Origin: Octopus vulgaris
Lineage: Eukaryota
Reading direction: 5' to 3'
Assembly: GCA_951406725.2 (NCBI GenBank)
Contig: OX597823.1
Location: 15,128,001-15,192,000 of the forward strand
Length of the DNA stretch: 64,000 bases
A model generated the notes under the pieces. That model did not search any database and was not told the DNA's origin. It saw nothing but the letters and a program-made list of their open reading frames with translations. Each line of letters begins with the position of its first letter. Within the stretch, counting starts at the first letter, position 1. The translations under genes were made by a program, and so were the position numbers. Of this stretch, positions 1 through 64,000 are shown in pieces.

Positions 1-130
1 TTCAAGGATCTCTTTACATAGCCATCTGAGTGCTTGCAGCTCTTGTATTTAATCTTCGGACACAAAGAAACTGCTATCGTCATCATGTGCAAATATATAC
101 GCACAGGTATATATGTATGCATATATGCAT

Positions 131-169
<39 letters not shown>

Positions 170-406
170 TATAGATAGATATAGATATACATAGATAGAT
201 ATATGTATGCATGCATATGTGTGTGTGTGTGTGTGTGTTTTGTGTACTGTGCATATATATAGAATTTAGAATACAAAGCCAATAGTTGTTGAGGTTGTTA
301 AACATATTTAGATGTAGAAAATATCATTGAAATTAACACATCCGCAAGTCCATGTTAGCACAACGTTTTCAAGAAGATCCAAAATTATATTATATATACC
401 AACAAG

Positions 407-519
407 ATAAATTTATGCAAAGCCATTTCTGAATGTTAGAGACATAAGACATCTATAAATTGTACTAATCGGAATTTGACTTCGATTTCTCAAGCAATTT
501 TAGCAATTGCAATAGATTT
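407..519 (+). CDS. Degenerate LRR N-terminal cap (LRRNT) exon; 5' boundary uncertain
   Basis: Reads INLCKAISEC*RHKTSINCTNRNLTSISQAILAIAIDL and ends phase 2 at tt|gtaagt. In-frame TAG at 437-439; an alternative AG acceptor at 438-439 would avoid the stop. Confidence 0.55.
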
Positions 520-2088
520 GTAAGTATTAGACAATTTTTGTAGATTTTCACATACAATGTTTCGTGTTATCATTACTCATCAGCTATTTCTCCTTTATAA
601 TCCTATGCCGTTCAGCTCACGGCTTCAGACAGCGCAATTTCAGAATAAATAAATCAATACAATGTTTCTCAGTGCATATTAATTTAAATTGATTTGTATA
701 AAATAAAGCATTTGACATAACGATCGTATCTAACATGTATTATAACTTTGATTATATATATTTAATACCTGTTCAGTTCAAAATGATAAGAAAGTACGCA
801 AAATTTTGTTACTACTGAAATATTTCCTAAATTCGTTGGACATAATTACTTAGTTAATGGAATCATCTAGTCACAGGTGTCTGAAAATTAGACATCTGTC
901 ACACTCACAAAGTTCCACTTAACTATGCAAATAGTTTAAATTACCAGATTGATTATATGACAAGAAAATATAAAATGGTAATGTATAGAAAATTATTTTT
1001 TAATATTTTAATTATGGTGGTCAGCATTGAAATTTTCGGATTAATCAACAACACAGAATGTCATAGAGATAAACGCATTCTATTAATTATCAATCCCATA
1101 ACTTCACATTTCTGTTGCCCGATCTGTTCCAAGTTACTTGACAACTGAACAAAGTTTTATTTGATTCATTTACTCGCGGTAGTCGGTTCAACTGCTACCA
1201 ACTGTTACCATTCATACAGTCTATGGTAGACAACGGTACTGAAGGAACAATTTTTGCAAACATCAAGCACCTTAAAAAGGTGTGATGAAATATAATTTGG
1301 AGTCGTATTAGTTTGGCAAGTGATACGAGATGAATTTAAATTGTATCAATAATTAAGATGCAGAATTGCAACAAAAATTTTCACACCTAAATAAATAGAT
1401 GAAAAATAAAACTAAAATATCAATAAATATATATAAATAAAATGTATTTCTAATAAATTTTACTTGGTGATCATATCTGTCCTATGTTCTCTGGAATTAT
1501 TTCAACAATAACCGAATGGATACTAAACCTTTTCTCCGTTTCATTTAAAAGGGTGGATTAAATACCTTTACATTATTGCATTCTGACCGAATAAAATTTC
1601 AGTTTAATTTAAATATACCAAAACTATGGTGGATTGATTCAATCAGTTACTGGAATGAGAAGTCATTACCTAAAACAGTGTTTTAGTTCTCAATTTAGAT
1701 TATTAAATAAGTCTCGTATATCGAAGTCCGGTATAATGTTTTAGTTGTTTCGCTCATTTAATGAATTCATCGCTGAATGAATTCACATATCTCCACTCTC
1801 TGTTTAAAACAAATTTGAGCTCTTTTTAGGAGAACAATACCTCAATTATTTACTTTTGACATACCTGTCGCCATATATTTCTATAAATTAGTGTTTATTT
1901 TTTGTGATTATGCTGACGTTTGAAATTACTTACTCGATCAAGCTGAGTTAAGATATTTTATTTATTTGTACGAGAGACATGTTTTTTAATTTCTTCAGTT
2001 ATGTTATATTGGTAAGATATTACACAACATTAAGATAAACAACGATAACCGAAAACTCATGCAAAAATAAATCTCCTGTCTGATACAG

Positions 2089-2160
2089 ATTCCTGGGAAA
2101 TAATATGATTACAAATATTGAAGATGGTTCCTGGAAAGGACTCAGCAAGTTACAGAATTT
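2089..2160 (+). CDS. LRR exon 1 (FLGNNMITNIEDGSWKGLSKLQNL)
   Basis: tacag|72 nt|gtaagt, phase 2-2, LRR consensus. Confidence 0.9.
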
Positions 2161-2254
2161 GTAAGTCGGGTATATTATTCACTAACACAGTATTACATAT
2201 GTGTGTGGGGCGGGTGCGTGCGTGTGTGAGTGCGTGTGTTTGTGTGTGTGTGCC

Positions 2255-2299
<45 letters not shown>

Positions 2300-2952
2300 T
2301 TTCACGCGCGTGTGTCTAGCAGAGACACGTCATACACTTTTAATCTGATACCGATTCTAATCGTGTTTCATACACAAATCTTTCATTCAGCCAGCACTAT
2401 ATCTTTCTCAAGATATTCCTAATTTCTTTCTTACATTCTACCCCAACCGTACACTGCCATTTAATCCTGCGGTCGCTCTCTAATCAAAGCAATAAATCTG
2501 ACATCTTTGTGCACCTGCATACCCTTTGACAATTTAAATCACCTAATTAGTCGCAGCTAATATACCATCTGACACACCAAACGCGTCTCAGTGTCATAAT
2601 AAACTATTGCGACCAGGATCTTCCCATCCGCCACCTAATCAAAGCCATAATTCCATAAAACTCAGTTATAGTTGGACACTCAAGTAGTTCTGGAAAACAA
2701 CTCTCTTTAACACTTGAAGAATATTACTTACTACTACACAGATTCACTGTACACGACCGTAAAGCACGCGAGACTATTGTCAGAAAATCAATGGACAACG
2801 CTGCAATGGAGATATCAAGCATTATCCCGTGTCCCACCATCTTTTGTTTGAGCAAGTTGCCCGGACCAAAGACACTCTTTCTCTCTGACTATTCCCGTCT
2901 TCTATAACATTTTGATATCATAAAACAGTTTTCGCTAAATAGTTAGCACAGT

Positions 2953-3295
2953 GAGAATGGGGGGACCCCCTTCGGTCATGAATGACCATGGGATTGCACC
3001 TAGAAAGTTACCTTCCGAGGTACAAGTCCGGACAAGGTTGTTATATGAAAGGCCAGCAGTCTCCCATGCATACCAGCAAGCCTTCTCTCTCCACACCACT
3101 GATGTTATCCAAGGGAACGGTAAAGACCGATACAGCTTGGCACCAGTGACGTCGCAACTACAGCTGAGTTAACTGGAGCAATGTGAATTAAAGTGTCTTG
3201 CTCAAGAACACAACACACATCCCGGTCCGGGAATCAAACTCACAACCTCACGATCGTAAGCTCGATGCTCTAACCACTGAGCCATGCGCCTTCAC
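2953..3295 (-). mobile_element. tRNA-derived SINE
   Basis: Minus strand begins gtgaaggcgcatggctcagtggttagagc (A/B boxes); flanked by agttagc(a/g)cagt TSD. Confidence 0.85.
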
Positions 3296-3695
3296 AGTTA
3301 GCGCAGTAAATATAGCAGTAACAGACACAAAACGTAACGTAAAATAAGGCTCAATAACTGGTGAAATTTGACACGCACAATAGACATAATAGATACTGAC
3401 TGTCTGACTTTATAGTGGCCTCTCATACTGCTTTATCACGTGGGAAGAGGAGTACCATTTTCACTACAACAAATCAGCATCAATATATTAATGAGGTGTG
3501 TATAATTTCCGCACATCTCCGTCTACAGACGTCCATCTACATAAATATTTTCATTAATATCAATATTTATAATGATTTCTTGTTTTGTATTAAGCTTTTC
3601 TTTTTCTTTGAGACAAATTGTTTAGGCTTAACATTTTACATTTTATCACATATCTGCTTTATATCATGTCTTGTGAACTCACTTTCATATTGCAG

Positions 3696-3764
3696 ATACC
3701 TGGAAGATAATAAAATCGACAATATAGACGGAGCTTTCAAAGGCTTGGACAATTTACATATCTT
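3696..3764 (+). CDS. LRR exon 2 (YLEDNKIDNIDGAFKGLDNLHIL)
   Basis: tgcag|69 nt|gtaagt, phase 2-2. Confidence 0.9.
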
Positions 3765-3912
3765 GTAAGTGAGCTCAGAATTGTCAACATATTTTCATTA
3801 ACATTACTTTTTACCATTTAAAATCTGTTTTCTCTCTTTCCCTCTCAGCCTTTCATTCTCTCTCTCTCTCTCCCTCTCTCTCTCTCTCTCCCTCTCTCTC
3901 TCCCTCTCTCTC

Positions 3913-3950
<38 letters not shown>

Positions 3951-3959
3951 CGTTCAGAT

Positions 3960-4380
3960 ATAGTGAAAGTATGGTCCATCTTTATCCGAGCTTTAACAAA
4001 TTGCTTCATAATGCCAAGTTTGAGAAGGAATGGAGGTAGGATAATTTCTCCCGGTTGAACTAAAGATTCTTCAACCACATTAAAAGACCCTCGAACTAAT
4101 GATCGCTCTGGCCATTCTTTGATCACCCAGTATCTTCCCTGTTTGGCCATTTTACTGAAAAACGCATGGAAATTTGGTGCGTCTACTTTGTTGCCCAAGG
4201 AGAAAATTAACCTTGTTAAAGTTCACACATATCAGCCCCTGACGATTGCAGTGCTTAATTCTCTCTGGCACTGCTTTTACCACTTCATATTTATCTGCTA
4301 TTTTTGCAGAGTGAGCAACTGGAACAGCAGCCAATATATTTTCATTATGAAGCACATAGTATTTCAAATTCTATCACATT
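3960..4380 (-). mobile_element. Chapaev3-like DNA transposase fragment; a second short piece at about 4720-4830
   Basis: Frameshifted motifs VNFLLGQQS..TKFPC and [18 protein letters not shown]; family name from recall. Confidence 0.65.
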
Positions 4381-4451
4381 TACATGACTGAGTGTGTAAA
4401 AGATTGTAAAATTGTTACTTCAAATGTTATATAATTACTTTTGTATTACAG

Positions 4452-4523
4452 AGAACTGAGAAACAATACAATTACAACCATTGATGAACGGTCCTTCCAG
4501 TTCCTTCACAATTTAAAAGAAAT
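4452..4523 (+). CDS. LRR exon 3 (ELRNNTITTIDERSFQFLHNLKEI)
   Basis: tacag|72 nt|gtaagt. Confidence 0.9.
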
Positions 4524-5449
4524 GTAAGTTAAATGCACCTATGTTTTTCTTTTCTCACTAATACTGATATTCCTTAGCTTGATCACTTTCTTTCACATCT
4601 CCCTAACAATAAAAATTCCGTGTCTGTCTTCAGTCCACCAGCTGCTGATTTTCCCGTAGCTGCGCTACAGCTTGTATGGACAATGCCATGAGGATCTCGC
4701 TCACTCTTCAAAACTGGATGGCGTTTATCCAGCTTTGCAACTTCTGCTTTCACCAGTTCGTATTTATCTGCTAGTTTTGCAGAATGAGCAACTGAAACAA
4801 TATCCAATACAATTTCATTATGAAGCAGATAATATTTTGTCCAGTGTGCGAAAGGTACCTTCGAGCATTACACGGCCTTTAAGATTTCCCGTCTCCCAAA
4901 ACCCAACCGGATTTCTTGTCCCTTGCCAAATGGTTTTCCGCCAACTTCATGGATACCTCTTTACCTCTCTTTCAGTACAATGTAGTTATCCCATGGGAAA
5001 AACTATTACTATCATTGCTGTATTGTATCTGATTACAAACCACGTTCTCTTGACCAATTCTCTCCAAATCTATCCCTATTCCACTACGATAGTGTCTTCT
5101 TTCCTCACACAGCATGCCAAATGCTACTTTAATACAAACAAGGCCTCTCCAATTATAATTAAATATTGCACCTCAGTTCGTGCTTCCACACTCTGTGACT
5201 TTCAATCTGGATAAGGGGATATACCGTGATATTTGGATGCCAGCTTCAGTGTCTCATTCCAAAATAAGAGGTACACCCTCCGAACCCACCATATTACTCT
5301 CATTTCTAATCTCTCCAAGGTTATGAAAGTGACAGTCATAAACGATGTTGATCTCTCCCTTTCACTCTCTTTCTCTCTTTCTCTTTCTCTCTCATTCTTT
5401 CACTTTATATCTCATCCTTTCCCTTTCTTTTCCCTGAATGACCACAGTA

Positions 5450-6800
5450 CTGCTTCTGCAGAGCCAGATCTACTGGTTGCTTACCCTTTTAAGTCATTCG
5501 TCCGTGGCACCTAGCTTTAGAGAAGTTCGGTAAAAGCAACGTTATTGCTCTTAACATCACCAAAGCCTTCCAAAGTGCCAGACATGAAAATCTTCACTCA
5601 TAACTTTCAGCTTGCGAACTGAACATTTCTTTCATCTTGGATCGGTAGCTTCCAATCTGATCGCACAATTGTGGAATGTACTAAAGGAGCTCTACCTGTT
5701 ATATTCTCAAACAACACAGTTGTTTCCTAGGATCCCGTCCTGTTACCTACTTTATTCTTTCTGTACATCTAGCAACGTTCACTCTTAAGAAGATGTTACG
5801 ATCCTTCTCTCCTTTCTAACTTCCATTGACTTTGCATCATCCACACCACATGCAACTTACATACCACATGCTAAACTTGCTTTGATTCCATAAACGAAGG
5901 CTTGGGGTGTATCCCTCACTGAGGCCATGCCAAATTTACCTTTTAACAGCAGAAAAATTCAAGTACTGCACATACCAATAAGCACCACCGCATCACAAAC
6001 CCTTTAAATACGTGTGGGACTCAGTTAAAGCCGAGTTGCTCGAAATGCCTGGTCTCGCTATCGTCGGGGATCTCTCCTGGTAAAGCATATCTTCCGTGTA
6101 GACAGGAATGCATCCCCAAAGACAAGGTCGACTCTTCAGGGTCAAAAGGTATTTCAGCTTCCAGCGTTTGTAAACACTCTACAAGTCTCAGGAAAAGCCC
6201 ACATGGAGATGATGTGCGCCCGCATCTGGGACAGTGCTGCTGCTCTGCACACATCCAGTGAAGGGTCACTCACCCAACAGGTATTCAATCACTAACAGAA
6301 ATACTCCAGCTTCTGGTGCACAGGTATACTTATTTCTTTATTGCCCACAAGGGGCTAAACACAGAGAGGACAAACAAGGACAGACAAACGAATTAAGTCG
6401 ATTACATCGATCCCAGTGCGTAACTGGTACTTAATTTATCGACCCCGAACGGATGAAAGGCGAAGTCGACCTCGGCGGAATTTGAACTCAGAACGTAACG
6501 GCAGACGAAATACGGCTACACATTTCGCCCGGCGCGCTAACGTTTCTGCCAGCTCGCCGCCTTGCACAGGCATACTGGCATACTGACACCTCCCTCTGTC
6601 TTTTTTATCGCCACTATAATGTATTCTATTCCTTGGAGCTAACTGGATTTGTACATCTACTGTCAATATACATCATCTCTCGTTATACTTGTTGCATCCA
6701 ACTTCTCGGCTTAATGCAAACCACGATCCCTAGTCTTTTCTTACCATCATCTTTCCGCTAATGTCTTCCCTGTAACTGTTGACCTGTAACAGTTAGTTTA
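5450..6800 (+). mobile_element. Decayed LINE reverse-transcriptase fragment interrupted by a SINE
   Basis: Remnants of ALDIxKAF (ALNITKAF) and GVPQGSVLxPxLF motifs. Confidence 0.55.
6331..6562 (-). mobile_element. SINE with Nin/Deu-like central domain
   Basis: Head ggcggcgagctggcagaaacgttagc; core gcctttcatcc.ttcggggtcgataaattaagtaccag; also at 10010, 37795, 44385-44780 and 47308. Confidence 0.85.
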
Positions 6801-7032
6801 ACGGCGCCTACTCCACCGGCCTCCTCGGAGAGAGACAACAAGCATTATTGGCTCTGCCTCTTACTACTGTGACTCAGCAAGTAAAAAAATTCCTTGACAC
6901 TTCTATTGCTGTAAATAAATGTTTTTCTTTTCTATTAAACTCTTTAATTTGAAACAAGATTATTGATGAATATTTATATTTTCCATAGACCTGCACAACA
7001 TCATCTGTTATAAATCCTCTTTCTTACTACAG

Positions 7033-7104
7033 ATATTTGGACAGTAATAACATCACATATATTGAAAAAGAAACTTTCAAAGGCCTTTACAATTTAAAGG
7101 AGCT
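7033..7104 (+). CDS. LRR exon 4 (YLDSNNITYIEKETFKGLYNLKEL)
   Basis: tacag|72 nt|gtaagt. Confidence 0.92.
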
Positions 7105-7729
7105 GTAAGTAGGATCAGACTTAACACATTTTAATTTATAATGTTTTAGTAAAATATCTATGTATATGTCTCCGTCTTACTCTCTCTCTCTCACACACTC
7201 TCTCCTTTGTTTGTTTATTTCTTTCTTTTTTCTGTCATTGTATGTACGTGTATGTATGTCTATGAGCATGTAAATATAAAAAATGTATTTGCTTGTCCAC
7301 CAAACACATGTCTCTGTAAGTCATTTTTATTGTTTAGCACTATATCAGCGCTGAAGGAGAAGGGCTATACTCAGACGCTTTTTAGTCATGATGATCACAA
7401 CATATCTAAAACAGATAATATTTCTAGGTAATAAAGAGACTCATGGCGCCGTTCTCTTATCTGTTCCTGGTCGATTTATTTACTAAATATTCGTGATGGC
7501 AACAATATTGTGTGGGGAAATCGGTAACAACTTTTAGTTAATTTTGACTGACAAAGTAAAAAGACACTGTGACGTGTGTTTGTCTCGCAAGACAACAATG
7601 TAAATATACCGAATTTTCTTAAAATAATTTTAATAAAATTATTTATCTACAGTTAACCTTCACAGGAGTTTCTCTCTGTTTTGGTAGGAGCAGTAATGCT
7701 AGGTACATCATACACAATTTTATCTATGC

Positions 7730-7763
<34 letters not shown>

Positions 7764-8150
7764 ATACTTAAATGCATGTATACATACGTATACCTGTATA
7801 TATACGCACTCATGTATGTTTACGTATAGGATCAAGTCATATTTGTAGAACTTACAAAAGCACAGTCACGTACATACAGCCAAATGATAAGTATCCGTAT
7901 TTTTGGAAAAAGTTACCAATAGGAGCCTCACTACATTTGTTTAGAAAGCTGATTCTCATAATTTTAGGATCTTTAGAAGATTTCATTTTCCAAAACTTGT
8001 CATAATATCTCAACAGATGACAGGTGCTTGTCGATTTATATTGATTACTATAGAACAAATTTTTAATCCCATCACAAATATGTTAATAAATGTCTAAAAA
8101 ATTGTCAAGCTGAATTTCATCTAAAGTATATACCCTTTTTTATGTAACAG

Positions 8151-8222
8151 GCGTCTCCCATCAAATCATATTGTAACTATTGATGAAAGTTGGTTCCAGG
8201 ACCTTACTAATTTAACAAGCTT
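8151..8222 (+). CDS. LRR exon 5 (RLPSNHIVTIDESWFQDLTNLTSL)
   Basis: aacag|72 nt|gtaagt. Confidence 0.9.
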
Positions 8223-8332
8223 GTAAGTTGCATGTAGTTTTCAATTATACTGATTTTGTTTTTCATTGTATGTTATATGTGTGATTGTAAATGTGTTTGT
8301 AAGAGTAAATAGATTTCTTTTTGTGTTTATAA

Positions 8333-9050
8333 TAACAGAAATACCGGCGTTATCCGGGTTAAAGAAAATAATGAAATTTTAAAACGTTGTCTAGATTACA
8401 TAGGTCTCAACTGCTAGTAGCTGAGGTACCAACTTTCTACGTAACTCTGCATCTCATGCCAACATGGAATATAGACGTTAAGTAAATTGTGAAAAGAAAG
8501 TTTTCAACTCATATATGTATATGAAGTAAATACACGTTTACTAACCTATTTCGTCACCAAAAATAGATACAGATTATAAACAATGAAAGGCCTTGCGTAG
8601 AGTACACACATCCACACACAATCAGACAGCGAATATATCTTATTGTTTCACTTTTACACACACAGATATACATTCATGTCAATCGAAAAGTGAAAGTGTA
8701 ATATTAATACTTTAATACTCAATGTATTACACTTCTGAATTTGACATGGACTTACTATTCATGTTAGTGCTTCTTCATATACTGTGTTTTCTGTTTTGCC
8801 CTGTTTATCACTGAGAATGTAGTGGTTCTTTTCATCTCCAACTCTTGAACATCAAACATACAGCTGACCATGTGAGAAGCAAGGTTGAAAGAGGTTAAGT
8901 CCCACCACCTTTAGAGATTGACCTTGTGCTTTGTTGATAGACATTGCAAAGCTAAGTTTGACAGGAAACTGTAGTCTGTTGAACTGAAAGGGGTGATCAT
9001 TTGAGATTAGAGGTATCCTTGGAATGAATGCACTCTCACCCATCATGTTG
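8333..9050 (-). mobile_element. Helitron 3' fragment (PIF1-type helicase C-terminus)
   Basis: RLQFPVKLSFAMSINKAQGQSLKVVGLNL..PCFSHGQLYV*CSRV with a stop; 3' hairpin cccggataacgccgg near 8345. Confidence 0.85.
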
Positions 9051-10009
9051 CCATGATGGAGAAGAATTTTCTCACCTGCATAGCTGCATTTGTGCCTCTG
9101 TCAGAGTGGCATCCCAGTGTGAGTCATCTTCCAGAAGACCGCTGAGATGGCAAGGATACCCTCCCCCCGTTTCACTACCTCACTGCATCTTCCTACTTTA
9201 CGCTACATGTCCTTACATTTCCTTAAAGTCATTGTTCCTCCCATCCTCTCGTCTTTAACGATGACTCCAATTCTTGTCCCGAACTATTAGAAAGTGCTAA
9301 TGTCCATACCTACCTGTATCCCTGACAACCATACAGACACACCAAATATTGTCAATGCATTTCTCAGGATTTGCCGTCTATGAACCAATTTGATTATCGG
9401 ATCACTTTCAAATTATCTTAACCAAACTCACTTACTTGGGCTATACAACACATCTTCACGCCAAAGAAATCTCTTTGGGAATTTAAATCAGCTAACTTGT
9501 CCGAGTTCTGCCGGCTCTATTACAACTACATTTGACAACAAGTGTACTTCAACATTGAAATACAGTTTATGTAACCGACAGTTTGATCGAATCTATCCAG
9601 CAAGGTATATCTGTTTTCAGGTTCATTATACTAAAGTCTAATTTCCAAGACATCCAAATAATTGTTTTAAAAGTAAAATATTTTATACTAGCTGACCTTG
9701 TGCCGTCAAAAATGACGGCTAATTGTAGTATTTTATATATATAAATAAGGTACAAAACAAGCTACATAATAATCACACATACAAACATTCACATACTTCT
9801 CTTGTACATGCACACGCATACACACTTCCTTCCCCTCACTACTTCTCCTTCACTGAATTACATTTTTCACTCCTCTCCCTTCACTTATACTACTCTTTCT
9901 CCTACTCCATCCTACTCCTACTCCGTGATTTTGGACAAATAAATATATATACACATATATACAAATATATAAAAAAAAATTACGCTCATTATTATATTAG
10001 GAGATTGTA

Positions 10010-10223
10010 AGGGCGACGAGCAGGCAGAAACGTTAGCACGCTAGGCAAAATGCGTAGCGGTATTTCGTTTGTCTTTACGTTCTGAGTTCAAATTCTACCG
10101 AGGTCGACTTTGACTTTCATCCTTTCGGGGTCGATAAATTAACTAGCAGTTGCGTACTGGGGTCGATCTAATCGACTGGCCCACTCCTCCAAAATTTCGG
10201 GCTTTGTGCCTAGAGTAGAAAAA
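10010..10223 (+). mobile_element. SINE (Nin-like core)
   Basis: 17-bp TSD tatattaggagattgta at 9993-10009 and 10224-10240. Confidence 0.9.
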
Positions 10224-10295
10224 TATATTAGGAGATTGTATTTCACTTCTGTTTGCCTTTATGTCGTCTTTTATGATCTGTCTTTTATTTTTCAG

Positions 10296-10367
10296 ACACC
10301 TTGCTTACAATGAAATAAGGAATATTGAAAACGGTAGCTTCAAAAACCTTGACCAATTAGAGGAGCT
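10296..10367 (+). CDS. LRR exon 6, 'FKNL' type (HLAYNEIRNIENGSFKNLDQLEEL)
   Basis: ttcag|72 nt|gtaagt. Confidence 0.92.
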
Positions 10368-11687
10368 GTAAGTTGAATCAAACTTGTATATAAGTATATA
10401 TTGTATTATATATATGTACAGTAAATTCCCTCATATTTATTACCGATGGGCCCTGAGAGTTGCTGAATAACTGAATTTTCCAGATTTCTGATCATCACTT
10501 ATTAGATGGTCCAAAGCCCCTTATAAAGCTTATTAAATCTTTATATATCCATCAGTATTATCAGTAATATTTTGTACACTGTAGAGAGGAGAAAATGGGA
10601 GAAAATATTAGTATAATTTGCGTAAAGAACAAGTTTTATTAATCTTATGAAATACAGTTATATATAGTAAATGCTGTAAAATAAAATACTGTATTTTGAA
10701 AAGCATCACTCTATCTTAAATATAGTAGAAAGTTTCCTTCTTTGCACGATTAATTAATACAAATTAGCACAACTTCTCTTGACTAAAGGAGAACACATAT
10801 TCTTTTCTTTCTTTCTGGGTATCAGTTTCCTGGGGAACGATACCCAGTGGGTGCATATGCCTTTGTATGTCATTGAGATTATAAGAGTGTATCTGGAAGC
10901 AGCCGCAAGTAGATACCCTGTCATAATCTATAGCATGCTGCTTATCTGTAGCCCTAGACAAGCGCTGGTGGAATTTTGCTCTTGAACGGGCTTTTTAATC
11001 TTGACCATCACATGTAATTGTGTACATATTTTATATATAGCTGTATTATCCGACGTGTTCTTGCTTTTTTATACTTTGTGCAATCTTTGGCAAATTTAGC
11101 TGTTATATTTAGTGATTTAAGACAGCGTTATATATACTGTAAAAAAGACAAGGACACCGGACAGGAAAAAAATAAGAAAAAACGTTCCAAAAAAAAGGAA
11201 CGGAAAAAGAAACGAAATCAAGAAAGCTATGGTCCTTGACTTCTATAATTACAGAAAACTCATTAAATACAAATGATTTAAAACAAAATAACAGAAAAAT
11301 ATGTTAAAAATCTGCGAAACAGCAACTCAATCCGGGGTGACCTCAAATTCAGTAAACAAAAAAATGGTCCATGTGTCTACAACTGCTAGAAATGTCAGAT
11401 CACGAATTAAGTGGTGTAATGGAATTGCTGGATCTAAGAAGAATATAAGATCCTTTTACTACTCATAAGTAGCATTTCTTAGATCCATTAACATTTGGCT
11501 TGGATTTCTCAACAATTTTCCATTGTATGTGGTGTTGAGTTGCTCTGAAAATTCCGTACGTGGTTTTCCAAATTGGTTGCACTACATTTATTGATGTGCC
11601 AGAACGAAGATAGGTGGTTTGCATAACTTATCTTGAATTTGCATTCACATAACCCGATGTAATTCTTATTTTCAATTGATTTGTCTT

Positions 11688-11822
11688 GGAGTTTATTATA
11701 CACGCATGGTCAAGTGGACAAGCTTCGAGGTTTCGACATTATACCTCTAAGAGACCACTCTTAGTTGTAACTATCGAGACCCTGAAACTTGCCCGCTTGA
11801 TCAGGTGTTTTTAATAAACTCC
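11688..11822. repeat. Short foldback/MITE-like hairpin
   Basis: ggagtttatta...taataaactcc termini with imperfect inverted arms. Confidence 0.65.
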
Positions 11823-12699
11823 ATCAAATAGAAGGCTGAAGTAACAGCTACGCTCCAAGAAAAATATTGAATTAAAGATTAAAGCCTCAAGTATATAAGT
11901 AGCGAATAGCTTATGATTTACGATAAGATTAATATAATTTAGTATTCTAGATTAGGATAGATTAAAGCATATAAGGTAATTATAAGGAAAAATGATATTA
12001 ATATTCATACATAAATTATTGTTTAAAATATATAATTATAGTTATAATACATGTAGATACACTAAAATATATTTTCATACCTAAATATTGTATAAACATA
12101 ATTAGTAACTGAATGATTTCAAAATATGAATTATCATTATATTGAAGGTGGCGGAATTGACCATATAAATAGTTAAATACAATTACCCAGACTGATCAAT
12201 AAGTATCAAGATCGTTGCCCTAGTAACAAAAGTAGAGCACGCAGACAAAAACCGCTTGGTACAGATTGACCTTAAACTCTGCTGTGCATGCGCACTAAGT
12301 TTTAACGTTCTAGTTCACTTCCGTTGTTTACAGCAGTGCTTTGAAGCAAGGTGTGCAGCGTGTAATCCTCCCATTGACCATGACAAAGCAAGTTGAGCAG
12401 AGAATCTGCATCAACTGTTCAGTTGGTCGAATCAGCTGGGACCCTCATCGTCGTAACTGACGGAGCACTCCTGACACACACACACACAGAAACACACACA
12501 CACACACGCATATATATATATATATATCGTTAGCAACTACACACATTTTTTCTCTCGTTGTTTTTTCTGTGTCCCTTTCTGTAGAAGAGCGTAGGCTCGA
12601 AACGTAAAAGACTTTTTCTATTCCTGAGCATTATACTAATACATGTGTTTGTTTTGTACACCACCTGTCTTCGTCTTTTGTTGTTTTTTTTTGTAAACT

Positions 12700-12756
<57 letters not shown>

Positions 12757-12864
12757 TATATACAGACACACAGAGATGTATATGTAAGTGTATGTGTGTA
12801 TAGGTACTGATCTACGAATATGGGTGTATGCATGTGTATGCATGTGCGATACCTACACAGGAGC

Positions 12865-13265
12865 ATACGCAAAGTTTTGAAAAAGTTTTCATAGTTCTCT
12901 ATACAATCAAGGATATCTTGTTCAACTGAAAACCAAGTGTCTTTTTGGTCGGCTGAAAACAGTTTTGGTACAAACTTGGCAGACACGCGTCTAATATCCA
13001 AATCTTCAATGATAATGGGTTAAACTGTACCGTAAATAATCTGCACATCTTCTGATAACTCACGGATGGGGACTCGATGATTTCCCCCTCACAGCTGCGA
13101 TGTTTTTCTCCGTTCTGCTGGTTGCAGGTCTCCCAGAACATTCGTCAATACCGACAATTTTCGGCCATCTTGGAAACGTCTGAACAACTCGTACACTTGT
13201 GTGTGGCTCATACACTCTTCTCCATACACTTTCTGCAATGTTACGCGGGCCACTGAGCAGGTATC
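12865..13265 (-). mobile_element. Mariner transposase fragment
   Basis: RRVSAKFVPKLFSADQK (WVPxxL-like linker); frameshifted. Confidence 0.75.
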
Positions 13266-14158
13266 GTCACGACAACTTTCTCTTTGGTTTTATGTATGCA
13301 TTTTACGTATGCATACTCATACGTATACTTGCAGGTCTAGACATGTGTATATGTATTTATATATTACATCTTTAGAAACTATTGTACATTTTTGATAATG
13401 TCATTCATTGCTTGTATCTGTAGTTCTCTAATCAGTATTCCCTGTCCTCTTTTGGACGTATCAATGAACGTATGTATGTGCTCGCTACGGATTCTGAAAG
13501 AAAACTTCATTTAATCAAGACACCCTTGGCCGGAAGAGTAGCCTATGATATACACCTTGCTTCGATATTTACCACTTCCGAGCTTACACTCGCTATGAAG
13601 CATATCCATTCCTTAACTCTTAGATTTTTATACAGATACCTAGCAACCATGGCTGCCAGCGGTGAAATATAAAATAATTCTTTACAGCCTCTCGTACTTC
13701 GATGGGGAAAATATCCATCCATACCCTTCCACCTCAGTAAACCACCATTGTTCTTGATGATTGTGTTATATTTTATTTTCTACGGATTGTTTCAAGTTTA
13801 CTTACTTTCTGCACCTCGGTTCATGGGCCCTACATTTGTTTATATACCTGATTATTTATCTAACTATTTATCTATCTATACATGTGTGTGTGTGTGTGTG
13901 TGTGTGCGTGTGTGTGCGTGTGTGTGCATATATTTATGTACGGGACCATGTATGTATGAAAATACACACACACACACAAACACCTACACACACACACGCA
14001 CACACACACACATACATATATACGCATTCATAAAAATATACATATGCATACTAACATGTACATAAACACGAAATTCTTTTATCCCATATATATAAGTGAA
14101 CGTCTAAAAACCGGTCCATTTCAATTGCATTTGTTACATATATTCTTACATTTTTCAG

Positions 14159-14230
14159 AGGCCTCGATGGCAATGGAATCACGAACATCGGAAACGGTTT
14201 TTGGCAACACCTTCAGAATTTAAAGAGATT
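14159..14230 (+). CDS. LRR exon 7, 'WQHL' type (GLDGNGITNIGNGFWQHLQNLKRL)
   Basis: ttcag|72 nt|gtgagt. Confidence 0.9.
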
Positions 14231-14428
14231 GTGAGTTGGGTATATTTTGCTTGTGATTCTATATTTATTAGATTTAATATGTTTCAACGCACGTTCACAC
14301 ATAGATATACATTTATTTTTATATGTCATTATTCAGTTTAATTTCAAAATTTCTCGTCAGTAGGGAAAGAGCTGGTTTCTAGATTCAAGGCTCATGTGTA
14401 TGTTTATATGCATGTATATATGTTTGTA

Positions 14429-16640
14429 TAGATAAACTTAGATAAACTTAGATATGTTTCGACCAAAGATTGGTCCAGGCCATGTCTAGCTTAATAGCAC
14501 CACCTGATAGGATTATTCGAATCCTGTTTAAGGCAAGTTTTGTTTAAGTCAAGTTTTGTTCAAGAAGTGAGTTCTTGTTGGGTGAGTTGTATCAAGCTTT
14601 GTTCAAGTAGTGAGTTCTTGTTGGGTGAGTTGTATCCAATTATGGGTGGCTTATCGGGTATTCTTTGAAGGAATCTATCCAGACTCCGTTTAAAGTTGAT
14701 GGGATCCTTTTCCTCTTTGATCTCCTTCAGGACAATGTTAAATAGGGCAGGGCCTGTTGAGGAAAAGAAATTATGTTGCAGTGTACATGTATGTTGTGAT
14801 CTTGAATTGAGCAGGGGTCGTATGACCCGTGGTCCCAGTCTTGGATGAACCTTGAAGCTAATGTTAAGGTCGTTTGGGCAAAGTTGGTGGTATATTCTCC
14901 ACGTCGTACAAATGATGTACCGCTCACGGCGACGCTGGAGGGAGTAAAGTTTCAAGGCTTTAAGGCGATCCCAATAATCGAGAGCAGCCATGCCTTCAAT
15001 TTGTTTAGTGAGTGCCCTCTGGGGAGACTCAATTCTGGAGATGTTTTGTCTTGTATGGGGAGACCACAGTGGGCAGCAGTATTCAAGGTGTGGCCGTACA
15101 AGGGAGGAAAAAAGTGGTATGATAACACCTTGTTCTCTGGACCGGAAAGTTCTTAAGATCCAGGAACTCATCCTACGAGCTATATCGACCTTCTTGTTGA
15201 TGTGTGCACTCCAACTGAGATCGTCATCAACAATTACACCCAGGTCTCTGATATTGTTAGAGGCTGTGAGCGGTTCCCCTGAAGGAAGAGAGTATGGTTG
15301 TTTTAGTGAGGAATTTCTTCCAAAATGCATCAGCTCAAATTTTCCCTCGTTCAGTTGCATTTTGTTTCTGTCTGCCCGTTAACTCACGGCATATAGATCA
15401 GACTGGAGTTGTGTTCGGTCTGCTTCCTCATTGACGATTTGCTGGAGCTTAGTGTCATCAGCAAATATTTCCACTTTGCAGTAATGTACGACACTGGAAA
15501 AGTGGTTTATGTAAATTATGAAGAGTAGCGGATCGAAAACAGTCCCCTGGGGAACACCGCTGGTGACTTTTGCAGGGCTTGAGTGGACTCCATCAACTAC
15601 AACATGTTGTGTTCTATTCGCCAGGAAATACTTAATCCAGTGTAGAACTTTTCCACGGATTCCAACATTTGCCAATTTTGAGAGTAGGATATTATGGTCT
15701 ACCCTGTCGAACGCTTTACTGAAGTCAAGATATATGACGTCAGAGTTCGAACCTGTTCCCAAGGCTTTGAGTACATCTTCAATGTGGTGTAAGAGCAGTG
15801 TTAGACAGTCCCTGCCACAGCGAAAGTCATGCTGATTTGTATTTATGAGTTTGTGGGTCTCCAGGAAGTCAGCTATCCTTGATCTTAGCACTCTTTCAAA
15901 CACTTTAATGATGTGGGAGGTGAGTGAGATTGGGCGATAGTTGACTGCGAGGGATCTGTTTCCCTGTTTGAAAACCGGGATGACCGACTGGGATAGAAAC
16001 TGTTTCGGTATATAACCTGCGTCTAACGAATTTCTCCAGAGGTTGGTCAGAGGGACTCCAAGTTGGTGTCTACATTCCTTCAGGAGACTAGCGGTGAATC
16101 TATCAGGGCCTACAGCAGTGTAATATTTGACCTCATTTATTGCTGCTACGATGTCAGTGGCAGTGAAGGTTATGTCTGAGATTTTATGTTGGGAGTCAAC
16201 TTCGTTCGTTTCTCTTACGTCAATATCAGTGGGAACACTGGAGACAGAGCAGTATTGTTTCTGCAGTATTTCTGCCATTTCTTTAGCATCGTGTTGGGGA
16301 ATGCCGTTATCATCAATCAATGGCCCAATGGGTGAGACAGTGGTTCTATGCTTATTTGCATAAGAATAGAACACTTTTGGGTTCTATTTGATGTTTTTGA
16401 TTACCCACTGTTCCTCCTCAGCTCTTTGATTTTCAATGGAGGTTTTCATGTTGGTCTGCAGATGAAGTTTTTCCATCTCTAGTCTTTTCATTGTTGTTGA
16501 ATGTGGATGTTGTGTGTGGGAATATTTCAATTGGTTGATTTTTTGTTGAGTCTTTTGATGCGCCTGATGAGTGTTTTTTTTCTTTTTAGGGAGCCGGTTT
16601 CTGTTTGTGTTAGTAGATTTCGTGGGAGCGTGTTTAGAGC
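14429..16640 (-). mobile_element. 5'-truncated CR1/L2/Jockey-group LINE (RT ORF with one in-frame stop at 15379-15381)
   Basis: NYRPISLTS, YLDFSKAFD, GVPQG, FADD, VRPHLEY; (TCTAAGTTTA)n 3' tail. Confidence 0.93.
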
Positions 16641-16663
16641 ATGTATAGGTGACAATGTTTTCA

Positions 16664-16718
<55 letters not shown>

Positions 16719-16861
16719 TGTATGTATGTATGTATGTATGTATATACAGGCGTGTATAAGTGTGTATCGTTGTATTGAAGGATGTAGGTATACATATTAT
16801 ATTCTTCTACTTACACATGTCTTTCATTTATTCTTATATATAGATACTTATATATAGACGC

Positions 16862-16895
<34 letters not shown>

Positions 16896-16899
16896 GTGC

Positions 16900-16954
<55 letters not shown>

Positions 16955-17446
16955 TGGATAGACATGCACGCATGCACATACATATGCAATTATACACACA
17001 CATTCACACATACACACACATACAGAGTCAAAGATACAAATATACGTACATAAATATAGATTTTATGTTTCCACACACATACGTACATATACATATATTT
17101 TTATACGTCATTCAGTTCAAAATTTCTTACCAATAGAAAAGGAGCTTGTTTCTAACCTAGATCCAAGGTTCGTGTGTATGCATGTTTGTATGCGTGTATA
17201 TATGTTTGTATATATATATATATGCGTGTATATGTGTGTATGATGAGAAAGATGCATTTGTGGCGATGGGCGTGTGTGTACATATATTCTTCTACTTACC
17301 TTATCTCAGGCCTCCAGGCTCCTCTCAGCTATTCCTTTTCTATACAACCCACTTTTCCTACCAAAATCTCAATAACTCTTCTTCACACTTTAATGTCCTC
17401 TAATGATCTGTCTTTTCATTTTATGGTTTGTCTTTTCATTTTTCAG

Positions 17447-17518
17447 AAACCTTGCTTATAATGAAATATCGAACATTGAAGAAGGTAAATTCGAAAACCT
17501 TGACAGTTTAAAGAAGCT
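17447..17518 (+). CDS. LRR exon 8, 'FKNL' type (NLAYNEISNIEEGKFENLDSLKKL)
   Basis: ttcag|72 nt|gtaagt. Confidence 0.92.
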
Positions 17519-17971
17519 GTAAGTTGAATCAGACTTGTCGTGTATGTTTATGAATTTTATATATGTATAGTAAACTCCCTCATATTCAACACCAACAGGG
17601 TCCAGAGAGTTGCTGAATAGCAACTTTTCCAGATATAGGATCATTTATTAAATGGTACAAAGCACCTTACAGAACTCACTAAAACTCTAAATATCCAGTG
17701 CGCGGAATCGCCCTTGTGTGTCATTGTGACATACAAAATGGAGTGTTGCTTTTGAAACTAGAGTATTTTGTTTTACTGCACTTATTGCATGTACGTGTAT
17801 TTTTAAGATTAGTAAACCTTATTTCTTACTCAAACTATACTTGTATTTTCCCCTATTTCCCTCATTTCTACTATTTTCAAAATATCACTAATAGATATAT
17901 AAAGTTTTAATGAATTTTGTAAGCTGCTTTGAACTATTTGATAAGTGATGATCAGTTATCAGGAACATTCA

Positions 17972-18045
<74 letters not shown>

Positions 18046-18231
18046 GGCAAGAAATAATTTTTATTTCTTGTTATAGAAACAAAAGGGTTTATAGGACTGC
18101 AAAAAAAGTGCTCAAATGTAATTGAGACAGAGATAAAAAAAAAACATTGATCATAGAACAAACATCAAATTCGAGTCAACGACTTTATATATAACACCAT
18201 ACCTCGAAATATTTGATCATATATAAATATT

Positions 18232-18407
18232 ACCGTGGCTGTGTGGCAAGTAGCTTGCTTACCAACCACATGGTTCCGGGTTCAGTCCCACTGCGTGGCA
18301 CTTTCGGCCAAGTGTCTTCTACTATAGCCTCAGACCGACCAAATCCTTGGGAGTGAACTTCGTAGACGGAAACTGAAAGAAGCCCGACGTAAATATATAT
18401 ATGTATG

Positions 18408-18448
<41 letters not shown>

Positions 18449-18710
18449 GAAATGATTTTTTTTTGACGTACTCTTTTGTTTGAGTGGAGTAAGAAAATAT
18501 TTTTAGTCGAGTGTTTTTATATATATATATATATATGTTTGTGTGTCTGAGTTTGTCCCACCACCATCGCTTGACAACCGATGTCGGTGTGTTTACGTCC
18601 CCGTAACTTAGCGTTTGGCAAAGAAGACCGATAGATTGATTCCTGGGATGGATTTGTTCGACTAAAGGTGGTGCTCCATCATGTCCTCAGTTAAATGACT
18701 GACAAAAATA
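18232..18710 (+). mobile_element. tRNA-derived SINE with internal microsatellite (same family at 60225-60640 and 62646-63230)
   Basis: tggctgtgtgg.aag A box, ggttcagtccc B box, shared 3' half. Confidence 0.8.
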
Positions 18711-19092
18711 TAGGAATATAAAGTATACATATATAAAAAAAAACACTCGACTAAAAATATTTTCTTACTCCACTCAAACAAAAGAGTACGTCAAAAAAAA
18801 ATCATTTCATGAAAATCATGGTAGGTTGGAGTCCAGGAGCAAAAAGTTTCACAGAATCAAGTCAAACACACCTATGGACATTTCGGGAGTTCATTGCCGC
18901 TGTTCGGTTACGAGTTAAAGTGCAATGAGCCCCCTCTTCACCACGATGAACAGGAAACTCAACAAAAAGTTTTTTTTATTCTTTTGTTGAGTTTCCAGCT
19001 CATCCTGATGAGGGTTCATTGCCGAGATGAAGGGATCATTCCTGCATCTCGATCCTTTGACCTTACATTTATCTATCTATTTATCTAATATA

Positions 19093-20384
19093 CGAGGGGC
19101 GTTCAATATGTAATGCCCCTGACCCACTTCCCATAGCAGTAGAGCAACGAAACTTGGCACAGTTATTAGTCTTTTTCTACATAGGAACCACCCAGAGTTA
19201 CGCATTTCTCCCATCGTTTGATGCGGCTCTGGAGACCGTTTTTGTAGATGAACCCAGCTTGGTCCTCCAACCTCAACGTGACTTCAGAAATCAAGGCTGC
19301 ATCATCTGGAAAACGCTTTCCTTTCAAAAACAACTTCATGACTGGGAAGAGGTGAAAATCAGAGGGTGCAGGTCAGGAAAGTAGGGGGGATGGGGGAGGA
19401 GTTCATAGCCATACGCCTGTGCTTCTGATCTGGCGACAAGCGAGTTGTGGACCGGAGCGTTGTCCTGCAGGAGGAGGATGCCTTTGCTGATCTTGCCCCG
19501 CCTCTTGATTTTGATAACTTCTCTTAATTTCCTCAAAAGTGAAGCATAATAGGCTCCTGTAATTGTGGTACCCTTTGCCAGGAAATCTGTCATCACTACT
19601 CCGTCCTGGTCCCAGAAGACTGTGAACATGACCTTGCCAGCGGAGGGCTGCACCCTTGCCTTCTTTGGAGAGGGTGAGTCATGGTGCTTCCACTGCATTG
19701 ACTGGGCTTTGGTCTCTGGATCATCGTGATGGACCCAGGTTTCATTCTTTGTAATCAGTCTTTTGAAAAATTTTGACGCATCTTCTTGGCACATCTCCAA
19801 ATTCATCCTCGAGCACTCGACGCCTTCTTGCTTCTGGAAAGGTGTGAGCAACCTGGGAATCCATCTGGCAGACACCGTTTGCATATGCAAATGGTCATGA
19901 ATGATAGTTTGTACAGACCCGGTACTAATCTTGACCTCATGGGCTATTTGGCGAGTAATTATGCGTCGATCTTCCAAAATGGCACCCTCAACTTGACGGA
20001 CAGATGCCTCATCAATGGCAGAAGCGGAGCGACCAGATCTGGGAGCTGTTTCCACAGAGTTCCGACCATGTTTGAATTCACGATGCCAGCGTTTTACAAG
20101 GTCATATGATGGGGCATCATCACCATAAGTTACTTTCATTTCATCAAAAGTCTCCCGTAGTGTGCGTCCTTTCAAATACAAAAACCGGATCACTGCTCGA
20201 CACTCAACAGGTTCCATTTCACACTTGACTCAGTTCAAACACCTGTAAATCAGAAACCACAATTAGTTCAGAGCTGTAATTTGTCACTTACTCTACAGAG
20301 ATATCAATAATTGCACATGCAAAATTCCAGCTAGATCAAACAATTGCAAATGGGTCAGGGACATTACTTATTGAACGTCCCTCG
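19093..20384 (-). mobile_element. Full-length (1292 bp) mariner transposon, inactive
   Basis: TA-flanked TIRs cgagggg.gttcaata.gtaatg; ORF 19336-20217 with WIPRLL and QDNAPVH; first catalytic D reads N (TKNETW); frameshift at YSPDL. Confidence 0.95.
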
Positions 20385-20579
20385 TATGTGTGTGCATGTA
20401 GGCATGTATTTACGAAAATATATACAATCAACAAACATATATACAAATTCATAAAACTATACATATTCATATTAATGTATATATACACACGAACTTCTTT
20501 CATCCCATATACATGAGTGAACGTCTAAAAACCGATGCATTTCAAGTGCATCTGCTACATATAGTCTTACGTTTTTCAG

Positions 20580-20651
20580 AGACCTGACCGACAACAGAAT
20601 TACGAAGATCGAAGATGGTTCTTGGCAACACCTTGAAAAGTTAAAGGAATT
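20580..20651 (+). CDS. LRR exon 9, 'WQHL' type (DLTDNRITKIEDGSWQHLEKLKEL)
   Basis: ttcag|72 nt|gtgagt. Confidence 0.92.
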
Positions 20652-21081
20652 GTGAGTTGGGTATATTTTGCCTCTCATTCTATATTTATTAGATTTTATA
20701 TGTTTCTACGAACATGCACACACATATATATATACATATATTTTTATATGACCTTATTCAGTTTTATTTCAACATTTCTTGCCAATTGAGAAAGTGTTGG
20801 TTTCTAACCTAGATCCAAGGCTTGTTTGTATGCATGTCTGTATGCATGTATATATGTTTGTGTGTGTATATATATATATATATGTATGTATGTATGTATG
20901 TATATATATTTATATAGTGACGTATTTTTGCCATTTCAATATGGCTAACCCCTAAGGGTGGCTGCTACTGTAGTTTTTAGCCCCAGGAGGACACACTCCT
21001 CCAGCTGGCCATAGACACACTATCTGTGTCCTGTCAGTATCTGCAAAGGGAAGTCATCCTTCCCGTCTTCAACTTATGATA

Positions 21082-21126
21082 CACACGGACTCGAGTTTCG
21101 AGGTATTGACCTCTCGTCAGCGTGTG
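21082..21126 (-). ncRNA. Type I minimal hammerhead ribozyme, inverted copy
   Basis: Exact reverse complement of the same motif. Confidence 0.85.
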
Positions 21127-21430
21127 ACAATCATAGTTGTCGCCGAGAATAGATTTCCTTCACAAATACTTATACTTTTTCCAGCGTCCACTGTCGCTGA
21201 TATTGAAAAAGTGAAATCAAACAATGATAAATACAGTAGCATCCACCCTTAGGGGTTAGCCATATTGAGATGGCAAATATACGTCACGATGTGTTACCGC
21301 TACTGTATATAACTCACTTTGATATTTATCATTGTTTGATTTCACTTTTTCAATATCAGCGACAGTGGACGCTGGAAAAAGTATAAGTATTTGTGAAGGA
21401 AATCTAATTCTCGGCGACAACTATGATTGT

Positions 21431-21475
21431 CACACGCTGACGAGAGGTCAATACCTCGAAACTCGAGTCCGTGTG
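21431..21475 (+). ncRNA. Type I minimal hammerhead ribozyme, copy 1
   Basis: CACACG-CTGACGA-GAGGT(CAAT)ACCTC-GAAA-CTCGAG-TC^CGTGTG: stem I, canonical core, stem II, palindromic stem III, GUC site at 21469. Confidence 0.85.
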
Positions 21476-21784
21476 TATCATAAGTTGAAGACGGGGAAGG
21501 ATGACTTCCCTTTGCAGATACTGACAGGACACAGATAGTGTGTCTATGGCCAGCTGGAGGAGTGTGTCCTCCTGGGGCTAAAAACTACAGTAGCAGCCAC
21601 CCTTAGGGGTTAGCCATATTGAAATGGCAAAAATACGTCACGATGTGTTACCGCTACTGTATATAACTCACTTTGATATTTATCATTGTTTGATTTCACT
21701 TTTTCAATATCAGCGACAGTGGACGCTGGAAAAAGTATAAGTATTTGTGAAGGAAATCTAATTCTCGGCGACAACTATGATTGT

Positions 21785-21829
21785 CACACGCTGACGAGAG
21801 GTCAATACCTCGAAACTCGAGTCCGTGTG
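21785..21829 (+). ncRNA. Type I minimal hammerhead ribozyme, copy 2
   Basis: Identical motif 354 nt downstream; predicted cut after 21823. Confidence 0.85.
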
Positions 21830-22138
21830 TATCATAAGTTGAAGACGGGAAGGATGACTTCCCTTTGCAGATACTGACGGGACACAGATAGTGTGTCTAT
21901 GGCCAGCTGGAGGAGTGTGTCCTCCTGGGGCTAAAAACTACAGTAGCAGCCACCCTTAGGGGTTAGCCATATTGAAATGGCAAAAATACGTCACGATGTG
22001 TTACCGCTACTGTATATAACTCACTTTGATATTTATCATTGTTTGATTTCACTTTTTTCAATATCAGCGACAGTGGACGCTGGAAAAAGTATAAGTATTT
22101 GTGAAGGAAATCTAATTCTCGGCGACAACTATGATTGT

Positions 22139-22183
22139 CACACGCTGACGAGAGGTCAATACCTCGAAACTCGAGTCCGTGTG
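22139..22183 (+). ncRNA. Type I minimal hammerhead ribozyme, copy 3
   Basis: Identical motif a further 354 nt downstream; predicted cut after 22177. Confidence 0.85.
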
Positions 22184-22395
22184 TATCATAAGTTGAAGAC
22201 GGGAAGGATGACTTCCCTTTGCAGATACTGACGGGACACAGATAGTGTGTCTATGGCCAGCTGGAGGAGTGTGTCCTCCTGGGGCTAAAAACTACAGTAG
22301 CAGCCACCCTTAGGGGTTAGCCATATTGAAATGGCAAAAATACGTCACGATGTGTTACCGCTACTGTATATAACTCACTTTGATATTTATCATTA

Positions 22396-22455
<60 letters not shown>

Positions 22456-22460
<5 letters not shown>

Positions 22461-22726
22461 GAAATGAGGTAATCAGAAGATCGGATGGTTCATATTTATA
22501 GATATTTATTTATATATTACATTTTTTACATATATATATCATATCATTCAGATCATATCATTCGGATTATTAGCGCTTTCTCCCATTCCAGTGGGGTTTT
22601 CAAATCAAATCAATTCCTTTGTGGGGAATTTGGTCATTTTATAGAGTTTCGTAGTAGTGAGGAGGAACAAGATAGTATAAGAGGGTGAGGTGGGTGAGGA
22701 GGAAGTGAGAGAGAGAACATGTGTGT

Positions 22727-22757
<31 letters not shown>

Positions 22758-24176
22758 CGTTTGTATCTGAGGCTAAAGAGAAAAAGGGGAGGGGAGAGGG
22801 AAGAAGAAGTATTTCTTTTGGCCTGCTGGACCCCCTAGGGTTTTCTAAGAATTTTAGCTCTCTGTCCATTCTGGTGTCACTGAGTGTGTGTTGGTGGGTA
22901 GGCTGGCCGGACAAATGTCATTTGGGGTCATACTTTCTATGGTCGTTTTGTGGAGGTGTGTGTGTGTGTGTGTGTGTCTGTATATGTTACCTGTTATATA
23001 CATTATATTGTTTTTGTAATTTACTTGATCTTTACTTGCCAATTGTCATTCTACTTTTAACCTTCCTATGATATGCAATTTTCAAGATGGTGTAATTTGA
23101 TTGTTCATTTTGATTCGATAGAAGGTGGGTTTTTCTCTAATATTTCATGTGTAAGCATGTATATATATATATATATAGTGACATTGAAGGACGCATCTTT
23201 CGATTTACAATCTAATATAGTAGAACATTTAGTATATGTCTGTATGTGTATATATATATATATCTGTGTATGTATATATGTATATTGCCTGTTATATACA
23301 TTATATTATTATCTTTATAATTTACTTCCATCTTTACCTTTTAATTGTCACTTTAATTTTAACTTTCCTATGATATACAATTTTCAAGATGGTGTAATTT
23401 GGTTGTTCATTTTGAACCGATAAAAGGGTTTTTTTCAAATATTTTATGTATAAGTCTGTGTGTATATATATGTATTGGTATAAATATCAACACACAAAAA
23501 TATTTTTTTCTTCTTCTCCATTTCCTCCCTTATTTTTATTTATTTTTTATTTTTTTATTTTTTTTTTTTATTTTTATATTTATTTTTATTTTTATTTTCC
23601 CTTTTCTCTTTTTGTCTCTCTCCCCTTCTCCAAACACACAGAGACACACACACACACGCACACAAACACACACGGACACACAGACACACACACACACCTC
23701 CACAAAACGATCATAGAAAGTATGACCCCAAATGACATTTGTCCGGCCAGCCTACCCACCAACACACACTCAGTGACACCAGAATGGACAGAGAGCTAAA
23801 ATTCTTAGAAAACCCAGGCCAAAGGAAATACTTCTTCTTCCCTCTCCCCTCCCCTTTTTCTCTTTAGCCTCAGATACAAACGCACACACACACACACATA
23901 CACACACACACATGTTCTCTCTCTCACTTCCTCCTCACCCACCTCACCCTCTTATACTATCTTGTTCCTCCTCACTACTACGAAACTCTATAAAATGACC
24001 AAATTCCCCACAAAGGAATTGATTTGATTTGAAAACCCCACTGGAATGGGAGAAAGCGCTAATAATCCGAATGATATGATCTGAATGATATGATATATAT
24101 ATGTAAAAAATGTAATATATAAATAAATATCTATAAATATGAACCATCCAATCTTCTGATTACCTCATTTCTTCTA
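22456..24176. repeat. About 500-bp inverted repeat (22456-22980 vs 23680-24176), Penelope-terminal-like
   Basis: Identical 67-aa ORF on opposite strands; arms are near reverse complements. Confidence 0.9.
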
Positions 24177-24208
24177 ATATATAATACCTGTACATCATCT
24201 CCAAACCT

Positions 24209-24294
<86 letters not shown>

Positions 24295-24541
24295 GCGTGT
24301 ATATGTGTGTATGATGAGAAAGATCCATTTGTGGTGATGGGTGTATATGTACATATATTCTTCTACTTATCCATGTCTCTCATTTATCCTTAGCTTATCT
24401 CAGGTCTTCAGGCTCCTCTCAGCTATTCTAATTCTATACAACCTCACCTTTCCTACAACAATCTCAGTAACTCTTGTTCATACTTTAATGTCCTCTAAAG
24501 GTCTGTCTTTTCATTTTATGGTTTGTTTTTTCATTTTTCAG

Positions 24542-24613
24542 AAACCTTGCTTATAATGAAATATCGAATATTGAAGAAAGTAGCTTCAAAAACCTCGGCA
24601 GTTTGGAGGAGAT
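24542..24613 (+). CDS. LRR exon 10, 'FKNL' type (NLAYNEISNIEESSFKNLGSLEEI)
   Basis: ttcag|72 nt|gtaaat (weaker donor than its paralogues). Confidence 0.88.
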
Positions 24614-24629
24614 GTAAATTGAATCAAAC

Positions 24630-24876
<247 letters not shown>

Positions 24877-25029
24877 CGTAGTATATATGTACAGTAAATT
24901 CCCTCACATTCAGCACCAACGGGTCCTCAAGGTTGTGGAATAACTCAAGTTTCCAAGTATCTGATTATCATTTATCAAAACCCGGTGCATTTCAATTGCA
25001 TCTGCTACATATACCCTTACATTTTTCAG

Positions 25030-25101
25030 AGACCTGAGCAAAAACAGAATTACGAAGATCGGAGATGATTCTTGGCAACACCTTCAGAATTTAAAGAAAT
25101 T
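25030..25101 (+). CDS. LRR exon 11, 'WQHL' type (DLSKNRITKIGDDSWQHLQNLKKL)
   Basis: ttcag|72 nt|gtgagt. Confidence 0.92.
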
Positions 25102-25311
25102 GTGAGTTGGGTATATTTTGCCTCTCATTCTATATTTATTAGATTTTATATGTTTGTACGCACATTCACACACACATATATATATACATTTATTTTTATA
25201 TGTCATTATTCAGTTTAATTTCAAAATTTCTCGTCAGTAGGGAAAGAGCTGATATCTGACCTAGATTCAAGGCTCATGTGTATGTTTATATGCATGTATA
25301 TATATTTGTAT

Positions 25312-25376
<65 letters not shown>

Positions 25377-25642
25377 TGTATGTATGTATGTATGTGTGTA
25401 TGTATAGGCGTGTATATGTGTGTATCGTTGTATTGATGGATGTAGGTGTACATATTATATTCTTCTACTTACACATGTCATTCATTTATTCTTAGCTTAT
25501 CTCAGGTCTTCAGACTCTTCTCAATCATTCCTTATCTATACTGCCCACCATTCCTACCAAAATCTCAATAACTCTTCTTCACACTTTAATGTCCTCTAAT
25601 GATCTGTCTTTTCATTTTATTGTTTGTCTTTTCATTTTTCAG

Positions 25643-25714
25643 AATCCTTTCTAGGAATCAAATATCGAATATTGAAGAAAGTAGCTTCAAAAACCTCGTC
25701 AATTTGGAGGAACT
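25643..25714 (+). CDS. LRR exon 12, 'FKNL' type (ILSRNQISNIEESSFKNLVNLEEL)
   Basis: ttcag|72 nt|gtaagt. Confidence 0.92.
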
Positions 25715-26207
25715 GTAAGTTGAATTAGACTTGTATATATAAACGCATGGTATATATGTACAGTACACTCCCTCATATTCAACACCAATAGGTTCTGAGG
25801 TCTACTGAAAAACGTAATTTTCCAGATATCTGATCATCACTTATCAAGTGGTCCAAAGCACGATAAAAACTGATTAGAATTCTATATATCCAGTGGGCGC
25901 ATTCGCCTTTGTATGTAATTTTGACATACAAAATGGAGTGTCCCTTCTCAAATACAGCATTTTATTTTACTGCATTTACTGTATATACCCGTATTTTATA
26001 AGATTAATAAAACCTGTTCTTTATGCAAATTATGCTTATATTTTCCGCTACTTCCCTCCTTTCTACTGTGTTCGAGATATTATTGATAGTACTGATGGAT
26101 ATATAGAGTTTTAATGTGTTTTGTAAGGTGATTTGGACCATCTAATAAACGATGGTCAGATATCTGGAAAATTCAGTTATTGAGCAATCCTCAGGTCCCA
26201 TTGGTAT

Positions 26208-26321
<114 letters not shown>

Positions 26322-26801
26322 ATGTGTTGTTGAAAATGCAACTAAATTTCAAAAACTCGTAAATGTTTAAAATATATTCATTTACATAAATACCAAACTA
26401 GTTTCAGCAATATTTTTTGTTTATTAATGGTAAAAGTTTAAAATCAGAAAAAAAGCATCTTTAAAAGTTTCAATGTTGACAAACTAAAACGTTTCACTGT
26501 TGACAAATTAAAATGTTTCAATGTTGATAAATTATCATGTTCAAAACAGAAGGTGTAAGTTTTTCGAAGAACTTAGTCTATGTTCTTAGATGTGGTGGTG
26601 ACTACATTGGTCAAACCAGCTTAACTTTGAGGGATAGACTTACGGTCCACAAGCAACAACCCGGGATCCCACCACTAGGAAAATTCCCGTAAGCATGCAG
26701 CTAGACATACACCCTAGATACCAAATCTTCCATCTCTATCAATGCACTAAAAACCGGTGCATTTCAATTGCATCTGCTACATATACCCTTACATTTTTCA
26801 G

Positions 26802-26873
26802 AGACCTGAGCGAAAACAGAATTAAGAAAATCGGAGATGATTCTTGGCAACACCTTCAGAATTTAACGAAATT
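26802..26873 (+). CDS. LRR exon 13, 'WQHL' type (DLSENRIKKIGDDSWQHLQNLTKL)
   Basis: ttcag|72 nt|gtgagt. Confidence 0.92.
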
Positions 26874-27049
26874 GTGAGTTGGATATATTTTGCCTCTCAT
26901 TCTATATTTATGAGATTTTATATGTTTCTACGCCCATGCACACATAGATATACATATATTTTTATATGTCATTATTCAGTTTAATTTCAAAATTTCTCGT
27001 CAGTAGAGAAAGAGCTGATATCTGACCTAGCTCCAAGGCTCGTATGTAT

Positions 27050-27745
27050 GAATGTGCGGGTAGGGGTGAGGATGTAGGATGAGGGGAAGATGTGGGGTGG
27101 GGTGGGGTGAGGGTGTAGGGTGAGGATGTGCGAGTAGGGGTGAGTATGTGGGGTGGGGGATGTTCGGGTATGTGGGAGTGATATTAGGAAAGTGTCTGTG
27201 GACCAGGAGGTCACATATGTTGTGGGCTCGTTTGAAGGAGGGAAGGGGCAGGTTGGGGAAGATGTGCGAAGTGGAAGGGTCGGAGTGGAGTCGCCGGAAG
27301 GCTCGGAGAATGGTTCGTTGGAGGGGCAGGGTGGAGTGATAGTAGGTGAGGAGAAACGGGAGACGGGCAACGGCGGGACGCGTGCGTGAAGAGAGAGAGC
27401 AGAGGCACGATCCACGGAAATGTTCTGGCAAGGACGGTGTGAATAGTGGTCAGAGGAGATCCAAGCAGGATGAACTGTTGAGGAGTTGAGACTGAGTCTC
27501 AAAGTCATGGTTGTCACTGCAGAGCCTGCGCAGAGGAATTGGGAGTAGAGGATGGAGAGCTTGGTGCGTGTAGGGTGGGTGCAGGATAATTTGAGTTATG
27601 AGTGTGAGTCGGTGTGTTTGTTGTGGGTGGAGGTAGTGAGAGCAGAGTTGTGTATGTTGACCGAAATGGCGAGAAAGGCGACGGAAGTGTTGGAAATGAT
27701 GCAGGAGAATTCCAGGGAGGGATGGAAGGATTGGACAAAACAGAG
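27050..27745 (-). mobile_element. Penelope-like retroelement RT C-terminal fragment
   Basis: Remnants LSTSTYHKQTDSHS and RLPFLLTYYHSTLPLQRTI...IFPNLPLPSFKRAHNICDLLVH. Confidence 0.75.
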
Positions 27746-28917
27746 GAAAGATTCTAGAAAGATTCTATATATATATATATATATATTACAAAATACAAGC
27801 CACTTCTTAACGGGTCTACGACAAACAATTAATATACCTCAACTTTAGAATAAAAGAAATATATACACACACAAATATTACACTCCATAGAATCCATTAC
27901 TAATCAGCCCCATCACAGCTATACTTACACCCATTCATATTCTCCCTTCTCTGTTTTTTCTTCTTCTTCTTCCTCTTCTTCTTCATCATCATCATTATCA
28001 TCATCATCGTCGTCATCATCATCACCACCATCATCACCACCATCTTCTCCTTCTCCTTCTTCTTTTTCTTCTTCTTCATCATCATCATCATCAACATCGT
28101 CATCTTCTTCTACTTCTCCACCTTCCACCCCTTAACCTTGTCACTAATGTCTTTCAGTATAACGCCTATGCAAATTCCATAAACAATTCCTGAATTGAAC
28201 TGCGACTACTGTCAGCCACTGACCATTCAAAATACGACCATTAAGGCATTCCCAGATTTCCCCACCCCCTCTCCACATCAGCCTCATTATTCTTCACCTA
28301 TCCTACCAAGAACTCAAAACGACCTCGAACACACAAGTGCAAACAAGGGAGTCAGAGAAAGGCAGAATGCTACTTATATCTGAACACTACTACAGAAATA
28401 TTCTTTTAAAAAAACTTTTCTTCTAATTTTTCTAAATTTAATTATTTAATCGTTACAGTTGAAAAGGTCTCAAAATGACCGAAACCGGTACTGAAAGATT
28501 CACTATGAAATCATCTTAGCATTTTCTATTTTTGACTTGTTTTTTCATATATATATGTATATATATGTATACATATGTGTGTGTGTGCGTATGTATTATA
28601 TATGTATATATATATATATATGTGTGTGTGTATGTATGTATTATGTATGTATATATATATATATGTGTGTGTGTGCGTACGTGTCTGATGAGGAAGATGT
28701 CTTTGTATTGATGGGTGTATGTGTACATATTATATTCTTCTACTTACATATGTCATTAATTTATTCGTAGCTTATCTCAGGTCTTCAGACTCTTCTCAAT
28801 CATTCCTTATCTATACTGCCCACCATTCCTACCAAAATCTCAATAACTCTTCTTCACACTTTAATGTCCTCTAATGATCTGTCTTTTCATTTTATTGTTT
28901 GTCTTTTCACTTTTCAG

Positions 28918-28989
28918 AACCCTTTCTATGAATCAAATATCGAATATTGGAGAAAGTAGCTTCAAAAACCTCGTCAATTTGGAGGAACT
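28918..28989 (+). CDS. LRR exon 14, 'FKNL' type (TLSMNQISNIGESSFKNLVNLEEL)
   Basis: ttcag|72 nt|gtaagt. Confidence 0.92.
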
Positions 28990-29539
28990 GTAAGTTGAAT
29001 TAGACTTGTATATATGCAAGATTGTATATATGTTCAGTAAATTACCTTATATTCAACACCATTGGGACCTAAGAGTTGCTGAATAACTGAATTTTCCAGA
29101 TATCTGATCATCACTTATTAGATGGTCCAAAGCACCTTACAAAGCTCATTAAATCTTTATATATCCATCAGTATTATCAGTAATATTTTGAACACACTAG
29201 AAAGTAGGGAAATGGGAGAAAATATAAGTATAATTTGCGTAAAGAACAAGTCTTATTAATCTTATAAAATACAGGTAAATGCAGTAAAATAAAATACTGT
29301 ATTTCGAGAAGCAACGCTCTGTTTTAAATACAGTAGGAAGTTTCCTTCTTTGCATGATTAATTCATTAATACAAGTTAGCGCTATTTTTCTTGCCTAAAG
29401 AAAACACATTTTCCTTTGTTTCCTTCTGCGTATCAGTTTCCTGAAAAACGACGCATAATGGGCGCATTCTCGTTTGTATGTCATCGTGAGATTATAAACA
29501 GGCATTTGGAAGCGGGCGCATGCAGTTACCGTCTCATAG

Positions 29540-30791
29540 CACTGGGGAACGTTTTTGAGAAAAATGTTAGTTGTCTAGCTTTTAACAATTCATCCTACCT
29601 AAATCTGATGGTGTTGGGTTCAGAAATGCTCTCGGGTTCAGAAATTCTCTCAGAAATTTCTATCGCGTCAATTTTTTTGATATACTGTAATTCATGTTGT
29701 CAATTTTGCCATTAAATGCAATATTTAAATGAGAAACTAACACAACCCAAACAGTACTTTTAAAGTTTTTAACAAATATATTACACAAAATGTTTAATTA
29801 CGCATCTTAGAATATATATATCTGTCACACTGGAGTTTCAACTACTCAAGGAATGAACTTACTCTTTGCTGCTCCTTGTGAATAAACTGCATCATGACAG
29901 TCTCTTTAACCTGTAGTAGACAGCATCATATTTCTCCTGCCTTGATACCTCGTCTGTATGTTCTCGATGTCTTTGTTGAATCTTTTTCCTAGCTCGTCAT
30001 TTATTGCCTTATGACTTTCAAGGATGTAGTCCAGGTGACTATGCAGGAAATGCACATTTACACTCATGTTGCAGCCCATCGCTCGAAAACTGGTTAACAG
30101 GGTTTGCTCAAGATCTTCATAATTTGATGGTTTCCTGTTTCCCAGGACATTAGATACAACTGCAGTAAGAGAATCCCTTATTTTTTATTCAATGCCAGAC
30201 ATGGTCTCCAAAAAATAACTAGTCCTGCAATAGCCACCAAATATGTGGCCCGTCAAATATACCATCCTCAATTTTCTTACAGGACAAAACTGGAAACTTT
30301 CTGCTTAAGCATTTGAAGCAGTCACTCTCTGAGTGTTTTAACACATGTTTTGCACACTACCTAGTTACACAGTTTCATGCTAAAGTAACTAAGGAAGTAA
30401 GGTAAGCTTTCATCACAAAATCTGTGATTTTGTTTCGTTGCCTAATCCAGAAATAAGAAGAAGGCACCGGGACTGTTTTTACATTTTTTCTCTCTCACAA
30501 CTGGTCATATTTCTGAAATACAAAGCATATTGAAGCCAGTTGTAATCTGAGAAAGGCATTTTCATAATAGTCTCAATAAGTCAACAGTTATAAAGTAAGC
30601 AAATGCAGATTTGTGATGGCAAAGTTCTGTAAAGAGCATGCATACTATGAAGTTCTTTTTGCAGTCCTTTGACCATGCTTGTTGAAAAGTGATCTGGACC
30701 CATGTGACCTCATAATTAAAAGATTATGGCACATTCAAAATACCAATTTTCATAAGAAACAGTTAAAAGCTTAGCAAAACATGTTCTAGTG
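29540..30791 (-). mobile_element. Internally deleted Chapaev3-like DNA transposon
   Basis: CAC...GTG imperfect termini; GIFDGPHI and MGCNMSVNVHFLHSHLDY remnants. Confidence 0.7.
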
Positions 30792-31039
30792 TGCAATGAT
30801 AGTCACGCTAAATTAAACAGAACGTGAGCATATCTTCAGACAGATTCCACAAAGATGAGACATGTATTATGTCAAGGACCACAAAAATATATTGTTTCTT
30901 AACATCTAATTGTATAAATGTCATTTCTATCATCATCATGACATTTGAAACTGCTCAGATTCAAAATAGTGAAAGTTGCTCAAGTTTGATGCATTTGGAA
31001 GAAGACACCAAGGAGGACTTATATAACAGCAGAGTAGAA

Positions 31040-32395
31040 GAGGATGCCAGGCCAAAAGGCCTTGAAAGATAGACTAACCCTTGCACAGTACGCCAATGCG
31101 TGCGGTGACTGAAAGATTAAGTCTACTTGTTTATCGTTCGGAAAACCCCAGAGCCTTTAACTCACATAATATTCTGAAAGAAAAACTGCAGGTTATGTGG
31201 AGGGCAAATCCAAGGGCGTGGGTCACCAGGCAGTTCTTTGTGGTGTAGGTGAAGTTTGTCTTTGGTCCTGAAGTTACAAAATGTCTCCAGGAATATACCC
31301 AATCTCTTCAAGCCCTTCTCATCCTGGACAATGCACCAACTCACCCACCTAACTTCAAAGATGACATCTTCGAAAGGTTCAAGTATATAGTTCTCTACAT
31401 TTCACTCAACTCCATTCCCTCCCCTGCCGCCCACGGACCATCAGAAGATTTCTAATTTCAATAAGCTCTTCACCAAGTACCTGCTCCGCTGCTGATTTCA
31501 GGTGACGGAGAGCCCAAGCCTCACTCTTCGAGAGTTCTTGAAGGACCACTATAACATCGGGATATGCCTCAGAATTATTGTTTTGGTCTGGCAGGGTGTT
31601 ACAGAGAGGATCTTGACTTCTACGTGAAGGAAGTAGTAGCCTGAGGTTGAGTCTGAAACGGACTTTGAAAGGCTCGCACCCGAAGCGACAGTGGTGGAGA
31701 AGGTTGTATTTCTCAGCAAGTCCATGGGCCTGGTTGTGAATGAAGGTGGCATCTATGGGTTCATCGAGGAGCACTCCAAGGAACAGACAACGGAAGAGTT
31801 AAAGGGGCGACAGACGCAGCAGCACACGGAGGTTTTGCAAGAAATAGGTGACGCAGAGGAGACAGAGGAGGTTATCTCTACCAGTGCGATAAAGGGAATG
31901 TTGGGAATGTAGGACTTTATTCAAAAGAAACACCCAGAAAAAGTTGCAACTGGGCGTGCGACGGCGCTATTTAATGACACTTGCGAAGCTCATTTCAGAA
32001 GTATTCTGAGAGTGAGGATGCAACAGACCTTATTGGACAGGGTTTTATCGAAAACTTCTGCAGATGAAAGTGAGGAAAGCGTGGCGAAAGGGCGAAAATC
32101 ATGCTCAAGTTGTCTGATTACCAAGGTAAATGCTGTACTTAATAAAACCGATTTATTGCAGTACATTCTATTGTATTGTATTTTATACAATATTTGCTAT
32201 TTATAAGTATATTATTCTTTCTTAAAAACATGTAAGAAAAAATTGCGGTGGTTTAGGGGTGAGGTGGGGGCGGGTTTTTTTTTTACGGATCAATGGCATT
32301 TCAGTTCATTTCAATGGGGAAATTTGATTTGATATACGAGTAATTTCAGTTACCAGCTCCTTCACGGAACGAATTAAATTCGTAAGTCAAGGTAC

Positions 32396-32399
<4 letters not shown>
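31040..32399 (+). mobile_element. Tigger/pogo transposon 3' part, decayed
   Basis: KDRLTL, SENPRAF, WRANPRAWVT, LLILDNAPTHP; right end aaggtaccact followed by TA repeat. Confidence 0.9.
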
Positions 32400-32453
<54 letters not shown>

Positions 32454-32861
32454 AAAGAAAGAAGATGAATAAATACAGAATATTTGTTTTACGAGACTAA
32501 AGAATATATTTAAATCGTCATGGCAAAATTATTATACAATATTATATAAGATAAGATTTTTTTTTCTCCTGTAATTAGGCGACCGATTTCGCTGAAACTT
32601 TTCAAATTTTGAGTGTAGATGCAATACAAAATGAGAAATGTTCTTTGTTAGGTGGGGAATAATTGTTAACCAAGGTATTTTTCAGTAGAAGGGAGATGAA
32701 TCAGTAATTATCAACATGAGTTTATATTTAGTTCTGGCTAATATTTTTCGATAAATGAGGCTTCTTAATTTAGTCGCACTTGTGTTGAGGTCTAGACAGC
32801 ACATTGATATAATGGTAAGATTAGGATTTGTGGTTGCAGTTGTTCTGCGTCTTTCATTCGC

Positions 32862-32908
<47 letters not shown>

Positions 32909-34339
32909 CGACAAGACTTCGGTCGGGTCGAGGCAGTGGGACTGAACCCGAAACCATGTGTTTGGGAAGCAAGCTTCTTACCTCACAGCCAACTATTATA
33001 ATAATATTCACTATATAATAATAGATTATTCCTTTATTTGGTAATGTGGTTTACCATCATCATAAGCGAAACCTGTGCTTTCTGGCCTTAAAATTGGTGT
33101 GAAAAATGAAAATGGCAATCTCTGATAGTGACCGACGGTGATCACCTGGAAAAAAACACTAAATGTTTTTGTACGCATGCATAGATGTTATTATTTAGTT
33201 TTATTCGTAGATTTGTAGTCAATTGAGAAAGAGCTTGTTTGTAACTTAGGTCCAAATGTTCCTCAATGAAATTTCAACAACACAAGAGTAAAGATTATTT
33301 GCCAACATAACATAGCAGTCCTGGTTTGGAGCGAATGTTGCTGTAGTTCAGCCCCAGGAGACATCGTCTTCAGTTGGCTATACGACGTTCTTATATTTTC
33401 GAACAAGGGCATTTAGCACCCGCACTCAGCTCAAAACAATATCTGCGTATCGTTATTTCTTGGTTATTTCCCTTCATATAAGGTCATATAAACCCTTCAT
33501 GAAGGTTATTTCCCTTCATATAAGCCCCAGGAGTCGTCCTAAACCAGAACTACCATGTTATGTTGGCAAATAATCTTCACTCTAGAGTACTGTTGCTGAA
33601 TATCTCTCATTGAGAGATTTACAAAATGTAATTTAATTTTCAACGCAATAGTTGTGCATATATTTGTTTATAGGTGCAAGTATTAAGGGTGAATTCATGT
33701 GCAAATCTATAAATCAATATATATCAAAGAATTTTATTTCGGACAATATTTAAGGCTCACAGTATATGTGCGTTTAAGTGGATTTCCAGGTTTTTTCCTT
33801 ACGTGGATCGAAAATGCTGCAGTTCCAAAATATTGTCTTTGTTAATAGCGGAAACGGAAACATTCCATAAATGAATACGGTTCTCTTAATGACTCTGTTG
33901 TATTATATTTTATCAAGCAATGAACGAGAGAGTTTTGATAATGCTTTTCAAGTACAGGCGTTAGCGAGTTATTCGAGTGACATCCTGAGTTCTTACGAGC
34001 TTTGACATATAAAAGCACACTTTCTCCTCTATGTAGGCATGATGAAATCACTACGTTTAATATAAGAGATTTTTATTGAGGGGTGCAGCTATAGATAAGT
34101 GTATGTGTGTTATGTGTATACGTGTGTGTGTGCGTGTGTGCGTGTGTGTGCAGATATATATATATTTACATATGATGTATGTATATATACACACATACAT
34201 ATATATACACATTCATAAAAAAACACACATATTCATATCAATGCATACGTACCCACAAATTTCTTTCATCACATATACTTGAGTGAACGTCTAAAACCAG
34301 TGCATTTCAACTGAATTTCTTACATATGCTCCTACATAT

Positions 34340-34765
34340 TATTTAAATGATAAACGTTTGGAAAGTTTTACAGTCCCAGTGATGGATTGTATCTGTAGTC
34401 TTCCAATCAACTTTTTTCCGTTATAGGTTTGAGAAGTCTAATTTCTAAAGATTGGTATTTAGGCAGTGTGTTACATATCCAAGTGCCCCAATAATTACAG
34501 TTATAAACTTGAACTTGTAGTCTGCATAAAGTAACTGTTGATTCCTCAATAGTTCAGCGCAAGTATTCACTTTTTTGCTGATTTTCAGTTTTATTTTAAC
34601 ACACGTGGGAAACTGATTTCCACAACATAATACAGTTTTTCTTCTCAATCCCAAATCACTATGTCAGGTCTATTATATATATACATTTTATTGAGGTTTT
34701 TACTGGTATATTCCATCAGTATTTTTCATTATGAGTGGCTATGACTTCTACCATACTGTGGGTTC
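34340..34765 (-). mobile_element. 3' fragment of a restriction-like-endonuclease LINE (R4/Dong-like)
   Basis: NRPDIVIWD and VIIGALG remnants. Confidence 0.7.
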
Positions 34766-35063
34766 TTGTATGTATGTATGTATGTATGTATGTATGTATG
34801 TATGTATGTATGTATGTATGTATGTATGTATGTATGTATGTATGTATGTATGTATGTATGTATGTATGTATGTATGTATGTATGTATGTATGTATGTATG
34901 TATGTATGTATGTATGTATGTATGTATGTATGTATGTATGTAGTATGTATGTATGTATGTATGTATGTATGTATGTATGTATGTATGTATGTATGTATGT
35001 ATGTATGTATGTATGCATGCATGCATGCATGCATGCATGCATGCATGTATGTATGAATATATG

Positions 35064-35455
35064 GATGGATGGAAGCACTCCGTCGGTTACGACGACGAGG
35101 GTTCCGGTTGCACCGAATCAACGGAACAGCCTGCTCGTGAAATTAACGTGTAAGTGGTTGAGCACTCCACAGACACGTGCACCCTTAACGTAGTTCTCGG
35201 GGATATTCAGCGTGACACAGAGAGTGACAAGGCCGGCCCCTTGAAATACAGGTACAACAGAAACAGGAAGTAAGAGTGAGAGAAAGTTGTGGTGAAAGAG
35301 TACAGCAGGGATCACCACCATCCCCTGCCGGAGCCTCGTGGAGCTTTAGGTGTTTTCGCTCAATAAACACTCACAACGCCCGGTCTGGGAATCGAAACCG
35401 CGATCCTATGACCGCGAGTCCGCTGCCCTAACCACTGGGCCATTGCGCCTCCACG
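35064..35455 (-). mobile_element. tRNA-derived SINE
   Basis: gtatgaatatatg TSD; near-identical to 55346-55730. Confidence 0.9.
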
Positions 35456-35850
35456 TATGAATATATGTATAAGGTATAAGCAAAACAAAAATATGTGAGG
35501 CGAAGGAATTTTTATAGCATCTGTAGTGATTACAGATGTTTCATTAAATATTTAGATTTCTTTGCCTCTCACACCTGGTAAGTTGCATATTACATACTCC
35601 AGAATGGAAACACTATATATATATATATATATATATAGTGTGTCTGAGATTACCAGTGCACCGTCCTGTTAAATTGCGTTGTAGTTTGTGTTACCCGATA
35701 ACCAGTTCCTCAGCTGTAGTGCTTACCGTGACTTGCTGTTTGGTTCTTTGAATCAAATTTCTAAAATTATATACGTATGTGTGTGCGTGTGTGTGTCTGT
35801 GTGTGTGTGTGTATGTGTGAGTGCGTGTGTGTGTCTGCATATCCATGTAA

Positions 35851-35987
<137 letters not shown>

Positions 35988-36004
35988 GAGAGAGAGAGAG
36001 AGAG

Positions 36005-36045
<41 letters not shown>

Positions 36046-36569
36046 CATACATAAATACATACATACATACATACATACATACATACATACATACATACAT
36101 ACATACATACATACATACATACATACATACATACATACGTACATAGAGAGAGAAAGAGAGTATGCGTGTGCCTATCTAGATTATCTAAGATCACGTTTAT
36201 GTAATTATCAAGTTAGATTCCATATGTTCTATTAGAATCCAAAACAGTTGCCTGACTGGAAAATTATTGATATTAGACAGATAATTCCATGCTGCAAATC
36301 TTTTGGCTATAATGGTCATGGAATATAAATTCAAGTATAAGACAATAAATTATAGTGTTAAATTATTTACTTAAATCTTCTTAATACGTGTTTCAATTAC
36401 AATTAATTCAGGCTAATCTCATGCATATATTGTATAATTATAATGGATACACATGTAAATTTGTTATGAATATATACACACTATTCTCCTCTGAATTGCA
36501 CTTTATATTTGTGTGTGTCTATGGGTACGGGAGTGTGTCTGTTTCTTTGTCTGTCTCTCTGTCTCCCTG

Positions 36570-37588
36570 TATGTATGTATGTATGTATGATGTATGTATG
36601 TGTGTGTGTATGTATGTATGTATGTATGTACGTATGTATGTATGTTAGTATGTATGTATGCATGTATGCATGTATGTATGCATGTATGTATGTATGTTCG
36701 TATGTATGTATGCATGTATGCATGTATGTATGTATGTATGTATGTATGTATGTATGTATGTATGAATGTATGTATGTATGTATGTATGCATCCATGTATG
36801 TATGTATGTATGTATGTATGTATGTATGTATGTATGAATGTATGTATGTATGTATCTATGTATGTATGTATGTATGAATGTATGTATGTATGTATGTATG
36901 TATGTATGTATGCATGTATGTATGTATGTATGAATGTTCGTATGTATGTATGTATGTTCGTATGCATGTATGTATGTATGTATGTATGTATGCATGTATG
37001 TATGTATGTATGCATGTTCGTATGTATGTATGTATGTATGTATGTATGTATGTATGTATGTATGTATGTATGTATGTATGTATGTATGTATGTATGTATG
37101 AATGTTCGTATGTATGTATGTATGTTCGTATGCATGTATGTATGTATGTATGTATGTATGTATGAATGTTCGTATGTATGTATGCATGTTCGTATGCATG
37201 TATGTATGTATGTATGCATGTATGTATGTATGTATGAATGTTCGTATGTATGTATGCATGTTCGTATGTATGTATGTATGTATGTATGTATGTATGTATG
37301 TATGAATGTATGTATGTATGTATGAATGTATGTATATATGAATGTATGTATGTATGTATGTATGTATGTTCGTATGTATGTATGTATGTATGTATGTATG
37401 TTCGTATGTATGTATGTATGTATGTATGTATGTTCGTATGTATGTATGTATGTATGTATGTATGTATGTATGTTCGTATGTATGTATGTATGTATGTATG
37501 TATGTTCGTATGTATGTATGTATGTATGTATGTATGTATGTATGTATGTATGTATGTATGTATGTATGTATGTATGTATGTATGTATG
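36570..37588. repeat. About 1-kb (TATG)n with variant units; further tracts at 34768-35054, 41130-41420 and 42440-42700
   Basis: Direct reading. Confidence 0.98.
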
Positions 37589-38070
37589 AGTCATTATTCG
37601 TTTTTGTTTCAAGGTTTCTTGCCAATAGAGAAAGAACCGGTTTCTAACCTAGATCCAAGGCTCCTTCATTGCAATTTTAACAACATCAACATGGTATTTC
37701 TGTTTGTATGTATATATATATATATATGTATATGTATGTGTTGATTTTTTATTAGCCACAAGGGACTATACATAGATATTTTTTTTTTTAGTATATATTT
37801 CTTTATTGCCCAGAAGGGGCTAAACATAGAGGGGACAAACAAGGACAGACAAGAGGAATTAAGTCGATTACAGCGACCCCAGTGCTTACCTGGTACTTAA
37901 TTTATGGACCCCGAAAGGTTGAAAGGCAAAGTCGACCTCGGCGGAATTTGAACTCAGAACGTAACGCCAGACGAAATACGGCTACGCATTTCGCCCGGCG
38001 TGCTAACGTTTCTGCCAGCTCGCCGACTTAATATTCACAGACAACCGACACTCTCATACCGCGCGCGCTT

Positions 38071-38153
<83 letters not shown>

Positions 38154-39293
38154 CACTCATTCACCCACGCACACACGCACACACACACGTATACACATAA
38201 CACACATACACTTATCTATAGCTGCACCCCTCAATAAAAATCTCTTAGATTAAACGTAGTGATTTCATCATGCCTACATAGAGGAGAAAGTGTGCTTTTA
38301 TAAGTCAAAGCTCGTAAGAACTCAGGATGTCACTCGAATAACTCGCTAACGCATGTACTTGAAAAGCATTATCAAAACTCTCTCGTTCATTGCTTGATAA
38401 AATATAATACAACAGAGTCATTAAGAGAACCGTATTCATTTATGGAATGTTTCCGTTTCCGCTATTAACAAAGACAATATTTTGGAACTGCAGCATTTTC
38501 GATCCACGTAAGGAAAAAACCTGGAAATCCACTTAAACGCACATTTTCAGTGAGCCTTAAATATTGTCCAAAACAAAATTCTTAATAGCATAGTTGAGAC
38601 TATTAAGGCATCATAGCAAATGGTATTTTTTTAAATGTTCACTTCTTAACATACATGTTGTTTTTTTCAATTTCTATGCAAAGAGTATCATATTTTAAAT
38701 TTTATTTTTTTAAATCTGTATATAAGGAAGAATAAGTCCACAAATTATTTTGGATGAGTTATGATTTATTATGAAATTACTGATAGAAATGATAGTTACT
38801 GATAGAAAATGATAGAAAACTGGGATAACATCATGAGTAAAATATTTCGCGTTAGAAATAAGTGACAGATATCTCAGAGTACAATGAACGATGTCTAGTA
38901 AATATATATTTACTAGAAATTTCTGAATGAAAATATACGGGATAATATGTTAAGAGGTTAAAGATATAATTTGTATTATACACAGAAACATTAAATCAGA
39001 AACATTTCAGAGATAACAGTTTTTTTACATAGACGTTTTTTTTTTTTTAATATCTTTTTCATGTTCCATATTGGGTTGTAGAGGCACCACGTAAGGTCTC
39101 TGTCTTAACATATCTCAAGCAAACTACATTGATGAAACCCATTCCTTTTCTAAATAGACCGACGAGAACCTAAAGAGAAATGAAACACAATACTAGGGGC
39201 AGAGCAATTTATTTTATTTGTGTTGGCGAAACAGAAATACAGACATTTGTGAAAGTCTATTTCTTTCATTTTTTTTTTTTTTTTTCCTTTCAG

Positions 39294-39365
39294 AAATTTG
39301 AAGAACAACGAAATCAAAGAATATCAAGATGGCGCATTTTCATTTCTTTCAAGCATAATTAAAAT
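39294..39365 (+). CDS. LRR exon 15, terminal repeat (NLKNNEIKEYQDGAFSFLSSIIKI)
   Basis: Long poly-T tract cag|72 nt|gtatgt. Confidence 0.9.
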
Positions 39366-39639
39366 GTATGTTCAAGACTGCTCTTCTTTTGTTTATTACA
39401 AAATGAAAACATTTTATTTGTAAAAATAAAATTCATAAATTGAGGTAAAACTATTACAGTTATTTGTTTAATATGGAGGAGGCATCCGTTAGTCTCGCGA
39501 AACCACGTGTCTACGCCTGGTAAATCTTGCTTCGGTCTTGTTAGTAGAGCCTCATCTATTGTGATCATATAGAGACCCCTTGAGTGACAGTGTCGACTGT
39601 AATGACTGCATTTGTAGGTACTGTCCACTAGCCTCATCC

Positions 39640-40010
39640 TGGTGCTGTTTTCCCGATTCTGCAGAAAAGTTCAACCTCTTCTCTCGTCTTTAAAAACCCT
39701 TGTCTAGTAGGAATGATCATCAGTAATGTTCCCCAACTTTTCAACTTTCACATAAAGCGACTTCATGACTCTATTGCAAGCATTGTTGAAACGGAGACGG
39801 AGTCGTCCTTGTGTTGTATTACCGGATGATAGTTCATAATACAACTTGTCTTTCGTGAACTTCTCGTCTTTCATGCAGTGTATATGGCTGGCCCAGCCAG
39901 TGGAAGCGTAATTATTGCAGTAGGATGAGAAGGCCGAGGTTTTGCGCTCGAGCCAACACCGCATTACCGAAGAATGACTAGGAGTTACTTCGTCTACGCT
40001 TGGAAGTGTG
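39640..40010 (-). mobile_element. RTE-clade LINE 3' fragment
   Basis: WASHIHCMKDEKFTKDKLYYELSSGNTTQGRLRLRF resembles WxGHvxRM..R.PK..LYGEL..G.R..GRP.LR. Confidence 0.75.
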
Positions 40011-40085
40011 ACTGGTAATGGGTGCACGGAAAACAGTAGTTTCAGAGATTTTTGTGTTGTTGTTAACCCGCTACCCGATATTCTA

Positions 40086-40226
<141 letters not shown>

Positions 40227-40540
40227 GTTTACCCTTCTTGGTAGTCAGGAAGCAAGACCATTTGTTTAGGGATTATAGCGGATCACCAAAATAGGTGATG
40301 GACTACTTTGATACCCTTTTTCTCAAAATTCAGTTTCTACTAGATTCAACTTAACTTTAAGCTCCCCTCAGACAATGCACAGCAAAAAGGCTAAAAATTA
40401 CGATAATTTCAGTTCCCATGAGGACCCAATTCACTTCACCGAAAATACAAATACATTCCAGAAAACCACAAGCGTCAACACTTTTAAGCATCTAAACAAA
40501 GTTTTCAATCGATCTTATACAAATTTTATTGGAATTACAG

Positions 40541-40707
40541 TGACTTGAGCGGCAATAAAGACATGGTCTGTGGATGTCATTTACCAAAACTTATCGAGCG
40601 TATAAGTGAAACTGACAACAGGAGTGTGACTGTCTTGGGCGACTGTATAGGGGCTGGCACCAACCCAATCAAGTTTACCCATACAGAGAAACCTTCGCAC
40701 TGTATTA
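40541..40707 (+). CDS. LRR C-terminal cap (LRRCT) exon
   Basis: tacag|167 nt|gtaagt, phase 2-1; DLSGNKDMVCGCHLPKLIERISETDNRSVTVLGDCIGAGTNPIKFTHTEKPSHCI has the CxC...C...C pattern. Confidence 0.88.
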
Positions 40708-41459
40708 GTAAGTGAAATCTTCCTTAAATCTGTTGCAATCGTTTCTTCTCTTTATACGATCTACAGAAATTCACAATGAAAATTCCATATATTTAATATA
40801 ATTTCCTCTGTTATATATTATCTCTGTGCCAGTTGGCACAGCATACTTATCAATCAAATATGCGAGTGTTTATACTTTACTCCTTGCATTTTACGTCAAG
40901 ATTTTAGAAATCGTATTTATACTTAGTGTAGTTCTTATCTGTATCTCTCTAACATATATAGATATATTTCGTTTTCAACCTTTATTTTTTCTGATGTTCG
41001 CTTGCTTACGCACTTTTTGAATTAGACAATTACTAGTTACTTAACAAATTTGACTATCCTTCCCTTCCGTAACATTTGTATAATTCCATCTGACTTGAAA
41101 CTTCTCAACTATACTCCAGAGATTATATACATGCATACATGCATGTAAACATGCATGCATGTATACATACAAGCATATATGCATACATGCATGCATACAT
41201 ACATACATACATACATACATACATACATACATACATACATCATACATGCATCATATATACATACATACATACACACATGCATGCATACATACATACATAC
41301 ATACATACCTACATACATACATACACAAATACATACATCATACATACATACATGCATACATACATACATACATACATACATACATACATACATACATACA
41401 TACATACATACAGGCATGCATGCAAGCACACTCACAGTGATTCTCTGTGTATCTTTGTT

Positions 41460-41554
<95 letters not shown>

Positions 41555-42010
41555 GTGTATATATTATCTAGATAACGCTGCAATTTGATAACTTACCAGT
41601 TATAGGTTTTATAAGGGAGGTCACTCTTAAATATAGAATCAATACTTCAGAATTACGTCCCTTCTTGGGATTATTTCAACATATTAATGACTTGATCTGA
41701 CACAGGAATTTAAAATAAAGAGAACAAGCGTCTAACCTGCCTTTTTATGCCTTTCTTATGCTTTTCCAAATTGTATCAGTGATGTAACTGCAACATCCTA
41801 GTGACGTGACTGCAAAGCGAATGTTTACAGACTTCATCTGAAAATTTGTTTATAAGCTTAATTAAGTATTGGCTTCCACACTCACATATGCATTTCATTT
41901 ACTGAAACTACACATTTTCTATGATTTCTATATATGGTACATGTTGAGCTCTGAACTTTTCTTACATTCATGAACTTATACGTACTTATATGTTTCTTTT
42001 TATTGTGCAG

Positions 42011-42096
42011 CTCAAACGATTAATTATGAGAGCATACAGTGCCACGTATGTTCAAAGATCAACTGCACAAATCCGATCAACTGCCAAGGTTCAAAG
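42011..42096 (+). CDS. Ly6/uPAR (LU) domain copy 1, first exon
   Basis: tgcag|86 nt|gtaaac, phase 1-0; TQTINYESIQCHVCSKINCTNPINCQGSK. Confidence 0.85.
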
Positions 42097-42534
42097 GTAA
42101 ACAGATCTTCCTTTCTCACCTTCTTCTATGATACATCACAATCAAAACTGCCTAGATATTGATAGTCTTCTTTGAACTTCATGTAATGTTCCCTTTGTCG
42201 AAAAATATTTCGATATCTATTCAAATCTTTCTGACAATTAAAATCGTCTGCATCATAGTTCATGTGAATTTATTAACGCTTTGCTCTAAAACCATTTTGA
42301 ATTTGTAACTTCTAGAGATAAAATGCAACTTTAACGAATTAAGTTTGTAATTAGTCTCATCAGCCGGTTAAAAACAAAGGTGACTTCCTGTAGTCAGGTC
42401 ATTGAAACACACACACGCATACACACACACATACACACACATACATACATACATACATACATACATACATACATACATACGTACATACATACATACACGT
42501 ACATGCATACACACGTACATACATACATACATAC

Positions 42535-42565
<31 letters not shown>

Positions 42566-42699
42566 CATACATGCATGCATGCATGCATGCATGCATGCAT
42601 ACATACATACATACATACATACATACATACATACATACATACATACATACATACATACATACATACATACATACATACATACATACATACATACATACA

Positions 42700-43090
42700 T
42701 TATTATGGCTGTCCCCTCGTTATCGAGTATGGCCATTGCACGAAGCTTAACTGTTACTGGTGCTGTGATCGAATGTGACTTTTTAGCCCAGCTAAAGATC
42801 TACAATGTCTTGTACAGAATTGGCAGCTAAAACCTTTACCAGTAAAAAGCCGGCTGTAGTTGTAACTGGGCTTCATGTAACTTTGCATGCCGTTTAAGTC
42901 CTCCTGCCGAGTTACACTCTCTTCCACATGCCCGACAGATATGATTAGTATGGTGTGTTACACCACCACCAGTGGCCAGGTTGTCACTCATCTGTCTCGC
43001 TTTATGACTACGAAGATGACTCTTGAGTCCAGCTTTACTGAGGCAGGGTCTTGCACAGACATTGCATGTCAGCATCAAAGGAAGACCCAC
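42700..43090 (-). mobile_element. RTE LINE 3' end with C2H2 zinc fingers
   Basis: CNVCARPCLSKAGLKSHLRSH and CRACGRECNSAGGLKRHAKLH; embedded in (TACA)n. Confidence 0.7.
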
Positions 43091-46000
43091 ACATACATAC
43101 ATACATACATACATACATACATACATACATACATACATACATACATACATACATACATACACACATACATACATACACACACACATACACAAACACACAT
43201 ACATACTTACATGTTTATATATGTATGTAGCTATGTGCCCATGTGTGTGTGTGTGTGTGTCTTCAATTGACTACAAAAGGCTTTCAAGTTTTAAAAAGAT
43301 GCAAAGTCAACCGAGATGCAATTTGAACTCAGAATGCAAAGACGGATAAGATGCCGCTAAGCGTTTAACTCGGTGTGGTAACGATTCTGCCAGTTTGCCG
43401 CCGCCAGTTGATTGCGTAATATTCATTATATTATATTTATTACACTGTTCATGCACACACACACACACACACACATACATATATATATAAACTAAGTACA
43501 ACATAAATTATGATACCGTAGAACACAAATGCCATATTACAGTAAATTGAAATAAGCATGTGATACACCAAAAACAATACCTCAGTTCAATAGAGCAGAT
43601 ATAGAAACAATTGTAGGCTTATATAAATTAACAAAATATTAATAAATTTATAGTTCTCTGTTAAATATCTCCATTTTCTTCTTTATCACACACACATACA
43701 CACATACACACACACACATATTGGTTAATGACTTTATTCCATTCAGTTATACAAATTTTTTTTTTTTGGGGAAGCAGGCTAAGATGCCTACATGTCTAGT
43801 ATTATATTGGCCAAGGTCGGTCACCTCTCTGGTTTGAAGCGACCAGACAGGTTTTACATTTGCCCTGTGTGCGGAGAGAAAAAGGGTCTTGGGTGCAATT
43901 CAGTTAGTGTTTGCAGCGTATAGTTGCTGTTTATGAGGATGTTTTCTCCGTGAGTGTACTTAATCATGATTAAGAAGTAAAATGAAGGCTTGTTCCACAA
44001 TATCTTTTTGGTGAAACATCAAAATAATCGGCTACTGTTTAGAGGATAATTGTGCTTGTGGGCTAAACGATAAATATAGACACTATTCGTGTTGAGGATA
44101 GTGGTGTAGAGGTGTCTAAGCGATGTAATTTGTGATATTTGACTGAATGAATGCAGTGCAGCTGTAAGAATACGAGGTATTCTGGGTTTCTTTTTAATTT
44201 TTACGTAGGATTCGGAGGATCATTACTAAAAGAATGGTTCCATCGATTCGCCTAACTTCCTCTGATGAATCAGGTGTGAAGCACACGTAGAGTCAGGTTT
44301 AGTTAGAACTGATAGTGTTTTGGCCAATAAACTATCTTGAGGTTCCGTATTCACTGGAAGGTATGGGATTTGCGGACTATATAGAATTTTTTCTACTCTA
44401 GGCACAAGGCCTGAAATTTTGGGAGAGAAGGCCAGTCGATTAGAGATCGACCCCAGTATGCAACTGGTACTTAATTTATCGCCCCGAAAGTATGAAAGGC
44501 GAAGTCGACTTCGGCGGAATTTGAACTAAGAACATAAAGACAGACGAAATATCTATTTCTTTACTACCCAAAAGGGGCTAAACACAGAGCGGACAAACAA
44601 GGACAGACAAACGGATTAAGTCGATTACAGCAACCCCAGTGCGTAACTGGTACTTTATCGACCCTGAAAGCATGAAAGGCGTAGTCGACTTCGGCGGAAT
44701 TTGAACTAAGAACGTAAAGACACGATATATCGCTAAGCATTTCGCCCGGCGTGCTAACGTTTCTGCCAGTTCGCCACCTTTTGTGGAGTATATAGATGTC
44801 TGGCAGGGAGTTTAGATAAGACTGGATATTAAAAAGAGATCAAGGGTGTTTGGACTGTCTTTGTCTCAGGTAAGGGTGCCTGAAAAGCATGAAAGAACTT
44901 GATCTAAAAAGTTAATGTCTATAAAAGATTCGGTTTCTGTAACTGCGGCAAAAATATGCGATGAATGTGACAACCAAGAAAAGTTGAGAATACTGAAATT
45001 AGCGAAGACACGAAGGTTTCAGAATAGGCTGAGATGATTTTGTGTTTAATTTTTGGAGATATCGGATTTATTTTATAAATCTACAGTCATGAAATTATGG
45101 TTTAGAAGTCACCTTCGAAACCATGTGGCTTATGATTTAGTCTCCATGTGCTGCAGCTTGGATAAGTGTTTTGGATTATAAACTCACCGGAACTGATCAT
45201 TGTCTTGCGAATAAATTTAGTAGGCGGAAACTGTGCAGAACCCGTTTCATGTGTGTGTGTGCGTGTGTGCTTGCGCGACAAGTGAGAGACAACACGATAA
45301 AGAAACCTAGTAATTACAAACGAGCAACGAAGGCGACAAAACTAACCTCAACAACAACAACAAAAAAATCAATGGCTTAATGTCAAAGAATTCTGTCCCA
45401 TCCGCTAAGGGAACAAGTACATAAGAGGTATAACATTCACTTGAGAGTAAAAATGTAACGATAAAAATATTGCGTGATATTGTGTCAAATTGTGTGGCGT
45501 GTTTTCATGGTGATGTCGGTAATAGAAATTAGCTACACTACAAGAAAAGTAGTCGCATACAAATGCGTAAATATGAGGAAATCCCATGCCGGTTGGAACA
45601 AAGACGGTTTCTGGAAGTGATTTTGACCATATTGACCAATGAACAATCTAACAGAAACCGTTGCAATCCCAAAAAGGAAAGCAGCGGCAACCACAACGTC
45701 AGACATTGGAACGGAGAGGCAATAAAGACTCTTATAAAAGAGCATAAATACAGATGTATACGTCCCTGATTTTGTTGCCTCATAACATCCAGAAAAATGG
45801 ATACTTTTTAACGAAATGTTCTACAAAAACCACTCAGATGCCGTGACTTCAGAGTATATAGAGATTTATGGGGAATAATTTTTCCTATTTTGGCCATTTT
45901 TTAAAACCTAAGAACTATGGGAAAATTCACGCGGTCCGACTTTATCTCGCTTATAACTTCCAGAAAATGGGTATCTTTTAACGAAAGTTTATACAAATAC

Positions 46001-46359
46001 CTTTCAAACAGCAATGATTACGATTCTAAAGCAATTTATGGGGAATATTTTTTCTGAAAGGATGGGGAGAGGAGTTTCGGATCAGGAAGACCAAATGTGT
46101 TAGAGCAACTTTGCTGTGGCGGGATTTTCCCCATTTTTTTTAAACCATAGCCTTCCAAATGATGGGGTTGGGTTGGGTTGGGTGGGGGCATCGTTATATG
46201 AGAAAAAGTTTGAAACTGTTTTACAACCCCCACTCCCTCATCATCCCACTCCGTACCTATTTCGGTGGTGGTGGTGGTGGTGGATGTGGTGGTGGTGGTG
46301 GTGGATGTGGTGGTGGTGTTGATGGTATATGATTTTTGTTTTAATATTTATCGCTGCAG

Positions 46360-46540
46360 GCTGCATGTATGACCACAATAACAAAGCATGATGAACCCAT
46401 GGTTGAAAAAAAATGTAGCACACAGGAAAAATGCGTTGAAGCTGAGAGAGGGAATGTGTCGAATTGCAATAATTGGACTTCTGGCAATTCTTGTGTTACT
46501 TGTTGCCACACAGATTTATGTAACCAGAAGGTTTTCAGAG
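46360..46540 (+). CDS. LU domain copy 1, second exon
   Basis: tgcag|181 nt|gtaagt, phase 0-1; AACMTTITK...KKCSTQEKC...NC...SCVTCCHTDLCNQKVFR, with the LU-diagnostic CCxxDxCN end. Confidence 0.88.
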
Positions 46541-46623
46541 GTAAGTTTTGTTCGTTTTCTGTTTTTCCCCTTTTTTTCTTACAATCGCACTCGAGTTGTT
46601 AGAGTAGTAGTAGTAGCAGTAGC

Positions 46624-46694
<71 letters not shown>

Positions 46695-47015
46695 ACTTGA
46701 TCTGACACAGGAATTTAAAATAAAGAGAACAAGCGTCTAACCTGCCTTTTTATGCCTTTCTTATGCTTTTCCAAATTGTATCAGTGATGTAACTGCAACA
46801 TCCTAGTGACGTGACTGCAAAGCGAATGTTTACAGACTTCATCTGAAAATTTGTTTATAAGCTTAATTAAGTATTGGCTCCCACACTCACATATGCATTT
46901 CATTTACTGAAACTACACATTTTCTATGATTTCTATATATGGTACATGTTGAGCTCTGAACTTTTCTTACATTCATGAACTTATACGTACTTATATGTTT
47001 CTTTTTATTGTGCAG

Positions 47016-47101
47016 CTCAAACGATTAATTTTGAGAGCATACAGTGCCACGTATGTTCAAAGATCAACTGCACAAATCCGATCAACTGCCAAGGTTCAAA
47101 G
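47016..47101 (+). CDS. LU domain copy 2, first exon
   Basis: Near-identical to 42011-42096 (TAT>TTT, Y>F); intact splice sites. Confidence 0.75.
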
Positions 47102-49187
47102 GTAAACAGATCTTCCTTTCTCACCTTCTTCTATGATACATCACAATCAAAACTGCCTAGATATTGATAGTCTTCTTTGAACTTCATGTAATGTTCCCTT
47201 TGTCGAAAAATATTTCGATATCTATTCAAATCTTTCTGACAATTAAAATCGTCTGCATCATAGTTCATGTGAATTTATTAACGCTTTGCTCTAAAACCAT
47301 TTTGAAAGCATGAAAGGCGTAGTCGACTTCGGCGGAATTTGAACTAAGAACGTAAAGACACGATATATCGCTAAGCATTTCGCCCGGCGTGCTAACGTTT
47401 CTGCCAGTTCGCCACCTTTTGTGGAGTATATAGATGTCTGACAGGGAGTTTAGATAAGACTGGATATTAAAAAGAGATCAAGGGTGTTTGGACTGTCTTT
47501 GTCTCAGGTAAGGGTGCCTGAAAAGCATGAAAGAACTTGATCTAAAAAGTTAATGTCTATAAAAGATTCGGTTTCTGTAACTGCGGCAAAAATATGCGAT
47601 GAATGTGACAACCAAGAAAAGTTGAGAATACTGAAATTAGCGAAGACACGAAGGTTTCAGAATAGGCTGAGATGATTTTGTGTTTAATTTTTGGAGATAT
47701 CGGATTTATTTTATAAATCTACAGTCATGAAATTATGGTTTAGAAGTCACCTTCGAAACCATGTGGCTTATGATTTAGTCTCCATGTGCTGCAGCTTGGA
47801 TAAGTGTTTTGGATTATAAACTCACCGGAACTGATCATTGTCTTGCGAATAAATTTAGTAGGCGGAAACTGTGCAGAACCCGTTTCATGTGTGTGTGTGC
47901 GTGTGTGCTTGCGCGACAAGTGAGAGACAACACGATAAAGAAACCTAGTAATTACAAACGAGCAACGAAGGCGACAAAACTAACCTCAACAACAACAACA
48001 AAAAAATCAATGGCTTAATGTCAAAGAATTCTGTCCCATCCGCTAAGGGAACAAGTACATAAGAGGTATAACATTCACTTGAGAGTAAAAATGTAACGAT
48101 AAAAATATTGCGTGATATTGTGTCAAATTGTGTGGCGTGTTTTCATGGTGATGTCGGTAATAGAAATTAGCTACACTACAAGAAAAGTAGTCGCATACAA
48201 ATGCGTAAATATGAGGAAATCCCATGCCGGTTGGAACAAAGACGGTTTCTGGAAGTGATTTTGACCATATTGACCAATGAACAATCTAACAGAAACCGTT
48301 GCAATCCCAAAAAGGAAAGCAGCGGCAACCACAACGTCAGACATTGGAACGGAGAGGCAATAAAGACTCTTGTAAAAGAGCATAAATACAGATGTATACG
48401 TCCCTGATTTTGTTGCCTCATAACATCCAGAAAAATGGATACTTTTAACGAAATGTTCTACAAAAACCACTCAGATGCCGTGACTTCAGAGTATATAGAG
48501 ATTTATGGGGAATAATTTTTCCTATTTTGGCCATTTTTTAAAACTTAAGAACTATGGGAAAATTCACGCGGTCCGACTTTATCTCGCTTATAACTTCCAG
48601 AAAATGGGTATCTTTTAACGAAAGTTTATACAAATACCTTTCAAACAGCAATGATTACGATTCTAAAGCAATTTATGGGGAATATTTTTTCTGAAAGGAT
48701 GGGGAGAGGAGTTTCGGATCAGGAAGACCAAATGTGTTAGAGCAACTTTGCTGTGGCGGGATTTTCCCCATTTTTTTTAAACCATAGCCTTCCAAATGAT
48801 GGGGTTGGGTTGGGTTGGGTGGGGGCATCGTTATATGAGAAAAAGTTTGAAACTGTTTTACAACCCCCACTCCCTCATCATCCCACTCCGTACGTATTTC
48901 GGCCAACTTTCGTCGCACTTCCAAACTAAGGGAGGATCCTTTTCGGTAAAAAAAATAATTCTAATATTTTTAGAGGGAAAAGTGAGTGGTTTAAGGTAGA
49001 TTTGGCTGTTGTTTCTAGCACATCCTATGACAACACTCCACGTTTCTTTATCACTCTGGGGTCAATAAATTAAGTACCAGTTGAACACTTGGGTCGATGT
49101 AATCAAGTCATCAAGTGATCCCCTCAAAACGTCTACCCTTGTAGCAAAACTTGAAACCGTTGTTATTATTATTATTATTATTATTAT

Positions 49188-49233
<46 letters not shown>

Positions 49234-49362
49234 GGTGGTGGTGGTGGTGGTGGTGGTGGTGGTGGTGGTGGTGGTGGTGGTGGTGGTGGTGGTGGTGGTG
49301 GTGGTGGATGTGGTGGTGGTGGTGATGGTATATGATTTTTGTTTTAATATTTATCGCTGCAG

Positions 49363-49543
49363 CCTGCATGTATGACCACAATAACAAAGCATGATGAACC
49401 CATGGTTGAAAAAAAATGTAGCACACAGGAAAAATGCGTTGAAGCTGAGAGAGGGAATGTGTCGAATTGCAATAATTGGACTTCTGGCAATTCTTGTGTT
49501 ACTTGTTGCCACACAGATTTATGTAACCAGAAGGTTTTCAGAG
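49363..49543 (+). CDS. LU domain copy 2, second exon
   Basis: Near-identical to 46360-46540 (GCT>CCT, A>P); intact splice sites. Confidence 0.8.
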
Positions 49544-49603
49544 GTAAGTTTTGTTCGTTTTCTGTTTTTCCCCTTTTTTTCTTACAATCGCACTCGAGTT
49601 GTT

Positions 49604-49605
<2 letters not shown>

Positions 49606-49639
<34 letters not shown>

Positions 49640-49658
49640 CTGCTGCTGCAGCAGCAGC

Positions 49659-49702
<44 letters not shown>

Positions 49703-49722
49703 GAGTAGCTGCTGCTGCTGCT

Positions 49723-49763
<41 letters not shown>

Positions 49764-49786
49764 GCTGCTGCTAGCTAGCTAGCTAG

Positions 49787-49845
<59 letters not shown>

Positions 49846-49865
49846 TGCCGCTAGCTAGCTAGCTG

Positions 49866-49911
<46 letters not shown>

Positions 49912-49933
49912 CAGTAGTAGTAGTAGTAGTAGT

Positions 49934-49977
<44 letters not shown>

Positions 49978-49982
49978 TAGTA
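49606..49982. repeat. (AGC)n/(AGT)n compound microsatellite with short inverted segments
   Basis: Direct reading. Confidence 0.95.
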
Positions 49983-50807
49983 GGGAGAAATCAGTGTAAC
50001 AATGCGCTGCTGCATCCATCATCTGTTGGTGATTGCTTACTCCTGGAGGCTGACACATTTGCACCACCCAGGCAACAGCCCTCCAACCCTAGGGTCTGTT
50101 TGGGCAGTCGTTGCTGGTAAAGGTTTTACAAGGTCGGAGCGCAAATCCTACTTCAACTTCTTTTCGCTGTCTTTTACGACATGCTGAGGAAACGTTATGT
50201 CTCTTCTTTGATATGCCGATCCCTACATAACACAAGAGAAACACGAAATTAAGTGTTTTACTCAAGAACACAACACGCCACCCAAGTCCTAACCACCAGG
50301 CCGTGTGTCAAAGATCCTTTCCGAGTTATATAGACTCAATGACGTTATATAGACTCCGTTGGTCCGTGGCAGGGTTACTGAATTTTTCCAGTTGAGTAAA
50401 CTAGATCAACGTGAAATGAAGTGCTTTCCTCAAGAGCACAACGTAATTCCCGATCCACGAATCGAAACCAGAATCTTGCGATCATCAGTCTGATATATTA
50501 ACCACTAATACGCTCTATTACTGTTACCAAAGCGCAATTACGGCCAGACCCTTCTGAGAAGTGCCGATAATCTCAAGAATCAAGAATTCTTCTTCAAACT
50601 TGCCATTCCATGTAAGGAAAAGGACAGGTTTATTTTCTGGATATAAGAGGCACACATGTTTCTGTCTCAGTAGACGTCATCAGCACAGCAACCGTCCCGC
50701 CTTGTTTCCTGCAGCAAAGGGACTTACACTTTAGAAAAAGAGCGTGTGTATTTATATAAGTATGTATATGTTTGTATATGTATGTATACTTTATATGTAT
50801 GCACATT

Positions 50808-50860
<53 letters not shown>

Positions 50861-50882
50861 TATATATGCATTTATGTATATA

Positions 50883-50917
<35 letters not shown>

Positions 50918-50940
50918 AAGCAAAATGTTTCTAGCCTCAT

Positions 50941-51040
50941 ATACCGAAGGAATTAGAAATGGCAGTCAAAGACCGTTTTTTCCATTTCTATAGAAATGGA
51001 AAAAACGGTCTTTGACTGCCATTTCTAATTCCTTCGGTAT
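50941..51040. repeat. Perfect 100-bp palindrome
   Basis: 50-nt arms, no spacer, centre tcta|taga. Confidence 0.95.
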
Positions 51041-51200
51041 GAGGCGAAACAGCTTGCTGCTAGCCAAATTATTTTTCTTTACTATATACTGAACCTTACA
51101 AAGGTCTTGACAATTATTTTGTCGTATTTACATACCGAAATTTACCGGTAAATAATTGTTGGTTACATGAAAAACCACAGGAAAATTATTTACCATTTTT

Positions 51201-51260
<60 letters not shown>

Positions 51261-51295
51261 CACACGCACACATACTAACACACACACAAACATAA

Positions 51296-51330
<35 letters not shown>

Positions 51331-51503
51331 CATATATATGCACGCACTTTATACAAATATATTTTCATATAATATATACTTATGTATATACATACATATA
51401 AATATATATACAGACATACATAGATATCCATACATATATATGTATATGCATGTATATATATTTATACATGCTTATATGTATATATGTATATGAATATATA
51501 CAT

Positions 51504-51536
<33 letters not shown>

Positions 51537-51557
51537 AACACATATGCATATATGTGC

Positions 51558-51636
<79 letters not shown>

Positions 51637-51639
<3 letters not shown>

Positions 51640-51900
51640 ACCCGCTCTCTTCAACATTACACTAGGACACGTCAAAACAGAAACTGACCACACAAAATTC
51701 AAGAAGTCTTTGGACAAATTCCTTCAAACAGTCCCGGAAAAACCACCCACACCCGGATATGTCTCCGCAAACAATAACTCTCTGCTCGAATGGGCCTCGG
51801 TGCCCAAATCCTGAATTGAAAGACTTTGCCAGGTGGTGCTACTAAGTTAGACATGGCATGGGCCAATACTGGCCAAAACCTTTCTAAGTTATTCGAAGTT
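51637..51900 (+). mobile_element. 3' end of the same LINE family as 14429-16640
   Basis: GPALFNI...[21 protein letters not shown]...NNNSLLE; shared 3'UTR caggtggtgcta.taag.tagacatggc. Confidence 0.85.
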
Positions 51901-52574
51901 ATACATATATGTATATGTACGTATATACATATGTATATATGTATGTACACGCATACATAGCATGCATGAGCTTCGATTTTCGTACGCCAGATTACAAATT
52001 TTTCATCTCTCATACATTACATAATACTTGATCGTGATAATTTATGACCGGGTTCAGGCCATTGGTTTGAGGAACCGTGTCTTGTTAAAATAAAGCAATT
52101 TATTTGGGTGCTTAAACATTCTGTTGCCGCCTTAGATTTGTGATTAGCACACATACGGTTTGCAGCAGATATGAGGTTTGATTTATGTACGGAATGCAGC
52201 AAAGTTTTCCATCTTCTTTGCTATATAGGCATGTGTCTGTGTGCGGGAATATGTAAGTTAGAGGTCCATGAAGCACTCGTCCGTTTTCCACTACTGCAAA
52301 AGCTTGCAACATGGAGTTGTTCTTGCTTCCATTACCTATTCACAGCTAGTGATAGTAACGCTGTAGCCTCAAGAACTAAGTAACAGAATGCAAACTAACC
52401 AATCTTGGACCGAATTGCAGTCCCTTGTCAACACCACAGTCTTTGATTTGTCATTGTGAAGGGAAAAAATTGTATAGAAATCATGCATTTACCAATCGAA
52501 TTAGTTTAATGCCTATAATGTATGTCGTGATTATAATAGCAATGTCTCTGTTTTATTTTTATCGCTATCAACAG

Positions 52575-52654
52575 ACTGGACCAGTTTTCAATTATATTTG
52601 CTTTACAAGAGGCAAGGCAACAAAAATGAAAACCTTGAAACCATATCTAAAGAA
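52575..52654 (+). CDS. Exon of possible SEA-like region (DWTSFQLYLLYKRQGNKNENLETISKE)
   Basis: aacag|80 nt|gtaagt; phase 1-0 fits both neighbours. Confidence 0.8.
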
Positions 52655-52723
52655 GTAAGTGCTTGCCTATCTAAAATCCATTTTGAACTTTCTCTCCCTC
52701 TTTTCTCCCTCTACTTTCCCTCT

Positions 52724-52769
<46 letters not shown>

Positions 52770-52842
52770 CTTTTTGCGTATATAATATACACTCATAGAC
52801 AGACGGACAAACATACACACACACACACACATTAACAATTTC

Positions 52843-53014
52843 AAATTTATATAACGTGCCTTGTATCTCCAAGCAATCTTTCAGGCTCTTTACACATGGT
52901 TAGTCCTATTTTCTTGCGCTTTCTCATGGACATGCGCCTTGGTTTTCAAACAGGACTAACCGTGTGCAATGAGTCCGAAAGGTTGGCTGGAAACACAAGG
53001 CATGTTATATAAAT
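52843..53014. repeat. Foldback/MITE-like hairpin
   Basis: atttatataacgtgcc...ggcatgttatataaat inverted arms. Confidence 0.65.
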
Positions 53015-54694
53015 CTGCCGAATTATCGTTCCTCCATGGCATGAAACTATTGGCTAAATACTGTGTACATTAAATGATATTTATCTTTCACAGGATGGAG
53101 TACTTTTTTTGTTGAGCCAACCTATAACGGAACAATAAACTATGTGTGCGTGTATGTATGTATGTATGTATGTATGTATGTATGTATGTATGTATTATGT
53201 GTGTATGTATGCACAGATGATAGAACAGCATAAATATTTTATGTTAAGTAAAGTATATGACATTGTTGGTAAAAGATAACAGAGACTATGCAATTACGCC
53301 TCATCAGATTTTGAAAATATTTCTACGACTGCATTTGTATTTGTTATTGAGACATTAATTAATCGCATCAAGAATACAGACATGAAAATTATTTGTACTA
53401 TCTTGCAATGGATCTATTTGGATTAGGGATATTGATGCTAGCTTTTGATATTGCTGAGAGATCGTACAATTCACCAAAGTTAAATAAATGCTCTATATAC
53501 AAGTTTCTAAAGATATCATCCATAATTTCCTCTCAAACCCTAGTTTATATCGCATAATTGAAGCCCACTTCAAAGTTGTTAATTTTTGTTGCTCTTCCTT
53601 TTTACCTTAATAACGAATATCTACAATATGCACGTTCGAATAGAATATGAAATCACTCGAAAAATGTAATTAATAAGTTAATAATATAATTGAAAATTAA
53701 ATAAAAAAAGATGGTTCATTATGACTGTCTTCTTTACCTTCTAACGGACAGATCTTGAGCGATGCATTCAATCATGATAACGAAGCCTTCACTAGAACGA
53801 AAAAACTAAATATGTGGAAAAAACTAAATTTAATATTGATGCTAAATTTAGCATCAACTAAGCATAAAAGAACATCCGTTATATATTATAATCCTTCATT
53901 TAATTAATTGATATCAGCAATCATAGCCAAAGTATTCTTCAAACTTCTCCTTTAGCATCTCACCTCAACCACAAACATAGTAAGATTTTCAACAAAATTA
54001 TATTAAAATCCTCTATTCCGCCACACACCATTTTAGAATAATATTTGCCAACTTCAGCCAATTTGAATTAAAATTATCTTCATCTAACCATGATAAACCA
54101 AACTCTAATAGTAGCGGCACCAACAACTATCCTCTAGAAGGCAATTATGACTATATAAAGCATAATAATTGGCATAATGTATTATTGTTAACTCTGATTT
54201 AGCGTCAAACCATACATCGTATTAACGGACAATTTCTTCAAATTTAGTTGTCATGAACATGCGTGCACCTTTCAGTATCAGTATAGGAAATCTAGCACGG
54301 CGTTTTCGAAATGCGACACTCTGAAGTCAGTTATTACGAATTTAGATGTAAAACAGAAAATACTATGCACAGCAACGTCTTACGCCAGCAATGATGTGCC
54401 ATTTTTATTTTTACCCCTGAGGTTCTATGAAATAATACTTGGCTACTTAACCGTCACTTATAATTCAGAACATTAACATACTCTCAATGCATTATCTATC
54501 TTGGGAGGTAACATTTTACTTTCTACACACACAGTCATCTCCATGATACTTAAGCTACCCAATTAACGATTTGGCATGATTTTTAATTGAAATTAATCAG
54601 CGATTTCAATGTCATTGATATTTATCCGGTAAACGTTTTAGATTTTACCTCATCAATATATACTAATTCTTACAAACATATCATTGCCCTGTAA

Positions 54695-55057
54695 TCTTCT
54701 CTCTATATATAAACGGCAGTTTGTCTGTGTGTCTGTTAGGTTGTACCCTCACCCTGACCACGGCTTTCAATCGATTCTGATGAAACTTGACACACACATA
54801 GCCCAATGTCATAATTCAAAACTAACGCAGCGAAAATTTTGAAAAGTTCCCCCAGTTCTGAAAAAAATCGATAAATTCGACATGGGGTCGAGAATCAGAA
54901 AAACAAACCACAGACTGTCTAGGGGACGCAACTCGACCTTTTTAACTAAAAAAAAAATTTACCATCATTTTTTTCCCATTTTTTGGCTATAACTCTCTAA
55001 AAATGCTTTATAGTTATTTCCCTTACAAACCCGAGCAACGCCGGGCGATACTGCTAG
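54695..55057 (+). mobile_element. Non-autonomous Helitron
   Basis: A|TC start; 3' hairpin cccgagcaacgccggg then CTAG|T. Confidence 0.85.
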
Positions 55058-55345
55058 TAACTGATATAAGGATAACACTAAGCAGCACATTTTACAATAA
55101 TATTTGCTTCAGTATTACAAAACACGCGTTAACACATAGACGTAATCATCACATCTAGAGTATTTATGTCGCTTATAGTGTAGTCTGGTGCGTAAGGCGC
55201 AACACTTTATAATGGGGATTATTAGGGGCATTGCGATACTCTGCTCAGCCTAGTGAGTACGTTTCTCCTGTCAGTATACAATCTTTCTTGTATCACGACT
55301 TATGTTATTCCCATAACAATGCGCAGTGACTTGTTATTGGAAGCC

Positions 55346-55730
55346 GGAGGCGCAATGGCCCAGTGGTTAGGGCAGCGGACTCGCGGTCGTAGGATCGCGG
55401 TTTCGATTCCCAGACCGGGCGTTGTGAGTGTTTATTGAGCGAAAACACCTAAAGCTCCACGAGTCTCCGGCAGGGGATGGTGGTGATCCCTGCTGTACTC
55501 TTTCACCACAACTTTCTCTCACTCTTACTTCCTGTTTCTGTTGTACCTGTATTTCAAAGGGCCGGCCTTGTCCCTCTCTGTGTCACGCTGAATATCCCCG
55601 AGAACTACGTTAAGGGTACACGTGTCTGTGGAGTGCTCAGCCACTTACACGTTAATTTCAGGAGCAGGCTGTTCCGTTGATTCGGATCAACCGGAACCCT
55701 CGTCGTCGTAACCGACGGAATGCTTCCATA
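55346..55730 (+). mobile_element. tRNA-derived SINE
   Basis: 11-bp TSD tattggaagcc; A/B boxes. Confidence 0.92.
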
Positions 55731-56137
55731 TATTGGAAGCCAAAATGAAAAGTATTAAAACGCATTATAAGAAGCCTAATACAATCCGTAGGTTCCTCAG
55801 TGACAAGCATAATACGTACAGACCAATTTTGAACGATAGTTAACGTCACACTTTCAAAACAAAGCAGTGACATGATAGGAAATTGTTCCATTGTACCATT
55901 TAATATAACGAACAGAATATTTCTATCCATCTCCATTGTCATGGAACCTCACCCCAAAAAAAAAATTGTTCTCTTCTAAACACCCCCCCCCAAAAAAAAA
56001 CATCTGTTTTATATAAATGAACAAGGTGTTTGTACATTCACAAACTATTATTTGACAAGTTTGAGAAAGGAATGAAAGCGCTAATAATAATGAAGAAATA
56101 AAAAAAATTTTTTTCCAAAATTTTGACGACTCTTTTT

Positions 56138-56193
<56 letters not shown>

Positions 56194-56251
56194 ATATACA
56201 TGTATATATACATGTATATATATACATATATATATATACATATATATATAC

Positions 56252-56298
<47 letters not shown>

Positions 56299-56308
56299 TA
56301 CATGCACA

Positions 56309-56356
<48 letters not shown>

Positions 56357-56670
56357 TATACATACACACACACATATATATATATTTATGTATGTATGTA
56401 TATTATATATTGGATTTTGGGATTTTATTCAAAGGATACTGGAATGTTACATATATACCATTATGCCTATAAAACGGATTTACAACTTCAACACCTATAC
56501 ATATCTTGCATCTTTTTTCTTTCTTCCACCTCACTCTCTATTTTGTATCACATTTAAACTAACTATGAAGGGATATCATTAATTAATATCCTAGAAACAG
56601 CTGTAAGACCTATCTATAAATGCTCTAATATCTCTACAGTCTTGGTCTTTTATCTTATTACGCAAAAATT

Positions 56671-56726
<56 letters not shown>

Positions 56727-57036
56727 GTATTAGTATCTAGAAGGCCAACATGGCAGGTAAGGCTATGTGAGTGTTACGGGAGGACCGTAGTTAGACTCTC
56801 GGTTCGATAATAATATGAGTGCTATCTTTGTGTGAGCATGTATATGTTAAATAAAATGAGACAACAAACCCAAGGCTGTGTGGAATTTATAGGAAAGTTA
56901 GTCTTACAGCTGTTTCTGGTTATATAAGGAATATTCCTAATATCTCAGAAACAGTTGTAAGACTACCTTTCTCTTTATAAAAGCCCTATATATTCCACAA
57001 AGTTTTGGCTTTGTTAACTCCTTTTATTTCACACAC

Positions 57037-57073
<37 letters not shown>

Positions 57074-57087
57074 AACACACACACACA

Positions 57088-57149
<62 letters not shown>

Positions 57150-57162
57150 CTTTCTTTTGCAG

Positions 57163-57215
57163 TTGGAGAAGAACTTTTCAAATATGCCAGGTATCTACAC
57201 AGTCAAGAATTGTGG
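57163..57215 (+). CDS. Exon of possible SEA-like region (LEKNFSNMPGIYTVKNCG)
   Basis: ttgcag|53 nt|gtaagc, phase 0-2. Confidence 0.8.
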
Positions 57216-57819
57216 GTAAGCCAAATCATTTATCCATTCATTTCAGGTTTCTTCCATCTTTTCTCAAAATACACCAGTGATTTTTTTACCGCAGATGTCA
57301 AGTATTGTAGCGCTTAGATATTATAAATGTTAAATATGCTGTATCGTCTACAATAGTACACAATAATAGTGACATTCACTTATACAATACTATAAACATG
57401 CATTCACATTTTCAGCCCAACCTTTCACTGTCCCCTTCATAGAAAAACAACAAATACTCACACACATAGACACACAAAGGAACATACATGCGTACCTACA
57501 CACATATATATATATATATATAGAAATACAAAATGGCTGACGGTTAGTAAGGAGAGACACAAATAAGAAAGAAGAAAACAAAGGACCACTGATGCGGTCA
57601 CAGGAGTGTGACGAAAGAACTCTGGCCGAAATAAGATTAAGATTAATGTAAAAAATAAATAACACTGAAGCAAAATAACACCAAATATATAGTGCGTGAG
57701 TTTTTATTGGCTAAACTGGCAAAATGACCATTCCGAAATATAACAATACCTCTTTCAACACACGACTTCACATAAAAATCTTGCACAACAAATATTTAAA
57801 CGTATATATATATAGGAAT

Positions 57820-58290
57820 GAGGGCGCATGGCTTAGTGGTTAGGGAATTGCATTCACGATCTCATGTCGTGATTTCAAGTCTTTAACTGGGTTGTGCGTT
57901 GTGTGCTTGAGCAAAACACTTCATCTCACGTTGCTCTGCGATCACGTCGATACCTAACGCGTGGTACGCCATACACCTGTTCAGGCAACCTCGATTTGAT
58001 GGAAGGACAGGTGAGCTCAAATGTGACACGAGCATTTGATCACTGGAAACAAACCATTTGTGCATGTCATTTAGCAAAAATCTGAACGCTCATACGTCGT
58101 CTTCGACGGGTGAGTCCATCATAAATATGTATGGGAGGGGTCTCTTCTTGTCAGACGGCAACGCAGTACCTATGACTCTTTCCAGGGTCATAGGCACTAG
58201 TGGTAGTGAGCGAGGAATACATACCGAAGTTGGAGACATGAAACGAATGTAGGGTCCGCAGAAGACACTGAAGGTACCAGACAATGGGTT
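57820..58290 (+). mobile_element. Diverged tRNA-derived SINE
   Basis: gagggcgcatggcttagtggttaggg head; ttgagcaaaacacttcat motif. Confidence 0.65.
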
Positions 58291-58592
58291 TAAATTATGT
58301 GATTGAACATATTACCTATGTATGCTATAGCGAGATTTGAACCCAGAATGCAATGATCTGGAACGAATACAATCTTCTCACTCCAATTTTCCTAGTTCTG
58401 CCAATAAACCGCTCTGAATGTTTCGTCTCTAAAATTTAGATCTCTATTATTATGGTTAAATCATCTTCCTTTTATCCTTCTATATTCCCACATACTAAAA
58501 ACTCTGATGAACGTCATTGAAAAACAGCTTGTTTGTTTGTTTGTTTGTTTGTTTTATTTAGGTTTCTTTTTGTTTTGAAATTCTTGTTTCAG

Positions 58593-58744
58593 TGCGCAGA
58601 GCAAGACTGAAGTATTTATCATTCACTGCCATGTTCCTAAGAATATTACAAAAGAACAAGTTAAAGAGAAGGCTCGTGTTATTTTGCGATCAAAAGCACT
58701 ACGTAGTTTGGGCTTTGGGCCAGATAGCGAATTAAGTGATAAAA
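58593..58744 (+). CDS. Exon of possible SEA-like region (AQSKTEVFIIHCHVPKNITKEQVKEKARVILRSKALRSLGFGPDSELSDK)
   Basis: ttcag|152 nt|gtaagt, phase 2-1, open frame. Confidence 0.82.
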
Positions 58745-59469
58745 GTAAGTGCTGTGTTTTGTATCATCTTTGTCACCTTCACCAAACATCATCACACTCT
58801 CCCCCTTTTCTTCTTCTTCTTCTCCTTCTGCTTCTTCCGTTTCATCTTCCTCCACCTTTTCATCTACTTCTCACCCTCCTCCTTATTATCATCATCATTA
58901 TCATTGTTATTGTCATCGTCATTATCTCGCAAACCGTTACTCCAGCTTCCTGAAGGTTGTGACCGCAATTGTCAGATGATCAGAAATGAAAACTCAGAGC
59001 CATGGTTTCTGAATTTTAAAGCTCTCCTAAAAATATATAAATCATATTACATCCAATATTGATATGGCTTATAATTAGAATTTTATATCTTCTCATTTTT
59101 TATCTCTTCCATGCAAGCGTGGAAATTGACCAATACTTCCTGTCCTACATGCTTATAGCTGTTCGGATTGTAACAGGCTATCTTGATGACGGCTGTGTAA
59201 ATGGTCCAAAACCGAGAATAATGCTTTTCTTGAATGGTTAATGCTGCGCTGATGCAGTCATATATAAGGAAGTCATACCTTTAAACGCAAACCACAATAC
59301 CTATCTGAGTTTTCCCATCGATTTAGTTCATGAGGGAAGAGGCTATATACCTACAACTGTTCCTTCAGGCACACACAGAGATGAAATACTACAAAATCGG
59401 TCTTAGAATATATAATGAATACAGAAAATATGTGAGTACTAGAGGGGAAACACACTGACTAAGACTTTG

Positions 59470-59872
59470 TATCATCATCATTGTTCGACCGTGGTCGAGA
59501 CAATGGAATTTACCATGCTACGCCAGACTTCACGGTCCATCATGGCATTACGGAGGTCCTGTTGCTGGATGCCTGTATCCCTGGAGATTACATCAGGGTA
59601 GGAGAGTGTGCGCCCTCTGGTATTGCGAGTAGATGGCTTCCAGAGGAGAAGAGTAGAAATTACCTCCTTTTCAGCTCTACAACAATGTCCAGCAAATTGG
59701 ACTCTCCTACCTTTCACATAGGTGGTAGTTTCCCATATATTTGCATTTTGGTTGGATGGCGCTTCCACGAGAGATTTTGAGCTCTCATAAGGAGGCGAGT
59801 GTAGGTTCCATCCAACCGCCTCTCAAGCTTCTTTGATAACGTCCAGGTTTCTGAGCCATATAGCAGAATTGG
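59470..59872 (-). mobile_element. RTE-group LINE 3' fragment
   Basis: LLYGSETWT, RRVQFAGHC, MMDREVWR; (TGA)n tail. Confidence 0.88.
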
Positions 59873-60396
59873 TATATAGTAAATTATATATGTGGTTGTG
59901 TCAATAGGAATTACGTACGAGGCTGAGTGTCAACAAAATGGGATTTTAACAAGCCCTTTTTCAAAAAAGACCTTACCATATGCATTAAGTTCCATATTAA
60001 TTGCTGTGTCAGCAGAGATTCACTAAAGCTTTCCGCTTATATTCTCAAAACACATGAACTCAAATTTCGGAGACAGAAAACACTCTTTATCCAGAAAAAT
60101 CAACATCAGCACATCCTTCTTTAATAAGCATATATCTTTCTTATTGAGCGCATGTCTTTGTGTCACTGCCATATATATTCCTATTTCTTACATGCGAAGA
60201 AAAAAAGTAAACTTTTTTTCCCTTAGGCGCAGGAGTGGCTGTGTGGTAAGTAGCTTGCTAACCAACCACATGGTTCCGGGTTCAGTCCCACTGCGTGGCA
60301 CCTTGGGCAAGTGTCTTCTGCTATAGCCCCGGGCCGACCAATACCTTGTGAGTGGATTTGGTAGACGGAAACTGAAAGAAGCCTGTCGTATATATG

Positions 60397-60431
<35 letters not shown>

Positions 60432-61234
60432 TGTGTGTGTCTGTGTTTGTCCCCCTAGCATTGCTTGACAACCGATGCTGGTGTGTTTACGTCCCCGTCA
60501 CTTAGCAGTTCGGCAAAAGAGTCCGATAGAATAAGTACTGGGCTTACAAAGAATAAGTCCCGGGGTCGATTTGCTCGACTAAAGGTGGTGCTCCAGCATG
60601 GCCGCAGTCAAATGACTGAAACAAGTAAAAGAGAGTAAAAAGAGAGTTACATATCCTGCAAAGAAAACGAATATGATTAATCCGGTATGGTGAACCACAT
60701 TTGGTTGAAAAAAAAATAGTGGTTTGGTGACTTCCATTTTTAAGAGTACAACTGACCTTTCTTAACGGAGGCAATTTTTTTTTTTTTTTTTTTGACATAT
60801 TCATAATATTTTATATTATTCTGAGAGTATAACACTCCATATACATCGATAATATATATTTATTCATTGTTGAAACATCCAACACATTCATACTTGTATA
60901 CTACAAACATTTAATATTACAACACATAGTACCATACCTAAGAGTAATGCAACTACTACTACAACTACTACTACAACTACTACAACTACGATATTAATTG
61001 AAACACAAATACCTGTTCACTCAAGTCTATCGATGCTATTGGTGTTCATTCATTTCCTGTGGTGGCCTAATATATATCAATGTCATCTGACATTGTTATG
61101 GTTAATCTCTATTTTTTTTTATAATAGTGTTTACAGATAAAGCATTTTTCTCAATATTCTTGTATTTTCTTGTATATAAATTATACCAATGTATTTTCTA
61201 ATGCATGTACAATATTCATGTTTTATTTATTCAG

Positions 61235-61346
61235 AGTTTTGCGATGAAGACATAACAAAACACAATGGCACGTTTCAGTGGCCAGTGACAAAAATAGGAG
61301 ATACCGTGAGCATCTCGTGTCTTGCACATATAGCAACAAGAAGCTG
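61235..61346 (+). CDS. Hormone-receptor (HRM) domain exon, first half
   Basis: ttcag|112 nt|gttcgt, phase 1-2; KFCDEDITKHNGTFQWPVTKIGDTVSISCLAHIATRS(C) matches the C...WPxT..G......C...ATRxC pattern of adhesion GPCR HRM domains. Confidence 0.88.
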
Positions 61347-61732
61347 GTTCGTATATATTTTCATATTTCCTTTGAATTTTTGAAATCTTACTGTTTTTGA
61401 AAGGAAACAAGGCAAAGAGCTAGTAGAATTGTTAGTGTGTCGTGCAAACTTCAAGGTGATAAGTCTTGCAGCTCATTACGTTCTGAATCCAAATTCCGCT
61501 GGTGTTAGCTATGCTTTTCATCCTTCTAGGGTCGATAAAAAACAAGTACTAGGGTCAACAGTACTGACTTGCTCCCTTCCCACAAAATTAATGGTCATGT
61601 GCAAAAATTAATAAGAATTATTCTATGAAACAATCTTGCATTATTAAATTATTAAACATTATAATTCAGTATTAAATTATGATAGAAGGGAATGTTTCTA
61701 TATTCAATTGATGTAACAGGTATTTTACTATT

Positions 61733-62070
61733 CAAAGACTTTCAAAAGACTCCGCCGGTTACGACGACGAGGGTCCCAGCTGATACGATCAACGGAACAG
61801 CTTGCTCGTGAAATTAACGTGCAAATGGCTGAGCATTCCACAGACACGTGTACCCTTAACGTAGTTCTCGGGGATAATCAGCGTGACACAGAGAGTGACA
61901 AGGCTGACCCTTTGAAATACAAGTACAACTCATTTTTGCCAGCTGAGTGGACTGGAGCAACGTGAAATAAAGTGTCTTGCTCAAGGACACAACGCGTCGC
62001 CGGGAATCGAACTCATAACCTTACGATCATGAGCCGAATGCCCTAACCACTAAGCCACGCGCCCTCACTA
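61733..62070 (-). mobile_element. tRNA-derived SINE
   Basis: 12-bp TSD tattttactatt; 3' half shared with the 35064/55346 family. Confidence 0.88.
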
Positions 62071-62807
62071 TATTTTACTATTACACAGCATATAACCTAA
62101 GCTATTTTATGTACATATATTTAATCTCCCGGTGAAGGTTCTTGTGGGTTACAATTAGTAGTATTAACATTATGGTCTAAATCAGTCACGGGCACTGAAT
62201 GGTAGTGATGGTGACGGCGGCGATAGCTGTTGCAGCGGTGGCGACGATGATGATGACGATGGTGAGGACACCTACCACTTACAGTTACCATATTTGAATT
62301 ACTCTAGCGTTCCAGGAAACTCTTTTTATCATCACAATTAAGTCAGTTATTCACAACCTTTACTCAGAGAAAGATTTTAGCCTAGACATGAGAAATATAG
62401 TGAAACATTAATTACTTATATAATGTATATGACAGACGTCTACTGTAGTAAGTTAATTTGCTTTTGATATATAACTTACATCGTAGTAAAGTGGGCAGTT
62501 TTTTTTTACAGCAGGTAAGTAAATAATCGTTCCCATTGTACAAATTTCACAGTTTGGTCCACTGAACTATGTTGACAACAGAACACATAGCATATACATT
62601 TCAGCTTGGCAGATATTACCGTTGTGAGGTAAATGTAATCATTTAGGCGCAGGAGTGGCTGTGTGGTAAGTAGCTTGCTTACCAACCACATGGTTCCGGA
62701 TTCAGTCTCAATGCGTGGTACCTTGGGCAAGTGCCTTCTACTATAGCCTCGGGAAGCCCAAGCCTTGTGAGTGGATTTGGTAGACGGAAACTGAAAGAAG
62801 CCCGTCG

Positions 62808-62840
<33 letters not shown>

Positions 62841-63696
62841 AGTTAATCCAAACAAGAAACCACAGAAAAAAAGAGAAAAAAAACATAGCAACGCGAGGAC
62901 GTGGAACAATTAAAGTATTATTGACGCTCAGGAAAGAAGGGAAGGAGGGTTTAACGTTTCGAGCGGAGCTCTTCGTCGGAAACAAGGAGAAGGAAAGATC
63001 CCAAGAAGGGAAAACAGAGGAAAAAATATTTTTGCTGGTGGTGCTCAAGAGATCACATGTTGAAACCGATGCCGGTGTGTTTACGTCCCCGTAACTTAGC
63101 GATTCGGCAAACGAGACCGATAGAATAAGTACTAGGCTTACAAAGAATAAGTCCTGGGGTCGATTTGCTCGACTAAAGGTGGTACTCCATCATGGCCGCA
63201 GTCAAATGACTGAAACAAGTAAAAGAGTAAATGAGTATTTGCTAGGAAAATAACGCAGTAATGATGATGGAATATGCCCGTGACGTCATCCTCATTTTTG
63301 ACGAACAGCTTTTGGTCAACCATACCATTTAAACTGAACTTGAATTTTAAAGAAACTGTAACAACGACAAATAATAAATTTATAAATAATCTGACGTAAG
63401 AATTTTTTAAATCTAAAGTTTAGTCAAATATTTTACATGTTTTTATGGGTATCTATTTTGGAGACACGTAGGATTCGAGACAAATCACATTACGTAAAAG
63501 GAAGAAGGAATATGAGAATGGGGAAGAAAGTGTTTTCTCAATTTCTACTCCAGTAAATTTATTGACTGGTGAATGAATGTTGAGAGAACAGTCCGAGTGA
63601 ATGGCCCTGCTCTGAGATTGCGTCTCTTGACCGGAAAAGGCGGCTGAAAGAGGGGCACCGTTCTGTAGTATCCTTGTCACTCAGGAGTGATTCAGA

Positions 63697-63749
63697 TGCT
63701 GTGGAGTTCCTTGGTGCCGTGGAGTTCCTTGGTGCTGTGGGGTTCCTGG
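63697..63749. repeat. 18-bp tandem repeat x3 (tgctgtggagttccttgg)
   Basis: Direct reading. Confidence 0.85.
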
Positions 63750-64000
63750 ATGGTACTATTGTGTATTGGGGAGTTTTGACGTCATTAGTTTTTTGTTATT
63801 GTTTCATTTTGTACACGTGTACATGTAAATCCCCACTATCATTTATCTTTGTATTGCTCGAAATGTTTCGTGGCTTTTGTGAGGAATAAAGCAAACATTA
63901 ATTCTTATTTCGATAGATTACGGATGAGATCGACGTATTTTTTTTTCTATTCGTTTTATGTTGATGAAATAAGATTGACTAATATAATTTTCAATTGATT

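Follow-up and report, generated by a model that had tools for sequence, protein, structure and literature searches.

A hammerhead retrozyme array in an octopus intron carries the insertion footprint of Penelope-like elements

An intron of a putative octopus receptor gene holds a tandem array of ribozyme-bearing units beside an antisense copy of the same unit, which raises the question of what the array is, how it was written into the DNA, and whether it matters to the gene around it. The array lies within 64,000 nucleotides of the Octopus vulgaris genome (contig OX597823.1, positions 15,128,001 to 15,192,000), here called the window. The answer that we hold with good confidence is that it is a single insertion of a non-LTR retrozyme, a young non-coding hammerhead repeat of 353 nt dispersed through the genome, and that a Penelope-like element (PLE), supplying its reverse transcriptase (RT) and GIY-YIG endonuclease in trans, likely placed it in a TA microsatellite. 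Copy number, fixed ends, two arms, TA targets and uniform haplotypes are all directly observed in favor of this reading. The features of the locus are given below in window positions, with the unit numbered from the first base 3' of the predicted ribozyme cut.

20580-20651, +: host LRR exon upstream of the array, ninth in the window
20867-20916, no strand: left (TA)/(TATG) target tract
20917-21233 (20914-21233 in the alignment), -: inverted arm made of unit 208-354 followed by unit 1-172/175, its 3' end at site A next to the TA tract
21082-21126, -: fourth hammerhead, within the inverted arm, predicted cut after 21088
21229-22394, +: sense arm made of unit 114-354, two full units and unit 1-218, its 3' end at site B next to (TA)32
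21232-21280, +: 5'-most piece of the sense arm, with 127T, 154G and 163T against 127G, 154A and 163A in the rest of the insertion
21431-21475, +: type I hammerhead 1, predicted cut after 21469
21470-21823, +: first full unit, 354 nt, 43% GC, folding z-score -6.6
21785-21829, +: type I hammerhead 2, predicted cut after 21823
21824-22177, +: second full unit, 354 nt
22139-22183, +: type I hammerhead 3, predicted cut after 22177
22350-22394, +: "tail" between site A (unit 172-175) and site B (217-221), on one arm only
22394-22457, no strand: right (TA)32 tract
22458-24212, +: separate insertion in the same TA tract, the 5'-truncated 3' region of another PLE family
24542-24613, +: host LRR exon downstream of the array, tenth in the window

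Tandem-repeat and self-alignment coordinates bear out the array of period 354 and the antisense copy recorded by the first-pass annotation. The array spans 21232-22394 (3.3 copies, 99% matches), and the inverted arm is 99% identical to the sense unit over 321 nt. Four identical type I hammerheads are found at the locus, three on the plus strand and one more, complete, in the antisense copy, as an addition to that description. In the proposed Infernal check, each matches the full-length Rfam model RF00163 with all core letters present (32.2 bits, E 1.1e-5), whereas a gathering-level Rfam scan of the window returns no matches because this score falls just under the gathering score of 34. The conserved core and three helices, open at helix I, are those of a type I hammerhead; the extended stem I and the stem III palindrome ACUCGAGU are both present, and the three plus-strand cuts expected earlier were reproduced. 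The array had been described as three units that would release exact 354-nt monomers. Three plus-strand hammerheads are indeed there but bound only two complete units, and although the predicted cuts are 354 nt apart at this locus, the family norm is 353 nt and the two units differ by one substitution, each with its own, different extra homopolymer base. The unit is non-coding (longest ATG frame 84 codons), its GC content lies below the 45-50% limit for retrozymes, and it folds far better than its shuffles (z-score as listed, 0/100). No RT and GIY-YIG frame, nor any long frame, was found in the element, which is thus not an autonomous PLE. A MIR6217 match in the window was rejected, being the hairpin between the two arms.

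The architecture of the ribozyme places it in a defined class. Minimal PLE hammerheads are characterized in passages of PMC4209133 by the absence of helix III, a long helix II of 7 to 8 bp and a short helix I. The octopus motif has a 6-bp helix I with a 5-bp extension, a helix II of 4 to 5 bp and a short palindromic helix III, and the presence of helix III together with the lengths of the other two rules the minimal class out. The first-pass label "minimal" is accordingly replaced by the canonical metazoan type as defined there, for which, when the palindromic helix III is weak, dimeric cleavage is the known mode (PMC4209133). By analogy, the octopus ribozyme likely cleaves as a dimer. A folding calculation, in a model without tertiary contacts, gave helix III a probability of 0.0 in the monomer and about 0.015 in the dimer and as a model lends no support to an active fold.

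When the locus is placed into its genomic context, the array is one copy of a young, dispersed, non-coding family. The exact 33-nt ribozyme core occurs 439 times genome-wide (reversed control, 0), which answers the earlier call for a copy-number check, and the genome search with the whole unit scored the best 40 of 2426 candidates. Mean divergence among copies is 0.85% (180 segments). Spacing between ribozymes is 353 nt in 31/45 intervals and 354 nt in 4/45, so that the standard unit is 353 nt long. The family is thus multicopy and dispersed, with tandem units within the 150 to 450 bp of retrozymes, each with a type I hammerhead. An older subfamily shares about 80% identity with the unit; it has kept the core and also ends near site B described below.

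The strongest evidence for how these copies arose comes from their ends. We mapped 100 clusters, 99 of them complete, drawn from top matches and pattern lists rather than at random. Overlapping or duplicated loci (L004, L008, L010, L013, L014, L021-L023 and L027) and one truncated locus (L020) were left out of the counts; L082 comprises two clusters and was excluded from the haplotype count, and L284 was split in two. The 99 insertions present 151 3' ends, of which 85 fall at site A (unit 170-176), 54 at site B (215-222) and 12 elsewhere, so that 139/151 lie at one of two sites about 45 nt apart. TA abuts 132/151 of these ends, an AT-rich or microsatellite target preference; copies at L229 and L284 sit in (AAT)n or other non-TA AT-rich tracts. 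Target duplications of 12 and 13 nt were found at two of four non-TA loci tested. The 5' starts are scattered over the unit, and all 30 copies retrieved with unit 1-70, which overlap the earlier loci and include the window's own copies, continue upstream into the ribozyme.

Just over half of the insertions (52/99) are two-armed, with the arms joined at their 5' ends. These pair one A end with one B end in 45 cases, two A ends in none and two B ends in one, the other six having an atypical end; at even odds, 45 of 46 has p ~7e-13. The window copy obeys this rule, with A on the inverted arm and B on the sense arm. Fixed 3' ends, a tail that is optional and confined to one arm, 5' truncation and an inverted arm together form the signature of a PLE-mobilized element. 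An inverted 5'-truncated arm, a one-sided tail of 30-40 bp and TA targets are given as PLE hallmarks in passages of 10.1101/2021.04.23.441226, and the same arm, one-ended tail and targets in PMC3846280, while in vitro the PLE tail corresponds to the sequence that separates two internal start sites of the RT (PMC11167929, in part). An internal control is provided by PLE-C, an autonomous PLE of the same genome: among 20 loci, all seven two-armed copies have one short and one long end. The retrozyme, in short, carries a PLE insertion footprint.

These observations also bear on a DNA-level origin, by unequal crossing-over of a satellite or as an assembly artefact. The near-identical tandem units would fit such an origin, and the homopolymer bases that separate 354 from the 353 norm could be read errors. 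Against it stand the dispersal of the copies, the constancy of their 3' ends, their truncation to varying extents at the 5' side, the inversions and the target duplications, together with the shortness of the arrays (longest cluster fully seen, 2195 nt). Since dispersed arrays with locus-specific haplotypes occur on many contigs, the tandem copies are not the assembly artefact that had been named as a possible refutation, and this origin, largely refuted, is hardly credible.

Variation within insertions gives insight into the template. At five polymorphic sites, copies within one insertion agree in 330 of 337 comparisons, where 196 would be expected, and 27 rare variants are common to all copies of a locus, 16 of them across both arms. 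As haplotypes are uniform within an insertion, one RNA sequence likely templates both arms of each event. Such uniformity fits a circle and, equally, a linear multimer from a uniform source array. The window locus is one of few mosaics, the first 50 nt of its sense arm carrying the haplotype of 20 family segments. From its sequence, this start (21232-21280) suggests a likely template switch to a second retrozyme RNA, with gene conversion as the alternative. No RNA-editing signature was seen among the 27 shared variants (A>G 6, T>C 4).

None of the 151 3' ends lies within 10 nt of the predicted ribozyme cut, and arms cross the cut freely. It is therefore conceivable that the same PLE machinery copies an uncleaved linear multimer transcribed from a genomic array, with the ribozyme slow or dispensable and circles uninvolved, and we give this reading an appreciable, if minority, chance of being correct. 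Uniform haplotypes would follow from uniform source arrays, and what has been reported elsewhere points the same way: in the only in vitro PLE system, ribozyme cleavage is not needed and ribozyme-dead PAc RNA inserted normally (PMC11167929, in part), and one of nine tested Xenopus retrozyme dimers cleaved in vitro, the other eight giving no cleavage (10.64898/2026.07.22.740005, in part). A linear template sits less easily with single arms of up to about six units that carry private variants in every unit (L117, L267). Retention of the ribozyme also counts against it: 13/13 core positions are the same in the young unit and in the majority of the older subfamily (p ~0.055, weak alone), and helix II shows an A-U to G-C exchange between the two. 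In 15/16 copies of the older subfamily, the basal pair of helix II is a C-A mismatch, and helix covariation is modest (17 sequences) and stems mostly from the contrast of young and old.

RNA data were approached through the contigs of eight sequencing runs, of which seven were presumed to be RNA and one was of unspecified kind; among the listed holders of the unit sequence, none is on record as RNA. A 383-nt contig (353 + 30) is present in run X1 and in run X2, and joints going back 353 nt occur in X2 and X9. Circle and tandem template are fitted alike by these contigs and joints. Contigs from X7 and X2 share the middle of the unit and then diverge into different sequence, including an apparent other hammerhead variant, and related retrozyme families may thus share a central module.

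The footprint directs attention to an enzyme. Several PLE families with RT and GIY-YIG domains are present in the genome, and no homology of the unit to PLE terminal repeats was found in the PLE loci examined (best 150 of 6136 GIY-YIG candidates scored). Consequently, shared sequence does not point to the helper. The same result bears on the first-pass alternative of a young retrozyme or a Penelope terminal-repeat array, of which the first half holds, as a young Penelope-type retrozyme with a PLE footprint, and the second does not for the PLE families examined. A version of the second, in which the unit is a terminal repeat or deletion derivative of an undiscovered autonomous PLE of this genome, is given room by the share of GIY-YIG candidates scored and by passages of 10.64898/2026.07.22.740005, in which Xenopus retrozymes are homologous to pLTRs and 24/57 families match known elements. 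We consider it unlikely: the unit closes head to tail on itself, none of 100 clusters runs from the unit into a homologous ORF, the PLE loci tested offer no homology, and PLE-C carries a different, variant ribozyme.

The proposed search for linkage to Penelope RT and GIY-YIG frames did yield two loci that join the retrozyme directly to PLE coding sequence. At L002, a young retrozyme copy is joined 5' to 5', through a 12-nt filler, to a truncated PLE-C (96% DNA identity) that runs to its own 3' end, without TA at the junction. At L151, an old-subfamily copy lies behind an RT fragment of the PLE-C lineage on the same strand (80% protein identity), without TA between them. PLE-C is Neptune-like, has intact RT/GIY-YIG frames of 784 aa and, with copies 97-99% identical, is as young as the retrozyme. 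On this sequence evidence PLE-C would be the likeliest helper, an assignment that we make tentatively. The chimeras number one in 100 young clusters and one in 30 old loci, and the L002 retrozyme arm ends at 275, outside the A/B rule. Because neighboring insertions often share a TA tract (L061, L098, L214 and the window), later deletion could give junctions of this type. Another PLE family dominates the first 30 GIY-YIG loci (19/30), in a ranking by profile score that is no measure of abundance. It could be speculated, with slightly less assurance than for PLE-C as helper, that PLE-C copies the ribozyme RNA in trans with no sequence in common: its protein would start synthesis from each nicked strand at two internal sites of a single 353-nt circle, roll on past the ribozyme junction and occasionally jump between the circle and the PLE-C mRNA, giving L002 and L151. 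If true, animal retrozymes would gain, in PLE-C and this retrozyme, a named pair of helper and passenger that could be reconstituted in vitro.

Several other leads toward a partner were rejected. Two ribozymes 3250 bp apart on C2 have no PLE frame between them and do not form an autonomous element, a 926-aa frame near L105 is a LINE, and a loose-end motif from run X6 led to one old degraded copy (L081). None of the full PLE-C copies and GIY-YIG loci examined shares the unit, and L061, L072, L098 and L214 are only neighbors in shared TA tracts. The library for the flank scan included SINE flanks and most matches were noise, so that only ORF-level matches were kept. Separately, the PLE-C terminal repeat (L222 / L205, upstream of the first frame) contains a hammerhead-like motif whose core has the U3-A8 variant and whose helix III is palindromic; the two PLE-C 3' ends lie about 60 and about 90 nt downstream of it. 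Two Neptune-like families (L065 768-4468; L222 2082-5684) have an upstream frame of 436-479 aa that overlaps the RT frame in another phase and has no convincing Pfam match.

Returning to the preferred reading of a retrozyme written in trans by PLE machinery, the following course of events can be proposed. A tandem array would be transcribed, paired hammerheads would cut the RNA to unit length, and a host ligase would close the circle. The PLE protein may bind this structured RNA and nick the two strands of a TA tract at positions offset by about 12 nt. From each nick, reverse transcription could then start at one of two positions inside the unit (172-175 and 217-221), which lie at least 172 nt downstream of the ribozyme cut. 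Both cDNAs would extend upstream through the ribozyme junction, for up to several rounds on the same sequence, and their 5' ends would finally be linked, in some cases following a switch to another RNA. The return of animal retrozymes to DNA has so far been proposed, not shown, and the existing in vitro PLE assay makes the question open to direct test. The family predicts two RT start sites, of which each strand uses one, and a TA cut staggered by about 12 nt, and it offers a candidate enzyme whose frames are intact. The link between retrozymes and PLEs is already in print; to it this family contributes a clean end count, a control PLE from the same genome, a paralogous site that is empty, and a candidate helper.

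That empty site lies within the host gene. The window contains 15 LRR-like exons of 69-72 nt on the plus strand, four of which were checked against Pfam, with an LRRNT domain just upstream of them and, further along this strand, GPS and 7tm_2 domains. This makes an LRR adhesion GPCR the likely host, taken as a single gene from the order and strand of its pieces. The position first reported for the array, sense to the receptor pre-mRNA between LRR exons 9 and 10, agrees with plus-strand exons at 20580 and 24542; these exon numbers are relative to the window, as the gene starts upstream of it. A paralogous, duplicated intron (25102-25642, 541 bp) aligns with both flanks and is without the insertion, which shows that the element entered a pre-existing TA tract. 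Two-exon LRR modules and their introns are tandemly duplicated across 14159-28989 at 80-92% identity, from which the LRR array of the receptor appears to be expanding.

A role in the host gene would require that the array has been kept as a regulator, one that severs the pre-mRNA or gives rise to a functional circle and is switched by the inverted arm. Three ribozymes do lie sense to the host transcript, and in the folding predictions the inverted arm takes up the whole 45 nt of ribozyme 1 in nascent RNA and pairs with ribozyme 2 in longer RNA. The masking that had been suggested is supported to this extent. In the same predictions, two ribozymes stay free beside the arm and only one can be masked at a time, and since 52/99 insertions are two-armed, the arm is a routine insertion by-product and provides no locus-specific control. 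The insertion is, moreover, very young and built like other family members, the paralogous intron is empty, and neither conservation nor expression evidence speaks for regulation. Nothing found points to a regulatory role, which we regard as very improbable, and the intronic copy is probably a neutral or mildly harmful passenger. The locus itself is of little weight unless its intronic ribozymes lower receptor mRNA. In Xenopus tropicalis, about 44% of retrozyme copies are intronic, though depleted there (10.64898/2026.07.22.740005, in part).

The surroundings of the array contain further mobile elements. The PLE remnant at 22458-24212 comes with an inverted arm of its own (about 22458-22988), and one of its two arms, not the other, bears a tail of about 36 nt. 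It matches the DNA that immediately follows the GIY-YIG frames of L075 and L162. Translations read as a LINE-like RT remnant at 14560-16383 (-) and as a mariner-like transposase frame at 19336-20229 (-); a fragment of a further PLE family lies at 26987-27758 (-) and a DDE_1 fragment at 31078-31245 (+). A 1.6-kb direct duplication (44665-46265 and 47303-48902, 99.7% identity), with smaller near-identical pieces around it, is either a recent duplication or an assembly overlap.

How does this family compare with known systems? Plant LTR retrozymes carry type III hammerheads in their LTRs and are flanked by a 4-bp target duplication, and the type I motif, tandem units and 12-13 nt duplications rule out this class for the octopus element. 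By title and abstract, no octopus hammerhead element like this was found in the literature, and none of the general cephalopod papers listed contained "retrozyme"; Repbase or Dfam may already catalogue the family. Metazoan non-LTR retrozymes include units of 350-390 bp in mussel and of 331 and 353 nt in axolotl (Cervera and de la Pena 2020, PMC7229834, in part). The octopus unit meets the sequence-level definition of this class, sharing with its members short tandem units, one type I hammerhead each, GC below 45%, no long ORF and a highly self-paired RNA, and its helix III resembles that of axolotl HHR_Amex1, with one base pair beyond A-U and a palindromic tetraloop. Cleavage and linear and circular RNA were shown for the retrozymes of PMC7229834, whereas the octopus family is known from its sequence; two fixed ends and inverted arms are features of the octopus family without description in the passages of that paper.

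The work of Li, Clavereau and Pollet (2026, 10.64898/2026.07.22.740005) arrives, in the parts considered here, at the same class of helper and at frequent intronic copies. There the helper evidence consists of co-occurrence and pLTR homology in vertebrates, whereas the octopus family lacks pLTR homology and the evidence comes from an insertion footprint and two chimeric junctions. The closest likeness in insertion structure is to EN+ PLEs (Neptune, Penelope/Poseidon and Naiad), which, in the passages of 10.1101/2021.04.23.441226, PMC11167929 and PMC3846280, have partial tandems, an inverted 5'-truncated arm, a one-ended tail, TA targets, short target duplications and a ribozyme upstream of two 3' ends. 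Unlike those elements, the octopus unit has no RT or GIY-YIG frame, its tail measures 43-49 nt as against 30-40, and its ribozyme is canonical where minimal variants are usual in animal PLEs (PMC4209133, in part).

What the first reader, a model, noticed from the sequence alone, without database searches (positions are those of the whole stretch)
40541..61346. Unusual ectodomain: LRR array + Ly6/uPAR three-finger domain(s) + SEA-like region + HRM
Seen: the spliced frame after LRRCT encodes an 89-codon, 12-Cys module (IQCHVC...CCHTDLCN), then about 95 aa, then an HRM motif (WPVTKIG...C...ATRS). Known: vertebrate ADGRA2/3 are LRR-Ig-HRM-GAIN-7TM, and LU domains usually occur in secreted or GPI-anchored proteins with 8-10 Cys. 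Inference: a lineage-specific adhesion GPCR with LU in place of Ig and an extra disulfide pair. The SEA-like call rests on a visual strand/helix pattern only.
Basis: partly seen in the sequence, partly recalled or inferred. Interest (0 to 1): 0.75.

Follow-up and report, generated by a model that had tools for sequence, protein, structure and literature searches.

The report
Octopus adhesion receptor with three-finger domain
This is an octopus cell-surface adhesion receptor whose outer part strings together leucine-rich repeats, a three-finger (Ly6) domain and a SEA domain; the layout is real and shared with other molluscs, and three-finger adhesion receptors have already been reported in molluscs and starfish.

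Summary
Nine GT-AG exons (40541-61346) splice without stops into LRRCT, two 89-codon 12-Cys modules, a 95-codon domain and the start of an HRM. The result matches an Octopus vulgaris protein letter for letter. Full-length models add GPS (HL|TSFAIL) and 7tm_2. In an AlphaFold model the Cys module matches LU folds (Prod1 Z 7.5, GPIHBP1 Z 6.8). The 95-aa domain is ferredoxin-like and matches the Gpr126 SEA (Z 8.8, tied with unrelated folds).

The interpretation needs three corrections. The published nearest human receptors are ADGRG1-6, not ADGRA. The layout also occurs in Argonauta and a gastropod. Six-disulfide LU domains are already known.

Most of this is in print. The O. bimaculoides orthologue carries LRR, LU, HRM, GPS and 7TM annotations in a 2019 supplement, and LU-bearing GPCRs are reported in molluscs, arthropods and starfish. 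I did not find the SEA assignment in print. The second LU copy is a roughly 99.7%-identical tandem duplication, either a polymorphic copy-number variant or a haplotype artefact. Function is inferred, not shown.

The parts
2089..39365 (+). Array of 15 single-repeat LRR exons (72 or 69 nt, phase 2-2): 2089, 3696, 4452, 7033, 8151, 10296, 14159, 17447, 20580, 24542, 25030, 25643, 26802, 28918, 39294. The signal peptide, LRRNT and first LRRs lie upstream of the window.
   Evidence: the six O. vulgaris models use 11-13 of the 15
40541..40707 (+). Last LRR strand and LRRCT exon
42011..42096 (+). LU copy 1, exon A (4 Cys; Tyr variant)
46360..46540 (+). LU copy 1, exon B (8 Cys; Ala variant)
47016..47101 (+). 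LU copy 2, exon A (Phe variant)
49363..49543 (+). LU copy 2, exon B (Pro variant)
41689..49628 (+). Tandem duplication of the two-exon LU module (phase 1 to phase 1, so the frame is kept). Copy 1 starts at 41689, copy 2 at 46694 behind a (TAG)n run. Shared blocks are 99.7%, 99.7% and 97.5% identical. Copy 2 lacks 42301-44665 and has an extra 48902-49267.
52575..52654 (+). SEA-like domain, exon 1 (strand 1, helix 1)
57163..57215 (+). SEA-like domain, exon 2
58593..58744 (+). SEA-like domain, exon 3
61235..61346 (+). First exon of the HRM (HormR) domain; GAIN, GPS and 7TM follow downstream of the window
   Evidence: orthologue Gene3D HRM hit; Pfam HRM in paralogues E 0.0097 and 0.018, below cut-off

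Best explanation
An ADGRG-type (GPR126/GPR64-like) adhesion GPCR of a molluscan subfamily with the layout SP-LRR-LRRCT-LU(12 Cys)-SEA-HRM-GAIN/GPS-7TM, expanded in octopods. Shown or modelled here: exon structure, domain order, LU and ferredoxin/SEA folds (predicted models), intact GPS consensus, and conservation across cephalopods and a gastropod. Inferred from known aGPCR biology: it self-cleaves at HL|T in the GAIN domain and the halves stay associated. The LRR solenoid plus LU domain form the distal ligand-binding head for a cell-surface or matrix partner. The SEA, which lacks the GSVVV and furin motifs in the strand 2-3 loop, is an uncleaved spacer that passes force or conformation on to HRM-GAIN. 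Binding or tension then exposes the TSFAILTDV tethered agonist to the 7TM. LRR-exon choice and LU copy number would tune the reach of the head. The second LU copy is a very recent duplication.
For: Exact match to database models and in-frame splicing. GPS and 7tm_2. HL|T motif found in 15 of 17 family proteins examined; the two misses were not inspected. The only rows among the top 50 that cover residues 8-91 alone are LU proteins: Prod1 Z 7.5, rmsd 2.5, 71 aligned; GPIHBP1 Z 6.8, rmsd 2.8, 73 aligned. Foldseek gives SLURP-2 prob 1.00, TMt 0.63, E 0.028. The SEA part matches Gpr126 6v55 residues 373-506 at Z 8.8, rmsd 3.6, 89 aligned, and a mouse protease SEA (2e7v) at Z 8.1. The Argonauta relative hits Pfam SEA at E 0.013 and aligns through this region. 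The best GAIN-7TM hits in the PDB are ADGRG2 and ADGRG6. The orthologue lies in the octopus-expanded group 3, whose nearest human sequences are ADGRG1-6. Two relatives are single long ORFs on 4.0-4.8 kb Logan contigs, which implies spliced mRNA (inference).
Against: No ligand, cleavage or signalling data. The SEA Z-scores are tied with unrelated ferredoxin folds (MscS Z 9.3, PheRS Z 9.1), and the Pfam SEA hit is below its cut-off. No Foldseek hit reached E 0.001. The Pfam LU-clan score is just under cut-off (Toxin_TOLIP 20.6 vs 21.2 bits). No RNA reads were laid on this gene's own junctions. My tree has no vertebrate rows, so ADGRG affinity rests on the published tree and the PDB ranking, and the PDB may lack ADGRA 7TM chains.
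Confidence: 0.82

Rival explanations
1. An ADGRA2/3 derivative in which LU replaced Ig; it would act as a Wnt co-receptor scaffold as ADGRA2 does (recalled).
For: LRR N-terminus plus HRM-GAIN; RefSeq names the O. bimaculoides orthologue 'adhesion G protein-coupled receptor A3'.
Against: The published nearest human sequences are six ADGRG and no ADGRA. Most named full-length paralogues are called G6/GPR126-like. A SEA directly before HormR is the GPR126 arrangement.
Confidence: 0.08
2. The second LU copy is an assembly artefact (two haplotypes laid in tandem), so the real protein has one LU.
For: Copies are about 99.7% identical including introns. O. sinensis (4 of 4 models) and O. bimaculoides have one LU. 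In 3 of 4 runs (X2, X4, X5) one contig runs 166-168 letters upstream through the junction. X2 carries copy 2's short intron together with copy 1's alleles, so the short intron exists as a single-copy allele.
Against: In X1 the contig starts exactly at the junction base 46694 and mixes alleles of both copies, as expected if two upstream contexts exist in the reads. X1 may be the assembly's own source. Three of six O. vulgaris models hold two LUs, but they are built on this assembly. Another family fragment (P0022) also shows tandem LUs.
Confidence: 0.35
3. The 95-aa domain is a generic ferredoxin-like fold, not a SEA homologue.
For: Top VIA rows include MscS and PheRS domains tied with Gpr126; no Atlas hit; no Pfam SEA hit for this protein.
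Against: Position directly before HRM as in GPR126; Pfam SEA E 0.013 in the aligned Argonauta region; four SEA-containing entries among the top 50 rows (6v55, 2e7v, 9nrc, 1ivz).
Confidence: 0.15

Closest known systems
Octopus group-3 adhesion GPCRs (Ritschard et al. 2019, PMC6408891); orthologue Ocbimv22016967m / A0A0L8HDZ7
   Same: Same clade. The supplement lists LRR, CDD LU 371-447 (E 6e-8), HRM, GPS and 7tmB2_Adhesion for the orthologue.
   Different: The main text has 0 occurrences of 'Ly6'. The supplement has no SEA annotation and only 2 LU-type rows. This O. vulgaris assembly has two LU copies.
LU-containing GPCR-like proteins of molluscs, arthropods and echinoderms (Paramonov et al. 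2026, PMC13719153; starfish LyAr2, annotated G2-like, and XP_033635539.1, G6-like; PMC11595613, PMC9410279)
   Same: An LU domain in the ectodomain of an adhesion-type 7TM protein; the Fig. 2 legend lists GPS, LRR and VWC among its domains.
   Different: No SEA mentioned (0 occurrences of 'SEA domain'). The figure and supplements could not be read, so which mollusc protein they show, and its domain order, is unknown.
ADGRG6/GPR126 (Leon et al. 2020, PMC6954182)
   Same: SEA-HormR-GAIN-7TM stack; structural match of the SEA; among the best GAIN-7TM PDB hits.
   Different: Its head is CUB-PTX instead of LRR-LU; the human SEA is furin-cleaved, and no such site lies in the octopus strand 2-3 loop.
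ADGRA2/ADGRA3 (GPR124/125; architecture recalled)
   Same: N-terminal LRR array, HRM, GAIN, 7TM.
   Different: No Ig domain here; LU+SEA instead; 7TM affinity is to ADGRG.
LYPD6-type / Lystar5 LU domains
   Same: Three-finger fold with extra finger disulfides; Lystar5 has six; weak Pfam UPAR_LY6_2 hit E 0.093.
   Different: Those are stand-alone, mostly GPI-anchored or secreted proteins; here the LU is internal to a receptor.

Membership tests
Adhesion GPCR | Secretin-like/adhesion 7TM | tested here: met
   7tm_2 E 4e-29 in the full-length models that contain the window's exons
Adhesion GPCR | GAIN domain with GPS motif (HL|T/S) | tested here: met
   Pfam GPS E 4e-14; CSCNHL|TSFAIL; Pfam GAIN at cut-off in paralogue P0037
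Adhesion GPCR | Autoproteolysis and tethered-agonist signalling | not testable with these tools
   Needs expression and assays
Ly6/uPAR (LU) domain | Cys pattern CxxC...CC-x4-CN with four core disulfides | tested here: met
   12 Cys; 22 of 25 full-length family LU stretches have 12 and 3 have 11 (partial stretches and stand-alone LU proteins left out). Connectivity was not read from the model.
Ly6/uPAR (LU) domain | Three-finger beta fold | tested here: met
   AF2 mean pLDDT 80 with 30 family rows and no stand-alone LU proteins; Prod1 Z 7.5, GPIHBP1 Z 6.8; SLURP-2 and uPAR by Foldseek, E 0.028 and 0.055. Z is moderate, as for a small domain.
SEA domain | Ferredoxin-like beta-alpha-beta-beta-alpha-beta fold | tested here: met
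   Secondary structure and pLDDT 68-89; Z 8-9 to ferredoxin-like domains including the Gpr126 SEA
SEA domain | Sequence homology to the SEA family | tested here: inconclusive
   No Pfam SEA hit here; E 0.013, below cut-off, in Argonauta P0036
SEA domain (cleaved type) | GSVVV autoproteolysis motif or furin site in the strand 2-3 loop | tested here: not met
   The loop reads KNCGAQSKTEVF; motifs as given in PMC6954182
ADGRA subfamily | Ig domain between LRR and HRM (recalled) | tested here: not met
   The interval is filled by LU and a ferredoxin-like domain
ADGRG subfamily | 7TM phylogeny with ADGRG1-6 | tested here: inconclusive
   Supported by the published table and PDB ranking; my own tree lacks vertebrate rows

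The most novel reading that the evidence does not exclude
LRR-LU-SEA-HRM-GAIN-7TM is the ancestral bilaterian form of the ADGRG receptors. It is kept in molluscs and perhaps echinoderms (starfish LyAr2 is 1113 aa with LU at 224-305; P0025 is 1155 aa with LU at 232-315), while vertebrate GPR126 kept the SEA-HormR-GAIN stack and swapped the head for CUB-PTX. In octopus this head is still diversifying by paralogue expansion, LRR-exon choice and polymorphic LU duplication, giving a variable recognition repertoire in nerve cord and skin.
Probability: 0.3. Interest if true: 0.55.

Novelty: new member of a known kind. Interest (0 to 1): 0.3.

Why it matters
The octopus-expanded adhesion GPCRs were described mainly by their 7TM, GPS and LRR content. 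Resolving the ectodomain into LRR-LU-SEA-HRM, and finding it in Argonauta and a gastropod, gives domain boundaries for ligand screens and ties the family to GPR126 through a shared SEA-HormR-GAIN stack. That bears on where the vertebrate ADGRG ectodomain came from. The headline surprise, an LU domain inside an adhesion GPCR, is already published, so this is a refinement and not a new system.

Tried and rejected
No whole genome was held, so the downstream exons were taken from database models. ESM Atlas gave only leads under 0.8 for the LU and nothing usable for the SEA. The first AF2 model (3 rows) left the LU unfolded (pLDDT under 50); 30 rows fixed this. Foldseek had no hit at E 0.001 or better. 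A word search with the gastropod region found only itself and one unnamed relative among 1372 candidates. The profile search (39 hits of 1.84 billion) showed no echinoderm or arthropod 7TM protein among the 20 hits whose names I looked up; this is weak evidence, so the range beyond molluscs is untested. No useful RNA run was found for the region: the six RNA holders share 0.05-0.06 of the words and are metagenomes. The LU exon junctions were therefore not checked against reads. Contig depth has no single-copy baseline and was not used for copy number. The supplements and figures of PMC13719153 could not be read and may show this very family. Earlier scan findings: none returned. Paper searches for a SEA description of this family found none; the library lacks most subscription papers.
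Full report
Observation. Nine exons with AG/GT ends, 40541-61346, join into 365 codons without a stop and are contained letter for letter in P0001, an Octopus vulgaris model named after LOC115215701. The order is LRRCT, two 89-codon modules with 12 Cys each, a 95-codon domain on three exons, and the first HRM exon. Fifteen single-repeat LRR exons lie upstream. The full-length models carry LRRNT, LRRs, GPS (E 4e-14) and 7tm_2 (E 4e-29), with the cleavage consensus CSCNHL|TSFAILTDV intact. The third, RNA joining of these exons, was not tested directly.

The Cys module. Pfam gives only sub-threshold LU-clan hits. An AlphaFold model of LU+SEA from 30 family rows, with no stand-alone LU proteins included, reached mean pLDDT 80. 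Among the top 50 VIA rows, the only two that cover residues 8-91 alone are LU proteins: Prod1 (Z 7.5, rmsd 2.5, 71 aligned) and GPIHBP1 (Z 6.8, rmsd 2.8, 73 aligned). Foldseek adds SLURP-2 and uPAR at weak E-values, 0.028 and 0.055. Twelve Cys is the family norm: 22 of 25 full stretches, leaving out partial stretches and stand-alone LU proteins. It is not exceptional for LU domains. PMC9410279 (passages read) states that many members have one to three extra finger disulfides and that starfish Lystar5 has six.

The 95-aa domain. It folds as beta-alpha-beta-beta-alpha-beta even from three rows. It matches zebrafish Gpr126 residues 373-506 (Z 8.8, rmsd 3.6, 89 aligned) and three other SEA-containing entries, but these are tied with unrelated ferredoxin-like domains such as MscS (Z 9.3). 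Two things tip it to SEA. It sits directly before HormR, as in Gpr126 (PMC6954182, passages read). The aligned region of the Argonauta relative hits Pfam SEA at E 0.013, below cut-off. The GSVVV and furin motifs are absent from the strand 2-3 loop, so it is probably uncleaved (inference).

Family and range. A profile of LU+SEA found 39 representatives among 1.84 billion. Of the 20 whose names I looked up, 13 are Octopus, 1 Argonauta hians, 1 Nucella lapillus, 3 LU-only proteins of other invertebrates, and 2 unnamed. The Nucella protein P0045 (E 9e-5) and an unnamed relative P0060 have LRR, a 12-Cys LU-like stretch, an alignable SEA-like region, HRM-like Cys/Trp, GPS and 7TM. The layout therefore predates the split of gastropods and cephalopods (inference). 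P0025 and P0060 are single long ORFs on Logan contigs of 4.0-4.8 kb, which implies spliced mRNA joining these domains in relatives (inference). An unrooted 12-row tree shows several octopod paralogue pairs with this gene and its orthologues as one branch. The best GAIN-7TM PDB matches are ADGRG2 and ADGRG6.

What is in print. Ritschard 2019 (PMC6408891; passages and supplement searches) describes an octopus-expanded adhesion group 3 with LRRs in 5 of 22 sequences. Its nearest human sequences are ADGRG1-6, with no ADGRA row. The O. bimaculoides orthologue belongs to group 3. Its values are low throughout and highest in axial nerve cord (0.25) and posterior salivary gland (0.18), units as in the table; a paralogue peaks in skin. 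Its InterProScan rows already include CDD LU 371-447, HRM, GPS and adhesion 7TM (30 of 31 rows seen), and the file has no SEA entry. Paramonov 2026 (PMC13719153; parts 1-3 of 4 read, figures and supplements unavailable) reports LU-bearing GPCRs in molluscs, arthropods and echinoderms, with GPS, LRR and VWC in the legend. The starfish examples are annotated G2-like and G6-like (PMC11595613, passages and supplement search). Five searches found no description of the SEA in this family.

The second LU. It is a tandem duplication starting at 41689 and 46694. The large shared blocks are 99.7% identical, there is one amino-acid change in each exon, and 2.36 kb of intron is missing from copy 2. O. sinensis and O. 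bimaculoides models have one LU. Of four runs laid on 46661-47400, X1's contig starts exactly at 46694 and mixes alleles of both copies, which suggests that two upstream contexts exist in those reads; X1 may be the assembly's own source. X2, X4 and X5 run on 166-168 letters upstream as one contig, and X2 pairs copy 2's short intron with copy 1's alleles. Contigs show presence, not absence. I put a real, polymorphic duplication at about 65% and a haplotype artefact at about 35%.

Mechanism (inferred from aGPCR biology, PMC6954182). The receptor is cleaved at the GPS and stays associated. The LRR+LU head binds a cell-surface or matrix partner. The uncleaved SEA and the HRM pass force or conformation to GAIN, and the tethered agonist activates the 7TM. 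The six O. vulgaris models differ in LRR exon use (11-13 of 15) and LU number, which would change the reach of the head if the isoforms are real. No ligand or signalling step is shown.

Verdict. The feature is real and well observed. It is a member of a molluscan LRR-LU-SEA adhesion GPCR subfamily with ADGRG affinity, not an ADGRA variant and not octopus-only. The LU-in-aGPCR idea is published; the SEA assignment, the conserved full layout and the LU duplication are modest additions. Interest 0.3.

Noticed in passing
window 14159-28989: The LRR exons here alternate between two types (..DDSWQHLQNL.. and ..ESSFKNL..) with 79-92% identical flanking introns, i.e. serial duplication of a two-exon unit. 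Database models use different subsets; exon 24542-24613 is in none of the six O. vulgaris models. O. sinensis isoforms range from 1250 to 1394 aa.
   Followed up: partly
window 21232-22394: 354-bp intronic tandem repeat, 3.3 copies, 99% identical, next to an inverted 318-bp copy at 20917-21233.
   Followed up: no
P0012 (O. sinensis paralogue), between LU and SEA: An extra Cys-rich insert of about 37 aa that looks like a VWC/FnI-type module (name recalled, not tested). PMC13719153 lists VWC in its Fig. 2 legend.
   Followed up: no
P0015 residues 1203-1277: [quoted passage not shown]
   Followed up: partly
P0022; P0013, P0018, P0052: P0022 holds tandem near-identical LU stretches; P0013, P0018 and P0052 show a second partial SEA-like stretch after the HRM. 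Internal duplications recur in the family or in its gene models.
   Followed up: no
window 57163-57215 and 58593-58744: Octopus members have two Cys in the SEA-like domain (KNCG and IHC); the Argonauta, gastropod and unnamed relatives lack the first. A disulfide across the loop that is cleaved in other SEA domains is possible but was not checked in the model.
   Followed up: no
window 59481-59929 (-), 39707-40228 (-), 19061-20106 (+): ORF fragments resembling LINE reverse-transcriptase ends and a mariner-type transposase (resemblance recalled, output; not searched).
   Followed up: no
P0042: A model with a SEA-like plus HRM-like stretch followed by ankyrin repeats; possibly a chimeric gene model.
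   Followed up: no
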